Shown: piece after piece, positions 1 to 64,000 of the stretch
Layout of the letters: every line of letters starts with the position of its first letter
How positions within the stretch are numbered: the first letter of the stretch is position 1
From: Desulfurococcales archaeon
Lineage (GTDB): Archaea > Thermoproteota > Thermoprotei_A > Sulfolobales > Desulfurococcaceae
DNA: 64,000 bases
Assembly: GCA_027022365.1 (NCBI GenBank)
Contig: JALVYU010000031.1
Span: forward strand, 352,001-416,000
Direction: 5' to 3'
Position numbers and translations under genes: made by a program
The notes under the pieces: model-generated
Told to the model about the DNA's origin: nothing
The model's database searches: none
The model's input: only the letters and a program-made list of their open reading frames with translations

Positions 1-317
1 CCTGTGAATATAAGCAACATGTATAGGGTCTCATATGCGTCGGGATAAAGAGCTGATAAGATAGAGTAAGCTATCAATGATATGATCATCAGGAGGAATG
101 AATAGATGATGTACTTGTAGTATATTGTGAGCCTCGGCTCTACAAGCTTAAAACTATGTGCGTAGAATAAGATGATGATTAATCCTATAGCATATATGGC
201 TGGAGATAATATGGGGTCTAGCCATAACAATATTATGCCCACGATCTCTATGATTATGCCCGTGATCCCGACCGTTTTTAACCGTATTTGCAAGGATCCG
301 GCTCCCCGCACGATCAT
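1..317 (-). CDS. Hypothetical multi-pass membrane protein (partial, runs off left edge)
   Basis: Not in the ORF track. Manual translation from ATG at 317 gives MIVRGAGSLQIRLKTVGITGIIIEIVGIILLWLDPILSPAIYAIGLIIILFY..., open to position 1 with several hydrophobic segments. Confidence 0.65.
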   Translation of the reverse strand, partial: MIVRGAGSLQIRLKTVGITGIIIEIVGIILLWLDPILSPAIYAIGLIIILFYAHSFKLVEPRLTIYYKYIIYSFLLMIISLIAYSILSALYPDAYETLYMLLIFT

Positions 318-423
318 CCTGTTCCATATCCATGTATCATTAAGGAAAATACTCGTCTGAAACCCGAATATAATGTTATAAAAAAGGGTTCGTTCTTAAA
401 GGATTCCACTATAATAAAACGTG

Positions 424-2322
424 TTAGCCCGGCAGTAGGCCTTCTTCCTCGAGCCTGTCCGCCAGCCACTTGAGTCCTAGCTCTTCTAGTTTGGCGCGTG
501 TTGGCCTGCCTTTGATCCATCCGCGTAGCTTGTAGTATTCGGGTAGCATCTCGTGTAGTCTGACCACGTGTCCTTTGCTAGGTCCCTCTTTGATTGGTTC
601 TTCGAGTAGGCGCTTCGGCAGGGTATCGTATTCTTCGCCGTCGCCGAAGCTTAGGACGTTGAATGCTCTCTCAGCATTATATATTCTCTCGCCCGTCTTC
701 ATGACGTCTTCCTTGGTGTAGTTCCAGCCAACTACTGCTGATATTATTTTGGCGTAGTCTTCGGCCCATACTGCGAAGGTGCTGAACTTACAGACGATCA
801 TCGAGTCCACTACTGCGAATACGTCCTGGAACTCTTTGACTAGAGCTGGTTTGCCCTTGGTCTCGAACCTGTCGACTAGTGTTGGTACACCCAGTACCTC
901 CGGGCTTATCATGTAGGCTCTCAGGTGGCATCCTCCACGGTTGCTGGTCGCGTATCCTAGTCCGTGGCCTTGTGCGCCGCGCGGGTCATATGCTGGTAGT
1001 TCTTGTTTGCGGACCGACATGCTGACCTCTGGCGCCCCGTATTTCTGGCAGAGCCTGTAGCTACCCTCTGCTAGGTCGTCGCCGATGCCGCTCCTGTATG
1101 CTATCCTCCATGTCAGCTCGACTATTACTTCTGGGGTGCCCCACTTCGCGTGGAGGCCTCGTAGTTTCTCCTCAGGTATCTTGCCTAGCTCTACCAGTTC
1201 TAGGAAGGCCGCTATGGTTGCTCCGGTGCTTATCGTGTCTAGTCCCAGCTCATTGGCTAGGTAGTTTGCCTTCATGATCGCGTGCATGTCGAATATTCCG
1301 GTGTCTGCTCCGAACGCCCAGATTGTCTCGTATTCGGGGCCACCGCCTTCTCCGCTGAACGGGCTCTTGGCCTTTGTGTAGCGGGCACATGTGATCATGC
1401 ATCCCCAGCACGCCTCCTCTAGGCTCTTCTTCTTGTCGAGGTATTTCTCGGCCATTGTTTCTCCGCTTATCTTGTCGGCGTGGGGGAACACGCTTTCCCT
1501 GAAGTTCTTGGTGGGGAATATTCCTGCGTTGTTGATTATGTTGACGAGGACTGCTGTTCCGAGCTTGGGTAATCCCTCGCTCGTCACGGGGTTCTCGCGG
1601 TGTTTGCGGGCTGCCTCCTTGGCTACTTCTCTGAATAACGCCTCGTTCGCTATCTTGGGCTTCTCGTGTCCCAGGACAGCTATTGCTTTGACTTTCTTAC
1701 TGCCCATTACTGCTCCGTGCCCGCCTCTGCCCGCGGCCCTGTTCTTATCGTTCATTATGGCGGCGAACCTGACGAGGTTCTCGCCGGCAGGGCCTATTGC
1801 CGCGACCTTTATGTTCTTGGCCTCGTCTCTACCTATTTCGGCTGAGAGCTCCTCTATGATCTTGTCTGTCGTGTGGTGGACGTCTAGCCCCCAGAGATGG
1901 TGGGCGTCCCTGATCTCGGCTTTCCCGTCATGTATCCATATGTAGACGGGCTTCTCCGTGGTCTCCTCGAGTATGATCCCGTCGAACCCCGCGAACTTCA
2001 GCATGGGCCCGAATTTCCCGCCGCTCTGGCTATCGTGGATCGTATCTGTCAATGGGCTCTTGGTTACACTGCACCATCTACCGCTCTCGGGGACACCAGC
2101 TACCCCTGTTACCGGGCCTGTTAGGACGAACAACTTGTTGCTGGGACTGAGCGGGTCACATCGTGGCGGGATCTCTTTGAGCGCTAGATAGACTCCTAGG
2201 CCTCTACCGCCGATCCACATCTTGAGAACATTCTCGGGCGGAAGGGGCTCAATTCTTATCTTCTCGTTCCAGAGGTTAATACGAGCTAGTCTGCCCATGT
2301 AGCCTCCTAGCAAGAATTCCAT
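424..2322 (-). CDS. aor: Tungsten-containing aldehyde:ferredoxin oxidoreductase (AOR family)
   Basis: 632 aa with AOR motifs GGRGLG, KSPLT, AAGRGGHGAVMGSKKVKAI, CxxCxxxC, GPEYET, GLDTIS, DPRG and SNRGGCH. Confidence 0.95.
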   Translation of the reverse strand: MEFLLGGYMGRLARINLWNEKIRIEPLPPENVLKMWIGGRGLGVYLALKEIPPRCDPLSPSNKLFVLTGPVTGVAGVPESGRWCSVTKSPLTDTIHDSQSGGKFGPMLKFAGFDGIILEETTEKPVYIWIHDGKAEIRDAHHLWGLDVHHTTDKIIEELSAEIGRDEAKNIKVAAIGPAGENLVRFAAIMNDKNRAAGRGGHGAVMGSKKVKAIAVLGHEKPKIANEALFREVAKEAARKHRENPVTSEGLPKLGTAVLVNIINNAGIFPTKNFRESVFPHADKISGETMAEKYLDKKKSLEEACWGCMITCARYTKAKSPFSGEGGGPEYETIWAFGADTGIFDMHAIMKANYLANELGLDTISTGATIAAFLELVELGKIPEEKLRGLHAKWGTPEVIVELTWRIAYRSGIGDDLAEGSYRLCQKYGAPEVSMSVRKQELPAYDPRGAQGHGLGYATSNRGGCHLRAYMISPEVLGVPTLVDRFETKGKPALVKEFQDVFAVVDSMIVCKFSTFAVWAEDYAKIISAVVGWNYTKEDVMKTGERIYNAERAFNVLSFGDGEEYDTLPKRLLEEPIKEGPSKGHVVRLHEMLPEYYKLRGWIKGRPTRAKLEELGLKWLADRLEEEGLLPG

Positions 2323-2589
2323 CCCCAGTTTATGGTTTTGTAAACGTTTTTCTAAAACTTTTCGTTAGTAACATACAGATTATTATCTGTTGATAAACTG
2401 TTCGTCTTTCTGTATATTTTGTTTGATTCCACGGTTTTCCCACTAAAACATGTCAATGAAAAAAGGTTGAACACATTGAATCATATAGATAAGTATATTT
2501 TTCATATAAAAACAGAAACAGTAATAAACTCGATGAAACATCGGAAAATAATGAATAAAAGTTCATCAAATAAAAAGGAGGCGAAGAAT

Positions 2590-2982
2590 ATGAGTCAAGG
2601 TCCCAAGATCATAGGTAAAGACGCTCTTGGAAGACCAATAAAAGACTTCTCAAGCATCCCGTGGTGGGGCGTACCAAGGAAACAGATACCCTGGTATCCC
2701 CGGATAAATTATGAGCGGTGTATAGGATGTGGAATATGCTTCATAACATGTGCGGGCAGAACAGTCTACGACTGGGACTTCGAGAAAATGAGGCCTATTA
2801 TCGCCAGGCCATACAACTGCATGGTCGGATGCGACACATGCGCAAAAATGTGCCCGCGCGACGCGATCATATTCCCACACCTAGGAGAACTAAGAGCATG
2901 GCGGGACAAGTACCAGGTAATAACAAAGGCGAGGAAGAAGCTCGAGGAGATCAAGAAGAAAATGGGTGAGAACAAGGGATGA
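2590..2982 (+). CDS. 2x[4Fe-4S] ferredoxin-family protein
   Basis: CIGCGICFITC and CMVGCDTCAKMCP motifs. GGAGG lies just before ATG 2590, so the track start at 2419 is probably too long. Confidence 0.88.
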   Translation: MSQGPKIIGKDALGRPIKDFSSIPWWGVPRKQIPWYPRINYERCIGCGICFITCAGRTVYDWDFEKMRPIIARPYNCMVGCDTCAKMCPRDAIIFPHLGELRAWRDKYQVITKARKKLEEIKKKMGENKG

Positions 2983-3299
2983 GCAAGGAGTTACCGACAC
3001 CTATGAAAACACTTGGTGAAGTATCAGCCGAGCTACTAGAGGCTTTCAAGAAGCTTAGAGAAGTTGCACAGAAGCCCGGCAGACTGGATAAAAAGACCAA
3101 GCGGCTAGCGTTGACTGCTGCGTATGCGTCTATAGGATGCGTTGATTGTCTCGCGGGATGTATTATCGAGGGGCTTAGAGAAGGAATAGATCTCAATGAA
3201 CTATTGGAAGCGGCATCGATAGCAGTTCTTGTTCATGGTGCTGAAGCGGTTATAACGATCCATAAAGCGGTCAGCATAGTGAAGACCAAGATGAAATAA
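2979..3299 (+). CDS. Carboxymuconolactone decarboxylase/AhpD-family protein
   Basis: 106 aa with LDKKTKRLALTA, CVDC (CxxC) and ELLEAASIA; ATGA-type overlap with the ferredoxin gene. Confidence 0.8.
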   Translation: MSKELPTPMKTLGEVSAELLEAFKKLREVAQKPGRLDKKTKRLALTAAYASIGCVDCLAGCIIEGLREGIDLNELLEAASIAVLVHGAEAVITIHKAVSIVKTKMK

Positions 3300-3316
3300 T
3301 ACACTTACACAGCATA

Positions 3317-3892
3317 TTATTTAAAAAAGGTTTTCTCCCGGGGATAAAACATCTTCTTGACTATATCACCATACTTCTCGGGCGGTATACACTCATGTGG
3401 AGTTAGAACATAACATATCAATGAACCTATGAGGCTCCTAATCCTTACACGTTCTTCTACACCATCGTTTCCATAAACTTTCCTGGCAAGAATAGTTATC
3501 GTTGAGCTACATAGCCTGGAGATCTCCCGGTCTATCTCTTCGTCGAGGGCTTGGTAGGAAAACGTGAACAGCAGTAGTCTCCTCATGCGTTTGTCATAGT
3601 ATTTCTCTAGAAAACCGTAGACTATGCAGTCAATAAGCTCTTTTCCCTCATATTTATCTGCGCATTCCTCGAGAAGTGTGCGTGGTAGAACTCTGAGAGC
3701 GACTTCTCTTATTAGGTTCTTCTTTGACTTGAAATACCAGAATATAAGGCCCTTGGAAACACCTGCTCTGACCGCGATCTCGTCTATGCTTGCCCCACTG
3801 TACCCCTTCTCCGAGAACACGTCAATGGCCGCATCAACGATCTTATCTCGTGTGTTACTCAACACTTCTTCCCTATGAACATCTTGTAACAT
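3317..3892 (-). CDS. TetR/AcrR-family transcriptional regulator
   Basis: N-terminal HTH TRDKIVDAAIDVFSEKGYSGASIDEIAVRAGVSKGLIFWYFKSK. Confidence 0.93.
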   Translation of the reverse strand: MLQDVHREEVLSNTRDKIVDAAIDVFSEKGYSGASIDEIAVRAGVSKGLIFWYFKSKKNLIREVALRVLPRTLLEECADKYEGKELIDCIVYGFLEKYYDKRMRRLLLFTFSYQALDEEIDREISRLCSSTITILARKVYGNDGVEERVRIRSLIGSLICYVLTPHECIPPEKYGDIVKKMFYPREKTFFK

Positions 3893-3952
3893 AGCATAAT
3901 TACAATATATATAAAGTAGAAAAATAGTGTTTTATCAGATAAAAACCCCGTC

Positions 3953-4936
3953 CTAATAAGTTTGCGTGTTTTTTATCCTTGCTAATACGTGGAGATACAG
4001 GATACAGAGTACAGGCTGGATTGCAGGGATTATTGCCGGGGCTACCGTGGCAGCTCCGCCCAGTGCGACCGCTGAGATTATTGTCGCAGCGCTCTCGTTC
4101 TTAGATATACTGACATACGCTATTGCTGTGTGTTCACCATATCTTATTCCGAGTATTCTAGTGATGATCCACAATATACCGAGAACGACGAGTATGATTG
4201 ATGCTTGGCCGAAAATTATTGTGGCTGCTATGTATGGCTTATTCACGATTATCGGAGCCTTACTCATTATCAGCAAGAATATCAGTGATAGCATACAAGT
4301 CATCGTTATGAATGATAGGTAGGGCCCGATCCTTCTCTCATCCACCTGTTTCTTATGTATAAGGTAGTATCGGGTTATCTGGCCCAGTACTAGAGGCGTG
4401 ATGAGAGCTATCAGCATAGACACTGCTATTTTAGATACAGGTATTCTCACCATTTCAAGGCTTCCGTAATATTCCAGATAAAGTGGCCCAACGAAGAGCG
4501 AGCCGAGGATCGTTATGAAGACTAGAGATGTAGCCAGCTCAATGCTCCCCTCGGCTAACAATACGTAGCCCACTGACGCACTGCTGGCAGGAACAATATT
4601 TGCCGCAACGTATCCCAGCCTTATAGTTGGGTCTGGGAGATAATTCGCTATCAGCATTGATAGAGCTGGTGCTATGATAAGTGTTAGGAGGATTGCTGTT
4701 AGAAGTGACTTGGTATCTCTCAGCGCTCCACCTATCTTTTCTAATCGTAGCTTTATCATCGATGGGTAGAGTGTCGATATCGCTAAGATTATTATGATGT
4801 ACTTTAGTAGCTCCTTGTGCTGCTTTACCGCCGGTGCTATATAGTATCCGGTTATAGTGCCCGCTATTAGGGCTACTATTGTTAGTACAAGAAGGTATTT
4901 CTTCATTATTGCTTCTATTGTTGTTATTTTAGCCAT
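3953..4936 (-). CDS. BASS/ACR3-superfamily secondary transporter
   Basis: About 10 TM helices with YPSM, PASSAS and SKNES motifs. GGTGA precedes ATG 4936 (track start 4948). Confidence 0.8.
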   Translation of the reverse strand: MAKITTIEAIMKKYLLVLTIVALIAGTITGYYIAPAVKQHKELLKYIIIILAISTLYPSMIKLRLEKIGGALRDTKSLLTAILLTLIIAPALSMLIANYLPDPTIRLGYVAANIVPASSASVGYVLLAEGSIELATSLVFITILGSLFVGPLYLEYYGSLEMVRIPVSKIAVSMLIALITPLVLGQITRYYLIHKKQVDERRIGPYLSFITMTCMLSLIFLLIMSKAPIIVNKPYIAATIIFGQASIILVVLGILWIITRILGIRYGEHTAIAYVSISKNESAATIISAVALGGAATVAPAIIPAIQPVLCILYLHVLARIKNTQTY

Positions 4937-4946
4937 TTTGTTCACC

Positions 4947-4968
4947 ATTGACTGACTGGTCAGTCAAT
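4947..4968. promoter_or_regulatory. Perfect inverted repeat, putative TetR operator
   Basis: ATTGACTGAC-TG-GTCAGTCAAT (10-bp arms) between an AT-rich TATA-like tract (~4985-5000) and the start of the transporter-tetR unit. Confidence 0.75.
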
Positions 4969-5034
4969 TAGAGAATCGATAAAGTAATTTAAAAATATTT
5001 CGAACTTCATATGAGTTATATTATAATAGAATGG

Positions 5035-5597
5035 CTAGAAGCTAGAGAACATGATACTGGCTACCACGTATAATCGATTACATAAACGCTCCAAGTCACG
5101 TAGGCCTCTCTCATCCTTCAGCGCATCACCGTACTTGTATCCTCTAATCCTTGCACCTCTGGCAGAGAATCGTCTCGTGTTTCAACCCCCACGAATATAT
5201 GGGCTGTATTGCTGTATCCAAGCCATATCCCCTTCCGACGACAATAGCTCCGAGAATCTTGGTTTTGAGAAATCCTCTGATACACCATGTTCTATCCATG
5301 ATTTTTTTTCACTAGTGCCGTGGCGTTGTCAAAGTATACTGGAAAGGACACTATAATTATATGAGCCTTCATTATTATTGGTATTATCTTCTCGGTCATA
5401 TCATCCATAATACAGCACTTCTTTATTTCAACACATCTCCTACATCCCATGCGCTCGCCGAAACGATATTCTCTAAGCCTTATAAGGTAGACATGAATGC
5501 CTTTACGCTGAAGGTGCCCAGCAGCATTCACGGCTAATAGCTCTGTATTGCTCCTAGCTCTAGTTGACCCTGTAATGATGGCAGTCCTCAGCACCAC
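5035..5597 (-). pseudogene. Iron-sulfur flavoprotein/NADPH-dependent FMN reductase pseudogene
   Basis: GSTRARSNT, xMGCRRC...C.IMDDM and PVYFDN, then a frameshift in an A8 tract (~5302-5309) continuing IMDRTWCIRG...VVGRGYG, and a second frameshift near 5160. The first cluster Cys is replaced by Arg. Confidence 0.8.
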
Positions 5598-5943
5598 TTC
5601 CTCGGCACCCCTGACCAATGTACTCAGTTGCTTCTCCATTCAAGAACTTTCTTATAGCCTCATCAGCATTAAGAGCCCCAACGATAAATATCTTAACATT
5701 ATTTCTACGGAGAAAATCCAAGGCCTTAAAACCTATACCGCCCTGCTCCGGCAGAAGGACAGCGTCGACAAGGCCCGCAAAGTACTGGCCTGCCGGGATG
5801 CCGTGCCCACGAGGATTCTCCATACATTTCACCATAATAGTATCGTTATTGCGTATATCCACGACTATGAAGCCGCCTGCCCTACCAAAATGTGGAGAGA
5901 GCCTTTTTGTTGTGCATTCTTCTACCGGGATCAATACCTTCAT
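5560..5943 (-). CDS. NifB/NifX-family (dinitrogenase FeMo-cofactor domain) protein
   Basis: LSPHFGRAGGFIVVD and GGIGFKA motifs, 127 aa. Confidence 0.85.
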   Translation of the reverse strand: MKVLIPVEECTTKRLSPHFGRAGGFIVVDIRNNDTIMVKCMENPRGHGIPAGQYFAGLVDAVLLPEQGGIGFKALDFLRRNNVKIFIVGALNADEAIRKFLNGEATEYIGQGCRGSGAEDCHHYRVN

Positions 5944-6039
5944 GGCTCACCGCCACTTAGATAACTACATAGTATGTATAATATAAAATAGACTATCCTC
6001 ATATGATATAAAATAAAGATAAAACTACAATCACAACTA

Positions 6040-6451
6040 AGCAATACCCTAGCCTTCTCAAATCGTTTATTACTGGCTTCATCTCATCTTCTTGCTTTTT
6101 AAAGAGAGGCGTGACATTCACTGCTTTTGCAGTTGCTATAACGTATGTTTCTTTAATTCCCCAGCTCTTAATGCTATATCTTCATCTACGCTAATCACAT
6201 ATGTTTTACTTCTAATTCATTCTGTAAAATCAAGTGCCTCTTTATTGGGTTTATTTACTCCTGAAGCCTCGTATATTCTTGAGGCAATATAAAGTATAAA
6301 GTGTTTCACTTAGAGTAACAGTATTTACATACAGATCCAACTGTCTGGCCTTGGTTTTTCTCGAATAATCTGGTAACTACAGACCTATAAGGGGCTCCCT
6401 CATGATTGTATATTCTATAATTACACTCGTGTCAAGAACCAACATTCTCAC
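6040..6451 (-). pseudogene. vapC: PIN-domain (VapC) toxin pseudogene
   Basis: Begins MLVLDTSVIIEY overlapping the antitoxin stop. Later frames give LYVNTVTLSETLY, DEDIALRAGELKK and YVIATAKA. Contains frameshifts and an internal TGA; 3' end approximate. Confidence 0.75.
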
Positions 6452-6689
6452 TATAAATCATTTCTCTATATCTCTTTGTTTCGAGACTATCCTCCTTGCG
6501 GAGAAGTTCGAAGACAATCCTCGAGTCAACATCAACGACTCTAGGCTTTAAAGCCCTAAGGAGAATCTTATCACTAGCAACATCTATCATAACCTCATCC
6601 TCCCCATCAATGCCCGTTGCTTCCCTAAGATTTTTTGGCAAAACTATCACATCCTTCTTACGGACATTCAAAACAACTCTCATATACAT
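6432..6689 (-). CDS. AbrB/MazE/SpoVT-family antitoxin
   Basis: VRKKDVIVLPKNLREATGIDGEDEV pattern, directly upstream of the PIN relic. Confidence 0.8.
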   Translation of the reverse strand: MYMRVVLNVRKKDVIVLPKNLREATGIDGEDEVMIDVASDKILLRALKPRVVDVDSRIVFELLRKEDSLETKRYREMIYSENVGS

Positions 6690-7215
6690 TCTTAATTAAA
6701 ACCTTAATTAAAACATGGTAAAAAACGAACGAATATAGTTAAACCATACCTAGCAAGTACATCCTAGATAGTATAGTTAGACACTGATCCAACAAGACTA
6801 TCCTGGTCTTTTAGCTATTCCTCTAACGATATATTGAGCTACATTTCTTTCTGTGCACTCATTATCGATTATGTATGGGTTCGCAGTGTCATGTCTAGAG
6901 GCTATTATCTCACCTAGTAGGGCATTACTTCAAGACAATTATATTCAAGGAGAAGAGTAGTGCAATCCGGTACTAGGCGGTGCAATCTAGCAATCTAGAA
7001 ATATATTTCAACGCTAGACCGATTATGGTTCTCCTTTGTTTCCTGCCCCTTTAAGACTATTTTCTGGGGAACAGGTATTCTAGAAGGAGAGGTCTATATC
7101 GTTTGTTCTATTATGGTTTTAGCTTGTATTGATACGGATGGTATTACTGCTTATTATATATTATTATGTATTATCCTATCCGTAGTGAATCTCGTAGGGA
7201 GGTGCTATTGCTGCT

Positions 7216-7482
7216 GTGAAAATACGTGTTAAGGTCTTCTTCACGCTGAGAGAGAGGCTCGGCTGGAAGGAAAAACTGGTGGAGCTACCGGAGAATGCCA
7301 AGCTTAAGGACCTGCTGGATCTCCTACCCGCGATTAAGGAGGAGATCAACCGATATAGAGTCAGGGGCTACAACATGATAATAATGATTAATGGGAGACA
7401 CGCCGAGTTCCTTGGAGGGCTCGACGCTGAACTCCATGAAGGGGATGAGGTTGCCTTCTTCCCGCCGGCTGCTGGTGGATAA
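7216..7482 (+). CDS. moaD: MoaD/ThiS ubiquitin-like sulfur carrier (SAMP1-like)
   Basis: 88 aa beta-grasp pattern ending LHEGDEVAFFPPAAGG; GGAGGT upstream. Confidence 0.9.
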   Translation: MKIRVKVFFTLRERLGWKEKLVELPENAKLKDLLDLLPAIKEEINRYRVRGYNMIIMINGRHAEFLGGLDAELHEGDEVAFFPPAAGG

Positions 7483-7509
7483 AAGTTATGAAAAATACTC
7501 CCTGGGTTT

Positions 7510-8289
7510 CTAGCTTGATATTATTATTGGTCTTAGAGACGATAGGATGACCGCGCGGGCTAATGGTGTCAGCATGTAGCCCCTAAATACTTTCTTGTAG
7601 AATATGTCCGGGTGTACTATGCAGAACCTGTAGTCCCTGAGCCCGTCCTCTATCTTCTCCTCTATTTTCCCGCTCTGTATTCTTGATAGGACTAGGTGTT
7701 TGTAGCGTAGATCCTTCCTTCCCCTCAGGTATTTCTCGATCTCCTCTGGGCTCGGCTTATGGGTGAAGGCCAGCTCCACGGTATCGATGTCCACTAAGCT
7801 AGTATACCCCGTGTGGAACCTATAGGGCGGCTTATCCTTGGCGAGAATAAGTATGTCGCGGCTCTTACCGATCCTTGTCTGCGGGGTATAAAGGATCAGG
7901 CTAGTCCTCCCCTCAAGTACGGGCTTGGCAACTGCAACCAATAATCTCTTGCTCGGCGGCAACTGCAACGGTATAAATACGGTCTCATACGTGTACTCCT
8001 CAAGATACCTCCTAAGAGCCTCGCCTGGCTTCCCCCTAATAATGTCCCTTCCCGCAACCTCGATACCCTTGGCCCCCAGGATTTCCTCGGCCCTAGCGAA
8101 TTCTTTCTCGAGCTTTCTCATGACTACATCCACATATAATTTATTGAGCACCGCCCTGCCTCTGAGGCAAGGTATAACACCAACCATGTAAACGTCATGG
8201 CCGGGGAGAAGCACATCAATGTCGCGAAGCATGTTCTCTATAGATTCCCACTCACCATAAACAACGATCAACGCACGTGACCTAGGCAT
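7510..8289 (-). CDS. Hypothetical protein with universal-stress-protein-like N-terminal domain
   Basis: USP-like pattern ALIVVYG...VYMVGVIP...IIRGKPGEALRRY; weak similarity. Confidence 0.5.
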   Translation of the reverse strand: MPRSRALIVVYGEWESIENMLRDIDVLLPGHDVYMVGVIPCLRGRAVLNKLYVDVVMRKLEKEFARAEEILGAKGIEVAGRDIIRGKPGEALRRYLEEYTYETVFIPLQLPPSKRLLVAVAKPVLEGRTSLILYTPQTRIGKSRDILILAKDKPPYRFHTGYTSLVDIDTVELAFTHKPSPEEIEKYLRGRKDLRYKHLVLSRIQSGKIEEKIEDGLRDYRFCIVHPDIFYKKVFRGYMLTPLARAVILSSLRPIIISS

Positions 8290-8389
8290 GACTCACCACG
8301 AAGGATAATATGAGTCACTATATTCTTGATCAAGCGGATAAATAATATTATTCTTTATAAGGAACAACAGTATTGAAGAGGTGCAATAA

Positions 8390-9139
8390 TTGGATTTAAC
8401 CTCATATCTTCTTCACCCGAGAGACGAGTTCGATAAGATAAGCAAAAAGATCCCTATGAGTTTCGTCGAGGAAGTAATAGAGGTTGAACCACTTGATGAG
8501 TTTACCGCACAGTTACCCGAGGATCTACCTTTGGTGCTGGAGAGGGCTGGTCATGGCCTTCATTTCGTGGTGATCAAAATCGGTGAGAAAACCTATAAGC
8601 TACTCCTAAGCGGAGCCAGAATAGCAAATATATCATTATTCCATGGAGGGGAGGAAGTTAGCGGTCTTAGGGCGTTTGAGAAACTATTTAAAGAGCAGGG
8701 CCCAGCACTGATCTACGTTTATCGCGTACACCCACCGACAGCAAAGGCGATTAAATCCCTCATGTCAGGCTACGAGCCCATGGATAGGATACATGAGGAA
8801 ATGATATCGCTAGCCAATAGCATCATAATAGAAACAATCCTTGGTAGACTTGGAGAGGCAAGAAAAGCGTTGAAGAATCTATACAGACATACAGTAGACA
8901 AGCATTTTCCCTTCGAAGAGAATCTTATGAAGCGATACAACTACCCCAACATCTATGAACACATAAAGTATCATAAACTCTACAGGGAAGCACTAGAGCA
9001 GATCATGACGCTGGCCGCGAAAGAACAGTACATGGATATGATCTACGAACTACTAACAACGTTTGACTCGTACCTAAAATACATGGGAGACGAGGACAAG
9101 AGGCTGGCCAGATACATCAAGATGATAATAAACAAATAA
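8390..9139 (+). CDS. Hemerythrin-domain protein with N-terminal DUF2226/PATAN-like domain
   Basis: C-terminal MDRIHEEM, KHFPFEENLMKRYNYP, EHIKYH and xDED hemerythrin pattern. N-terminal alpha/beta domain ends GLRAFEKL...ALIYVYRV. Confidence 0.75.
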   Translation: MDLTSYLLHPRDEFDKISKKIPMSFVEEVIEVEPLDEFTAQLPEDLPLVLERAGHGLHFVVIKIGEKTYKLLLSGARIANISLFHGGEEVSGLRAFEKLFKEQGPALIYVYRVHPPTAKAIKSLMSGYEPMDRIHEEMISLANSIIIETILGRLGEARKALKNLYRHTVDKHFPFEENLMKRYNYPNIYEHIKYHKLYREALEQIMTLAAKEQYMDMIYELLTTFDSYLKYMGDEDKRLARYIKMIINK

Positions 9140-9413
9140 GTATCCCATAGAAAAAACACGGACATCCTCTCATGATAGCTTGGCTGACAGCAATGTAGTT
9201 ATGGAAGTATAAAAGGGGTTTTCTGTAGTTGTTGGCTACAGGGAGCGCCCAATAAATCCCAGGCGAGGCCAGACGGCGGCTCGAGATCACTAGGATTTAA
9301 CTCGCTAACCACAGTAGGGGGTATTCATGGAAACGGCTGGATAATCCTGCCTGGCCTTGTCATGGTGGAGTCGGCGAAGCTGATCGCGTGAATAAAAACC
9401 AGGGTATGCATCC

Positions 9414-10550
9414 TCATATTTTATCGATCGTATAACCTATCTTCCCATTATATAACAGTACCGGGTAGCCTCCAATATCTTTGCTCGAATAGTTTGAGGA
9501 GACGCCATACACGTATAGCGTGAAATAATTTGTTGATAAGTCGTTAAAGTCCTCCGCAACAACGCTGTCGGTTCCATTATACCACTTGATCTCTTCTACG
9601 ATGTTGTCAATATACATGTCGTAAAGGCCGGCTACATCCCAAACACCGAAGCACTCATCAACAATATCTGCTCCGTATAAACCTGTATATTTTCTCAGCA
9701 CAATTGTTTTTCCGTCTATGGCTAGTTTGAATTCGATAATATTGTTTGGATAGGCGGAGAACTCTAAGTCGATGTGGTGAGGGGTATACACCCTGAAGTT
9801 GGTGAATACTTCTTCTCGGCTCACAGTATCGTAGAAGACTATGGTTCCATTCTTGTATGCTTTGATATCGAAGAAGAAATTGTTACCGTTTTGGTAGAGG
9901 CGTATCTCATGTATTATGGTATAGTCTTCGCCTAGCTGGAATAGACCATACCATATATTATAACCTATACGTAGCTTCTCAATATTACTTCCTATATACA
10001 GATCTATGCCGTAGTATCTCCAAAACTGGTGGTATATCGCCGAAAAATGCTCTGGGTCATAATCCCACGCGTTGAAGTATCCTTTCTTAATATAGCTTAG
10101 CACGGGGTGTGCAGTAAGCTTTATTGTTTTATAGAAGGTTGCCCCCGACGAAGTCAGGATCTTGAACTCGACCATGACGCCGGGGACGAGCTGGAACTCC
10201 TGGGTTCTAACAGCGATTTCTACGAGGTGGCCCGGCTTGATCGGCACCTCTCCGTAGCCAATATACTTGTTACTTGTTTCATCCCACGCCCACATTATTT
10301 TGGCTTCCCGCCCATTGATCAGTACATGTGTTATCGTTGTTTCGGCAGAGCCAGTATTCTTGATATAAAGCAGTATTGTTTTAATCGCCATTTCGGCGTC
10401 ATAGAATTCGAGCTTTATGGTGCCTCTATTAATCATGTTCGCAGCCATAGACGATACCCATAGTGCATAGGCAACGCTTATTGCAATAACTATCGCAACA
10501 ATTATTACCGTTGCGAGCAACGATTGCATACTCTTCAAGAATACCACCAT
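9414..10550 (-). CDS. Type IV pilin/archaellin-like surface protein with large C-terminal beta-rich domain
   Basis: Class III signal-like KS|MQSLLATVIIVAIVIAISVAYALW, then the LYIKNTG...ITHVLING pilin motif. Confidence 0.7.
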   Translation of the reverse strand: MVVFLKSMQSLLATVIIVAIVIAISVAYALWVSSMAANMINRGTIKLEFYDAEMAIKTILLYIKNTGSAETTITHVLINGREAKIMWAWDETSNKYIGYGEVPIKPGHLVEIAVRTQEFQLVPGVMVEFKILTSSGATFYKTIKLTAHPVLSYIKKGYFNAWDYDPEHFSAIYHQFWRYYGIDLYIGSNIEKLRIGYNIWYGLFQLGEDYTIIHEIRLYQNGNNFFFDIKAYKNGTIVFYDTVSREEVFTNFRVYTPHHIDLEFSAYPNNIIEFKLAIDGKTIVLRKYTGLYGADIVDECFGVWDVAGLYDMYIDNIVEEIKWYNGTDSVVAEDFNDLSTNYFTLYVYGVSSNYSSKDIGGYPVLLYNGKIGYTIDKI

Positions 10551-10857
10551 TAAGTATCTTGACCATGATATCTTATCAAGGAACAATTAATTCATTTGAT
10601 ATATAATGTTTTTGAAAAGTAGCCGCTAACCACGCAGCTATAGCTGGCTTCAAAAGAATAATGGATGAATAATCTTATCCTTATTTTTATCCCTATGACA
10701 ATGCAACAATGCTTGAAGGTTTATCTAAATATGCCTGTTATCCGGCTCCGTAGAGAGTAGCTAAACATACCGTTTTACTCCGGCTCCTTTCGGAATAACT
10801 GCTCGTTCGGATCCGTCTTCATCATTAATTGATTATTACCGGGAAAGAATTTAGATT

Positions 10858-12825
10858 CTACTGGTTCAAGAGCTCTTCGAGCTTTGCATAGAATTTCTTC
10901 CACCACTCCCGCGCCGCTTTCTCCTTGTTGAGCTGGAAGAGCGTTGCCCATTTCTCGTTGCCGAATTCCTTTGCTCCTAGGGCTAGGTAGTCTATGACTT
11001 TGCGGCTGTCCCAGAAGCTCGGTGCTGCTCCTGCTTTGTCCTGGTACTCGAGGATCTTCTTGTACAGCTTCTTGTATCTGGCGTCGAGGTCTTTGAGCCC
11101 GAACAACTGGTCTAGTATCTTGTCCAGTGTTTTCTCGAGCCATCCGCGGTGGAAGCGGCAGAATCCACCGTTATCGCTCCACATCTCCTTGATCGCCCTC
11201 GTGAATGCTTTCTCCGCGTACTCCTCGGGCTCAGTGAAGACGCTCTTGTATAGGGTCCAGTACCTGCCGAGAACCGCGAGTGGCGCCACCATCCCAGGCG
11301 TCCAGTAATAGTTCGGCGTTATGTGTCCTTCCTCGCCGAAGCTCGCATACACTATTAGGTCGCTGAACCTCCACCCAGCCTGCTTCACCCTGTCCTCATA
11401 GAGTATGTCCAGTATCTTGGCGGCCGACCTGAGACCGCGTTCACCAACTAGTTTTAGGAGCGGGTTCCCACCCCATGCAAGTTTCTCGAGTATGCTGACA
11501 GCTAGCTCCGCGTTCGTCTTGCTGTACTCGATACTGTATTTCTCCGGGTTGAAGAACGGCTTTCGGGGCAGGCCCAGCTCCTCGGGCCTTAGGAGGCCCT
11601 TCTCCATAGCGTCGTAGAGGAAGCCTATCACCTGGCCGGTCTCGATCGCGTCGAAGCCGAGTGCATCTGCTTTCTCCACGGCTTTCTGGGCCTCGTGTAT
11701 CTCGAAGACCCCTATGAATGGACCGAAGCCCTCGTATGGCTCGTAGTCGGTCTTGTACCTGCCGAGCCTCACCTTCTTACATGCTATTGGGCATGGTTCT
11801 CCACAGGTCTTCCAGGTCTTGGTCTCTATTGCTTCGCGGTTGAAAGGCTCCCAGATGAACTTCATGATTAGTTCGTGTAGTCTCTGCCTGAGCTCCTGCG
11901 GCAGATAGATCATGTTCCAGTTGAACATCGGGGTGAGGGTTTTTAGGTGTGGGTAGTTTCCTCCGAGGGTACCGCCCGTGTTGAGCTTGGGGTTAAACCT
12001 GTACTTCGTCCCGGCCTCTATCACCATTGTGACGTACGGCTTCTTCGCAATGTCTAGGAATAACTGGTTGATCGTCTTCAAGTCCCTCAGCTGCTCGGGG
12101 AGATCCTTGCTTCTATCATAAGCTCCGCCATAGATTATCGCGGCAACATGATGGGCACGATATAGCACGCTTCCGGGCCCGCCCCTTGCAGCGTAGTCTT
12201 CGCTGCCCCAATCAATTCTTCCCTTATGGAGAGTTATGCTAGCAAGCGCTCCGAGGCTCGTGTACTTAGCGGCTGGGCCGACCAGGACGCTCCTACCGTC
12301 GTATTTCTCGTAGAACTCCCTGTAGGTGTCGCTGAGGTACTCCTGGAGAGCATACACTCCCTCGAGCCCCTTGTAGCCCCTCCATATCTCCTCGAGCTTG
12401 TCCTCCTCGATCTCGATAAACTCTACCCTAACCTCCCCAGTGCCGGGGTCCTCGAGCTTAAGTATCAATGGCTTCTCGCTCTTCCCCACAACAACGACTG
12501 CATCAACTCCCAGTCTGAACTGGTATGCGGCGCCGCCCATCGCTGCTACGTGGAAGCCCCTCGTCAATGGGCTCTTGAACGCTGCCACGAGGCGGTGGCT
12601 ACCATATAGTTTGCTCCCAGCAAACAATCCCGCACCGAGAACCAGGGCGTTCTCGGGACTGTATACTGGTTTCTTCCAAGTCTCCAGCTCCTCGAGATGA
12701 ACCTTAAGCCCCAGCTCTATAGGCCCCATAACCTCCTCGATCGGATACTCCTTCACCCACGTCTTCCTCGTGGAAACATCTATGAATAAAGCCCTATACG
12801 ATTTCTTCACCGTTAAACCCCCCAT
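10858..12825 (-). CDS. gor: Glyceraldehyde-3-phosphate:ferredoxin oxidoreductase (GAPOR)
   Basis: 655 aa divergent AOR-family protein with GSHRL, AMGGAAY, AARGGPGS, GGTLGGNY, TCGEPCPIACKK, DYEPYE and GFCRFHRGW. Confidence 0.92.
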   Translation of the reverse strand: MGGLTVKKSYRALFIDVSTRKTWVKEYPIEEVMGPIELGLKVHLEELETWKKPVYSPENALVLGAGLFAGSKLYGSHRLVAAFKSPLTRGFHVAAMGGAAYQFRLGVDAVVVVGKSEKPLILKLEDPGTGEVRVEFIEIEEDKLEEIWRGYKGLEGVYALQEYLSDTYREFYEKYDGRSVLVGPAAKYTSLGALASITLHKGRIDWGSEDYAARGGPGSVLYRAHHVAAIIYGGAYDRSKDLPEQLRDLKTINQLFLDIAKKPYVTMVIEAGTKYRFNPKLNTGGTLGGNYPHLKTLTPMFNWNMIYLPQELRQRLHELIMKFIWEPFNREAIETKTWKTCGEPCPIACKKVRLGRYKTDYEPYEGFGPFIGVFEIHEAQKAVEKADALGFDAIETGQVIGFLYDAMEKGLLRPEELGLPRKPFFNPEKYSIEYSKTNAELAVSILEKLAWGGNPLLKLVGERGLRSAAKILDILYEDRVKQAGWRFSDLIVYASFGEEGHITPNYYWTPGMVAPLAVLGRYWTLYKSVFTEPEEYAEKAFTRAIKEMWSDNGGFCRFHRGWLEKTLDKILDQLFGLKDLDARYKKLYKKILEYQDKAGAAPSFWDSRKVIDYLALGAKEFGNEKWATLFQLNKEKAAREWWKKFYAKLEELLNQ

Positions 12826-13028
12826 AACAATTGTCTCTACAGACTCATAGTGTACATATTATTAATCAAGTTATATAAGAATACCCTAGCATCCAAAGGC
12901 GAGTCTACAAAGCCGATTAAAATAATTATATTAAAGAGAGAATATGACTAGATATACATACGATCTTTTAGGTCGGTACAAGCAAGAGAACAGCTGGAAA
13001 ATGATGTTCTGAGCTGAATAATGACCTA

Positions 13029-13973
13029 TTACCGCTTCTTTCTACCAGCCATATAATACAATACTATAACTGCGGCACTGGCCCCCAGGAGTAGGGGGAG
13101 AATATAAGAACTAGCAGTGCTATAGGGACGGGCATTACTCTCTGCTGACGTGCTGGTATTTCCGAGAGGAACAGGCGATCCTCGGTCTGCCTCGATCACT
13201 ATTGGTACACTGTAGCCTATAATATCCCTTAAGGCCCTGAAGAGATTCTCCACGCTCTCCCTAGAGGGCTTGGCCCTGACTCCATCGAGTACTATGCCGA
13301 GGCACCCGAAAGCCTTGTACCTGCCCGAGAAGGATAGCCCGGGTAGCTTGCCGCCGTTAACACTTCTTAAGGCTTTCTCGAGCTCTATAGATAGCTTGCT
13401 GAACTGGGAATGCCTACTGCTAACATTGTATATAGTGTCCAGTATGGGTACCAGCTTCGCGGCCGCTTCATCCACAGCGCCCGGATCATATACGATGCCC
13501 CGCGGTATGAGCTTAACCACAATGACGACTCCCTCGTTACGCGCAATAGGCTCTATGGCGCGCACCGCCTCTTCAAGCCGATCCTTATTGCTTGGCTGTA
13601 TTACTGGCAGTACTATGACCCTAACACTCTTGTTAACAAGGTATATTGACCCCCTATATGGGATCTCCAGTCCACATTTCTCACGGAGTAAATCAATGAC
13701 CCTGTCCTCGAGACAACTGATCTTGCTATAGCTCTTAAATGAGGCAACGGATACTATGGGTGTGAACCTGCAGTGCTTACAGCCACATATATCGCTGACA
13801 TGGTAGTATCCAATAAAGCCATCGCCAGAGTATATGAAATAATTTACTCCACGAATACCGCTGATCTTGTATGTGTACTTGAAGCCCTCCACTCTAACAT
13901 ACATATTGCCTAGACCAGCGGCAACACTGCTCAAAAACGCGGAGAAAACTACCATTATTAATAACCAAGACAT
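13029..13973 (-). CDS. Hypothetical secreted, C-terminally membrane-anchored protein
   Basis: Signal peptide, S/T-rich linker, C-terminal TM helix followed by RKKR. Confidence 0.7.
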   Translation of the reverse strand: MSWLLIMVVFSAFLSSVAAGLGNMYVRVEGFKYTYKISGIRGVNYFIYSGDGFIGYYHVSDICGCKHCRFTPIVSVASFKSYSKISCLEDRVIDLLREKCGLEIPYRGSIYLVNKSVRVIVLPVIQPSNKDRLEEAVRAIEPIARNEGVVIVVKLIPRGIVYDPGAVDEAAAKLVPILDTIYNVSSRHSQFSKLSIELEKALRSVNGGKLPGLSFSGRYKAFGCLGIVLDGVRAKPSRESVENLFRALRDIIGYSVPIVIEADRGSPVPLGNTSTSAESNARPYSTASSYILPLLLGASAAVIVLYYMAGRKKR

Positions 13974-14129
13974 AATTTTAGCTTCACGGATCTGATCTAC
14001 TATACCTGGACACCTTTTCCAATTCTTTATCTGTAAGCTTGATTATTTGTATATAGATATCTACATATATATTTTCCTGTATTCATAGTGCTCCACCAGC
14101 CTAAATCCTAACGATCCTTGAAGAAATGT

Positions 14130-14876
14130 TTATCCAAAAATTATCTTCTCCATGGTCCTGCCGCTTAAGAGGAGCCACAGGTATACCGTGTAGAAGATCA
14201 GGATAATTATGAGCGCTACTATTGATGTAACCGGGTTAACCACATCATATATGCCATAGAAACTATACCGCATAAGCTCAACCACGTAAGTCAGGGGCAA
14301 CACATAGGATACTGGCTGGAGAAACCATGGAAGCATGAACACTGGTATGAATATCCCTGACAAGAACATCATTGTGAATCTCAATATGTTCATTACAACC
14401 ATGCTATTCTCTATGCTTGCGAGTAGAGCTATTATTGAGCCGATCAGGGAGAAAACAATCGAGCCCAGAATTATCGCGATAATCAGCGGTAATACATGGA
14501 TGACATGTATAGGCGTCAAAACAGATGCTATCACGCTGGCTATTCCAGCCCCTATAAATCCAAATATGAGGCCCGATAATACTTTCGCAGTAACCAGACT
14601 TGCCAGGTTTATAGGGGTATAGAGGAGCTTCTCTATACTTCTAGCTTTTCGCTCAATACCCATTGCGACCTGACTCATTGTCGTTGAGGACCACATCATG
14701 GCTAATGCGATAACTCCGGATATTATTCTCCAATTATAAGAAGCAGCTAACACCAGCATTGCAACAATTGCTATGGGTGTTATGAAGCCCCAGCTCAGAG
14801 TAGGGGGCTTCAAATAGTATTGCCTAAGGTCTTTTTGTAGAATAATTATGGTGTCTCTTAAGAAGCCCATTTTCAT
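14130..14876 (-). CDS. ABC-2 type exporter permease
   Basis: About 6 TM helices, FLSGIFIP...LPW...PLTY motif. Confidence 0.88.
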   Translation of the reverse strand: MKMGFLRDTIIILQKDLRQYYLKPPTLSWGFITPIAIVAMLVLAASYNWRIISGVIALAMMWSSTTMSQVAMGIERKARSIEKLLYTPINLASLVTAKVLSGLIFGFIGAGIASVIASVLTPIHVIHVLPLIIAIILGSIVFSLIGSIIALLASIENSMVVMNILRFTMMFLSGIFIPVFMLPWFLQPVSYVLPLTYVVELMRYSFYGIYDVVNPVTSIVALIIILIFYTVYLWLLLSGRTMEKIIFG

Positions 14877-15814
14877 TTCACCGGTTTCCTATAGATCCGG
14901 ATAAAGATCTTGTCCCAGGGTGTCCCCGCCATTCTGATAGAGTCGATTCCATTTCCGTTGCTCGATAGAATATCCTCAGCACGGCTAAGCAGTTCTGGTA
15001 GATCGCGGGATCTCCTGTAATAAGCAACTACTCCGTGTCTGCTAACAACCTTGAAACCTTCTCTCTCTAGTGCAGTCCTAGTACGGGGGTCTATAGGCTT
15101 CTTTGTTGTTATGATAATCTGCTCTTCGATAGGATACTTCGTCATTAGCTCTGAAGGAGTTGTCTCTAAGACCTTTTCTCCATTTTTCAGGATTATAACC
15201 TTGTTAGAGAGATCCATTGTCTCAGGAATATTGTGTGAAGTTATGATTATAGCCTTGCCTTCTCTTGAGAGCTCGATGATGTTCTTTTTGATCAAATTCT
15301 TTCTCTCAACATCGATTGCATTGAAGGGTTCATCTAACAATATGATTTCTGGGTCATGGATTATGGATGATATATAGTCAAATATTCTCTTCAAACCCAT
15401 TGATAATTTCGCGTATTTCCGTGGAAGAAATGATGCAACATTAAAATAATTTGATAACTCTTTTATTTGATCATTACATATGTTTTTATCAATACTATAC
15501 AGTCTACACAGGATGTTTAGTGAGTCCTTAACGGGGAGATCAGGGAATAGTGATGGTTCCTCAGTCATGATACCCATAATCCTCTTCCTCAACGAGGCCT
15601 TATCGGTCATATCTTTTCCATTGATAATAATTCTACCTTTATCTGGGCGTAGGACGCCTCCGATAATCCTTATTGTCGTGGTCTTTCCTGCTCCATTTGG
15701 TCCAAGGAGTGCTAGGATCTCTCCCTTACCTAAAGTAAAGGAAAGATCTCGTACTGCGACTGTTTTTCCATAGGATTTATAGATATTATCCACAACTAAT
15801 ATGGCTGGGCTCAT
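14873..15814 (-). CDS. ABC exporter ATP-binding protein
   Basis: Walker A GPNGAGKTT, signature LSMGLKR, Walker B ILLDEP, H-loop SH. Confidence 0.92.
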   Translation of the reverse strand: MSPAILVVDNIYKSYGKTVAVRDLSFTLGKGEILALLGPNGAGKTTTIRIIGGVLRPDKGRIIINGKDMTDKASLRKRIMGIMTEEPSLFPDLPVKDSLNILCRLYSIDKNICNDQIKELSNYFNVASFLPRKYAKLSMGLKRIFDYISSIIHDPEIILLDEPFNAIDVERKNLIKKNIIELSREGKAIIITSHNIPETMDLSNKVIILKNGEKVLETTPSELMTKYPIEEQIIITTKKPIDPRTRTALEREGFKVVSRHGVVAYYRRSRDLPELLSRAEDILSSNGNGIDSIRMAGTPWDKIFIRIYRKPVK

Positions 15815-15907
15815 ATGATGACGCCTTCGATATAGATAAATGTTTAATCTGGATAATCATTAATAGTATTCTCTGAGGCTTGTAATTAAGCATAAAGGTG
15901 TATATTA

Positions 15908-17434
15908 TTGCATATAATGAAATTTGTTGTATTTATGACATTGTCTATTATGCTGATATTGTCTTATACCCAGCCTAGCGTTGCTTATTCTATGGCGCAT
16001 CCACGTAATACTAGGATCCTTTGGCCCATGTACATGTATTCTCCACAGCACAATGGCACTTTTCCTGGACGCTCCGCTAGTCATGCAACAGGTTTCAAGG
16101 TAATGTGGAGATTTGAGGCGAAACTTTGTATTGCTAGCCAGCCAGCTGTAGCAGAGATCAATGGTGTGACTCTCATTTATTTCTCGAGCTGTGACGGGCA
16201 TTTATACGTGGTTAATAACAAAGGCAAGCTGGTTTGGTCATATGATACAGGCGGTGGAATGGATACACCAGCCCTAGGGGATGTTAACGGTGATGGAAAA
16301 ATCGATGTGGTCGTGGGGAGCGGGCCGGGAGATCTCTGGATCCTCGATGCAACAACTGGGAAGCTAGAGTACAGGATACATGGCGACTTCAGCATAACCT
16401 CACCGACACTCTATCCAATATATTCTAGGCACGACGATATAGTGATAGGGAGCTGGGATGGAAGCCTCTATATAATAACAATAATGAACAACCATCCGGT
16501 AATTAAGAAGATCAGAATAGGGAACTGCATAATTTACTCTCCAACAATCGTGACAATAAATGAAAAACCATACATACTGATTGGGACGGCTCTCTCCGAG
16601 CAGGAGATAGGGGAAACAAGAGGCTATATAGCATTGATCGATCCGAATATAGGTAAAATAATTGCCTATAATGAGATAGGCAACCAGATCCATGGAGGAA
16701 TACCCGTGACGAATTACGAAGGAGTTACGATAGCTGTAGCGACCACATTGCACCAGGTAGTCATATTCAAACTACCAAGTCTCAAAATAATTAGACAGAT
16801 AAATGTACCAGGATACATATCAATGAGCCCAGCAATCGGTGACTTCAACGGCGACAATGTACCAGACATTGCTGTAGCGAGCAGCCAGGGATTATTCGTC
16901 TACAGCATTAACGGTACACAAATATATAGTTTCCCATACACGAAGGGATATGCAACCCCCCTATATGCGGATGTTGATGGCGATGGAATATCAGAGATAA
17001 TAGTTCCAGGCTATGACGGGCGACTAGTAATTATCAACTATAAGAAAGGCCCCGAGTACTTCCTAGAGACAAAGGGGCCGCTCATGAGGCCCCCAAGTAT
17101 CGCGGACATAGACAATGACGGTATGCTCGAGATCCTATTAACAAGCAGGGACTTCCACCTATACTGCATAAAGCCGATACCAGAGACAACGAGCACCTCT
17201 GAAATAACCACTACAACACGCGGAAACATAGGATCAGCAACTCTTCAAACCCCTACACAATATCCTATGCAAAGCATCACGGAAACTTCTATCCCGGAAC
17301 ATAACGGTGGAGCTCGTAATCCTAGTGGCTTATCAATACCAGTACAACCAGACATACTTGTTATAATGACAGCTGGACTATCGATAATTCTCGTCATAAT
17401 AGCTATAATATCGAAATACTACAGTATAAAATGA
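15908..17434 (+). CDS. Secreted membrane-anchored FG-GAP/PQQ-like beta-propeller protein
   Basis: Signal peptide, repeated P(A)xGDxxGDG / DIDNDG motifs, T-rich linker, C-terminal TM helix. Confidence 0.85.
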   Translation: MHIMKFVVFMTLSIMLILSYTQPSVAYSMAHPRNTRILWPMYMYSPQHNGTFPGRSASHATGFKVMWRFEAKLCIASQPAVAEINGVTLIYFSSCDGHLYVVNNKGKLVWSYDTGGGMDTPALGDVNGDGKIDVVVGSGPGDLWILDATTGKLEYRIHGDFSITSPTLYPIYSRHDDIVIGSWDGSLYIITIMNNHPVIKKIRIGNCIIYSPTIVTINEKPYILIGTALSEQEIGETRGYIALIDPNIGKIIAYNEIGNQIHGGIPVTNYEGVTIAVATTLHQVVIFKLPSLKIIRQINVPGYISMSPAIGDFNGDNVPDIAVASSQGLFVYSINGTQIYSFPYTKGYATPLYADVDGDGISEIIVPGYDGRLVIINYKKGPEYFLETKGPLMRPPSIADIDNDGMLEILLTSRDFHLYCIKPIPETTSTSEITTTTRGNIGSATLQTPTQYPMQSITETSIPEHNGGARNPSGLSIPVQPDILVIMTAGLSIILVIIAIISKYYSIK

Positions 17435-17472
17435 AAAATATTTTATATCCGTAATTATGTTTGTAAAGGATA

Positions 17473-18462
17473 CTACTTTACAAGAGAGTTATGGCAAGCG
17501 ACATAGTGATTGGGGCTTACCTCGCGTAGCTCAGGCTCTATGGTGCTGCATTGCTTGGTTGCGAAGGGGCATCTTGTGTGAAATCTGCATCCTGGTGGCG
17601 GGTTCTTGGGGTCTGGTATGTCTCCCTTGATCTTTAGTCTTTCTCTTTCTCTCTTCCTTATGCTTGGCACGGCGTCTATGAGTGCTTTTGTGTAGGGGTG
17701 TGCGGGGTTGTTTATGACTTCTTCTGTGGGGCCTATCTCCACTATTTTCCCTAGGTACATGACTGCTATGCGGTCACTGACTATTCTTCCGACGCCTATG
17801 TCGTGTGTTATGAAGAGTGTTGATAGCCGGTATTCTCTGCGGAAGCTTTCGAGCAGGTCTAGTATTGATGCTCTCATCGACACGTCTATCATTGATACTG
17901 CCTCGTCGGCAACGATGAACTCTGGCTTCAGTATCATGGCTCTAGCGATGACTACTCTCTGCCTCTGGCCTCCGCTGAGGTGGTGTGGTAGTCTCTCGTA
18001 GAACTCCTCTGGTGGTGTTAGGCCTACGCGTTTGAGCATTGCTAGTACTTGTTCGCGTGCCTCATTCTTTGTCGCCAATCCGTGTATTATGAGTGGCTCT
18101 GCTATCTGATCCCCTATCTTGATCCTCGGGTTGAGGCTGGCGTATGGGTCCTGGTATATCATCTGCATGTGTCTGCGGAGGGGTCTGAGCTCTTTCCTAT
18201 TGAGCTTCGTGATGTCTCTGCCCTTGAATATTATCTGTCCGCCGCTGGGCTCCTCAAGCCTTAGCACCAGCCTGCCTGTCGTGGTTTTGCCGCACCCGCT
18301 CTCTCCTATGAGGGATAGCGTCTCGCCCCTCTTGATAGTGAAGCTTATCCCATCCACTGCTCTAACGTATTCTTGGCCGTGCCCCCTGATCATGTCGAGC
18401 AGCGTCCTGGTCACCGGGAAGTATTTCCTCAGGTCCTTGACAACTAGGACGGGCTCCACCAT
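17473..18462 (-). CDS. oppF: Oligopeptide/dipeptide ABC transporter ATP-binding subunit (OppF/DppF)
   Basis: GESGCGKTT, LSGGQRQR, ADE, HPYT, GCRFHTRCP and CH C-terminal motifs. Confidence 0.93.
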   Translation of the reverse strand: MVEPVLVVKDLRKYFPVTRTLLDMIRGHGQEYVRAVDGISFTIKRGETLSLIGESGCGKTTTGRLVLRLEEPSGGQIIFKGRDITKLNRKELRPLRRHMQMIYQDPYASLNPRIKIGDQIAEPLIIHGLATKNEAREQVLAMLKRVGLTPPEEFYERLPHHLSGGQRQRVVIARAMILKPEFIVADEAVSMIDVSMRASILDLLESFRREYRLSTLFITHDIGVGRIVSDRIAVMYLGKIVEIGPTEEVINNPAHPYTKALIDAVPSIRKRERERLKIKGDIPDPKNPPPGCRFHTRCPFATKQCSTIEPELREVSPNHYVACHNSLVK

Positions 18463-18468
18463 ACCTGC

Positions 18469-19437
18469 TCACCCCTCGACCCCGCTTGATCCAGCCTTAT
18501 GACAGGCTACGCAGTGTTCTCCCAAACACCTTAGGACGGGTTCTTCCCTCCTACACCTATCGTCGGCATAGCGGCAGCGCGGATGAAACCTGCATCCCGG
18601 CGGCGGGCTCCGTAGGTCCGGCGGGTAGCCTGGTATGCTCTCGATCTTCTTGGGGCCCCATAGGTCTGGAACGCTTTTGAGGAGTCCCCGGGTGTATGGG
18701 TGCTGGGGGTTATCCACTATCTCTTCAACCGGGCCCTCCTCGACGAGTTTACCGGCATACATGACCGCTATCCTGTCGCTCCGCTCCGCAGCTAGTGCTA
18801 GGTCGTGTGTGATGAACAATATGCTTGTCCCCTCCTTCTTGAAGCTCTGCAGCAGATCCATTATCGTGTCCTGGACTATGACGTCAAGCGCAGTGGTGGG
18901 TTCATCAGCTATGAGTAGTTTGGGCTTGAGGGCCACCGCTATAGCGATCGCGACACGCTGTCTCTGGCCACCACTCATCTGGTGAGGGTAGGCGCTGATC
19001 TTGTCGCGTGGGATCCCCACTCTCTCAAGCACCTCTCCAGCTTTCTCTAGGGCTTCCTTCTTCTTCATGCCTAGATGCGTCATGTAGACCTCCGCTATCT
19101 GATCACCTATCCTCCTGAGCGGGTCAAGGCTTGTCATCGGGTCTTGGAATACTACCCCGATCTCTCTGCCGAGGATCCGTCTGAAATCTCTCGCACTCAT
19201 GCCGAGCAGGTCTCTGCCATCAAATATTATCTTGCCGCCGACGATTTTTCCAGGTGGGCTTATGAGCCTAACTATGCTGTACGCCATTGTGCTCTTCCCA
19301 CAACCGCTCTCGCCTACTATGCTGAGCCACTCGCCCGGCTTTAGCTTGAGGGATACATGGTCTACCGCCCTGACCACTCCCGTTAATGTATAGTACTTGA
19401 CCACCAGGTCCCTTATTTCGAGGAGATATCCAGGCAT
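18469..19437 (-). CDS. oppD: Oligopeptide/dipeptide ABC transporter ATP-binding subunit (OppD/DppD)
   Basis: GESGCGKS, YPHQMSGGQRQR, ADEPTTALD, GCRFHPRC. Confidence 0.93.
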   Translation of the reverse strand: MPGYLLEIRDLVVKYYTLTGVVRAVDHVSLKLKPGEWLSIVGESGCGKSTMAYSIVRLISPPGKIVGGKIIFDGRDLLGMSARDFRRILGREIGVVFQDPMTSLDPLRRIGDQIAEVYMTHLGMKKKEALEKAGEVLERVGIPRDKISAYPHQMSGGQRQRVAIAIAVALKPKLLIADEPTTALDVIVQDTIMDLLQSFKKEGTSILFITHDLALAAERSDRIAVMYAGKLVEEGPVEEIVDNPQHPYTRGLLKSVPDLWGPKKIESIPGYPPDLRSPPPGCRFHPRCRYADDRCRREEPVLRCLGEHCVACHKAGSSGVEG

Positions 19438-19448
19438 CCGTGCTCACC

Positions 19449-20321
19449 CTAGATCGACTGTGCCAGGCTGAGTCTCTCGCTTAGAGCCTCGCCTATCAGG
19501 GCGAACCCCATTGCGAGGAGCATGACCGATAGTCCCGGGAAGAATACCAGCCACCACTGCCCGTTCAGGAAGAACGGCTGCCCGACTCTCAGGTCGTATC
19601 CCCAATCAGGTGTTGGGGGAGTTACCGAGAGCCCTAGGAAGCTGAGGCCGGCCTCCGTCAATATGGCGTCGGCGACGCTGAGGCTGAATACAACCAGTAT
19701 CGTGTGTGCTAGGTTGGGGAGTATGTGTCTCAGCATTATCCTCTTATCCGGTATTCCTAGGGCGTGCGCTGCATCGATGAACAACTGGTTCTTGATGCTC
19801 AGTGTCTGGCCACGTATCATTCTGAAGTATGTCGGTATATAGACGAAGGCTATTGCTATAGCGGTGTTCATAGGGCTCGGCCCGAGCACCGCGGCTATGG
19901 CTATTGCCAGTATTAGTGCGGGGAAACTGTACATGCTGTCCATGAACATGCTCAGCACACGGTCGATCTTCCCTCCCCTGTAGCCGCTCAGTAGTCCGAG
20001 CGGTATCCCTATCGCCATGCTTAGTAGTGTCGCGCTGAACACTACGTAGAGGACTATCCTGCTACCCCAAACTATCCTTGAGAACACGTCCTGGCCTATC
20101 CTGTTGGTCCCCATGAGGTGCTTGAGGCTTGGGGGCAGGAAGGGCTTGTCCACCATCTTGGTTGGGTCGTAGGGGCTTATCCACGGCGCGAAGACCGCCA
20201 TCCCTATGAATAGGAGGACTATGGCTAGCCCTGCGAGTAGTAGGCCCCTCCCGGGGAGGCGGCTGGTGAGCTGCTTTGCCAGCGGGGATAGGAGGCTCTT
20301 GGGCTTGATCCTCGTCTCCAT
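19449..20321 (-). CDS. oppC: Oligopeptide/dipeptide ABC permease (OppC/DppC)
   Basis: HLMGTNRIGQDVFSR, RHILPN, EAGLSFLGL and PDWG. Confidence 0.93.
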   Translation of the reverse strand: METRIKPKSLLSPLAKQLTSRLPGRGLLLAGLAIVLLFIGMAVFAPWISPYDPTKMVDKPFLPPSLKHLMGTNRIGQDVFSRIVWGSRIVLYVVFSATLLSMAIGIPLGLLSGYRGGKIDRVLSMFMDSMYSFPALILAIAIAAVLGPSPMNTAIAIAFVYIPTYFRMIRGQTLSIKNQLFIDAAHALGIPDKRIMLRHILPNLAHTILVVFSLSVADAILTEAGLSFLGLSVTPPTPDWGYDLRVGQPFFLNGQWWLVFFPGLSVMLLAMGFALIGEALSERLSLAQSI

Positions 20322-20334
20322 AAGTGTTCACCTC

Positions 20335-21357
20335 CTAGTACTTGATCCTCGGGTCTAGTAGGGCGTAGATCACGTCCACTATCAGGCTTATGACGGCGAC
20401 GAAGAATGCGAAGAATATTATCGCTCCCTGTATGGAGTTGTAGTCGCGGTACTCTATCCTGTCCACTATGAATGTGCCCATGCCGGGCCAGCTGAAAGTT
20501 GTCTCGGTAAGTATTGCTCCTCCAAGCAGGATGGCGAACTGGAGCCCCATAAGGGTTATCACGGGTATAAATGCGTTTTTGAGAGCATACCATGTTATCT
20601 TGTAGCGGGGTATACCCCTTGCCTTGTAGCTCCTTATGAAGTCCATGCTGAGGACATCCACCATGTTGTTCCTGACGAGCCTGGTGTAGGCACCGCTGAG
20701 CACTATTCCCAGGGTTAGGCCCGGGAGTATCAGGTGCTTGATACTGCTTATTAGGGCTGGTATGTTCCCCGTCAAGATGCTGTCCAGCACGTATAGCCCT
20801 GTTATTGTCTGGAGGCTTATCCTCGGATCAATCCTTCCACCAGTCGGTAGAACCCCTAGTATGACGCCGAAAACATACTGTAGAATCATGCCGAACCACG
20901 GTATGAAGAGCGTGTACGCCACTATGCTGTAGATCCTCATCCCCGTGTCGATCTTGCTCCCCCTCTTCAGAGCCGCTATCATCCCGGTCACCAAGCCTAT
21001 GATCACGCTGAACGTGAACCCCCAGATGGTCAGCTCGAGGGTTGCAGGGAACCTTGTAGCGATATAGTTTATCACTGGTACACCCATGGGGGAGGCAAGC
21101 GTTACCCCGAAGTTTCCGTGGAGCACGTTCCAGAGATAGTCGAAGTACTGAATGATCAAGGGCTTGTCCAGCCCGGCCAGATGCTCTAGGTGCTTGAGCT
21201 GTTCGGGCGGAATATTCCTGGTACCCACAACCGCTAGTATGGGGTTGCCGGGGAGGATCCTTAGGAGTATGAACACTATCGTGTAGAGGATTAGGATTGT
21301 CGGGATTATCATGAGCGCCCTTACCACTATGTAGTATCCGAGGCCCTTCTTCGCCAT
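20335..21357 (-). CDS. oppB: Oligopeptide/dipeptide ABC permease (OppB/DppB)
   Basis: LPGNP, RFPATLEL, ETTFSWPGMG and LLDPRIKY. Confidence 0.93.
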   Translation of the reverse strand: MAKKGLGYYIVVRALMIIPTILILYTIVFILLRILPGNPILAVVGTRNIPPEQLKHLEHLAGLDKPLIIQYFDYLWNVLHGNFGVTLASPMGVPVINYIATRFPATLELTIWGFTFSVIIGLVTGMIAALKRGSKIDTGMRIYSIVAYTLFIPWFGMILQYVFGVILGVLPTGGRIDPRISLQTITGLYVLDSILTGNIPALISSIKHLILPGLTLGIVLSGAYTRLVRNNMVDVLSMDFIRSYKARGIPRYKITWYALKNAFIPVITLMGLQFAILLGGAILTETTFSWPGMGTFIVDRIEYRDYNSIQGAIIFFAFFVAVISLIVDVIYALLDPRIKY

Positions 21358-21480
21358 CTATTACACCCTAATACCCTGCTCCATGATGACACCGTAAGCA
21401 CGGCTGTCTAGGGGATGGGAGAGGAAAAAGAGGATTAACCTAAGATCACCGGCTTAAAAACCGAGTGAATACGTTTATCC

Positions 21481-23172
21481 CTAGCCCTGCACCTTGTATA
21501 TCGTGTTGTACATCAGTATCATGGTGGGGCTGGGTATGATGCCACCGATATCGCTCCTTGTCACTATGAATAGCTTGCCCTGGAACAGCGGGACATATGG
21601 TACCTGCTCGGCAAGTATCTTCTGTACCTCCTCGTAGATCTTGGCGCGCTCCTGCTGATCGACTATTGTCTGCGCCTTCTCGAGCAGCTTGTTCACCGTC
21701 TCGTTGGCGAACCCTGTTCCGCTCCACCCGTTAGCGTTGCTGTCGAGGAACGGGGTCAGGTAGTCGTCGGGGTCGAGGTAGTCGGGATACCATCCCAGCA
21801 GGTATGCCTGTAGCTGTCCCTTCCTAATGTATGATACGTAGGTGCTCCACTCGGCGCTCTTGATCGTGACCTTTACCAGCCCGGTCTTCTCCCACTGCTG
21901 GGCTATGAGCTGCGCGATATCCGCCTCGGTGTCACCGTAGTGCGTCGGGGTGTACCACAGCGTTATCTCTAGGGGCTTGTCCTTGCTGTAGCCTGCCTGC
22001 TCGAGTAGCTTCTTGGCCAGCTCTATGTTGCCGTCACCATATATCTTGAAGGCGTCTATGTGGCTCCACAGCCCCTTGGGCACGAGGCTGTAGAGGGGCT
22101 CGCCAGCCCCCAGCAGTACGGTGTCGATGATCTGTTGCCTATCGATCGCAGCGGCCAACGCCTTCCTGACCAGCAGGTTGTTCGTCGGGGATACCTTGGT
22201 GTTGAAGCATATATACCTAATGAAGCTACCGGGCACCTCGATGACCTTGAACCCGCTCTGCTGCTTGAAGTACTGTATATCGGTTGGCCTCAGAGTCCTC
22301 CAGGCAATATCGATCTCGCCGCTCTCAAGCGCCAGTCTTAGAGCTGATGCGTCGCGGTAGAACTTAATGATTATCTTCTCCGTCTTGGGCTTCGGGCCGT
22401 AGTAGTACGGGTTGGCCTCGAGCACGAGCTCCACGTCACGGACGAACTTCACTATCCTGTACGGCCCTGCTCCTCCCCAGGTGGCGTCGCTCGCGATCTT
22501 GTCCTCCGGGTACTTGGGGTTAACCGGGAAGTATGGTGGTGTCGCGACTAGTGCTAGGAAGAAGCTGGTCGGCTGCTTCAGGTAGAACACCACGGTTCTA
22601 TCATCCTTGGCCACAACCTTCTCGACAAAGCTCGTCACGAGCCATGAGGGGTCTCCCTTGATCTTCATTACACGCTCAATACTCCTAACAACATCCTTTG
22701 CGGTCAGGAGGGTTCCATCGCTGAACTTGAGGTTTGGTCTGAGCACGAAAGTCCATACCTTGCCGTCACTGCTAACCGTCCAGTTCTCGGCCAGGCCAGG
22801 CACGATCTCGGTTGTTCCCGGCTTGTACTTGACGAGGCCCTCCATAACGTTGTAGAGGACCTCCCAGGTGAAGAAGTCATAAGCGTTGGCCGGGTCGAGG
22901 TCCGTAACCTTGTCGGTCACACCGATCACAATCTCGCTTGCGAGCTTCGCCTCCGTCGAACTAGCCGAGCTAGTTGGGGATGACGAAGGGGTTGATGACT
23001 CACTTGTTGTCGCAGAGGGGCTAGACGGTAACGAGGACGAAGTACTCGTAGGTGATGCGGGGGACTTGCCGGCCTGGAACGCGAAGTAGCCGGCCGCCAC
23101 GCCCACAATGATTATAGCGATGATTACCGCTATCGCTACCTGCTTAGATAAGGCTTTGAGCTTCAAGTCCAC
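21481..23172 (-). CDS. oppA: Oligopeptide/dipeptide ABC substrate-binding protein (family 5)
   Basis: N-terminal anchor, S/T linker, LDPANAYD, PGLAENW, KFSDG, GAGPY and GWYPDYLDPDDY. Confidence 0.93.
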   Translation of the reverse strand: MDLKLKALSKQVAIAVIIAIIIVGVAAGYFAFQAGKSPASPTSTSSSLPSSPSATTSESSTPSSSPTSSASSTEAKLASEIVIGVTDKVTDLDPANAYDFFTWEVLYNVMEGLVKYKPGTTEIVPGLAENWTVSSDGKVWTFVLRPNLKFSDGTLLTAKDVVRSIERVMKIKGDPSWLVTSFVEKVVAKDDRTVVFYLKQPTSFFLALVATPPYFPVNPKYPEDKIASDATWGGAGPYRIVKFVRDVELVLEANPYYYGPKPKTEKIIIKFYRDASALRLALESGEIDIAWRTLRPTDIQYFKQQSGFKVIEVPGSFIRYICFNTKVSPTNNLLVRKALAAAIDRQQIIDTVLLGAGEPLYSLVPKGLWSHIDAFKIYGDGNIELAKKLLEQAGYSKDKPLEITLWYTPTHYGDTEADIAQLIAQQWEKTGLVKVTIKSAEWSTYVSYIRKGQLQAYLLGWYPDYLDPDDYLTPFLDSNANGWSGTGFANETVNKLLEKAQTIVDQQERAKIYEEVQKILAEQVPYVPLFQGKLFIVTRSDIGGIIPSPTMILMYNTIYKVQG

Positions 23173-23274
23173 TCACCCTTCATGAAGACGTTGTTTATAC
23201 ACGTATAGAGGATAGGACACAAATATAAACTTTCCCAAACAGGTGGGAGGATCATTTGTATACCTAGTTATTTA

Positions 23275-23299
23275 TTCAATTATGTATATACGAATTGAA
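23275..23299. promoter_or_regulatory. Near-palindrome upstream of the opp operon
   Basis: TTCAATT-AT-GTATATAC-G-AATTGAA in the divergent intergenic region. Confidence 0.35.
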
Positions 23300-23569
23300 A
23301 AACAATATAAAAACACTCACAGAGGCTTATATAATACCGGCCTATATCCCTGCGTGATAGAGATTAAAGGTTTTCGTCACAGATGGAACCGAAAACAGTA
23401 CTAAACCAATAATATACTGGACTGGCAAACATGCGGCAGGGCACTGATCCTAGTCCTCCATCCACGACATAGCCGCCACGAATATAAAAAGGAGCCTACC
23501 AATACAAAAAAGCATCAAATACAAGAACATTTATATATAGTTATCAACAGATAAAAAAAAGGTGATATA

Positions 23570-24436
23570 GTGGCCCCCCATTCTAGGAAGAGAGCCCCAC
23601 ACATAGCGCTCATACTAGCACTCCTGCTGACCCTACCAGTACTAGTAGCGGTCAGCGTCCACGCCGCCAGCATGTACATATTCGGAACCGATAACCCGAG
23701 CCTAACATCACCAACGGAAAGCACATACATAGACAACCTACTAAATTGGATAAACAACGCCGCAAAATACGGTACCCACGGAGTCTCGAGCACAGTCGTC
23801 GATACCGGGGTGACGTCAGCCCAGATATTGTCCGCAGCGTCATCCGCGTCCGGCCCGGCGCTACTCTTCTTCGTCGGGCACGGCTACTATGAAACGATAA
23901 CCGTGGCTACCGGCACGTACACAATGTACTATATAGTCGACAACAATGAACAGCAAGTATACGATGAAGACATATATGAGCAGACGGCTGTAGGCAGATT
24001 CCACCTGGTATTCCTGCATTCCTGCTATCAGGGCCACGTCATAGGAGGAGTATTCAAGATAGGCGACTCCTACTACCACTACGGCATGCCACAGGCCTGG
24101 CTACATACATCCTTCCTATCCTCCAACGGCTACGGATCCCCAGACTACAGCGGCTACGTCTTCATAGGGTGGAGGAACGTGGCACCATTCTTGTCCTCCG
24201 ATATACTGGGCACCGATGATACGCTCTACAGGTTCATAGGGAACTTCTACGACAGCCTATTCGGATACTACACAGTAGCGGCACCAAGCGTTAACAAAGC
24301 GCTGGATTATGCTTCCCAAAAAGTGTTTGGACCTGGAATATTGTTTGGCGAATCACCGCTCTATAATGGCTTTGTTCTAGGTGGGATACAGACAAAAATG
24401 GTTGTGTATGGGGATGGGAGCTATGATGGCTGGTAG
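23570..24436 (+). CDS. Secreted protein with putative clan CD (caspase/gingipain/CHAT-fold) cysteine peptidase motifs
   Basis: Signal peptide; LFFVGHG, VFLHSCYQG and C-terminal VVYGDG. Confidence 0.55.
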   Translation: MAPHSRKRAPHIALILALLLTLPVLVAVSVHAASMYIFGTDNPSLTSPTESTYIDNLLNWINNAAKYGTHGVSSTVVDTGVTSAQILSAASSASGPALLFFVGHGYYETITVATGTYTMYYIVDNNEQQVYDEDIYEQTAVGRFHLVFLHSCYQGHVIGGVFKIGDSYYHYGMPQAWLHTSFLSSNGYGSPDYSGYVFIGWRNVAPFLSSDILGTDDTLYRFIGNFYDSLFGYYTVAAPSVNKALDYASQKVFGPGILFGESPLYNGFVLGGIQTKMVVYGDGSYDGW

Positions 24437-25694
24437 ATCCTCATATATCTTCGTATACGTTCTGGCCGCTATGATAGTCTTCTCGCTGCTCTCATACGGA
24501 GCGACGATCTCTGGTGCTAGTGAGGACGAGAACCAGTTCTTGAAGCCAGTGTTCATAGTCCTTAACAAGGTGTTGGGCTTCAACACGACCGGGTTCAGTG
24601 TCGCGCAGATCAGGTTTATGGGTGATGTCTACCCGGATAATCTGAAGAACATCTTCTCCTCTAACTACGATGTATTGTTGAAGAACGGGGAGAACTACAC
24701 GGTCTCTCTCGATGTTGTTTTGGTTAACCATGTGCTCGGGAGTGTAAAGTATCAGTTCTCGCTACCTCCACTTAGTGCTATTAGGCCTTTACCGAACATA
24801 ACTATGAAGAGTATCGGGAACCATGTATTGGTGAGCACTGGGTTCGTCAAGGAGTCTCTCCGCAGGGCCGCCGAGGTGATCCCGCTGATCTACGGTGATC
24901 ATGGGAGCCGCCTATACATGGTCATACGCCACACGCTCCAGAAGAGATTGCTGGGCCCATGGATCAGGGTATGGAATACCTCGGATGTGGATTACAAGAG
25001 ATATATGCGGCTGGAGGGCGATTACTGGCTAGAAGTACACTTGCTGTCCCCCACCCCGCTTGAACCGCAGGGCGCGGACGTCTACATATTTTACAGTGCT
25101 CGTCTCCCAATGGGTGTTAAGGCCAACTTCACGGTCATGCATATATCCATAATCAAGGAGAACGGCTCATGGATAATAAGCTCGTTCAGCGTGCCTCCGC
25201 AGTGCCTGAACATAAGGGTCTCCAGGTTCTCCGAGCCCCGTCACGATCTCGTGAAGAAGATGTTCGAGAAAGCCAGAACAGCGCTCGAGGCGTATCTCGA
25301 GAAGAACGGTATAGACGGCAAGATAGTGTCGATCAAGCCGTACAGCTGGGTATATCATTTAAAGGCCACCACGTATAGCCTAACCGTAATCCCGACAAAC
25401 ACGTCGATAATACTTGGAGTTGTTAAAACAAACAGTTCCACAATCTATTACGAGATAAAAGTTAACACCGAAACCCTCGTAAGTAGCGTGGAAACACTCG
25501 GAATACTAGGAAAACCCGTTGCTCCGGCTCACAGCGGCACAGCGACACCTGATGCGGGACAGCCAATGCCCTCTCAGCCCGAGTCTCAGGCGAACGGTTA
25601 TGGCATTCCGGTAAATACGGGGTTATGGGCTCTTGTTGCTGGGGCTGTCATAGTGTCTGTAGCCCTAGCCCTGTTAAGTCTTAAGAGAAAATAA
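24381..25694 (+). CDS. Hypothetical secreted, C-terminally membrane-anchored protein
   Basis: N-terminal hydrophobic signal (true start probably ~24423), P/S/T linker, C-terminal TM helix plus KRK; overlaps the upstream gene. Confidence 0.7.
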   Translation: MGYRQKWLCMGMGAMMAGRSSYIFVYVLAAMIVFSLLSYGATISGASEDENQFLKPVFIVLNKVLGFNTTGFSVAQIRFMGDVYPDNLKNIFSSNYDVLLKNGENYTVSLDVVLVNHVLGSVKYQFSLPPLSAIRPLPNITMKSIGNHVLVSTGFVKESLRRAAEVIPLIYGDHGSRLYMVIRHTLQKRLLGPWIRVWNTSDVDYKRYMRLEGDYWLEVHLLSPTPLEPQGADVYIFYSARLPMGVKANFTVMHISIIKENGSWIISSFSVPPQCLNIRVSRFSEPRHDLVKKMFEKARTALEAYLEKNGIDGKIVSIKPYSWVYHLKATTYSLTVIPTNTSIILGVVKTNSSTIYYEIKVNTETLVSSVETLGILGKPVAPAHSGTATPDAGQPMPSQPESQANGYGIPVNTGLWALVAGAVIVSVALALLSLKRK

Positions 25695-25821
25695 TTTTTT
25701 CCCTAGATCATCCCTTGATTGATTGTAATGGATTTTATGCGTGGTTCTTTATCCTAGATATTTTGAGATAATGTTAATATATTATTACGGCCTTATATTG
25801 TTCTGTCCAGGGTGTACATTT

Positions 25822-27087
25822 ATGGGTCTATGGGAATCCTACAAGAGATTCCCGGTGATCTATAAGATCCTTATCGGGTTCATCCTAGGCATCATTGCGG
25901 GGATTATAGTCGGTCCCGGTATTGCCGTGATCTATCCGCTGGGCACGCTATTGATCCGACTACTAAAGATGATCGTTGCACCCATTGTGCTGTTCTCACT
26001 AGTCGTTGGTGCCGCCAGTATAGCTCCTAAGAAGCTGGGAAAAATAGGTACAAAGATAATAATCTATTATCTAGCCACATCGGCTGTTGCAGTAGTGATA
26101 GGTATATTCATGGCGAGACTGTTCAACGTCGGTGCCGGCGTGAATCTCGTCAAGACCGGGGGAACACAGATCAAGGTCAGACAGCCGCCCAGCATTGTCG
26201 ATGTCCTCCTCAACATAGTCCCCACCAACCCATTCGCCGCGCTTACAGAGGGCAAGGTCCTCCAGATCATATTCTTCGCCATCGTTCTCGGCATAGCGCT
26301 CACCTACCTAATGAACAGTAAGAATGAGAGGCTAAGGAAGGCGGGCGAGACGACCTACCGTGTCTTCGACGGCCTGGCCGAGGCGATGTACAAGATAGTC
26401 AGGGGCATCCTAGAATACATGCCCATAGGAGTATTCGCGCTGATCGGCTATGTGGTTGCCAAGTATGGGCCGAAAATACTAGGTCCTCTAGCCATAGCTG
26501 TTGTAGCGCTCTATGTCGGCCTCTTCATACACATATTCCTGACCTATGGAGGTATACTCGCAGCCTTCAAACTAAACATCATCAAGTTCTTGAAGGGCGC
26601 CAAGGAGGCAATGCTGACAGCCTTCGTGACCAGGTCGTCATCAGGAACACTCCCAGTGACCATGAGGGTTGCGGATGAGAACCTCGGCGTTAAGAAGACG
26701 GTTTACTCGTTCACCCTACCACTTGGAGCAACGATCAACATGGACGGCACAGCTATGTACCAGGCAATAGCGACCTTCTTCATCGCCAACGCCCTAGGAA
26801 TACATCTAACCCTCGCCCAGCAGCTAATGATAGTAATGACAGCCGTACTGGCCTCGATAGGTACCGCTGGCGTACCGGGTGCAGGCCTTATAATGCTGGC
26901 GATGGTACTGCAGAGCGTCGGCCTACCCTTGACAGACCCTAACGTCGCGCTGGCCTACTCGATGATCGCAGGCATCGACGTCATACTAGACATGGGCAGG
27001 ACAATGGTCAATGTAACAGGAGACCTTGTAGGTACATCAATAGTTGCAAAGACGGAGGGAGAACTAGACCTGACCAAGTGGAAGTAA
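25822..27087 (+). CDS. glt: Dicarboxylate/amino acid:cation symporter (GltPh/GltTk-type aspartate symporter)
   Basis: [26 protein letters not shown] and [10 protein letters not shown]. The start [12 protein letters not shown] resembles the GltPh N-terminus. Confidence 0.95.
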
Positions 27088-27189
27088 GCCTCTATATAAT
27101 TATCTCAATATAATATTTCTTCTTAACTATTCATTCACTCAGGGATCAAAGAACACAGGGAGCCCGCATAATCTATTCTGAACAGCCCC

Positions 27190-27590
27190 ATGAAGTATCC
27201 GGCGATGTAGAACAAGCTATAATGGCATTAAAACAGAGATGACAGTATTAGAGTTAGACAATATGTCCAGATGAAGACCTGGCTCCAGATATACAAGTAT
27301 AGCGGCAACGAGATCATTGGTTCTGAGAATTAGATAGGATTTTACCAATGTATTCCGCGATAATGGCCTGGGCCCTTTCAGATGAAATGAGTATTCATGA
27401 TCATATCTATGAGGAAAGAATGTTGAACGACAAGATATCCATAGAAACCATTATGAAAAACGATAAGATAATCAAATCAGCCGAGAAGATGATTGAGGAG
27501 CTCAGGAGCTGGCACTATCTAATACCACCAAGTATATCAGCGATAGAAAGACCGGGACGAGTAGAAGGAAAAACAATAATATTAAGGTAA
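27190..27590 (+). pseudogene. Degenerate gene remnant, possibly PaREP1/HEPN-like
   Basis: The 80-aa ORF at 27348-27590 (SIHDHIYEE) appears to continue an upstream stop-interrupted frame (EVSGDVEQAIMAL). Family resemblance is weak. Confidence 0.25.
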
Positions 27591-27599
27591 TATGAAAAA

Positions 27600-30017
27600 T
27601 TACAGGCTACTCGACAGTTCCTTAATGATTTTCTCGGCCTGCTCCACTAACTGCTTGGCCTGCCCAACCATCTGCTGAGCAGCCGTTACATCGTCCTGCT
27701 TCAGCTTCTCCTCGGCCTTGTTCAGAAGCTGTGTCGCGTTGCCGAGTAGCTTGTATGCTTCTTCTATCATCTTCAGCGCTGTCTCGTTCTTCTCACGCTC
27801 GGCTTTTATCTTGAGCAGTGATAGTGTCTTGTTATCCTGGTAAATCTTGGCCTTCAGGGCCTTTATCTCGATCTCGAGCTGTACCTTAGCCTTTTCCTCG
27901 GCCGCCTTTATAAGTTTCTCCGCTTCGTCGACAAGCATCTTGGCCTCTATGATCTTGAGCTTTGCCTCGCCTACACATATTATAGCGTCAGCGGTCTTGT
28001 TCTCCCTGAGCATCTTCTCCGCATCGTCGAGCAGCTTCGATGCATTTACTAGTAGTTCTCTGGACTTGTTCAGTAGTTTCATCGCGTCCGTCACGTTGAG
28101 CTTCTCCGCTTCACTGTAAAGCTTGTCTATCCGTGTCATTGTCTTGTTGATGTCCTCCTTCATACTCTTGATAATCTTTTCCAGCTCCTGCTTAACTTTC
28201 TCCTCAACGTCCCTGATCATCTTCTTTACTTCCTCCATCTTCTTCTCAATCTTCTTGATCAGGTCCTTGACCATGTTGAGTATCTTGGCTGCATCGGTCA
28301 CGTTGCCTTGCTGGAGCGTCTTATTGGCTTCTTCAACCATTTTCAGTGCTTGCTGTAGAGTCTCGTTGAGCTCCGCGATCACCTTTTCTGCCTGGGTGGC
28401 ATTGATCTTCTCCGCCACCTGCATGAGCTTTGCTAGGGTCTTATTGTATTCTCTTAGTATTGTTATGGTCTTATTGATCTGGTTCTCGATGTCTATCTTG
28501 ACCTTCTTTACAGTCTCAATTACTCCTTCAGCAGTACTCATCGTAATGTTTACCTGTACGATGATCGAGTCTATCTTGTTGATTAATTGTAGCGCAACGG
28601 TCTCATTCACTTCTCCGTTCTTAACCATCTTCTCCAGCTCGGCATAGAGCTTCTTGGCCTCTTCCAGCATTTTCATTGCCTGCTTGATCATGTTTAATGC
28701 ATCGCTGCAGCCGCACTTCTCAGCTTCTTCAGCTATCTTCTTTAGATGTTTTTCGGCTTCCTCGATCCTAGTCTTTAGCTCCTTCAGCTTCTCAGCTACG
28801 TCCTTTACAATGTATTTAGCCGCGTTCTTCTCTATCATGCCCCATGCTTCGTGTAGCATTGTCTTTATCTCAGCCATTATTTTCAGTGCACCGGTGAGGT
28901 TGCCGTTCTCGATCATCTCCTCCGCTCTCATGGCTAGTCTGACCATTATCTTGTATTGCTCAATGGTCTTGTTTACCAGCTCATATAACCTCGTGTTATT
29001 AGTCTTGATCGCTTCTTCGCGTAGTCTCGCCAGGGCCTGGTTGAGGCTCCTGAGCCTATCCATTATCTCTTGTAGCGTCATGTTAGCTGTTTTCTTCACG
29101 GCTTCCTTCACGGCAGTTGCGTTGGCCGTCATATTTGTCTCTACATATACTTTAATTATCGGTATTGCCTGTTCGATGAGCTTCAGTGCTTGGCTCACAT
29201 GGGTTAGCGCCAGGTCTATTGATACGCTTATCTCCTTAGTCATATTGCTGATGGGGAGGCTCTTCTTGATTATTCTCAGTATGTCTACCGTCTTGTTTAG
29301 CTCGTGCATGGCCTTTATCATGAGCTTATAGGCTTCCTCTAGACTCTTGGTCTTCATCGTCGTGTTCACTGCTTGCAGCGACATAACCTCCACGGTGTCA
29401 GCGAATTCCCGGACATGCATGATCTTCGCTATATTGTCTACTTCTTTCACGACACTTATGATCTTCGCTGTGTTCCCGGTCTCTATTACCTTAGTTATAT
29501 TAACATATAGCTCGTGTAAGAGCTCCTTGTACTGCGTTGAAAGAGTCTTGTTGAGGCTCGCGATCACCTGGTCGACGATGGTCTTGATCACAGTCATGGT
29601 GACGTTTGATGGAGTGGTCTTTTCCAGGATGATAGCTAGTTCATGGTATACGGTGTTCTCCTCCGAAACCAGTTTCTCGAGCTGATCTACTGTCATGCTG
29701 TTTATCTTCATTGTAGAGATGCTGATCAGCTCCTTAACCTTACTCCTGAGGTCTTCTGGAATACTTGAAGCGTTGAGCGACCTATACGCCTTCTCGATCA
29801 TTATCTTCAGGAGTATTGCTTGGCTCCTCAGCACAGTCGCGTTTACGAGTGGACCGGGCTGTGTCTGCCCGTATGCCTGGATCCCGGCCGCCCACGTCAG
29901 AGTGGTTGCCGGGAGCAGAGATAACATTATTAGTGTTAGGACCATAATTGATCCTAGTAGCTTATACACGGCCTTCACGCCTCTCACCTCACCCCCTTTC
30001 TCTCTGTTCAAAACCAT
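27600..30017 (-). CDS. Large secreted alpha-helical repeat protein
   Basis: 805 aa with signal peptide (LTWAA), K/E-rich helices, five ~100-aa C-terminal repeats and many NxT sequons; no C-terminal TM helix. Confidence 0.8.
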   Translation of the reverse strand: MVLNREKGGEVRGVKAVYKLLGSIMVLTLIMLSLLPATTLTWAAGIQAYGQTQPGPLVNATVLRSQAILLKIMIEKAYRSLNASSIPEDLRSKVKELISISTMKINSMTVDQLEKLVSEENTVYHELAIILEKTTPSNVTMTVIKTIVDQVIASLNKTLSTQYKELLHELYVNITKVIETGNTAKIISVVKEVDNIAKIMHVREFADTVEVMSLQAVNTTMKTKSLEEAYKLMIKAMHELNKTVDILRIIKKSLPISNMTKEISVSIDLALTHVSQALKLIEQAIPIIKVYVETNMTANATAVKEAVKKTANMTLQEIMDRLRSLNQALARLREEAIKTNNTRLYELVNKTIEQYKIMVRLAMRAEEMIENGNLTGALKIMAEIKTMLHEAWGMIEKNAAKYIVKDVAEKLKELKTRIEEAEKHLKKIAEEAEKCGCSDALNMIKQAMKMLEEAKKLYAELEKMVKNGEVNETVALQLINKIDSIIVQVNITMSTAEGVIETVKKVKIDIENQINKTITILREYNKTLAKLMQVAEKINATQAEKVIAELNETLQQALKMVEEANKTLQQGNVTDAAKILNMVKDLIKKIEKKMEEVKKMIRDVEEKVKQELEKIIKSMKEDINKTMTRIDKLYSEAEKLNVTDAMKLLNKSRELLVNASKLLDDAEKMLRENKTADAIICVGEAKLKIIEAKMLVDEAEKLIKAAEEKAKVQLEIEIKALKAKIYQDNKTLSLLKIKAEREKNETALKMIEEAYKLLGNATQLLNKAEEKLKQDDVTAAQQMVGQAKQLVEQAEKIIKELSSSL

Positions 30018-30028
30018 ATAAGAATCCC

Positions 30029-30058
30029 CGTGAAACCCGCCGTGAAACCCGTGAAACC
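30029..30058 (+). repeat. Three direct copies of CGTGAAACC, putative regulator-binding site
   Basis: Copies at 30029-30037, 30041-30049 and 30050-30058 in the 114-bp divergent intergenic region. Confidence 0.75.
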
Positions 30059-30131
30059 AGGTAATGCTATAAATACCGATACTTATTATTCACGTTAAGA
30101 AATACAGTGTATCTGGAGGTATGTTCAAAAC

Positions 30132-31070
30132 ATGTTGATTAGAAATTCGATATTAGTAATTTACGCAGCGCTCGTTATCGGGCTCCTTGTAGCCGCGCTA
30201 CCTCAAGTCACGGCGCAACAGAGCTACAGTGCAGAGATAATAATTGATTCTAATGGCGTGGTAAAAGTAGTAATTAACGGTACCGCCGTCTCCGGGCTTA
30301 ACAAGTACCCTGCCCCCGTCGACCCGATCATATCTACGATGACCGCCATGCTTAACGGGAAGGAAGTCGCGTCAATATACGTTAACAAGACAATATATAT
30401 AGCAACCACAGCTAACGGCACAATACAGATACAATACATAGGAAACATCACGAGCAACAACAACTATCTCGAATTCAACATAAACAATATAGGAGCACCC
30501 GTAAAGATAGTCTTATCCCCCAACATAGTCCTCCTCAGCATACCAAGCAACATCATAAGCGTTAGAAACATCGATGGGAAACTAGTAATGGTTATACTCC
30601 CACCGGCCACGATAAAGTACACGATCACGAAGACCGTGCAGACAGCCACGCCCGTGCCGACCGGGACTGCTTCGGCGGCACCGCCACAGCAGACAACGTC
30701 TACTCCCGTATCAAAGAGTCAGTCCGGGGGGCAGAACACCGGCGCGTCGCCCGGACAGCCCATCGTTCCCACGACAACCACCTATATCGTGGCAGCGATT
30801 ATCGCTGCGGCCGTGATTGGTGTAGCGGTATATTATTTCAAAAAGACAAGGGCGGCGAATATCCCCGACATACTAGATAGGGCTGACAAGATGATCCTCG
30901 AAGAGATAAGAAGAGCTGGAGGGACTATAATGCAGGGCGAGCTCCAGAAGATCCTCGGCTTCCCCAAAGCCACGCTATGGAGAAGGGTTAAGAAGCTCGC
31001 CCAGCTCGGTTTTTTAGAGATCGTCAAGGAAGGGAACTCTAATAGGTTAATACTAAAAAAGAAAATATAA
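30132..31070 (+). CDS. Membrane-anchored transcriptional regulator with C-terminal winged HTH (COG2512-like)
   Basis: Signal peptide, beta-rich ectodomain, T/P linker, TM helix, then GGTIMQGELQKILGFPKATLWRRVKKLAQLGFLEIVKEG. Confidence 0.85.
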   Translation: MLIRNSILVIYAALVIGLLVAALPQVTAQQSYSAEIIIDSNGVVKVVINGTAVSGLNKYPAPVDPIISTMTAMLNGKEVASIYVNKTIYIATTANGTIQIQYIGNITSNNNYLEFNINNIGAPVKIVLSPNIVLLSIPSNIISVRNIDGKLVMVILPPATIKYTITKTVQTATPVPTGTASAAPPQQTTSTPVSKSQSGGQNTGASPGQPIVPTTTTYIVAAIIAAAVIGVAVYYFKKTRAANIPDILDRADKMILEEIRRAGGTIMQGELQKILGFPKATLWRRVKKLAQLGFLEIVKEGNSNRLILKKKI

Positions 31071-31332
31071 GTACAACTCTCTTTATAGTCGAGTCTTTGA
31101 TAATATGTGGAGGTTTTACTATATTGGTAAATCGCTTTTGGAAGCGGGATCTACAATGATATATCTGGTATTCTTCTTTCACCGGCTTAGTCATATTGTA
31201 TTCCATACATCTTATTGTATGAGTGAAAAGCAGATCCACAACGAATTTATTTTTAATGATACAATGAGATAATATTTGCTCTAACAATGGTGCGTTATTA
31301 GCCACTATAGCGGATGAGGAGCTGCTGAGGAC

Positions 31333-32631
31333 GTGATACTAATAGTTCTCGGGATACTGGTGCTGGTTCTCCTGTATGGTCTGCTGACATTTGAGGTAAT
31401 GCATCGCACGGCTGCAGCGATATTTGTTGCCGGCATTATTCTTGTGCTTAATCTTGTTTTCCACTTCATGGAGTATACCGATATATTGGGCGGTATCGAC
31501 ATAGATACTATTCTCCTGCTTATGAACATGATGATCATAGTCGGCATCCTTGGTAAGACAGGGTTGTTCGAGTACTTATCGCTCCAGCTGGTCATGAGCT
31601 TCAAGGACAAGCCTTACAGGCTCCTCCTGATCCTCCTCATACTCACCGGTGTCGTGAGTGCTTTCATAGATAACGTGACAACAGTGCTCCTCATAGCCCC
31701 TGTAATCATCGATGTGTTCGAAGAGATAGGCGTCACCCCTGTCCCGGCCCTCTTGGGGATAGTTTTCGCGAGCAATATTGGTGGAACTGCGACCCTGATA
31801 GGTGATCCGCCCAACATACTGATAGGGAGCATGGCGGACATAGGGTTCATGCAGTTCATATATAATCTAACACCAATAGTATTTGTCGACCTCCTAGTCC
31901 TCACAGCGATACTCCCCTACCTGTTCAGGGGATGGTATAGGGAATATTGTGAAAAACTCGGGAGAATCGACGATGAAGTACTGTATAAGAAGCTCAAACT
32001 GATACAGGAGGGGCTTGACGAGAAGCTTCTCCGGCGAACCATCGCTATACTCGCCATAGTCATAGCTCTCTTCTTCCTCGAAGACGTGTTCAAGTACCCG
32101 CCAGCCGTTCCCGCCATGATAGGGGCCGGGCTCCTCATGGTCTTTGTGAGGAAGAAGCTCTTGATAGAAGACATTATGAACTTCATCGACTGGACAACAC
32201 TGGTGTTCTTCATGGCCATGTTCATAATAATCCAGGGAGTACAGGGGATGGGGTTGCTTGACTGGATAGCCATGAACATAATGGGCCTCACAACCGCGAA
32301 GACAGGCCTTATACTAGTTATTACTTGGGTGAGCGCGTTCCTCTCGGCATTCATAGACAACATACCGTTCGTGATGAGCATGATCCCAGTAATAAAATCG
32401 ATAACCACAACACTAGGAATAAACCCCCTGCCACTGTACTGGAGCCTGAGCCTTGGAGGATGCCTGGGAGGAAACGGTACAATGGTCGGAGCATCAGCGA
32501 ACATCGTGGTAGTAAGCCTGGCGAGCAAGCTAGGGCACGACATAAGCTTCCGGGAATTCCTAAAGTACGGTATGACTGTCATGACAATAACAGTAGCAAT
32601 AGCAACAATATACCTGCTGATAAGATACTAG
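31333..32631 (+). CDS. ArsB/NhaD (IT superfamily) ion transporter
   Basis: SAFIDNVTT, SNIGGTATLIGDPPN, SAFIDNIP and LGGNGTMVGASAN. Confidence 0.9.
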   Translation: MILIVLGILVLVLLYGLLTFEVMHRTAAAIFVAGIILVLNLVFHFMEYTDILGGIDIDTILLLMNMMIIVGILGKTGLFEYLSLQLVMSFKDKPYRLLLILLILTGVVSAFIDNVTTVLLIAPVIIDVFEEIGVTPVPALLGIVFASNIGGTATLIGDPPNILIGSMADIGFMQFIYNLTPIVFVDLLVLTAILPYLFRGWYREYCEKLGRIDDEVLYKKLKLIQEGLDEKLLRRTIAILAIVIALFFLEDVFKYPPAVPAMIGAGLLMVFVRKKLLIEDIMNFIDWTTLVFFMAMFIIIQGVQGMGLLDWIAMNIMGLTTAKTGLILVITWVSAFLSAFIDNIPFVMSMIPVIKSITTTLGINPLPLYWSLSLGGCLGGNGTMVGASANIVVVSLASKLGHDISFREFLKYGMTVMTITVAIATIYLLIRY

Positions 32632-32685
32632 ACCACACAGTAATTCACGGCCACGAGACAATATACTGGTTCGAGGTCCTAGCCC

Positions 32686-33273
32686 ATGTGCTCACTTCCC
32701 CCAAGACTCGAAAAAGCACTGAGAATACTCTCTGAGATTCTCTCCGGAATTGGTGCTAGGTGGGTATTAGTCGGGAGCACGGCGAGCTGTTTAAATGGTG
32801 TCGAGGTCCAGCCCGAGGACATAGACGTTATCGTTGAGTCTGGCAAGGCCTACGAGGTCGACAGCGTTTTTGCCTCTCGCTTCCGGGTCTTAAGGAGGAT
32901 GAAGTATAGCTCTAGCGAGGTATACTCGAGCCACTACGGGGTCTTCGAGATCCAAGGCGTCAAGGTGGAGGTTATGGCAAGCCTCAAAATATGTGGAGAA
33001 CCCGGCTGCCTAGAGGTAGAGTTCGATGAGCTTTACCGCTACTCTAAGAGCCTCAGGATAGAGGATACAGGTCTTAGGGTAGCGCCTTTAGAGTGGCAAT
33101 TAGTAGCTAATACCCTGATCCCGGGGAAGGAGAAACGCGTAGCCAAGATCCTCGAAGCCCTCAATACCAAAGGCGTGAATGTCGAGATCCTAGATAATGT
33201 GCTGGGCAAGGCCCCGCAAAAGACCAGAAAACACGTCATAGAACTCCTAAGAAACACCCACAAGATATACTAG
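32686..33273 (+). CDS. Nucleotidyltransferase-superfamily protein
   Basis: VLVGSTA...PEDIDVIV pol-beta-type GS-x10-DxD motif and KVEVM. Confidence 0.75.
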   Translation: MCSLPPRLEKALRILSEILSGIGARWVLVGSTASCLNGVEVQPEDIDVIVESGKAYEVDSVFASRFRVLRRMKYSSSEVYSSHYGVFEIQGVKVEVMASLKICGEPGCLEVEFDELYRYSKSLRIEDTGLRVAPLEWQLVANTLIPGKEKRVAKILEALNTKGVNVEILDNVLGKAPQKTRKHVIELLRNTHKIY

Positions 33274-33319
33274 TAAGAATACTTTCCCGCCTGGATAAGC
33301 AGGGCCAAGTTATTGACAT

Positions 33320-33790
33320 TTTATTATTGCTCTACGTATATGGCTATGAGCTACTTAAGCATATCTGCATTGATCTTTTGGAAAACGTTATTGGTATATA
33401 TATCTTCCACCGAAACAGGGTCGCAATCGTATACAGCTATGTATCTACTATATAGTGGCGATAAGTATCCGAAAGGTCTTACAAGGTATTTTACGAGTCC
33501 TCTGGTTAAGTTGTCATTTTATATTAGTTTTGCCGCCCAATAAACACTATGCTCCAAAACATGCTTGCTAATCCATCTGTTGGTTTTGGAATGCTTACCT
33601 AGAATAATGGCTAGTCTTGAAACCGAGTATACTGAATACGGTTCTAGCCCTTCTTCATATATGATTCTCGGAATATCTGCTGAACCAAATGATATGAGAG
33701 CACCCATTGCGAAGGCAAGCTCGGCAAAACCATTGAGTACCGGTGTATAGCCAGTACCCCATTCTAAATGTACTCTTATTATTCATTTTG
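33320..33790 (-). pseudogene. Degenerate ORF of unknown family at the left edge of the defence island
   Basis: One frame reads IIRVHLEWGTGYTPVL...WAAKLI*NDNLTRG...ADMLK*LIAI, with two in-frame stops. Confidence 0.4.
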
Positions 33791-33862
33791 ATATCTTATT
33801 CTGGATTTCTATACAGACATTTTTTACTTGGATTATGTATAATTATCTATTGGTGAATTTAC

Positions 33863-36805
33863 GTGGATTATCACATGGTTTTGGGTAGGGTTTTTAAAGA
33901 TATTTTGGCTGAGGAGTGTAGGAAGATTGGTAATAATTGCAGTATTGGCAGCAGTGTTTGCGAGATTTCTCATCCCGATTACTGTATTTCGTGGAATGAG
34001 CTGTTAGGTATTATCAAAAAGCATACTAGTGAAGACCCCTCTATTATTGCTCGAAAGCTTATTGGTGACGGACTAATTATTAGAATTAGCGACGATTGCT
34101 TTCGTTCTATATTTTTTGATTTACTTCTCAGGGCTAGTGATCTTAGGGTTAGACCTAATGATAGAAAGATGGTATTGTCTTCGTCATACAGTGTTCAGAG
34201 CCGTGAGGCACCCTCATATAGTGACCGTGTTATACTTCCCCGCAAAGAGATACGTGACGGTGAAAAATATCACGTGATTTCCAGGAAACTTTATGATACC
34301 ATAGCTAAACTATTACCTAATGACATAGTTGACGTGTTTATTGAGACAATCAGTAAATATTTTTGTAATAGAGGTTCAAGGGGATTTGATGCTTATCAAG
34401 CATACTCTATTTATGAGGCGTTGAATAAGCTTGATACATCGAGGGGTATTCTAATTGTTGCACCGACGGGTTATGGTAAAACCGAGATATTTACGGTAAT
34501 TGTATTAATTGATCTACTAAGAAACTTTAGTTCTGGGTGGAAATACATATTTGTGTATCCGAGGAAAATGCTTGAAATAGACCAGATGAGCAGGCTTGTA
34601 GAGCTTATAAGAATACTTAACCAGAGACTTTCTGGTAGAAAAATAAGGATCTATATCAGAGACGGCGATACAAACGACCTGAAGGACAAATACAATGATG
34701 CAAGACTGGGAGACCATATAAGGTTTCGAGGTATAAAATGCAGCGATAACGGAGAATTATTTATTGTGAAAACATCTACTGGACCGAGAGTTGTCTGTAA
34801 ATCGGGAGATAGAGAGGAAGAATATGATTTCATAATACCCTTCTCTGATCCTAGTACGATGACTAAGAACGCTGATATAATTGTCACTAATCTCGATACA
34901 CTATTCTTCGCGAGCTTCACCAAGCGGGGACACGACATTGATGTAAACGACATAATTAAGACAAGGCTCATAGTATTTGATGAAATACATGAATACGACT
35001 CTGTCAGGCTTGCACAGATTCATTATTGGCTGAAAATATTCTCTGCTCTCCAAGAAAAACTATTCGGTGAAAAAATCGTTGTTCCTATTCTATCCTCAGC
35101 AACAATACCTAATCCTATAAAATTTGCTTCAACACTGATAGGTGTAGATGAAAAAGAAATAATAGATCTTAGATACGATTTTATGCGCAGAAAATACAAA
35201 GACATTAAATTCAGTGGACACAGAGTAAAGATATACCTATTCATACAGACAATGCCATGGGTAAGCTGGGAAACTTACTTATCAGAGCTTTCAGCACTCA
35301 TACTTTACCTCCACAAAATCTACAGTGTAGCTAATCGACCCTATGTCCCCCAATCAATTTTCTTCGTGAACAACATTAGAGAAATAAATAGGCTCAAAAC
35401 AATAACCAGGCAAGCACTATCCCTTGGTTCACCCCTCGATATTCTATGTGTCAGGAAAGTAGAGTGCTCTGTAGAAGATTCACGTATGAAAAGAGATCAT
35501 TGTAGACACTACTACGAATACCTGACGCCTGACAATATCAAGAAGGAAATCAATGAGAGGATACAAGAAGATAGAAAGAGAGCAAACATCCTAGATCTTC
35601 TTATTGAGGGCTTGGATGTAGTATTCAGTAAAATACCTTTGAGTGAACGAGAAGAAATCTACAACAAGCTTAGGAGCAGAGAACTAGGAGTCGTATATGC
35701 AACTACTTCGCTTGAACTTGGAGTAGATTATCCCTACGTATCAATAATAGTGAATGCTGGGTTCGATAAGATAGAAAGCATGATACAGAGAATAGGGCGC
35801 GGAGGCAGAAGTTCTGAAAGTCTATGGACGATGCTCACCATAATACTTGCCAGGAATAATCCCCTAGACTACAGGTTGTTCTCCGACACAATAACCCGTG
35901 AAAAAATAATAAGAGAAGATGTAAGTAGTGAAAGAAAAATCTATATATCAAAGGATCTCTTCCCAGTTAAGACAAACATGTTACTGAAAAGCATTCTAGC
36001 CTATAGTATTATACATAGGAAATCACCCATACTCTACGGTGGAAGAACACTCAATAAACATGAGGTCTTAAAACAGACAATAAATGAAATGATCAATATA
36101 CTTAAAGACACAGGATTCAGGGAATTCGCAATAAGGGAAGCAAGAATAGTTGATGAAAATGAATACGAAGAAGTCAAGAATGGACTAATAAAATTATTAG
36201 AGATAGTAGAGCAACCAAACATTGCCAGACTCATGGAAGAGCTAAGCGTAGAATACGTATCAATAGAAAACATGATCCAGAACCTCTACGGGCTACATAG
36301 TATCCTCAGCGAGCTCAAAAACAATATCGAGGAAAAAATACAGAAGCACATGCGCGTAGAAGATCCTGGCCTCCGGAAAATAAGTAGAGTTGCTGAGTCA
36401 ACCATTAATACTGTGAAAGATTACTTGAATATATTACTGGAATATATTAATGTATTAGAGAAAATTGTCCCCGCGCAAGCCGATGATATAATCTATTATA
36501 GCCGGTTCATAGAGCTATCTGAGATATACGAGTTCGTAAATAATGCTATCAGAAGAGTAGATGAAATAATCAATCTGGACGAGAGAAACCACGTAGAAAG
36601 GGAAACAGTAGTAGCTAAGTTGAGGACTCTATTAAACACTATTATGATGTATGATTCTCAGAAATTATGGAACGACACGAGAATACTCATAGAGAAAATC
36701 CTCAGCGATATAACGAGACCCAAATACCATGTATCATTCATGCCTATTTTGAAAAAACTCGTAGAGCTAAAGAAAGATATCGAGAAAACACTTGGTAGGG
36801 TGTAG
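33863..36805 (+). CDS. SF2 DEAH-box helicase (DrmA/DpdJ/DruE-like)
   Basis: Q-motif AYQ, APTGYGKTE, YPRKML..DQ, DEIH, SAT, ATTSLELGVD and QRIGRGGR; long helical C-terminus. Confidence 0.9.
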   Translation: MDYHMVLGRVFKDILAEECRKIGNNCSIGSSVCEISHPDYCISWNELLGIIKKHTSEDPSIIARKLIGDGLIIRISDDCFRSIFFDLLLRASDLRVRPNDRKMVLSSSYSVQSREAPSYSDRVILPRKEIRDGEKYHVISRKLYDTIAKLLPNDIVDVFIETISKYFCNRGSRGFDAYQAYSIYEALNKLDTSRGILIVAPTGYGKTEIFTVIVLIDLLRNFSSGWKYIFVYPRKMLEIDQMSRLVELIRILNQRLSGRKIRIYIRDGDTNDLKDKYNDARLGDHIRFRGIKCSDNGELFIVKTSTGPRVVCKSGDREEEYDFIIPFSDPSTMTKNADIIVTNLDTLFFASFTKRGHDIDVNDIIKTRLIVFDEIHEYDSVRLAQIHYWLKIFSALQEKLFGEKIVVPILSSATIPNPIKFASTLIGVDEKEIIDLRYDFMRRKYKDIKFSGHRVKIYLFIQTMPWVSWETYLSELSALILYLHKIYSVANRPYVPQSIFFVNNIREINRLKTITRQALSLGSPLDILCVRKVECSVEDSRMKRDHCRHYYEYLTPDNIKKEINERIQEDRKRANILDLLIEGLDVVFSKIPLSEREEIYNKLRSRELGVVYATTSLELGVDYPYVSIIVNAGFDKIESMIQRIGRGGRSSESLWTMLTIILARNNPLDYRLFSDTITREKIIREDVSSERKIYISKDLFPVKTNMLLKSILAYSIIHRKSPILYGGRTLNKHEVLKQTINEMINILKDTGFREFAIREARIVDENEYEEVKNGLIKLLEIVEQPNIARLMEELSVEYVSIENMIQNLYGLHSILSELKNNIEEKIQKHMRVEDPGLRKISRVAESTINTVKDYLNILLEYINVLEKIVPAQADDIIYYSRFIELSEIYEFVNNAIRRVDEIINLDERNHVERETVVAKLRTLLNTIMMYDSQKLWNDTRILIEKILSDITRPKYHVSFMPILKKLVELKKDIEKTLGRV

Positions 36806-36809
36806 TATT

Positions 36810-39215
36810 ATGGTTTTTCCTATAAATCCGCATGATGCCGTCAGAGAGGGAATAAAACTATTAAATTTCATAAATAAGGCTACTGGCTGGGACAAGTTTG
36901 GATCAGAACCGTACATTGATACGATCAAATTACTCTATACTGATAGCAGGGAGGAAGATGAGATCACCTTCTACGATCTCTTCTATAGGCTTCCACCCTT
37001 TGAGCCCATAGCTTATCCGGATACCAGTTATGGTAATGCAAAGTTTACAGGCGATAGACTATGGGTTCTCGATGTAGTAGAGATGATTAATCATGGTAGA
37101 CTAAAAAAGATATGTAGAAGTCTTAAGAGGAGTATGTGTATTCCGTCTAGATGTGATTACAGTATTGAGGGAATTGTACGTGGAGACCGAGTGAAATTAA
37201 CCCATATCATTGTCTTCAGGATAATTGGTGATCTTGATGGAACACTTACCCTCAGATTCATCAAAGATAACAAATACTACATTATACAGTACGGGTTCTC
37301 ACCTGAAACGATCAATGTAATTAAGAGAGATATTTGTAAAGAAATAGGATGCGTTGATGAGAGATTTGTAGACATAATATCTAAGAAATGGAAAGACATT
37401 GAAAAAGCTATAATGCAAAGATATACGCCCAGATACGATATTAACATACTGAACTATATAACCTATTGTTATAATGGAAGATACATAACAACAGACCCTA
37501 TTATACAATATATGGGCGGAAAACACATTAGGTGTCCGCCTTGTCGGAATCAGAGATTTTCGAGGCTTTTCATATGTAAAGATTTTCCTGGTCTAGGCAG
37601 GTTTCACTACAGCCGCAAAATATTCCCTAAAGTATACGTAAACATAGAGCCGGAGATAATATACTCTTTTAACCAGAGAAAATCCCCGCTCACAATAGAT
37701 ATTGCCGACAAAATAAGGATTATTTCACAGGTATCCAGGTTAACCCTATATCTTCCAGGAAACAATATTCTCGAACTAGAGCCTGGTATTAAACCCTACA
37801 CAGACCTTGTCAGAACAAGAGGCCTCATAGTCTACATCGGAAAAGACTTCGTGAAAGCAATTATATCTTACTTACTGGATGTGGACAAGGAATTATTAAG
37901 GATTCTTGCAACCAAGTACATTGTACTTAAAACCAGTATGTTCAGGCTCGGCTCATCGAAATCTGATACGGGAAGAGGAATCCTCGATCACGATCAAAAA
38001 CGCATTGAATTTTATGCCGGTGAAGAACCCATCATAGACCTTGTAAACGATATATTGAAGACGCAAAATATCTTCTCAGAGAGCTTCGTAGACTATGTGG
38101 GATCTGTTTTAATGCATACTATATCACATTTATTATTAATGGAGCTCAGCAGAAGACTCGGAATAGATCCGAATAAGATCTCATACGTCTATGGTGCACA
38201 TATTCTTGGAAATGGAGACAAAGTATACTTTGCAGCCATTGTTGAGAAAGACAAGTATGGAACAATAATGTTCAATAGAGCGATTAGAGAGCTCCTCCAA
38301 GAGCTTGGGGAAGGCGATTATGAGAGAGGCTTTTACAGATTACTGAAAGATATAAATAACTATGTCGCTTCTATTGTGAAGAAATATGAACGCGAATACA
38401 GAGCCTATATAAAGGAAAACGAATGTTCTTTATTATCAAGCGATCTAAACGATCTTGAGAAAAAAGTGCTCGAATTCATTATAGACATTATAGTGGCTAC
38501 GAGGAGATATCTAGAATCTAATAACGTCTATCCTGATTTTTCCATATTTAAACATATCATAGTGTCTTTGCTAAATACTCATAACACAGAGGTATACGGC
38601 CACATCATCAACTGGATCATGTATAAGTTAAAAGGAGAGATAAAGGACAAATATGAGCTACAAGGAATAGTCGAAGACATTATTGAGAGAAAACTCGAAT
38701 CACTGCTACTATGCTACGGTCCCGATTACTGTCTCGATGGTTGTAGCCTAGACATACATTTAGAGAAGGATTGTACAAAAGCTATGACGGAGAATCTTGA
38801 AACAAGTAGGAGGCTATTTGAAGCATTCGCTCGCTTAATAGGAATAAGCGAAGATGTCATTAATTCTCCTGTGAAAGGAATAACTATCTACAGACTCATT
38901 ACGACAGCCAGGAAAAGCTTGTCCATAGAGACTTCGCATACAAATGACCAGGCAATTGACGCCCTAACTAATCTCCTCGAAAAAGGAGTGAGAGTACATA
39001 TCACGATCGATAAGAGAATTATCAAGGAGGTAGAGGATAGACTTAGAAAACTCAAAAACATGTATGGTGATAGATTCACGTACAAAGAGTCGGAAAGGCT
39101 TATGCATTATAAGACATATGTTGTAGATGACACCCTAAGAATAGAGACATCATGGAATTACTCCACTGCATCAAATATTGAGCAGGGAATGATCATTAAA
39201 AATCTCTTGGTTTAG
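36810..39215 (+). CDS. DUF1998 (DrmB/MrfA-C)-like protein fused to a C-terminal PLD-family nuclease domain
   Basis: MHTISHLLLMELSRRLGI...ISY, IVEKD..G and CLDGC...C; C-terminal HYKTYVVDD...TSWNYS (HxKxxxxD). ATG lies 4 nt after the helicase stop (track start 36792). Confidence 0.75.
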   Translation: MVFPINPHDAVREGIKLLNFINKATGWDKFGSEPYIDTIKLLYTDSREEDEITFYDLFYRLPPFEPIAYPDTSYGNAKFTGDRLWVLDVVEMINHGRLKKICRSLKRSMCIPSRCDYSIEGIVRGDRVKLTHIIVFRIIGDLDGTLTLRFIKDNKYYIIQYGFSPETINVIKRDICKEIGCVDERFVDIISKKWKDIEKAIMQRYTPRYDINILNYITYCYNGRYITTDPIIQYMGGKHIRCPPCRNQRFSRLFICKDFPGLGRFHYSRKIFPKVYVNIEPEIIYSFNQRKSPLTIDIADKIRIISQVSRLTLYLPGNNILELEPGIKPYTDLVRTRGLIVYIGKDFVKAIISYLLDVDKELLRILATKYIVLKTSMFRLGSSKSDTGRGILDHDQKRIEFYAGEEPIIDLVNDILKTQNIFSESFVDYVGSVLMHTISHLLLMELSRRLGIDPNKISYVYGAHILGNGDKVYFAAIVEKDKYGTIMFNRAIRELLQELGEGDYERGFYRLLKDINNYVASIVKKYEREYRAYIKENECSLLSSDLNDLEKKVLEFIIDIIVATRRYLESNNVYPDFSIFKHIIVSLLNTHNTEVYGHIINWIMYKLKGEIKDKYELQGIVEDIIERKLESLLLCYGPDYCLDGCSLDIHLEKDCTKAMTENLETSRRLFEAFARLIGISEDVINSPVKGITIYRLITTARKSLSIETSHTNDQAIDALTNLLEKGVRVHITIDKRIIKEVEDRLRKLKNMYGDRFTYKESERLMHYKTYVVDDTLRIETSWNYSTASNIEQGMIIKNLLV

Positions 39216-39237
39216 ATTTTATAGCGCCCAATGCTTT

Positions 39238-40479
39238 CTAAACAACAATACTACAGCCCTTACGTAAAAGGTCGATGAAATAATATTCTCCCCAGCCAAT
39301 TATTCCGGTTGATAACTTGTTTAAATTTTTCATTTTAACTCCTTGTAAAGGGCTCCATTTTCCCCTGGAGGGCCATATATGTGATTTACCATATTTTAGA
39401 AGCGGCTTTGGAGGAACAAGTCCTATTTTAATAGTATTACCTCTTCTATGTTCCATGAAAATACTTCCCATTAATCTATTAATTGTCTCCAATACTATAT
39501 CTCGTGCATCCTTTTCTTCGATTAATTCTTTCAGGCTAAAACTATTAAAGACTTTCATAAAAATGATACTACACATGCTGACTAAATCGTTTAAATTAAC
39601 AAAGATACCTCCACAAGTTTTCTTATTTATATATAATATGTAATATGATAGTAGCAAGAGGTTTCCAGCAAGAAATAATTTAAACGTGTCATCAGAGAGG
39701 TTAAGTCTATCAATTATAACATTTCTTGTCTTCACTCCATCATAGACGTTTGCAAGTAGATAGACACCATTGTCTACAAGATCATCCGTTAGACAATTTA
39801 TCTCTATACTACCTCTGCGAATATCGATTAATCGAGTTAAGCTGTCGCCTCTTCTTTTAACATAGTAGACTTCGAGGACCCCACTACAAGCGGGGTAAAG
39901 ACCCATAAAGTGTGTTTCTTTTACATTTCCGAAACATTTGTGTATAGTGATTCTCCCTGTTACAAGCCCCAATGATATATCAAGTTCTGGATTCTCGGGA
40001 TCCTTTATGAATGATAATATTCTATTTGATAGAATTAGGTTATTACTATATTCTTTGTAGATTGGAAATCTATGGAGTATTGTTTTCGAGTAAAAATAAT
40101 TCTCGATATATTTTCTCTGCATACTTGTTAATTTTCCTGTATTAAAAGGTTTGAGGGAACCATACGTTAGAAGCCATTTCCTTCTCACGAGTCTCGGAAG
40201 ATCTTTAGGGTATTTTGTCCTATAGTAGGAATGCTTTCTAAGATCTATTCTGCCGGTATAAGATATGCCGATAGTTACATTGTTGATAATATCCTCTAAT
40301 AATATAAGATTATACTTTAGTCGAGTGAATGATGGGTGCTCTGGGTATCGTTGATATAGATTTTTAATAATGGTTTTTCTTCCCAGTATCTCTGATAGTT
40401 TACAGAGTGTTGTCTCTGTATCCTTCAGACGTTCTGCTAGTTTGAACCAGTCTATATAGCACTTATTACTGGAAGACAT
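39238..40479 (-). CDS. Hypothetical basic protein co-transcribed with the methyltransferase
   Basis: Intact ORF of about 413 aa (track 424 aa from 40512) directly downstream of the MTase; no recognisable motif. Confidence 0.7.
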   Translation of the reverse strand: MSSSNKCYIDWFKLAERLKDTETTLCKLSEILGRKTIIKNLYQRYPEHPSFTRLKYNLILLEDIINNVTIGISYTGRIDLRKHSYYRTKYPKDLPRLVRRKWLLTYGSLKPFNTGKLTSMQRKYIENYFYSKTILHRFPIYKEYSNNLILSNRILSFIKDPENPELDISLGLVTGRITIHKCFGNVKETHFMGLYPACSGVLEVYYVKRRGDSLTRLIDIRRGSIEINCLTDDLVDNGVYLLANVYDGVKTRNVIIDRLNLSDDTFKLFLAGNLLLLSYYILYINKKTCGGIFVNLNDLVSMCSIIFMKVFNSFSLKELIEEKDARDIVLETINRLMGSIFMEHRRGNTIKIGLVPPKPLLKYGKSHIWPSRGKWSPLQGVKMKNLNKLSTGIIGWGEYYFIDLLRKGCSIVV

Positions 40480-40493
40480 CACTATACAGCCAC

Positions 40494-42347
40494 TTATAGA
40501 TCGAGTATGCATTGTTTCCTTAACAAATGTACTATTCTTTCTACTTGTTTTTCTTCTCTATCCCAGTCTATTCCTTTGTCCACATGTTTTTTCTTTGTAA
40601 TTAAATACTTAGTCTCTCTGAAGTCTTTGATAATATTATCTATTATTTGATCTATTGTGGTTGGCTCATACTTAGCCCTATTGAAGACCATAGCGTATAC
40701 TCCCCTGGTCCTAGATCTTCCAAGTTTTCCGGGGGCTTCTCCTATGAACCAATAAATGTTTACTGGTTTGAGCTTCGTGTATATTATTGTCGCGTTTATG
40801 ATTCGTGGTAATATCTTGGCGTATTTTGTGCTGGAAATACTTATGAGCAATACATAGTAGCTGGGTGTATGTTTCCACCTTGAAAGTACTTTAACGAATT
40901 GCTCATAGAACTCAATATATGCCTCTGGATCAGATAGGTTGTAGGTTTCTTGGCTCCTTGTATCTCCTGACGGCTCATCAACTAGATCTAAGAAGTAATT
41001 GTATAGGAGGGACATATCAATGTATGACTGATACCCTGGATAAGGGGGATCAGTTACTATCGCGTATACTTCTCCGTCATAAATGTATTTCGTGCTGTCT
41101 TGCCTTAGAACCATGTAGTCACCGCTAAAATCTATTTCCTTACCAAAGCATATTTTCTGGATAATTGCGAGTTTCGATGCCAGTGTTCCCCTTCCTATAC
41201 TGTATATTTTTCCATTCCTTAATCTATGTGCAAAGGGGTTCAGCTCTACGGGGTTTTCGGGTAACCAGTAGCTCTTTATTATTAGTCCTGGATTAACCTT
41301 TGCGTATGGTTGGTAATATATCGCTAAAAGAGAACATGTTCTAGCAGTATCTCCCACTATTAAACCAGCTATATCCCTACAGTTTGGTGGTGTTTTCTCT
41401 ATGAATTTTATTAAGGAGATATATTGTCTCCAAGTGAATAGTTTTGAGTACTCATATATGCCTTTATTAATTAATCTCTTTGTCTCCTTCAGCAGAGGTA
41501 TTTTCTGATCATACTTTGAAGCTAGTTCAACATATTTATTCTTAATGCTTTCTTCTTGCATAGCAAGATGCCTTCTAATAATCTCCGATGTCTTGTCACT
41601 ATCGTCTAGTAGGCTATAGAATTTTCTCTCACCACTAGTTGTTAGTATTTCAACAGCATATGCTCTATAGTTATCATGTACTTTGGGGAGTTTATCTGCT
41701 GGTAGATTTATCTTTGGCTCTCTCGGTTTTATTTCACCGTATTTCTTGATCTCTTCTTTATCGATCCATTCAAGCCTACCATTTTCCCTCAGTACAAGAT
41801 ATTTATCTATCCCGTTATTTCTCCTCTTAGATGAGACCCATAATGGTGCGCGGCAAGGTGGACAACGAGAAAGGAATACATGTATTATCTCTCCAATCCC
41901 TGGTATTCTCCAAAGATACCTCGTCTCTCTATATGCCTCCACATATCCTTTTAGGAGACAGGAGTATATGTCGAGGCAACTCGTCTTCCTAGCTAATTTT
42001 AGGGTTGACTTAACTATTAGTTCCGCTGCTCGGTCGATGTCTATGCCTACTATGTTATAGCCTAGTCTTAGTGCTTCGAATACTATTGTCCCTCCACCCA
42101 TGAAGGGGTCCAGGATCCTCTTGCCCCTCGTTGAACCCCAGCATCGATAGGGGTCCTTGAGACATGCCATCATCTCGGAAACTCTTCTCGTCGATAACGA
42201 CGCCAGTAATGCTCTGCTGAGAAGAAAGAATCTTCTACCCCACCACTTAAACACATTGTATGGATTACTACGTCTACCTTTCTCTGCTAGGATAGACCTA
42301 TATGATATTTCGGCAACTATGCTTGGAGGAAGATTCTCTATCAGCAT
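40494..42347 (-). CDS. DUF1156-like amino (m6A/m4C) DNA methyltransferase
   Basis: N-terminal KWWGRR, motif I ILDPFMGGG...EALRLG...GIDID, CPPC, ELNP and motif IV VTDPPY. Confidence 0.88.
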   Translation of the reverse strand: MLIENLPPSIVAEISYRSILAEKGRRSNPYNVFKWWGRRFFLLSRALLASLSTRRVSEMMACLKDPYRCWGSTRGKRILDPFMGGGTIVFEALRLGYNIVGIDIDRAAELIVKSTLKLARKTSCLDIYSCLLKGYVEAYRETRYLWRIPGIGEIIHVFLSRCPPCRAPLWVSSKRRNNGIDKYLVLRENGRLEWIDKEEIKKYGEIKPREPKINLPADKLPKVHDNYRAYAVEILTTSGERKFYSLLDDSDKTSEIIRRHLAMQEESIKNKYVELASKYDQKIPLLKETKRLINKGIYEYSKLFTWRQYISLIKFIEKTPPNCRDIAGLIVGDTARTCSLLAIYYQPYAKVNPGLIIKSYWLPENPVELNPFAHRLRNGKIYSIGRGTLASKLAIIQKICFGKEIDFSGDYMVLRQDSTKYIYDGEVYAIVTDPPYPGYQSYIDMSLLYNYFLDLVDEPSGDTRSQETYNLSDPEAYIEFYEQFVKVLSRWKHTPSYYVLLISISSTKYAKILPRIINATIIYTKLKPVNIYWFIGEAPGKLGRSRTRGVYAMVFNRAKYEPTTIDQIIDNIIKDFRETKYLITKKKHVDKGIDWDREEKQVERIVHLLRKQCILDL

Positions 42348-42474
42348 TAATTATCCCTTTTCCAATCATAAGCCCCGGCTCAAAACCTAATATATGGTAG
42401 TATATTATGTAAGATAATATAAGATAATAATTGTCAACAACTAGTCATGAAAAATACTAAGTCGGTGCATTATT

Positions 42475-43902
42475 ATGCCGCATTTCGTGTTAAAACTGAA
42501 AAACTATGGTCCTTTCTCAAGCCTCGATCTCGTTGTAAAGCCTTTGACAATAATAATTGGAAGAAATAGCCTTGGAAAATCTATGTTATTATATCTTCTA
42601 TGAGGTCTTGGAAACATCTATCACGGAGAAATCGATCTAAGGAAAATATACGGGGAGGAGGCTTACATAGAGAAAATCAATAGGATCAGCAGGTATATTA
42701 TTGATGGGGGCCTTAGCGAGAAAGGCGTCCAGGATCTATTAATGGAGTTCATGTTTGAAGCTGTTAAGTCTTTCGATAGACTTGTTACAATGAATTTTGG
42801 CGAGGTTCTCGCTAAAACCTATTGTGTTAATTCGCTTGACGATCTCGTGAAGAGGGGATAGAGGGAGGCGACAATAAGTCTTAGAGGTCCTTATGGCGAG
42901 TTAGAAATCACTATTAGGAACGGGAAGGCTGAAGCATCATGGATAGATGTTGCCATTGAAGAAGCATTGGCGGATATCGCGGATAACATGGTTGAATATG
43001 ATAAAGACAAGAAGACCCTAAAGATAAACATTGGAGATAATAAGCCGTTAGCCATGAGTATGCAGAACTATGAAGATGTTAGATTATTCGTGGCTGAAAA
43101 AGTGGTTCCAGCAGTGATTGAGCATATAATAGGCTTCTCTCATTTCCACGAGGATAAAGTTATACTCGTAGATGGTAGAGCAGGTATTATGAGGGCTCTG
43201 AACAGGCTTTACAGCATCCTTACAGAGCAGCAGCTTGCCTTTCTCAGCATGGTAGATAGAGAGTTTTTGAGGAAAACTAGAAGCTTGTTCGAAGACTATT
43301 TCGTCGGAGAATACGATGTAGAGACGGACCTGCTTAAAGACATTTACAGGGAATTTGGTATATTAGACATTGTTCCTAGATACGAGGCAGGTATTAGAAA
43401 AATCTACGTGAAGCTATGGACAGGCATCTATCAGTCTCTCGAAGAATCCCCAGCAGGAATTAGAGAAATACTGCCTCTGGTCATTAGTTTAATCAGCACT
43501 AGGCTGAAAAACATCTATGTCGAAGAGCCTGAGGCCCATCTTCATCCAGGAGCGATATGGGCTTTATCCAAGATCATAGGATACGCTGTCTCTCAGAGGA
43601 AGACAAACATATATATGACAACGCATAGTGACTACCTCGTCTACTGTATAAACATACTTATACAAGTACACCGAGTAATTGGGAGGAAACATCTTCAAGA
43701 AGAACTGAGCAAGATAAACATAGATCCGAGAGTAGGCATAGACCCCGACACTGTTTCAGCATATCTTCTGCGCCGTGAAAACGATAATGTTGTCGCCGAT
43801 AACCTTGTAATAGGCGAGGAAGGTATTGATGAAAAACACTTCTCAGACATCATAACAGAGCTTGCAGTGAGGAGAGAATACATTGACACGATTGCAAGGT
43901 AG
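42475..43902 (+). pseudogene. AAA/ABC-type ATPase (AAA_15/AAA_21-like) pseudogene
   Basis: ATG 42475 gives LKNYGPF...IIGRNSLGKS (Walker A). In-frame stops TGA 42601 and TAG 42859; the same frame continues to SPAG, VEEPEAHLHP and MTTHSDY. Confidence 0.85.
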
Positions 43903-44320
43903 GAAGACCAAGTCATCAAAGCCGATAATAATAGACCTAGACAAAGTAATTGACAAGAAAAAACTCGGTGAAAACAAAAAGTATGCCGATAAAATATTCG
44001 TCTACAATGAACAGATCTTTGTCATAGAGGAAGCGAAGAAACCCAAACTAAAAGACGTAGACCAAGTAATCGAGACAATCAAATCCCTCAAATCTAGGCA
44101 CCCCGCCTACGAGCAGGTGATCAATATCATAGAGAAACACTGCAGTCATATAGAAGATCATATACACGGAATAGTTCACGGACTCAAAAGCGTCGACTCT
44201 ATGGTAGCGAAATATGCCTCGGAGAATAAGGAGACGATAGTCCCAGTAAACTGCAATGAAAAACTATGGTGCACAATCAACCAACTCACAAAGAACAAGA
44301 ATTATCAAAACAGTCCTTAA
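43883..44320 (+). CDS. Putative PD-(D/E)xK nuclease-like partner of the AAA ATPase
   Basis: ADKIFVYNEQIFVIEEAK...DQVIETI pattern; overlaps the ATPase stop. Confidence 0.5.
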   Translation: MTRLQGRKTKSSKPIIIDLDKVIDKKKLGENKKYADKIFVYNEQIFVIEEAKKPKLKDVDQVIETIKSLKSRHPAYEQVINIIEKHCSHIEDHIHGIVHGLKSVDSMVAKYASENKETIVPVNCNEKLWCTINQLTKNKNYQNSP

Positions 44321-44528
44321 CTCTATTTTGTTATTACAGTAATTATGAGAAACGCCGTTCTATGGTCTAGAGCCCATATCCAACACCTACTACGATACAC
44401 CATCACTCTACATCGGGTTATTTGTATTATTTCAAGTACATAGTCTATGCTGAAGGCATTATAAGATCCTATGGGTGGAAAGATTAATTGTTCTTAAATG
44501 ATTCATAGATATTTAAATGGTGATGAAA

Positions 44529-44752
44529 TTGTCTAGAGTCATAAGGGTAAGATATGAAGGGGGGTCCTTAAGCCTCTTAAGCCTTTAGGATTAATGGAGG
44601 GGGAGGAACTTATCGTAGAGGTAAAAGAGATGCTTGGTAAAAAGAGAGGGGTAAGGAGGTTCTTTGGAATAATAAAGACCAAGGACTCTAAACCGGGAAG
44701 AGAGGAAGACTATTATGGACATCTCTCGGAAAGATGTCATATTTCTAGATAG
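44529..44752 (+). pseudogene. vapB: AF2212/DUF104-type antitoxin pseudogene
   Basis: MSRVIRVRYEGG, then a frameshift in a G6 tract (44559-44564), continuing VLKPLKPLGLMEGEELIV. Confidence 0.75.
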
Positions 44753-45177
44753 TATTTTCGTTATTCTTGGAGGTTCTATCGCTAGGGACATTATAGAGGG
44801 TTCTTCGAGGTTTGCAATTAATTCGGTAGTCTTTAGTAAGATATCGTTTAATCTCTTGAAACTACTATATGAAGAAAAATTCGGAGAATACCGCTTCTAT
44901 AATATGAAATCAAGCCTATTGGCGCGAGATTACGATGTTTTTAAAAGGTTATGAAATAGCTTGGTCTTTCCTGGATGAACTATATAGTAAGGACAGATTG
45001 GTGTTTATCTCCATAACCATGCAAGTAGTAAGCGACGCTGCTGAAATAGCTACAAAATATAGACTACTGCCCAATAACGCACTAATAGCAGCAACATGTA
45101 GGCACTACGATATAAACAGCATAGTAACTTTCGACGAAGACTTCAAAAAAGTACCATGGCTCAAAGTGATTCCCTAG
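44715..45177 (+). pseudogene. vapC: PIN-domain (VapC) toxin pseudogene
   Basis: IFLDS N-half and LLPNNALIAATC...TFDEDF C-half lie in different frames (shift near 44940). Confidence 0.8.
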
Positions 45178-45304
45178 TTCCATGAGAATATTATCGATCA
45201 GGATTATCAACGGTGAAGTAAAAGGACTATAATTCCCTACTCAGATTCAAAAACTATGACTCCCCTATAGAATAAACAAGACCAATGCAGGGAATTTATG
45301 AATA

Positions 45305-45354
45305 GCGAGCCTACAGGGATTTGAAACCAGATCCACTATTTCCAGAGGCTGATG
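45305..45354 (-). other. Degenerate tRNA 3'-half relic (tRNA-Arg-like), possible integration scar
   Basis: GCGAGCCTACAGGGATTTGAAACCAGATCCACTATTTCCAGAGGCTG resembles the reverse complement of an archaeal tRNA acceptor stem, T-arm and anticodon arm, with broken pairing. Confidence 0.45.
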
Positions 45355-45500
45355 GATAAATACTTAGTTTTATTGCATAGAGTAAAGCGGGATCTGCAAC
45401 AATGCCAGGAAAATGATTTAGTAAATTTGTGGCTGCAAACTTATTCCATCACAACATGCTTTAATCCTTCGCAACTATAAATATAGTCGGGTGTAACTGC

Positions 45501-45698
45501 GTGTCTAAAGTTATTAGGGTTAAGTACGAGAATGGTATATTGAAGCCTTTAGAGCCAGTAGATCTAGAGGAAGGAGAAGTAGTCTTGGTTACCATTAAGC
45601 GTGATATAAGGAGAGTGCTCAAGAAATATCGAGGGATTCTAGGAAGAACATCAATTAGAGAACTCCTAGAAATCGAGGAAGAGGCTCATATTCAATGA
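45501..45698 (+). CDS. vapB: AF2212/DUF104-type antitoxin
   Basis: MSKVIRVKYENGILKPLEPVDLEEGEVV; intact and overlapping the toxin start. Confidence 0.88.
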   Translation: MSKVIRVKYENGILKPLEPVDLEEGEVVLVTIKRDIRRVLKKYRGILGRTSIRELLEIEEEAHIQ

Positions 45699-46157
45699 GG
45701 CTAGCTTACATTGATACTAGCTTCATACTTAGCATCCTCCTGGAAACCGAGAAGAGCGGTCTGGCCGAGCAAATCTTAGAAGCACACAGCGACCTACAAT
45801 TCATGATTTCAGGAATTGCAGTTAATGAAACCCTCTATGTCGCAACTTATGAGTACTACAAGCAGAAAGGAATGATTAGGGGGAGATACGGTTTAAGAAA
45901 GTTAATTGCGAAGCAAGGGTATCCTAAATAAGGTAATAGATACAGTAGTCTCCTTCCTAAAAGATCTAAACGTCGAAATGGTAAGTGACTATTTCGACTA
46001 TAACGAATATTTCCAAATAATACAAGATTTTAAACTCCTTCCTAATGATGCCTAGATAGCATTAACTTGTCGGCACTATGGCATCAACATCATCTTAACT
46101 TTCGATGAGGACTTCAAGAGGGTTTCATGACTTAAGATTATCCCACAGAGGGGATAG
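45695..46157 (+). pseudogene. vapC: PIN-domain (VapC) toxin pseudogene
   Basis: AYIDTSFI...NE, frameshift near 45930, then LLPNDA*IALTCRHYG...TFDEDFKRVS*LK with stops at 46053 and 46128. Confidence 0.85.
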
Positions 46158-46760
46158 ACTAAATCAATATTATCACAAACATATAGAGAGTCCATGGTGT
46201 TTTACAATTTTAATTCTTGTTTATAATTACAAACTGAATACCTCATCCTAGAATGACGGGTTTTCATTATCAATTAGCCTGGTATTTTTTAGCTTCCGAT
46301 TTCCCTACATTCTTAATAGCATGCCCTAATAACTTTATAATACCCGCTCCTCGGCATCCAGTCCCTATTTTATAAATATCATTGCAAACAAGCCGTGGCA
46401 TGTATAGTCTCCATGTGGAATCTACGCCGAGAAAATAACGGTAATAAATGGCGGGCAGGCTGGAAAACTCGGTGATCTATGATTAGAAGGTGTTAATGGT
46501 ATAGTTGCTTTTGAAGAGAGGTGGGGAGAATACTTAAGTAGCGGGCCTACTGGGGGTTACGGCTCAAGGATCATTTGCCGATGGCGGGAAAACAAAAGCC
46601 ATGAGTATCTTGTCAATAAAGCCTTGGAGTTTGGAGTTGTTCTAGGAGTGGCTTATAGTTGATGGGGCGGGACATGGGTATTGTCCTGAGAGCTGTAAAG
46701 TCCTTGTGGCTGTAGGTTTGGGTTATGGATATGGGTTGTCTTCCGGTCCTGGATCGAGGA

Positions 46761-47684
46761 CTATGTCTTCTTGCTAAGCTCATAGAGTGCTGCGGCTAAG
46801 TATGATATGAGGCCTGCGTAGCTAGTGGTCTTGCTAATTAGTTCTTTGCGGCAACCGGCGAGCCTAAGGCCTCTTCTTACTGCTAGGTCTTCGGGGAGGA
46901 ATATGTCTAGGTTGCCTGTGTAGGCCATGTAGGCTAGCTTGGCTGTCCAGGGCCCAACGCCTCTTAGCCCGATTAGCTCATCGATAGCCCTCCTAGGCGG
47001 TAGTCCCCCTATTTTTTCGAGATCGTATCCCTGCCTGACAATGGCTTCGGCTATCCCGATCACGTACTCGGCCTTCCTCCTACTGAGCCCTATGTTTCTG
47101 AGTTTTTCGGCGCCTGCGTCAAGCACTTTCAATGGTGTTGGGAAACCGTAGAGTGTCCTGTTCTTGCTGATGCTTATTTTTTCGCCGAGACGCTCGACAA
47201 GCTTGGATGTTATCCGTAGGGCCAAGTATATGGGTAACTGTTGGTTCACGATGGCCTTTACCAGCGACTCCCACATACTCGGGTTTAGGGCTGGCCTCAG
47301 GCCAGGGTACTCCTCGATCATCCTTCCTAGGCCGGGGCATATCTCTATAATCGTGGATGTATCGGGGTATACATATTCTGTGTTCAAGACATGCTTGACT
47401 ATTTTTACAGCGGTTTCGGGCGGACCACAGATTACGTGTATTTTTATTAGCGGCTCCCACCCCTCGCTAAGAATCGTTGCCTCATACGCTACCTCTTCCT
47501 CAACACCCCACGTAACTAGTCGTGCGCAGGATCTCGACTCCTCATCATAGATGCACGGCGTCGGCCTGTTCTTCAGCGTGAATTGCTTCAGGTGCGGCGT
47601 TATTGTGTAGGGTGCCCGCGGCTTAATCACTATCACTGGCTCCTCGTCATGGACATCTCTAGTAGTCACTATGTCTCGCCTCAC
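46761..47684 (-). CDS. alkA: DNA-3-methyladenine glycosylase II (AlkA, HhH-GPD family)
   Basis: WESLVKAIVNQQ, FPTP, GLSRRKAEY, LRGVGPWTA and PEDLAVRR. Confidence 0.9.
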   Translation of the reverse strand: MRRDIVTTRDVHDEEPVIVIKPRAPYTITPHLKQFTLKNRPTPCIYDEESRSCARLVTWGVEEEVAYEATILSEGWEPLIKIHVICGPPETAVKIVKHVLNTEYVYPDTSTIIEICPGLGRMIEEYPGLRPALNPSMWESLVKAIVNQQLPIYLALRITSKLVERLGEKISISKNRTLYGFPTPLKVLDAGAEKLRNIGLSRRKAEYVIGIAEAIVRQGYDLEKIGGLPPRRAIDELIGLRGVGPWTAKLAYMAYTGNLDIFLPEDLAVRRGLRLAGCRKELISKTTSYAGLISYLAAALYELSKKT

Positions 47685-48111
47685 AGAACACTATGTGGTT
47701 GACGAGTAATTATCTTAAGGCCGTTATGGAGCTGGGAGAACCTAGTATCCAGGACGGTTGAAGCCAAAGTATTGTTCCCCTGTAAATCCCGACCTAGCAA
47801 TTACGGTTCCCCCATAAGCCTCGGCTTTCACTGGTTACCACGGCTTAGAAGCATACTTCACGGCCAATTATCGTTCCAGCTGTCGGCTTGGATGAACGGG
47901 AAAAATACATAGTCTCGAGAATAACTAAATTGCATGCTTAGCTTTCGTACACATCCCGGAAATAGATACTGAATATACCGAATCTTTCAGAGCTATATGT
48001 TCTACCATGCATAGCGTGTTCGCCTTGAGGAGGGGAATACTGGGCTGAGGGTTCTCCCAAGAATTATTAATTGGAAAAACTGTCTGGGTCTATGTGCCTG
48101 GCTTGCGTACA

Positions 48112-48867
48112 CTACTTCCTGAGCTTTACGGGCTGTTTCTTCTTTAGCCCGCTGTAGAGTAGGCTGAACGATAACGCGAAGAACAGGATGGAGGAGGCCA
48201 GTGTGATGATGCTGAGCAGTGATAGTTTGTGGTATGTCTTGACCGCTATTCCTATCAATGCTATTGTCGCAGCCATTATTATCAGGCTAGTAATGATGTT
48301 TTCGCGAGGGGTTCTGAGAACCACCTTGTTGCCGCGGGGATCAACGGGTCTGCCGCAGTGGGGGCACTTGAAATACTCTATCCTAGAACCACATATGGGG
48401 CATGTATCAAGCCCTACCGGGAGAGAATGGTTGTTCCCACACTTGACTACATGAAGGGAGAGGTCGCCACCGCACCACGGACATGTTAAACGATTATTGA
48501 AGCGACGATAAACATTTAATAGGATTGTTCTCACAATGCTGGGCTTACCCCTTACTAGTAAGAACAGATTCGGTTTAAGCCTGGCAGCCCCTGTATAGTT
48601 GCTGGGTGTTTCTGTACTAATTATAACATATTCTTCGCCACTAGTAGCAGAATATCCGTGATAACTATTGATCATATCGGTTGCCAGGGCGGCTAACTCC
48701 TCAGCTTTTTCCTGATCAATGTTCTTGCCCCAGTACAGCGGGTATCCATCGAGAACAACGACGTATTCGTCCACACCGTCTATACTGGAGATATAATCGT
48801 TAATAGCTTTTAGGGGATCAGTGCTGTTAGTGGCTAAACGACTCATCACGTTCACCCATTTATCCAC
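48112..48867 (-). CDS. Roadblock-like domain + double zinc ribbon + two C-terminal TM helices
   Basis: IDGVDEYVVVLDGYPL...AEELAALATDM N-domain; CPWCG, CGNNH, CPICG and CPHCG; two hydrophobic helices. Confidence 0.7.
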   Translation of the reverse strand: MDKWVNVMSRLATNSTDPLKAINDYISSIDGVDEYVVVLDGYPLYWGKNIDQEKAEELAALATDMINSYHGYSATSGEEYVIISTETPSNYTGAARLKPNLFLLVRGKPSIVRTILLNVYRRFNNRLTCPWCGGDLSLHVVKCGNNHSLPVGLDTCPICGSRIEYFKCPHCGRPVDPRGNKVVLRTPRENIITSLIIMAATIALIGIAVKTYHKLSLLSIITLASSILFFALSFSLLYSGLKKKQPVKLRK

Positions 48868-48957
48868 CGATCAGCTACTATGATCTACGATTATTGAGAC
48901 TAGTTAAGCTAGTTCTACTTAGGAGAAAAAAGTAAAATAAAAATATTATAGGTTTTT

Positions 48958-49479
48958 TCACCTGACAATAACCTTTATAATTAGCGGCTCTTCCGGCGAT
49001 TTCATAGGCTCTACCTGTATCCGTACATTAGCCTTTGCGTTTTTCTTCCTGAGCACCTTCCTGATGACATAGGCGGCTATGAAGGACTCAGGTGATAGTG
49101 TGAACTTTATACCTTTCCTCTGTAGTAGGAGTGCTACCGGCTTAAATACGCTGTCATACACCTTTATAGTATAGACACTACCGGATGATGCCTTGTCCCC
49201 TGACACTTCCACCTCAACTTTTTCACTTACCCCTGTCAGCTTGAAGATTTTAGGTATATCCTTCTCTAGATCCTCTACATCGCCGAGCTCCACTCCGAGA
49301 TCCTTCAGCATCTCATCCGCTATTTTCGTGACTTCCCGAAGTATCAGCTGCGTGAGCGCTGCTGAGCCGGAGCCTAGTACCTTCGAGAGCGCTAATTGAT
49401 ACATTGCTATAATGGCGTTTATAGTACCGGTTGGGATCTCCTTCTTATCCGACAAATCAAATCTTCCCTCGCTCGCCAT
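48958..49479 (-). CDS. V4R/Bet3-like fold protein lacking cysteines
   Basis: Helical N-half, then VEV...YTIKVYDSVF...LSPES...LIIKV, which follows V4R topology with no Cys. Confidence 0.5.
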   Translation of the reverse strand: MASEGRFDLSDKKEIPTGTINAIIAMYQLALSKVLGSGSAALTQLILREVTKIADEMLKDLGVELGDVEDLEKDIPKIFKLTGVSEKVEVEVSGDKASSGSVYTIKVYDSVFKPVALLLQRKGIKFTLSPESFIAAYVIRKVLRKKNAKANVRIQVEPMKSPEEPLIIKVIVR

Positions 49480-49504
49480 GATTATCGACCTAACGCCCCT
49501 CTTA

Positions 49505-49867
49505 TTAGAGGGCCGCCTTTATCCTGGGAAGCTGTTTCTTAAGTTCATATCTAAGTCTCCCGAGCACTGCACCACGCTCAGCAATTAGTGCTACAATGTT
49601 TTCCCCTATGTCCGACACGAGAGCTATGGAGCCAGTGAATTCAAGGGTAGCTATTTCCGGCTTACCAAGTTCCAGCTCCTTGCCCAACGTCTCGATCGAA
49701 CCCATTGCCGCGGTCAGCATCGCCGCCAAAGCTTCTTCATCGAATGATCCACTCGCCATGATACTCTCGATCATGAATCCCTCCTTGCTTATTACAAATA
49801 CACCCTGTACATGGGGTATACGGGATAGATCAGTTAATACTCGTTTGAGCGGTGTAACTCCAGCCAT
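49505..49867 (-). CDS. Roadblock/LC7 (MglB-like) protein
   Basis: VQGVFVISKEGFMIES, DEEALAAM, ELELG and LGRLRYELKK. Confidence 0.92.
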   Translation of the reverse strand: MAGVTPLKRVLTDLSRIPHVQGVFVISKEGFMIESIMASGSFDEEALAAMLTAAMGSIETLGKELELGKPEIATLEFTGSIALVSDIGENIVALIAERGAVLGRLRYELKKQLPRIKAAL

Positions 49868-50020
49868 TTACTTCACCTGTTAGAGAAACTAACTTTGGTA
49901 GTCTCTTAATGCGGTGGTCGCTTATTAAGATTTTCGTTTTAATAATCAGCTGTGATTCAAATGGATTTTTATATAATAGATTATAACATATAAATAACTC
50001 TGTAAATTAAATAAGATTAA

Positions 50021-50836
50021 TTATGTTAAATCATATATGAAGATCCTAGCTCTTTTGATCACTCCTTTGTGTTGCGATATGATTTTATTAATTATATCTT
50101 TTATTCCTTCAAATGACCCTATTTTAAGATTATTTACGGAGGAATCGGAGAATACACGTAATCCTACTTTATTGCTCCGCTTAATTAGCCACACACATGT
50201 GGAGCCTAGCCTTATAATTAATACAACATTGTTTTTCTCGGAGAGGATCCTATCAATAACTCTTAACAAATCATCGGACCCTGTCTCGATTAAACGATAA
50301 TCCCTACGTAATAATATATTCGCCCTATAAGTAACGTCTTCGAGCTGCATGGAAGCCTCATGGCTATAAACGAGTCTATCACCACTAGTTTCCTCGACTT
50401 TCTGATCGGATGAACCAAGCATCTCTATTATTTCGTCCCTAAGCCGATTAATCTTGAATTCTAGGATATATTCCTCGGGCGTTCCTCCTAATACTTGGAA
50501 ATTGCTATGTAACATTTCTCGGTCGATCTCGAACTCATGCCTGCTTAATTTAAATACTTCTATAAAGCCCTGCTGACTCCTCATTATGTTGTAGAAAACT
50601 TTGCTATCTGGTTTAATCGGAGTATTTTCTCTAAGTAAAACAATTACGGCGTTATAGCTAATCGATAAATACCCTAGAGCTGAGACGTTGTAATCATACG
50701 GGTTATGGTAGAATCGTAGAATGATATCCTTATCGCTATGTACGAAATCGATCATGTAAAGATAATACTTTAAGAGTTCATAGGTACTATAGTACTCTTT
50801 CAATTTATAGAATCGGCCTGTAAGCATTGATATCAT
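50021..50836 (-). CDS. Hypothetical protein with two DUF2226/PATAN-like units
   Basis: Two similar alpha/beta units ending GFIEVFKL and ARIFIYDL, joined by an acidic linker; first gene of the Roadblock cluster. Confidence 0.5.
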   Translation of the reverse strand: MISMLTGRFYKLKEYYSTYELLKYYLYMIDFVHSDKDIILRFYHNPYDYNVSALGYLSISYNAVIVLLRENTPIKPDSKVFYNIMRSQQGFIEVFKLSRHEFEIDREMLHSNFQVLGGTPEEYILEFKINRLRDEIIEMLGSSDQKVEETSGDRLVYSHEASMQLEDVTYRANILLRRDYRLIETGSDDLLRVIDRILSEKNNVVLIIRLGSTCVWLIKRSNKVGLRVFSDSSVNNLKIGSFEGIKDIINKIISQHKGVIKRARIFIYDLT

Positions 50837-51363
50837 ATTGTATATCCCTCATTTTCTAACACATTGAATTAATAATTCTGTCATTCGCAAACTATCTTAC
50901 TAAGATATGTCTTATCTTCAAATATATTTTTCTCATGATCTATATATCTATGAATTCCTACCCAATAAAATAGATAATTTATATGATTTCGATCAATAAT
51001 ACATAATGTTCTGGACAATTATATACATAATTATATAATACTATATCTAGACATGTATTATGCATTCAAAACATTAATAAAGCCACACTAATCAAAACGT
51101 ATCGAAAAAGTGCGTACAATGACCACTTATATTCGTTTTGACTTTCATTTATGAATATAAAATTTATTGAGATATCAGGTTAAAGAACCTAATATAACGT
51201 ACAGCAATAACTTAGTAATTAGTTAATAAATATATGAGATCTTGATTTTTTAATAACGAATTATGGATAAAGCACGTGATATATTTTTGTATGTTGTTTT
51301 CTTAACTAATTTTAGATCAGGTATAATATTTTATTATGAAGATAATTATTGAACTGTTGAGAG

Positions 51364-51903
51364 GTGAATTCTTTGGATAATGATGTTGATAATAGCTATA
51401 AGAGGGTCTTATTACTCGTTACGAAATACGTTCTGGTAATGGTTATCGTTGCTTTGATCGTTGGCGTGGTTTATAGGGAGTATAGTAAAACGATGCTACA
51501 GGGATTGCCTCTGGAGAAGACTATTCTCGCCTCTTACTACCTCAGCTTATCGCATGGCCACATAATAGTCGTGTGCGTGGTTATACCAGTAGTGCTCCTA
51601 GTACTCACGCACCTTGTGGCGAGGACAGGGCTTGGACACCCGGACTACCGCTCGCTGAGGAGGGCATTGATAATATATCTCGTAGGGGCTACCGGTGCCG
51701 TAGCACTCCTGGTCTACAAGGGCCTGGGGATAATATACTTCTACTCACAAAACCCGTCAGCAGGCCTCACCATGGCGGACAACATGCTGTTCCTGAGGAG
51801 CCACGCACTCAGAGAATCACTGTATGGGATCATCCACCTCCTACTCGGCATAGGCCTAGCGTGGTATGCTATATCATTGCTAAGAGCGACGAGAACTAAA
51901 TAA
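51364..51903 (+). CDS. DUF2871-like membrane protein
   Basis: GVVYREYSK...LSHGH...GIIHLLLGIG with four TM helices. Confidence 0.7.
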   Translation: MNSLDNDVDNSYKRVLLLVTKYVLVMVIVALIVGVVYREYSKTMLQGLPLEKTILASYYLSLSHGHIIVVCVVIPVVLLVLTHLVARTGLGHPDYRSLRRALIIYLVGATGAVALLVYKGLGIIYFYSQNPSAGLTMADNMLFLRSHALRESLYGIIHLLLGIGLAWYAISLLRATRTK

Positions 51904-52030
51904 ATAGATTTAACTCCTGTGTATTCCCAGCAATATGTTCGTCGTGGTACCGCTGATGATCCTCGGTTATAGGCTATATATCCTGTAAGCCGTTAATACC
52001 AGTGAATAGTAGTTAGCAGGCGGCCGTGGG

Positions 52031-53062
52031 CTAAAATCTGAGTAGTAGCGATGACAGAGTGTATCCTATTCCGCCGCCTAGGTAGTCGAAGCACAGCACG
52101 ATAGTTGAGATCTCTCGGGCACGGCCAGTATACGAGACCAGTGTATTGATGAGTGGTTCGAGCGGGCTGGATGAAACAGCTAGAGCGATTAATACTAGGA
52201 AGAATATAGTCGGCCCAATCCTCACGAAGACGAATGAAGTAAACAATAGTACAACTAAGGTATAGACCCCCATTAACATAGAAACTGTTCTCATACTTGC
52301 CAGCTTCTTAATACCCTTCCTGCTGATCATGAACTGGATAGACATATATGTGGCTGTCTCGAGCTCAACTGCTAAGAAGACTAGGAAACCAGGTATGCCT
52401 TGTCTTGCTCCGAGCTCAAATACCATTCCCATCCAGAGGTACTGTAGGAGCCAGTTAAGAGTTGCTAGTGCTGCGAGAGGAGCGGCTTTCCTGATTAGTG
52501 CTGGATCCCCAGAGAAGAACTTGGGCTTTATCTCGGCACCGCCAAGACGGGCGAAATATAGGAGTAGAATGAACCCGAAAGCTGTGGATACCGATAAGAC
52601 TGCGAGGAAGACTATCTTATTCGGCGTTATATATGTGAGTATCGGGGCTATGAAGAATGCTGCGGCCTCAGCTCCAGAGATTAGTGAGAAGAATTTCGAG
52701 GGATCCCTTAGGTGCTTGGACCAGCTTACCTCTAGATTGTATATGTATCCTCCAGTATAGATGCCAAGTAGCGCAGAGACCGATATTCCTATGAGGTAGA
52801 TCGTGACGTTATTGAGAAGCAGAGCTAGCGTTATCGTTGAGAAGAGGAAGAATAGGTGGACAAATGGCAGCGTCTTGAAAAGTCGTTCGCTATGAAGTAG
52901 TAATGGTACGAATCCCCGCGTAACTATGACGATGCCATAAATGGTTCCGAAAACCGGGGCGGCATTAGTGTATGCAAGGAAGTTTGTCGAATATATGGCG
53001 AAGGCGCCAATTATCGTAATTAGGAAATCCAAATAAACAAGGCCGGGTGATTGATCCCTCAA
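52031..53062 (-). CDS. MFS-like membrane transporter
   Basis: 343 aa with about 11-12 hydrophobic segments in two halves. Confidence 0.6.
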   Translation of the reverse strand: MRDQSPGLVYLDFLITIIGAFAIYSTNFLAYTNAAPVFGTIYGIVIVTRGFVPLLLHSERLFKTLPFVHLFFLFSTITLALLLNNVTIYLIGISVSALLGIYTGGYIYNLEVSWSKHLRDPSKFFSLISGAEAAAFFIAPILTYITPNKIVFLAVLSVSTAFGFILLLYFARLGGAEIKPKFFSGDPALIRKAAPLAALATLNWLLQYLWMGMVFELGARQGIPGFLVFLAVELETATYMSIQFMISRKGIKKLASMRTVSMLMGVYTLVVLLFTSFVFVRIGPTIFFLVLIALAVSSSPLEPLINTLVSYTGRAREISTIVLCFDYLGGGIGYTLSSLLLRF

Positions 53063-53461
53063 CCCAGTAGCCCCGCCAAGCCATGATGCTGATAATGGTT
53101 TTTGGCTTGTTCTATGCTTGTACTATGGAAATAACTCGTAGATATTCATTGATAATCATGAGGAATATTGTTGGGCCAAATAATTCCTCGTACAAAAATG
53201 ATTGTTTCGCCCAGGATCGCCGTATTCCCAACATCGGCAGAGACTATTGCTTAATGATAGTTGTCAATGTTAACTAGTCATCTGCTCGTGGGAATTGTAT
53301 CACCGATTAAGTGATTAGTGGTATTGACCATATTGATGCTCGTTATCACGAGTATTGTTTATGGTCTGTGTTCCTCAATTCAATCGGTACTTATATATTT
53401 TTACTAAACAATAATAATCTATTATACCCGGGATAACTCCGACTGGCAAGGGGCTTTTGTC

Positions 53462-54085
53462 TTGGTATTATCTAGTACATTGGTACGTAAGGACTTTAAG
53501 GCATCGATCGATCTGGAGGATGTTTTGGAGAAGAAGATCATGTTCTGGAGAAAGATATACTATAGAGAGAAAGAAAACAGAAGAATCAGCCCTAATACGG
53601 CACCACATCACAAGAAGCACCTCGGCTCGGCTGGTTATCCAATCAGTATCATGAGGCCAACATTTACTTTGATTGATCAAAGTGATCCCATCTATATTAG
53701 AACATACAGAATGATCGTGCGGGGAATCCTTGACTATAGCGTTTCGCTTATGAAGATACTTATGAAGGCTTCTGGCAAAAGCCTCGGGTACAGGCTTGTC
53801 GATAACGGGGATATTAGGTCGATCGATGACCTCGTCGATATATTCTTTAGACAACGGATAGGGTTACTAGACATAGTTGACGAATCAATAAATGTTATGA
53901 GGATAAACCTATACGAGTGTATGAGCTGCTACGGGACAAGATATATTGGTGTGTCACTATGTGATTTCGAGGCAGGCGTTATCGAAGGCGTTCTCGAGAG
54001 GCTATACGGTAAAAACACTACTATAGAGAAGTACTGCTGGGGACTAGGATATCATTTCTGCGGGTTCGAATCATATTTCGAGTGA
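53462..54085 (+). CDS. corQ: V4R-domain protein, CorQ-like CO-regulator component
   Basis: RPT...YR, ECMSC, LCDFEAGVIEG and EKYCWGLGYHFC; lies upstream of the CODH genes. Start codon uncertain. Confidence 0.78.
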   Translation: MVLSSTLVRKDFKASIDLEDVLEKKIMFWRKIYYREKENRRISPNTAPHHKKHLGSAGYPISIMRPTFTLIDQSDPIYIRTYRMIVRGILDYSVSLMKILMKASGKSLGYRLVDNGDIRSIDDLVDIFFRQRIGLLDIVDESINVMRINLYECMSCYGTRYIGVSLCDFEAGVIEGVLERLYGKNTTIEKYCWGLGYHFCGFESYFE

Positions 54086-54091
54086 TAATGT

Positions 54092-55237
54092 ATGACCTGG
54101 AGATGCATGCTCATAAGGATCTCGTCTCACTGCAACGGGGGATGCATTAACTGCCCATTTGTCTCCTCGAGCTCGAAGGAGAAGCAGATACTACCATATA
54201 GGGTCTTCGAGCACTTCATAGAAGTACTGGACAGACTAGAATTCAATGAGGCTGTTTTCCTCTGCCCTAACCCACTAACAGTCCCCCATGTCGAGAAGTT
54301 TATCGAGAAAGCAGGCGAGATAGCTCGGAGAACATATATGGTTATCCCTCTGAGGGCGATCCAGGTTTTGCGTAGGAGTACCGCCGAGAATCTCGACGAG
54401 ATCTTCCTCCTAGCGACCGATAAAGCCGAGGCATCCCTGGCGGAGAAGTACTTGAAATCACTTGTTAGCCAGGGAATGGAGAACATATCTGTGTACTTGG
54501 GCGTTAGGAGGATCGAGAATCTTCTAGATAATGTCGCCAGTTTTAGGGCGATCCTTGAGAAATATAATATTAGGCTGAGGATCGGTGAGCTCCCATATAT
54601 TGACCTTAACACTCTTAAGATAACGAATTATCTGAGAATGAAGGGCTACGAGGTAGGGTTGCCGCATGGCTACATGCTGGGCTATACTGCGTCTGTATGC
54701 TTCATAGACGGCTACGCGGTCACTGTTCTCGAGAAACCAGTAACGCTTGAGTGCAGGAAGATCTATATAGACTTCTACGGCCGTGTCTCGAAGTGCCCAT
54801 ACCTTGTTGGCCGCATGAGCATGTACTTGGACGATATAGACATACGCTCCCTTAGGAGGATCATGTACTCGCGGTGCCCGATCAAGGGGAACCTAATAGA
54901 TCTCATACCTGTGATTGATATAGGGTTCCTAACAGGCGATAACAACGTGTTAATACCCAAGGATATCATCGTGTTGCTGGAGATACTCGCCAACATGCGG
55001 TCTTTTAGGCAGGCATGCGAGCTCCTAGGATATAATCCCTCAACATATATATCCAAGATAAGAGCCCTGGAGAAGAAGCTGGGATACAGGTTGATCGACT
55101 CCTACAAGGGCGGTAATAGGAGGGGCTACACGGAGCTGACGCCCCAGGCCATGAAAATCATTAAGAGATACCGTGAGCTCAGAGAACATATATCCAAGAA
55201 GCTCTTTGATGAGGGATACGTTAATTTTATGATCTAG
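54092..55237 (+). CDS. corR: Degenerate radical-SAM-like Fe-S domain fused to a LysR/ModE-type HTH, CorR-like regulator
   Basis: CNGGCINC, C..IYIDFYGRVSKCP and C-terminal SFRQACELLGYNPSTYISKIRALEKKLGYRL...GG...ELT. Confidence 0.78.
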   Translation: MTWRCMLIRISSHCNGGCINCPFVSSSSKEKQILPYRVFEHFIEVLDRLEFNEAVFLCPNPLTVPHVEKFIEKAGEIARRTYMVIPLRAIQVLRRSTAENLDEIFLLATDKAEASLAEKYLKSLVSQGMENISVYLGVRRIENLLDNVASFRAILEKYNIRLRIGELPYIDLNTLKITNYLRMKGYEVGLPHGYMLGYTASVCFIDGYAVTVLEKPVTLECRKIYIDFYGRVSKCPYLVGRMSMYLDDIDIRSLRRIMYSRCPIKGNLIDLIPVIDIGFLTGDNNVLIPKDIIVLLEILANMRSFRQACELLGYNPSTYISKIRALEKKLGYRLIDSYKGGNRRGYTELTPQAMKIIKRYRELREHISKKLFDEGYVNFMI

Positions 55238-55342
55238 CCGTTTTCTATGATCTAAACAATATCTTCTTGGCCGATACCCTGTCCTGCAAACACGACTCCA
55301 CCTTAAAACATTATTAACATAGAGTATTCAAGGTGTAGCTAG

Positions 55343-55963
55343 GTGTCGCTAAGCCCAAGTGATTATGTTATATTCATAGATCCTGCACGTTGCATGGGAT
55401 GCAGGGCCTGCGAAACAGCATGTGCTGTCGAGCACTCAGTATCTAAGAATATATTCGGCGCAGTGCTCGAGAAGCCCCTCCCCGTGCCGAGGATCAGGGT
55501 TGTAACCGTCGACGGACTCCTATACGCGCCTATGAGGTGCCAGCACTGCAGGGACGCTCCATGCATGAATGTGTGCCCGACCAAGGCAATCCACAGATCA
55601 CGTGAGGGATTCGTGGTACTTGACCCTAACAAGTGCATAGGATGCCTCATGTGCGTGCTCGCATGTCCCTTCGGCCACCCCCGATACGACCCCGACACGA
55701 AGACCGTTGTTAAATGCGACTTCTGCATCGAGAGGATAAGGAGAGGGGAGGTCCCGGCATGTGTCGAGGCCTGCCCAACAGGGGCTCTAAGGTATGGGAG
55801 GCTCGAGGAGTTCCTCGAAGAGCTGGCGGCGGCTAAGGCAAGGGAGATGGTTAGCGGTAAGCCGATGCCGGGCATAGTCGTCTATAAGCCGGTCATAGAG
55901 GCAGGAGAGACGCCTAAGCCCATGGATGTAAACTCCATGTATAAGCCCGTGTCCTGGAGGTGA
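55343..55963 (+). CDS. cooF: CooF 4x[4Fe-4S] electron-transfer subunit
   Basis: CMGCRACETAC, CQHCRDAPCMNVCP, CIGCLMCVLACP and KCDFC...PACVEACP; overlaps cooS. Confidence 0.92.
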   Translation: MSLSPSDYVIFIDPARCMGCRACETACAVEHSVSKNIFGAVLEKPLPVPRIRVVTVDGLLYAPMRCQHCRDAPCMNVCPTKAIHRSREGFVVLDPNKCIGCLMCVLACPFGHPRYDPDTKTVVKCDFCIERIRRGEVPACVEACPTGALRYGRLEEFLEELAAAKAREMVSGKPMPGIVVYKPVIEAGETPKPMDVNSMYKPVSWR

Positions 55964-55971
55964 GCCTCTAC

Positions 55972-57882
55972 ATGAGTAGTAGATGGGATTATCTTAAGAG
56001 GAAAGTCCCCGCGAAACAGGTTTCCATAACCCCCGGAGTATCCGAGATGATCGAGAAGGCGGAGGAGGAGGGCGTAAAGACAGCGTGGCACAGGTATTTG
56101 GAGCAGCAGCCCCAGTGCTCGTTCGGCCTCCTCGGAATATGCTGTAGGAACTGCAACATGGGGCCGTGCAGAATAGACCCGTTCGGCTACGGCCCCCAGA
56201 GAGGTGTCTGCGGCGCGACGGCAGACACGATCGTGGCCAGGAACATCGTTAGAATGATCGCTGCCGGCGCAGCGGCCCATAGCGACCACGCCAGGGACGT
56301 CTTGAAGGTCTTTAAGCTGACGGCTGAGGGAAGGATTAAAACCTACAAGATCACTGACCCGGATAAGCTCGTCTGGCTAGCCACAGCCCTAGGGGTGGAG
56401 GTAGGGGATAGGAGGATCGAGGACATAGCCGTTGATGTAGCCAATATCCTCGAGAAAGAATTCGGGAAACAAGGCGATGAACCCCTGAGCCTCGTCAAGG
56501 CGCTCGCTCCCAAGAAGAGGCTGAAGGTATGGATGAAGGCAGGCATTGTTCCCAGGAACATTGACCGTGAGGTCTGTGAGTGTATGCATAGGACCCACAT
56601 GGGAGTGGATGCTGACCCCGTGAGTCTTCTCCTCCATGGAGCGAGGACGAGCCTCGCCGATGGCTGGAGCGGATCGATGATGGCGACACTGCTCAGCGAC
56701 ATATTGTTCGGGACGCCGAAGCCGGTCAAGTCGGTCATGAACCTCGGCGTCCTCAAGGAGGATATGGTCAATATAATTGTTCATGGCCATAACCCCATAC
56801 TCTCCATGAAGATCGTTGAGACCGCGATGAGGGACGATATACAGGAGTACGCCAGGAAATACGGTGCGAAAGGAGTAAATGTTGCGGGAATGTGCTGTAC
56901 AGGGAACGAGGTGCTCATGAGGCTGGGCGTCCCGATCGCCGGTAACATGCTGATGCAGGAACTAGCAATAATAACCGGCGCCGTCGAAGCCATAATCGTC
57001 GACTACCAGTGCGTGATGCCGGCCATCGTAGACGTGGCCGGGTGCTACCATACAAAGATCATAACCACCGAGCCCAAGATGCACATACCGGGCGCAGTAC
57101 ACGTCGAGTTCGAGCCGGAGCACGCCGACGAGATAGCAGAGAAAATCGTCAAGATAGCTATCGAGAACTACCCGAACAGGAGCAGGGAACGCGTACGTAT
57201 CCCGAAGCACAAGGTAGAAGTCGTCGCCGGGTTCAGCGTCGAGGCAATAGTCGAGGCCCTCGGAGGAACCCTGGATCCTCTCGTCGACGCCCTGAGGAAC
57301 GGCACGATCAAGGGTATTGTAGGCATAGTCGGGTGCGTCAACCCCAAGGTCAAGCACAACTACAGCCACGTAGTGCTCGCCAAGAAGCTGATCGCTAACG
57401 ACATACTCGTTGTCGGAACGGGCTGCTGGTCCATAGCCGCGGGTATACATGGGCTATTATCTCCGAGCGCCGCCGAGATCGCGGGTCCGGGCCTCAGAAA
57501 GATATGTGAAGCCCTCAAGATACCGCCGTGCCTACACATGGGAAGCTGCGTTGACTGCTCAAGAATACTCATAGCATTAAAAGCCCTCGCGGAGGCACTC
57601 GGGGTAGACATAGCGGATCTCCCCGCCGCGGGCTCGGCCCCCGAGTGGATGAGCGAGAAAGCAGTAAGTATAGGGACATACTTCGTAGCGTCAGGCCTAC
57701 TCGTACACCTAGGGACGATACCGCCCGTAATGGGCAGTAAAAAGGTGACAAAGCTCCTGACGGAGGACATAGAAGACGTCGTAGGAGGCAGGTTCTACGT
57801 AGAGCCCGATCCCGAGAAAGCGGCGGACACTATAATCGAGGTAATAAGGGAAAAGAGGAGAAGACTAGGGTGGCCGGTCTAG
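55972..57882 (+). CDS. cooS: Anaerobic Ni,Fe carbon monoxide dehydrogenase catalytic subunit
   Basis: QPQC.FG..GICCRNCNMGPC, CGA, AHSDH, HGHNP, CCTGNE, DYQC, GCVNP, TGC, HMGSCVD and EWMSEKA. GGAGGTGA precedes ATG 55972 (track start 55960). Confidence 0.97.
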   Translation: MSSRWDYLKRKVPAKQVSITPGVSEMIEKAEEEGVKTAWHRYLEQQPQCSFGLLGICCRNCNMGPCRIDPFGYGPQRGVCGATADTIVARNIVRMIAAGAAAHSDHARDVLKVFKLTAEGRIKTYKITDPDKLVWLATALGVEVGDRRIEDIAVDVANILEKEFGKQGDEPLSLVKALAPKKRLKVWMKAGIVPRNIDREVCECMHRTHMGVDADPVSLLLHGARTSLADGWSGSMMATLLSDILFGTPKPVKSVMNLGVLKEDMVNIIVHGHNPILSMKIVETAMRDDIQEYARKYGAKGVNVAGMCCTGNEVLMRLGVPIAGNMLMQELAIITGAVEAIIVDYQCVMPAIVDVAGCYHTKIITTEPKMHIPGAVHVEFEPEHADEIAEKIVKIAIENYPNRSRERVRIPKHKVEVVAGFSVEAIVEALGGTLDPLVDALRNGTIKGIVGIVGCVNPKVKHNYSHVVLAKKLIANDILVVGTGCWSIAAGIHGLLSPSAAEIAGPGLRKICEALKIPPCLHMGSCVDCSRILIALKALAEALGVDIADLPAAGSAPEWMSEKAVSIGTYFVASGLLVHLGTIPPVMGSKKVTKLLTEDIEDVVGGRFYVEPDPEKAADTIIEVIREKRRRLGWPV

Positions 57883-57929
57883 CGGCTGAAAAACCGGTAG
57901 GATTCACATCTTACTAAAAGTGATGAATA

Positions 57930-58727
57930 ATGAAAATTCTTGTATCGGGGAAGGGCGGCGTCGGGAAAACCTCAATATCAGCTATGCTCTCACTGATTTT
58001 TTCCCGTAACGGCTACAACGTACTAGCCCTCGACACAGACTCAGTGCCCAATCTCGCGTCGAGCCTAGGTATACCTATAGGTGAAGCAGAGAAAATTGTG
58101 CCGCTGGCGAAGAACGATAAGCTCGCAGAGGAGAGGACGGGTGCCAGGCCGGGAGAGGGCTGGGGCATACTCTTCTCACTAACGCCTAGTGTAGACGATA
58201 TAGCCGACAAGTACGGAGTTAAGATCAATGATAGATTGAAGCTGGTGGTCGTTGGAAGCATAGATATGAGCAAAGAAGGATGCCTATGCCCTGCAATAGC
58301 CCTGGCCAAGGCATTTCTAATACACGTAATGACGCGTAGCCGTGAGGTCATCATTGTAGACGCAGAAGCGGGAGCAGAGGTGTTCGGCAGAGGACTCGCT
58401 GAGAAATTCGACCTAAACATCACGGTCTCCGAGCCCACCATTAAATCACTGGTAATTGCTAGAAAACTCATTAGAATGGCTGACGAGCTTGGTATCAGGA
58501 ATAATATCTTGGTTGTAAACAAGGTCACCGATGAACTCACGGTCGCCCGTTCTATCAAGAAGGTATTCAATTATGAAAGAGTTGATTATCACATCGTCCG
58601 GTACGACCCTGAAGTTATGAAGCTGGAAATGCTTGGAGAAGGCCTAGATAAATTGGGTCCCAACTCAATATTTTTTAAGGACGTCCATTCTCTATATGAG
58701 AAAATCCTCAAATTAAAGAGGAAGTAA
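57930..58727 (+). CDS. cooC: CODH nickel-insertion ATPase CooC
   Basis: GKGGVGKT, GCLCP and DAEAGAEVFGRG. Confidence 0.93.
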   Translation: MKILVSGKGGVGKTSISAMLSLIFSRNGYNVLALDTDSVPNLASSLGIPIGEAEKIVPLAKNDKLAEERTGARPGEGWGILFSLTPSVDDIADKYGVKINDRLKLVVVGSIDMSKEGCLCPAIALAKAFLIHVMTRSREVIIVDAEAGAEVFGRGLAEKFDLNITVSEPTIKSLVIARKLIRMADELGIRNNILVVNKVTDELTVARSIKKVFNYERVDYHIVRYDPEVMKLEMLGEGLDKLGPNSIFFKDVHSLYEKILKLKRK

Positions 58728-58749
58728 CAAAGCCCCGGGGGTGACGAGC

Positions 58750-58953
58750 ATGTGTGAGTCGAAGGCTATAGAATTAACGGAAGCAGGTGAAAAACTACTG
58801 CTCGACGACGTTGCCCTGCTGGAGAACAAAGACGACGCGATAATACTCTATAATATCGAGGGCAAAAAGATCGAGCTGCCCAAGGATCAATACGTGATAG
58901 CACGGATAGACTTCCTGAAACACAAGATCTACTTCAGAAGATACGGAAAATGA
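58750..58953 (+). CDS. cooT: CooT-family nickel-binding protein
   Basis: Small protein starting MCESKA, with LLLDDV...IDFLKH; follows cooC. Confidence 0.75.
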   Translation: MCESKAIELTEAGEKLLLDDVALLENKDDAIILYNIEGKKIELPKDQYVIARIDFLKHKIYFRRYGK

Positions 58954-58966
58954 GGTTTAACTAACA

Positions 58967-60898
58967 ATGACTTTACTCCAATATGTTTTTCTCCTCCCAA
59001 TAATTTTCCTGTCCGTATCAACTGTTTCAACATTTTACATAAGAGGAAGAACGGCGTCGATCATATCCTCAATACTATCACTCGCGGCATGCCTCTCTAT
59101 GTTGTTTTTATCAATCAATGTTTTTCTATACTCTAAGACGTACAGGTATGATTTTATTTACTGGCCGTTTCCCTCCCGCACTATGAACGGTTTTGCAGTA
59201 TTCAGGATCAGAATAGATGCGTTATCGGCTTACTTCATATTCATAATCGGCTTAATAGGAGCTATAGCCACGATCTACGGTTTAAAATACATAAACAAGT
59301 ACTCGACCGAGCACATGGGGTTTTTCTCGCTTAACTACTCGCTCTTCATTCTTTCAATGTACATGGCCGTCATCGTATCGGATCTATTCTGGTTTATAGT
59401 GTTCTGGGAATTAATGACGCTATCGTCACAGTTCCTAGTATCTTTCGAGAAGGAGAAGAAGAGAGCTATTTGGGCGGGATACAAGTATTTTACAGTGACC
59501 AAGATCGGGTCGGAGTTCATCATTATCGGGTCACTGATAGCGGTCTTTGTATTGAATAACTTCAATACCTCCTTTAGAAGCATCTCCATAAATGCCGCGG
59601 AGCCTCTGGGGTTCATAACGGTTTTACTAATGTTCATAGGCCTCGCGGTGAAGGCCGCAGTAGTGCCTTTTCACACATGGCTGCCGGACGCCCATCCCGA
59701 AGCACCATCCCATGTCTCGGCACTTCTCAGCGGGGTCATGATCAAGATCCCTATTTACATGATGATTAGATTATTCTACGAATTCACTGCTCCAGGGCTT
59801 GTTTGGGGCATTATAGTCTCTACAATTGGGGCCGCTACACTTACGGTAGGGACTATGTATGCTTTAAAACAGACTGACTCGAAGAGGCTTCTAGCGTATC
59901 ATAGTGTCGGGCAGATCGGGTACATTGTGCTGGGGCTCGGCGCATCTCTCCTACTGGTTTCTCTAAAAGACTACCTATTGGCCGGCGTAGCCCTGATCGC
60001 CTGCCTCTACCATCTAGTCAACCACGCGTTGTTCAAGTCCGCATTATTCCTTACAGCAGGCTCTGTCGAGTATGCTACTGGTCTCCGCGACCTGAACAGG
60101 CTGGGCGGGCTAGCCAGGTATATGCCCTACACCGCTCTAGCAGCCCTTATAGCTTCATTATCTATCTCGGGCATACCCCCGTTCAACGGGTTCGTGAGCA
60201 AGTGGCTAGTATATTGTTCCACGTTCTTGGCTGGAGGATTGTTATTGGTTTATGGAGTGCTCGCACTCTTTATAAGCTCGGTAACCTCGGCGAGCTTCAT
60301 AAAATTCTTTACAACAATGTTTACGAGGGAGGCCTCGAGGATCAATGCATCGGGGGTCAGGGAAGTCCCTCGTTCTATGAGCTCTTCCCAACTAGTATTA
60401 GGTATTCTATGTATTGTGTTCGGGGTATTCCCGCTGGTACCGCTCAGCCTTATTTTACCGGTGCTGGGTGTTGAAGCACCACACATCTATGATGTTATCG
60501 GCAGATCGGTCTCTATCAACATAGGCTATATAGGTATCGGGTCGTCTGCACACTTCTATCCACTAGTGATCGCTGTGATACTCTCTGCTTTCCTGCCTCT
60601 CATCTATGTCGTGGTGGTCAAGGGGGCGGATGCCAGGTATGAGCCGTGGACGTGTGGATCGCTTGTCGAGAAGAGGAAGTTATTGTATCCGGCTAGATCC
60701 TACTATAAGGACTTCGAGGAAGTTTTCGGGGAGATATATTCTGTGGGCGATTATTTCTATAAGATGATCGTAGGGATCATCCCGCGGAGGGTTTACTCTG
60801 CTTTCAAGCGTTTTGTAGGTCTGGCTGAGGATCCCGTGGTCATGTACATGGTGATGCTGGCCATCATCGTGATCGCACTGCTTGTGATGGGTGTTTAG
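58967..60898 (+). CDS. Group 4 hydrogenase antiporter-like membrane subunit (HycC/HyfB/CooM-like)
   Basis: FWELMT, PFHTWLPDAHPEAPS, KRLLAYHS, NHALFKS, LGGL and PPFNGFVSKW. Confidence 0.92.
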   Translation: MTLLQYVFLLPIIFLSVSTVSTFYIRGRTASIISSILSLAACLSMLFLSINVFLYSKTYRYDFIYWPFPSRTMNGFAVFRIRIDALSAYFIFIIGLIGAIATIYGLKYINKYSTEHMGFFSLNYSLFILSMYMAVIVSDLFWFIVFWELMTLSSQFLVSFEKEKKRAIWAGYKYFTVTKIGSEFIIIGSLIAVFVLNNFNTSFRSISINAAEPLGFITVLLMFIGLAVKAAVVPFHTWLPDAHPEAPSHVSALLSGVMIKIPIYMMIRLFYEFTAPGLVWGIIVSTIGAATLTVGTMYALKQTDSKRLLAYHSVGQIGYIVLGLGASLLLVSLKDYLLAGVALIACLYHLVNHALFKSALFLTAGSVEYATGLRDLNRLGGLARYMPYTALAALIASLSISGIPPFNGFVSKWLVYCSTFLAGGLLLVYGVLALFISSVTSASFIKFFTTMFTREASRINASGVREVPRSMSSSQLVLGILCIVFGVFPLVPLSLILPVLGVEAPHIYDVIGRSVSINIGYIGIGSSAHFYPLVIAVILSAFLPLIYVVVVKGADARYEPWTCGSLVEKRKLLYPARSYYKDFEEVFGEIYSVGDYFYKMIVGIIPRRVYSAFKRFVGLAEDPVVMYMVMLAIIVIALLVMGV

Positions 60899-60900
60899 CC

Positions 60901-61794
60901 GTGGTGTGGCTCAATACTCTCTATGGTGTACTTAATGCCTGCTTCATATTATTGGTGGGCCCACTCATAGACGGCGTTGAGAGGAAGATCCGTGCAAGGC
61001 TCCAGAACAGGAGGGGGCCCTCGATACTGCAGACATGGTATGACCTAGTAAAGCTGCTTAGAAAACCCGCTGCCAGAACAGGTGTTCCCTCAACGCTTTT
61101 CAGGTTATCCGTCTACATAGGATTTGTAAACCTATTGATAGTCTCGCTTTTCATCCCCTCGATACTCTGCGGCGGTATGGGTTTCTTCGGTGACCTGATC
61201 CTCTTCATATACCTTTTATCGTCTTCCAAGGTATTCGTCCTAATAGGGAGCTACAGCTCCGGTAGCCCTTACGCCTCGATAGGCTCTACTAGGGAAGTAT
61301 CGCTGAGCATGGCGTCGGAGCTGGTGCTGGCCGAGATAATTGCGCTGATCGCTCTGTCCAGGAGCAGTCTTTTACTGAGCAATGTTTTCCCTGTTACAGC
61401 GGTTTTGAGGCCATCGGTTCTCATCGGGCTGGGAGTACTGGGTATTATAGTCTATATCGAGCACTCTAGATTACCCTTCGAAATCGGTGAGGCCGAGCCC
61501 GAGCTCGCCGGGGGATACACCATAGAGTATGCTGGCAGAGACCTAGGATTCATCCTATGGTCGAACACTATAAGGAGAACACTACTGACGACTTTCCTGA
61601 TAGACCTGATTATCCCGCTCGACGTATTATACCACCTGGTCATCTACCCCGTCCTCTTGTTCTCGATAATGATTGTTTTCACAGCTATCGAGACTGGTTG
61701 GGGAAGGCTCAGGATAGATATCTCCCTCAAATACGTCAAGAGGTTAAGCTATGTCATGTGGGGTGTGATCCTGCTTGCGCTCATCGGGTATTAA
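60901..61794 (+). CDS. Group 4 hydrogenase membrane subunit (HycD/HyfC, NuoH-like)
   Basis: RKIRARLQNRRGPS.LQ..YD..KL, RLPFE..EAEPEL.GG...EY. Confidence 0.92.
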   Translation: MVWLNTLYGVLNACFILLVGPLIDGVERKIRARLQNRRGPSILQTWYDLVKLLRKPAARTGVPSTLFRLSVYIGFVNLLIVSLFIPSILCGGMGFFGDLILFIYLLSSSKVFVLIGSYSSGSPYASIGSTREVSLSMASELVLAEIIALIALSRSSLLLSNVFPVTAVLRPSVLIGLGVLGIIVYIEHSRLPFEIGEAEPELAGGYTIEYAGRDLGFILWSNTIRRTLLTTFLIDLIIPLDVLYHLVIYPVLLFSIMIVFTAIETGWGRLRIDISLKYVKRLSYVMWGVILLALIGY

Positions 61795-63481
61795 TCAAGT
61801 GAGGCCCAGGAACAAGTACGAGCTCATGATTGATCTGAGGCGCTTCGGCGAGCCCCGTCTCAGGGGTAAGTACTTGTTTCTATCCAGGATAAAGAGCGGT
61901 AGATTAAGGGATCTAGTTGATTATCTCCACTGGAGGCTAGGGGGATATTATTCGACATCCATAGGCGTTGATGAGAGGCCTCTTGACGGTTACTTCCACG
62001 TCTACCACGTCTTCGTCCTTGAAGAATACGGGGTGTACGTACTGGTTGATCTCATCGCCGACCCCGGGCATCCCGTCGTCGAATCAATAACTCCCGTTGT
62101 ACCCGCCGCTAATTGGGCTGAGAGGGAGATAATGGATTTTATAGGGGTCAAGTTCAGAGGGCACCCCGAACCCCATAGGCTCATACTTCCTGATGACTGG
62201 CCTGAAAACGTCTACCCGTTGAGAAAGGATTACCCGTACGATGACAAGCTCCCTACAAGCGATAAAATAGCTAAGCTTGTACGCGAATCCTCGCCAGCTA
62301 CATGGGAACCTGAAGCCCCTGGGGATCATACCGTTATACCGGTTGGCCCTTATCACCCAGCCCTCCACGAGCCCGAGTACTTCGAGCTATTCGTTGAGGG
62401 CGAGAAGATTGTTGATGCTAGGTATAAGGGCTTCATGGTTCACAGGGGGATCGAGAAGATCGCCGAGTCCAGGCTATCATACAACCAAGTGTCTTTCATA
62501 GCGGAGAGAATCTGCGGTATCTGCGGCTTCACGCACAGTACTGCGTACTGCCAGGCCGTGGAGGAAGCAGCGGGGATCGATGTGCCTGAGAGAGCGGAGT
62601 ATATTAGGAGCATACTCCTCGAGATCGAGAGGATCCATAGCCACTTCCTATGGATGGGCGTCGCCTTCCACCTCCTAGGCTACGATACAGGCTTCATGAT
62701 AATGTGGAGGCTGCGCGAAAGCATCATGGATCTAGCCGAGGAACTGACGGGGAGCAGGAAGATGTATGGAGCGAACATCGTCGGAGGGATCAGGGATAAA
62801 TGGGATATCAGGGACGATAAAGCGGCCTTGATCAAGAGAATGCTGGACGAGATAAGGGAGGAATACCTGAAGTACATCCCAAAGATCATTTCCCTGGAGG
62901 AGATCAAGAAGAGGACACGGGGAGTAGGAGTATTATCGAGGAGCGATGCAAGGAAGTACAGCGTCCTCGGCCCACACGCAAGGGCGTCCGGGATAAAAAC
63001 AGATGTACGCAAGTACAGGCCATACGCCGCCTACAAGTACGTCAACGTCGAGATCCCAGTACTAGATGACGGAGACATATACGCGAGAATGATTGTCAGG
63101 CACGAGGAGATCCTGGCATCAATCGATCTAATACATAGGCTTCTAGACAATATCCCTAAAACCCCCCTCCACGCCGACACCAGCTATATCCCTGAGAGAA
63201 GACATGGGATCGGGTGCACCGAGGCCCCGCGGGGCGAGGACCTGCACTTCGTCATAACCGGGAGGGACAACAAGCTCTATAGGTGGAGGCCTAGGGCCCC
63301 GACATATAATAATCTCCTATCAGTCCCAGCCATGCTCCGCGGGGAATACCTCGCGGACGCACCAATAATAATTGCAAGCATAGACCCGTGTTTCTCCTGC
63401 ACAGACCACGTCGTAGTCGTAGACCTTAGATCCGGTAGGAGGAGGCCCTTGAGAACAAGAGGAGTTGTAGGGGGGCGGTGA
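61775..63481 (+). CDS. Group 4 [NiFe]-hydrogenase large subunit (HycE/HyfG-like, NuoC+NuoD fusion)
   Basis: L1 ERICGICGFTH, L2 DPCFSCTDH with a C-terminal extension, GPYHP and EAPRGE. Start may be GTG 61799. Confidence 0.95.
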   Translation: MRSSGINQVRPRNKYELMIDLRRFGEPRLRGKYLFLSRIKSGRLRDLVDYLHWRLGGYYSTSIGVDERPLDGYFHVYHVFVLEEYGVYVLVDLIADPGHPVVESITPVVPAANWAEREIMDFIGVKFRGHPEPHRLILPDDWPENVYPLRKDYPYDDKLPTSDKIAKLVRESSPATWEPEAPGDHTVIPVGPYHPALHEPEYFELFVEGEKIVDARYKGFMVHRGIEKIAESRLSYNQVSFIAERICGICGFTHSTAYCQAVEEAAGIDVPERAEYIRSILLEIERIHSHFLWMGVAFHLLGYDTGFMIMWRLRESIMDLAEELTGSRKMYGANIVGGIRDKWDIRDDKAALIKRMLDEIREEYLKYIPKIISLEEIKKRTRGVGVLSRSDARKYSVLGPHARASGIKTDVRKYRPYAAYKYVNVEIPVLDDGDIYARMIVRHEEILASIDLIHRLLDNIPKTPLHADTSYIPERRHGIGCTEAPRGEDLHFVITGRDNKLYRWRPRAPTYNNLLSVPAMLRGEYLADAPIIIASIDPCFSCTDHVVVVDLRSGRRRPLRTRGVVGGR

Positions 63482-63484
63482 TAA

Positions 63485-63988
63485 ATGAACAGGATCAAGG
63501 TGCTCCTCGAAAATCTTAGAAGAGGAGTCGTGACGGAGCAATACCCCTTCAAGCCCATCAGAGTCCCGGAGAGGCTGAGGGGCAAACCAGTAATAGACCC
63601 TGATAAGTGCGCTGGCTGCGGGGCATGCGTTAATGCATGTCCTCCAAACGCGCTTACAATGCGTGACGATAAGCACAGCTCGATGAGGTTCATAGTGTTA
63701 TTCATTGGTCGATGCATCTACTGCGGGAAATGCGAGGAGGCCTGCCCGTTCGGCGCTATAAGGCTTACAAGGGAGTTCGAGCTGGCCGCTGAGAATAGGG
63801 AGGACCTCTACCAAGTGGTAGGGCTGAGACTGTATCACTGCCCATTGTGCGGCGAGCCCTTCACGACTGTGAGGCTGATCAAGAGGGTCGTGGAGGCCCT
63901 GCCCGAGGAGCAGAGGGCAGCGGCCACCTTATGTCCCAGATGCCGCGAATCAGTTACGGCCCACTACAGGAGCTATGCCCGGAGGTAG
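63485..63988 (+). CDS. Hydrogenase 2x[4Fe-4S] subunit (HycF/NuoI-like)
   Basis: YPF...RGKP, CAGCGACVNACP, CIYCGKCEEACP, plus CPLCG and CPRC. A further GTG at 63995 after GGAGGT suggests the operon continues. Confidence 0.92.
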   Translation: MNRIKVLLENLRRGVVTEQYPFKPIRVPERLRGKPVIDPDKCAGCGACVNACPPNALTMRDDKHSSMRFIVLFIGRCIYCGKCEEACPFGAIRLTREFELAAENREDLYQVVGLRLYHCPLCGEPFTTVRLIKRVVEALPEEQRAAATLCPRCRESVTAHYRSYARR

Positions 63989-64000
63989 GTATCCGTGAAA

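Follow-up and report, generated by a model that had tools for sequence, protein, structure and literature searches.

We identified an 8.5-kb, four-gene cassette in the genome of a Desulfurococcales archaeon that is probably a restriction-modification-like relative of DISARM and Dpd, with a methylase of the BREX-related (BR/Hma) type among its four components. The genes form two convergent pairs in the window, by which we mean the whole stretch of 64,000 nucleotides that was analysed. On the forward strand, a helicase of the YprA/DrmA/DpdJ kind (Hel, 33863-36805, 980 aa) is followed by a protein with a candidate DUF1998-like middle and a predicted C-terminal PLD nuclease (Fus, 36792-39215, 807 aa). 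The reverse strand carries a compact predicted DNA methylase of the DUF1156 superfamily (MT, 40494-42347, 617 aa) and a subtype-specific fourth component (Orp, 39238-40512, 424 aa). The real start of Fus is likely ATG 36810, which matches homologue P0001, and that of Orp is likely ATG 40479, which matches an orthologue in a Desulfurococcales metagenome-assembled genome (MAG; locus L002). None of the four ORFs contains an internal stop, and a 22-bp spacer (39216-39237) separates the stop of Fus at 39215 from that of Orp at 39238; the first-pass annotation of this DNA had described the same arrangement of four intact genes. The motifs that it had named, APTGYGKT and DEIH in Hel, HYKTYVVDD in Fus, and FKWWGRR and TDPPY in MT, were all found.

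Hel contains a Walker A motif (APTGYGKT, residues 200-207, 34460-34483), DEIH (residues 373-376, 34979-34990), SAT (35093-35104) and a motif VI (QRIGRGGR, 35786-35809), and matched the Pfam families DEAD (2.5e-13), Helicase_C (5.9e-10) and ResIII (4.7e-9). The nearest solved structure in a PDB sequence search was YprA/MrfA (6znp, 4.8e-10), to which the SF2 DExH core of Hel is closest; in the YprA-like family, such a core precedes an OB-CON-DUF1998 module and often a nuclease. No DrmA structure was present among the matches at E<=1e-3. On these motifs and matches, Hel is an SF2 DExH helicase whose best solved relative is YprA/MrfA. Among PADLOC models, DpdJ was the best match (7.6e-20) and DrmA scored 7.8e-15, both partial: the DrmA score (51.7 bits) had its best stretch only at residues 605-668, and DpdJ, Cas3 and DruE score similarly. 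In NCBIfam, the DpdJ equivalog gave 53.1 bits vs a cut-off of 800, and the closest curated helicase models, TIGR03817 and the ligase-associated DEXH helicase, were both far under their cut-offs. The flanks of the core, a Cys-rich N-terminal region of ~170 aa and a helical C-terminal region of ~290 aa, had no family match.

Fus has a conserved CPPC...C cluster in its N-terminal part (37533-37544), followed by two DUF1998-like signatures, HTxxH (38115-38129) and a Cys cluster (C641/C647/C651/C661, 38712-38774), with a helical insert of ~130 aa between them. The C-terminus carries the PLD motifs HxK(x)4D (as HYKTYVVDD, residues 772-780, 39105-39131) and SWN (39150-39158), that is, the single HxK(x)4D(x)6GSxN signature of PLD-superfamily nucleases (HYKTYVVDD...SWN, residues 772-789). 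Pfam PLDc_2 matched residues 700-802 with 33.3 bits vs a cut-off of 27, the Fus profile A4 matched Nuc (1byr, 1.3e-9) in a PDB sequence search, and Foldseek with the Fus model detected Zucchini (1.2e-4), Nuc (1byr, 2.3e-3), NucT (6ehi, 2.9e-3) and BfiI (2c1l, 5.7e-3), with MrfA (6znp) at only 6.9e-3. H442, H446, E485, C661, H772, K774, D779 and N789 are invariant across 50 Fus relatives. The C-terminus of Fus is thus predicted to be an intact single-HKD PLD nuclease domain. Among models of known PLD components, DrmC matched at 7.8e-9 in PADLOC, its NCBIfam model NF038319 (DrmC_I) gave 16.5 bits vs a cut-off of 133, and no DpdK match was found in NCBIfam at E<=0.01. The first-pass view that the helicase and PLD half is DISARM/Dpd-like is supported.

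A DUF1998-like nature of the Fus middle is weakly supported, because the Pfam model misses both signature motifs. Pfam MZB/DUF1998 (PF09369) gave no match to Fus even at E<=10; its threshold was passed by one of the 50 relatives (27.4 bits vs a cut-off of 24.2) and by none of six fused Hel-Fus relatives. The DrmB models of PADLOC and NCBIfam had no Fus match, and PDB sequence matches of Fus profiles A1 and A4 (A4 at E<=10) comprised PLD enzymes only, with neither DrmB nor MrfA among them. When Fus was aligned by hhalign with 26 YprA-like C-termini, two co-linear motif matches were obtained (E 0.0032 and 0.055, at a probability of only 10%), and the real match was better than all 20 block shuffles (best shuffle 0.011). 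The putative OB-CON part remains so designated because residues 1-340 are poorly modelled (pLDDT <50). The first-pass claim of a DUF1998 domain fused to a PLD domain therefore stands for the intact PLD half, and its DUF1998 half is weaker than had been stated. As for the number of relatives, a word-indexed protein search returned 5, an undercount; an exhaustive search returned 268, of which 41 had E<=1e-30.

MT contains FKWWGRR (residues 33-39, 42231-42251), motif I (DPFMGGGT, 42087-42110) and motif IV (TDPPY, residues 432-436, 41040-41054), with an insert of ~340 aa between motifs I and IV. These are the features of DUF1156 methylases, namely a KWWxRR helical domain, motif I, a long insert and (D/S)PPY. 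N6_N4_Mtase matched with 37.1 bits vs a cut-off of 26.7 (Pfam), and hhalign of the MT family alignment (A3) with DUF1156 methylases (A5) gave a probability of 100% and E 1.2e-61 over 521 columns. Pfam DUF1156 itself scored below threshold (E 0.19, 12.3 bits vs a cut-off of 24) and NF042963 gave 21.9 bits vs a cut-off of 1000, and for these reasons we regard MT as a divergent compact branch. It is without the C-terminal part of ~300-400 aa found in DUF1156 methylases of ~1000 aa. The MT family comprises 37 clusters, all without PF06634, and the next-nearest matches mostly have PF06634. PADLOC matches were to MTase_II, mad2 and HmaB models, and no Drm model was among the 25 listed of 28. Judged from these alignments, MT is a full-length compact relative within the DUF1156 superfamily and a predicted N6-adenine/N4-cytosine methylase; the earlier label of a DUF1156-type methylase was borne out for superfamily membership and not for the curated Pfam model.

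The fourth component differs from the other three in having no recognisable family. Orp had no match in Pfam, PADLOC or NCBIfam, and homologues were detected only in L002 (50% identity), a Thermoproteota MAG (L003, 38%) and L085. Its AF2 model (pLDDT 62) has a beta-rich core at about residues 164-270, with helices after it; Foldseek against PDB found nothing below 1e-3, and the OB-fold-like matches to ribosomal uS17 and mitochondrial SSB were faint, near 1e-2. In the ESM Atlas, Orp scored at best 0.88 (154 shared features) against clusters with 11-17% LAGLIDADG_3 members, which is below the tool's bar and a lead only; the 470-aa fourth protein of L020 had no usable match there. A fourth gene of ~390-470 aa nearly always accompanies MT, Hel and Fus in relatives, and these genes fall into at least four families with almost no mutual likeness. 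Orp and family F4A aligned with a probability of 43% (hhalign, E 2.4e-4, 273 columns), the remaining family pairs had probabilities of <=4%, and Pfam placed nothing over threshold on 10 fourth-gene representatives. We also considered whether the fourth gene might encode the C-terminal part that long DUF1156 methylases have and MT lacks. This was rejected at the sequence level, as hhalign of four fourth-gene families with the DUF1156 C-terminal region and with full-length proteins gave probabilities of <=0.8%.

The four genes constitute one conserved unit. All four are present in the same order in L002, L003 and L085, with identities to the window in L002/L003 of 61/47% for Hel, 63/46% for Fus, 50/38% for Orp and 58/51% for MT, and MT, Hel and Fus, each with its catalytic motifs complete, were inherited together across relatives sharing only 22-35% identity. 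Of 53 metagenome loci fetched by MT alone, 44 have Hel or the part of Fus outside the PLD domain adjoining MT; this is so in all 37 such loci that span 5 kb or more, and in 35 of 41 MT clusters at 95% identity. Full-length MT was found in 6 of 401 genomes of the phylum, with Fus adjoining in five (G000, G080, G083, G313 and G268). G142 has MT but neither Hel nor Fus, and the same is probably true of L088 and L128. The first-pass annotation had proposed checking whether the helicase pair and the methylase pair co-occur elsewhere, and they do travel together. The cassette has three operon layouts, and both fused and split forms occur. A single protein of ~1600-1740 aa combines Hel and Fus in G080, G313, P0048 (Thermococcus barossii) and others, and these fused relatives keep the order helicase, Fus-like part and PLD in one chain. 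Fus was absent from all 16 same-family genomes searched. In one locus, L004, Hel, Fus and a fourth gene are present with no methylase within the locus (16.9 kb of the contig was examined), and the nuclease half may accordingly be independent of MT.

The position of the fourth gene also bears on its role. In relatives it usually adjoins Fus, in convergent or downstream orientation, away from MT, which suggests that Orp works with Hel-Fus and not with MT. The first-pass proposal that the orphan joins MT in marking self DNA is not supported, given this position and the fourth gene of L004, which has no methylase nearby. A complex prediction for MT (residues 1-575) and Orp (residues 12-424) scored 0.00 in both runs, which is uninformative either way.

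The cassette lies in an AT-rich island with a decayed neighbour. GC content is 0.373 at 33863-42347 and 0.38 at 33863-46700, vs 0.474 in the remaining window, and the gene for an ABC-type ATPase (42451-43902) is interrupted by in-frame TGA (42601-42603) and TAG (42859-42861) stops, in agreement with the earlier description of this region. Frames within 44558-46055, as we read them, suggest PIN-type toxin-antitoxin pairs that are apparently broken. In the window, an ATPase resembling PD-T4-4_A/AriA/GajA neighbours the cassette, and the cassettes of relatives have defence neighbours of their own: PDC-S68 (L023) and Hma/BR-type systems (HmaC 1.9e-57 in L020, HmaA 4e-43 in L021), the latter being separate systems that adjoin the cassette. 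No tRNA or Rfam family was found at the island borders. The sole repeat there, a 19-nt direct repeat with two copies at 40299 and 42414, is probably due to chance. The cassette was found in four other runs, with no indels inside 33863-42347; no RNA run was among its listed carriers. Among the 40 listed of 164 differences, 31 were inside genes, of which 21 were synonymous and 10 non-synonymous, with no new stop; for Orp, the differences listed include 4 synonymous and 1 non-synonymous. We take these changes as a sign of purifying selection, which counts in favour of the restriction-modification-like reading.

If the cassette is a restriction-modification-like system, Hel and Fus may form one machine, like DrmA and DrmB, in which the middle of Fus would be an OB-CON-DUF1998 'canopy' above the RecA domains of Hel. 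This complex would load onto incoming DNA and carry out ATP-driven translocation. Single-HKD PLD domains of ~130 aa (Nuc, BfiI and Zucchini type) must dimerise, and two Fus domains would pair, like those of Nuc and BfiI, to build a single active site that cleaves DNA without the host mark. MT, a predicted methylase of N6-adenine or, less likely, N4-cytosine that brings its own recognition insert, would mark and spare the host genome. Orp and the unrelated-looking fourth proteins could be an accessory that is replaced rapidly and that either acts as a sensor/specificity factor or regulates the effector. A more specific proposal, to which we lean a little less than evenly, is that the cassette represents a distinct unnamed archaeal antiviral class and a third DISARM-type build (YprA-type helicase/canopy-PLD plus DUF1156 methylase), whose swappable fourth protein is a virus sensor or target-choice module replaced at least four times.

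Self-recognition in DISARM and BREX depends only partly on methylation, and a defence function may also operate outside classical restriction-modification: Hel-Fus-Orp would sense an infection cue alone (such as a DNA end, a replication fork, or a viral protein recognised by the variable fourth protein), with MT as an add-on or regulator. The L004 locus, which keeps Hel, Fus and the fourth gene, fits this possibility, as do the dissimilar fourth-gene families, whose variety while the other three genes stay recognisable suits virus-facing parts. DrmAB, a helicase/DUF1998 complex, likewise responds to DNA structure, being activated by DNA with a 5' overhang according to the part of PMC9142583 consulted. 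However, the linkage of MT to Hel and Fus (37/37 loci; 5/6 genomes) is as tight as for an obligatory self-marking partner, and a methylase could sit elsewhere on the L004 contig, beyond the 16.9 kb seen. We consider this explanation unlikely and favour restriction-modification-like defence.

Kinship with YprA does not by itself make the cassette a defence system, because YprA/MrfA is a repair helicase. MrfAB consists of the YprA helicase and a nuclease, and a similar housekeeping or mobile-element module for DNA repair or processing would explain why this helicase is the closest solved relative of Hel, and why TIGR03817 and the ligase-associated DEXH helicase are its nearest, albeit sub-threshold, NCBIfam models. 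Yet a canonical YprA-like gene whose MZB match is strong (58.2 bits, G000:C31:87556-87777) is already present elsewhere in the same genome, the cassette is sporadic in its distribution, it resides in a low-GC island with other defence genes adjoining, and the pairing of a methylase with a nuclease follows the logic of restriction-modification, not of repair. A non-antiviral role is the least probable of the alternatives. Scarcely more probable is that the cassette is merely a diverged form of a system that has a name, whether DISARM, Dpd, or a candidate in a supplement or newer database. The weak DpdJ, DrmA and DrmC matches point in that direction; the supplementary tables of Bell et al., which lay outside our search, may also list the clade of this cassette. 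However, the scores on all named families, DpdJ and DrmC_I included, are far under the curated cut-offs, Fus is recognised by neither a DpdK nor a DrmB model, and Orp by none at all. In the ORFs scanned at 27.6-53 kb, no SNF2 helicase, C5 methylase or deazaguanine genes were found, and neither DrmD/DrmMI nor DrmE/DrmMII, so that the DISARM and Dpd partners are absent there, as previously claimed. PADLOC, NCBIfam and Pfam models also agree with the first-pass statement that no modelled system matches gene for gene, and neither these models nor the full-text literature searched names or describes the combination.

To our knowledge, tests of antiviral systems in hyperthermophilic archaea are very few, and the named systems were mostly defined in bacteria. 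The gene signature of the cassette is clear and recurs, with 41 distinct methylase lineages across the metagenome scan, and the exchange of its fourth component while the other three were kept amounts to a natural experiment. Being compact, the cassette lends itself to expression in a Sulfolobales host; were it active, a thermostable helicase-nuclease and a methylase recognising a new motif would be gained.

Compared with known systems, the cassette shares individual parts with several. ARMADA, BRIGADE and TALON are also YprA-family defence systems, which combine the helicase with a methylase (ARMADA) or with a PLD nuclease (BRIGADE), but the cassette has none of their partner proteins. According to the portion of Bell et al. 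2025 consulted, these are a PglX-like methylase, BrxHII helicase and fused Vsr nuclease in ARMADA, deazaguanine genes in BRIGADE, which was found in haloarchaea only, and an RNase H-like domain and TPR-CSD proteins in TALON. Dpd has a PLD nuclease after a helicase/canopy unit, which resembles the cassette with its putative canopy; DpdJ is the best PADLOC match of Hel, and the fused relatives resemble DpdJ in length and layout, some also matching DpdK weakly. Unlike Dpd, the cassette has a methylase instead of nearby deazaguanine genes, its DpdJ score is far below the equivalog cut-off, and Fus retains the Cys cluster that is lost in canonical Dpd, as described in the same portion of Bell et al. 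2025. BREX-related Type-1/Hma systems (DUF499 ATPase, DUF1156 methylase and SNF2 helicase-nuclease) share the methylase superfamily along the whole core, as well as a restriction-modification-like logic with a helicase-nuclease effector, which is how the part of PMC12839542 consulted presents them. In contrast, the cassette contains no DUF499 ATPase or SNF2 helicase, MT lacks the long C-terminal region, and the effector is of YprA type with PLD, whereas theirs is SNF2 with a PD-(D/E)xK nuclease. DISARM (DrmA, DrmB and DrmC with DrmD/DrmMI or DrmE/DrmMII) has a YprA-type helicase split from a canopy (DUF1998) module in the next gene, a place that the middle of Fus would take in the cassette. 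Both also encode a PLD nuclease together with a DNA methylase at one locus, have a defence-island setting and presumably spare methylated self DNA. The cassette differs from DISARM in that the putative canopy module and an intact PLD domain are a single protein, with a DrmC_I score far below the cut-off, and the scores on Drm models are in general partial or sub-threshold. It also differs in having no SNF2 DrmD or DrmE, a compact methylase of the DUF1156 superfamily, a fourth gene without family and thermophilic archaeal hosts. The cassette thus joins two families that are usually handled separately, the YprA/DISARM effectors and the BREX-related DUF1156 methylases.

Four genes made up the cassette in the window, all uninterrupted ORFs arranged in two convergent pairs. 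A helicase (Hel, 33863-36805, 980 aa) and a fusion protein of a putative helicase cap and a PLD nuclease (Fus, 36792-39215, 807 aa) on the plus strand face an orphan protein (Orp, 39238-40512, 424 aa) and a DUF1156-type methylase (MT, 40494-42347, 617 aa) on the minus strand, with 22 bp (39216-39237) between the facing stops. The mechanical starts of Fus and Orp overlap their upstream genes, and these overlaps vanish when the starts are moved to ATG 36810 (Fus) and ATG 40479 (Orp), where homologs begin. GC content was 0.373 in the cassette, 0.38 in the low-GC stretch 33863-46700 and 0.474 in the remaining window, and neither tRNAs nor Rfam families were detected in the window. Beside the cassette is a broken ABC-type ATPase gene (42451-43902, plus strand; Pfam AAA_15/AAA_21; PADLOC PD-T4-4_A, NsnB, AriA and GajA-like) whose reading frame is interrupted by TGA at 42601-42603 and again by TAG at 42859-42861. 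Each of the four other DNA runs compared had G at position 42603, which replaces the first stop with TGG (Trp); this stop is therefore peculiar to this assembly or population. The ORFs, GC values and broken ATPase confirm the first-pass annotation in its picture of four intact convergent genes, a 22-bp stop gap and an AT-rich island with decayed neighbors. The ATPase gene is followed on its 3' side by an ORF of 145–149 aa (43883-44320; 43871-44320 when measured between stops) that matches HSDR_N_2 weakly. Reading frames at 44558-46055 (plus strand) suggested two small gene pairs, in each of which a DUF104/VapB-like antitoxin would precede a PIN (VapC) toxin; the latter seems to be split over two frames in the second pair (45659-45931 and 45906-46055). 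Judged by their frames, these look like broken PIN-type toxin-antitoxin pairs. On the other side of the cassette, an 805-aa ORF (27600-30017, minus strand) had only sub-threshold Pfam matches (UCH, 20 bits, and DUF7217) and lies opposite five consecutive ORFs of 90–225 aa (27847-30021). Judging by the strong AT skew (-0.355) and GC skew (-0.133) at 28-30 kb, the real gene is probably the long frame on the minus strand.

Hel belongs to the SF2 DExH helicases: its motifs I, II, III and VI are all intact, and it matched DEAD, Helicase_C and ResIII in Pfam. Its best PADLOC matches were DpdJ (7.6e-20) and DrmA (7.8e-15), both partial and over the conserved helicase core, and it fell far under the cut-offs of curated NCBIfam models (53.1 bits versus 800 for DpdJ). 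The closest solved relative by sequence was YprA/MrfA (6znp, 4.8e-10). A separate canonical YprA-like helicase is encoded outside the window in the source genome (locus L058; open frame of 767 aa), with a strong MZB/DUF1998 match of 58.2 bits at G000:C31:87556-87777; it is probably a housekeeping repair helicase. Canonical YprA-like genes with MZB/DUF1998 were present in 24 of 61 sampled genomes of the phylum.

The first-pass annotation had described Fus as a DUF1998-PLD fusion. The C-terminal PLD domain was clear (PLDc_2, 33.3 bits versus a Pfam cut-off of 27): the family profile matched Nuc (1byr, 1.3e-9) among PDB sequences, Foldseek returned Zucchini, Nuc, NucT and BfiI, and a single HxK(x)4D...SxN motif was invariant in 50 relatives. 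Outside this domain Fus matched no model, with no Pfam MZB/DUF1998 match even at E≤10. In the 50 relatives, H442-x3-H446...E485...G490 was invariant and a Cys cluster (C647, C651 and C661) nearly so. When the 50-sequence family was compared by hhalign with 26 YprA-like C-termini of the phylum, exactly these two motifs aligned, co-linearly (E 0.055 and 0.0032), with a probability of only 10%; none of 20 block shuffles (best 0.011) gave a value as low as 0.0032, nor did reversing the alignment (0.083). One of the 50 relatives, a 784-aa protein (L024), exceeded the Pfam MZB threshold (27.4 bits versus 24.2), as did none of six fused Hel-Fus relatives. MrfA was also listed by Foldseek for the Fus model (6.9e-3), in which residues 1–340 were unreliable. 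Together, the motifs, hhalign, the L024 match and Foldseek make it likely that residues ~340–690 form a predicted DUF1998-type module; thus, the PLD half of the earlier description stands, and the DUF1998-like half is likely only.

MT contains the motifs FKWWGRR, DPFMGGGT and TDPPY. Its family (37 clusters, ~500–640 aa) had no Pfam DUF1156 match, and nearly all of the next-nearest relatives had PF06634. The question was settled by profile-profile comparison with 24 DUF1156 methylases (probability 100%, E 1.2e-61, 521 columns), which places MT in the DUF1156 superfamily and, with FKWWGRR, bears out the proposed KWWxRR/DUF1156 type. MT represents a compact branch: the long DUF1156 enzymes have zinc-ribbon inserts and a further 300–400 aa at the C-terminus, both of which it lacks. 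The fourth genes of the cassettes (Orp or its counterparts), considered as this missing C-terminal part, showed no resemblance to it.

The four genes co-occurred elsewhere, as the first-pass annotation had expected of a system. The same set of four genes, convergently arranged as in the window, was found in two MAGs (L002, Desulfurococcales, and L003, Thermoproteota), and in L085 MT is followed by Orp, convergent to Fus. In a phylum sample of 401 genomes, Fus-like multidomain proteins were detected in the source genome (G000), G083, G188, G268, G313, G080 and G206, and in none of 16 same-family genomes. Full-length MT (E≤1e-116) occurred in G000, G142, G080, G083, G313 and G268, and Fus adjoined it in five of the six. 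The exception, G142 (L055, G142:C1:50416-52158), carried a solitary MT, the 10 kb to each side being free of Hel and Fus, and G325 (L056, G325:C1:387082-387618) retained only an N-terminal piece of MT, interrupted by an in-frame TGA; the two resemble steps in the loss of the system. A metagenome scan with the MT family as the sole query yielded 53 loci, which were then searched with HMMs built in this analysis. In 44 of these, MT had Hel or Fus (its non-PLD part) as a neighbor, and so did every one of the 37 loci measuring 5 kb or more; the nine loci lacking both were contigs shorter than 5 kb. Two of these nine, L088 and L128, have other ORFs around the methylase, which may be a truly solitary gene there. 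Clustering the methylases at 95% identity gave 41 clusters (35 with Hel or Fus, 26 with both).

Four layouts recurred: (A) MT>Hel>Fus with a convergent fourth gene of ~390–436 aa (family F4A, 13 clusters); (B) MT>Hel>Fus followed by a fourth gene of ~475–494 aa (F4B, 3 clusters plus G083 and G268); (C) a fused Hel-Fus of ~1600 aa, next MT and last a fourth gene of ~450–468 aa (F4C, 12 clusters plus G080); and (D) Hel>Fus facing Orp and MT (the window, L002, L003 and L085). Fused chains were also present among library representatives, e.g., P0048 of Thermococcus barossii (1682 aa), and the fusion in some lineages is strong evidence that Hel and Fus act as one machine. Two metagenome loci with methylases at least 95% identical differed in having separate effector frames of 794 and 852 aa (L126) or one fused 1645-aa frame (L127); the difference reflects an assembly error or else a gene split or fusion of recent date. 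Orp had no match in Pfam, PADLOC or NCBIfam, and its structure model and look-alike searches gave faint leads only. Pfam had no family for any fourth gene, BLAST detected no likeness between the fourth-gene families, and hhalign linked only F4A and Orp (probability 43%, E 2.4e-4, 273 columns; other pairs ≤4%). Gene position and L004, an Acidilobaceae MAG locus in which Hel, Fus and an unrelated 405-aa gene lead into genes for transport and metabolism and a methylase is lacking, argue that the fourth gene goes with the effector half, contrary to the earlier proposal that the orphan partners the methylase.

Other defense genes occurred beside the cassette in several loci, among them PDC-S68 in L023 and, in the window, the broken PD-T4-4_A/AriA/GajA-like ATPase. 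In two distant relatives of the window's cassette, canonical Hma genes directly adjoin Hel-Fus, so that two different DUF1156-type methylases share one island: L020 has a full Hma/BREX-related Type-1 set (HmaB, HmaC), including a long DUF1156 methylase and DUF499 ATPase (HmaC) at 1481-7730, and L021 has HmaB-like and HmaA-like genes, including a long DUF1156 methylase and SNF2 helicase (HmaA-like) at 148-8823. L091, L102 and L105 likewise had long DUF1156 methylase genes close to the cassette. Eight DNA runs contained 79% or more of the words sampled from the cassette: the possible source run and seven from three studies (one the source's own), whose records were hydrothermal vent metagenome or blank. 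Indels in four compared runs were all outside genes (33257-33397, 42359 and 42410). Within the sample of 40 listed differences out of 164 in the compared stretch, 31 were in-gene substitutions (21 synonymous, 10 non-synonymous, no stops; 4:1 for Orp), which suggests that all four genes are under purifying selection.

Single-HKD PLD nucleases work as dimers. The gene linkage, the intact motifs and the Hel-Fus fusion are direct observations. We infer a mechanism, including the direction of translocation, the trigger, methylation sensitivity and the role of Orp, from this property of PLD nucleases and from related systems: Hel and Fus would form a translocating helicase-nuclease, the paired PLD domains of two Fus molecules would cut unmarked DNA, MT would mark the host genome, and Orp or its counterparts may tune sensing or activity. 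DrmA and DrmB form an auto-inhibited helicase/DUF1998 complex activated by 5'-overhang DNA (PMC9142583), DISARM carries the canopy (DUF1998) module in a separate gene followed by a PLD gene (bioRxiv 10.1101/2025.09.15.676423), and DUF1156 methylases of BREX-related systems have their recognition insert positioned behind core strand 2 and are believed to label the host's own DNA (PMC12839542). A restriction-modification-like defense function is predicted for the cassette, and we regard it as reasonably probable.

The cassette is expected to work like DISARM, but it falls outside the definition of that system: among the ORFs scanned between 27.6 and 53 kb, DrmD/DrmMI and DrmE/DrmMII were lacking, DrmC was under the cut-off, and the predicted DUF1998 module is fused to PLD rather than separate. 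It falls outside Dpd as well, since deazaguanine genes were missing from the scanned ORFs and DpdJ/DpdK were under their cut-offs. The first-pass annotation was correct that the usual partners of both systems are absent; its interpretation as a compact DISARM/Dpd-like cassette is partly supported, and the pairing of the orphan with MT is not. The methylase superfamily is the sole feature in common with BREX-related Type-1/Hma systems, and ARMADA, BRIGADE and TALON have different partners. Full-text literature searches returned no description of this gene set; the supplementary tables of Bell et al., outside that search, may list these helicases, and the authors state that many classes within the DISARM-like clade are still uncharacterized (bioRxiv 10.1101/2025.09.15.676423). 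Given these differences, the literature result and these classes, we classify the cassette as a recurrent, hitherto unnamed system of archaea, DISARM/Dpd-like and equipped with a methylase of BREX-related type, whose general logic is familiar and whose hybrid make-up, varied layouts and swappable fourth gene are its features of note.
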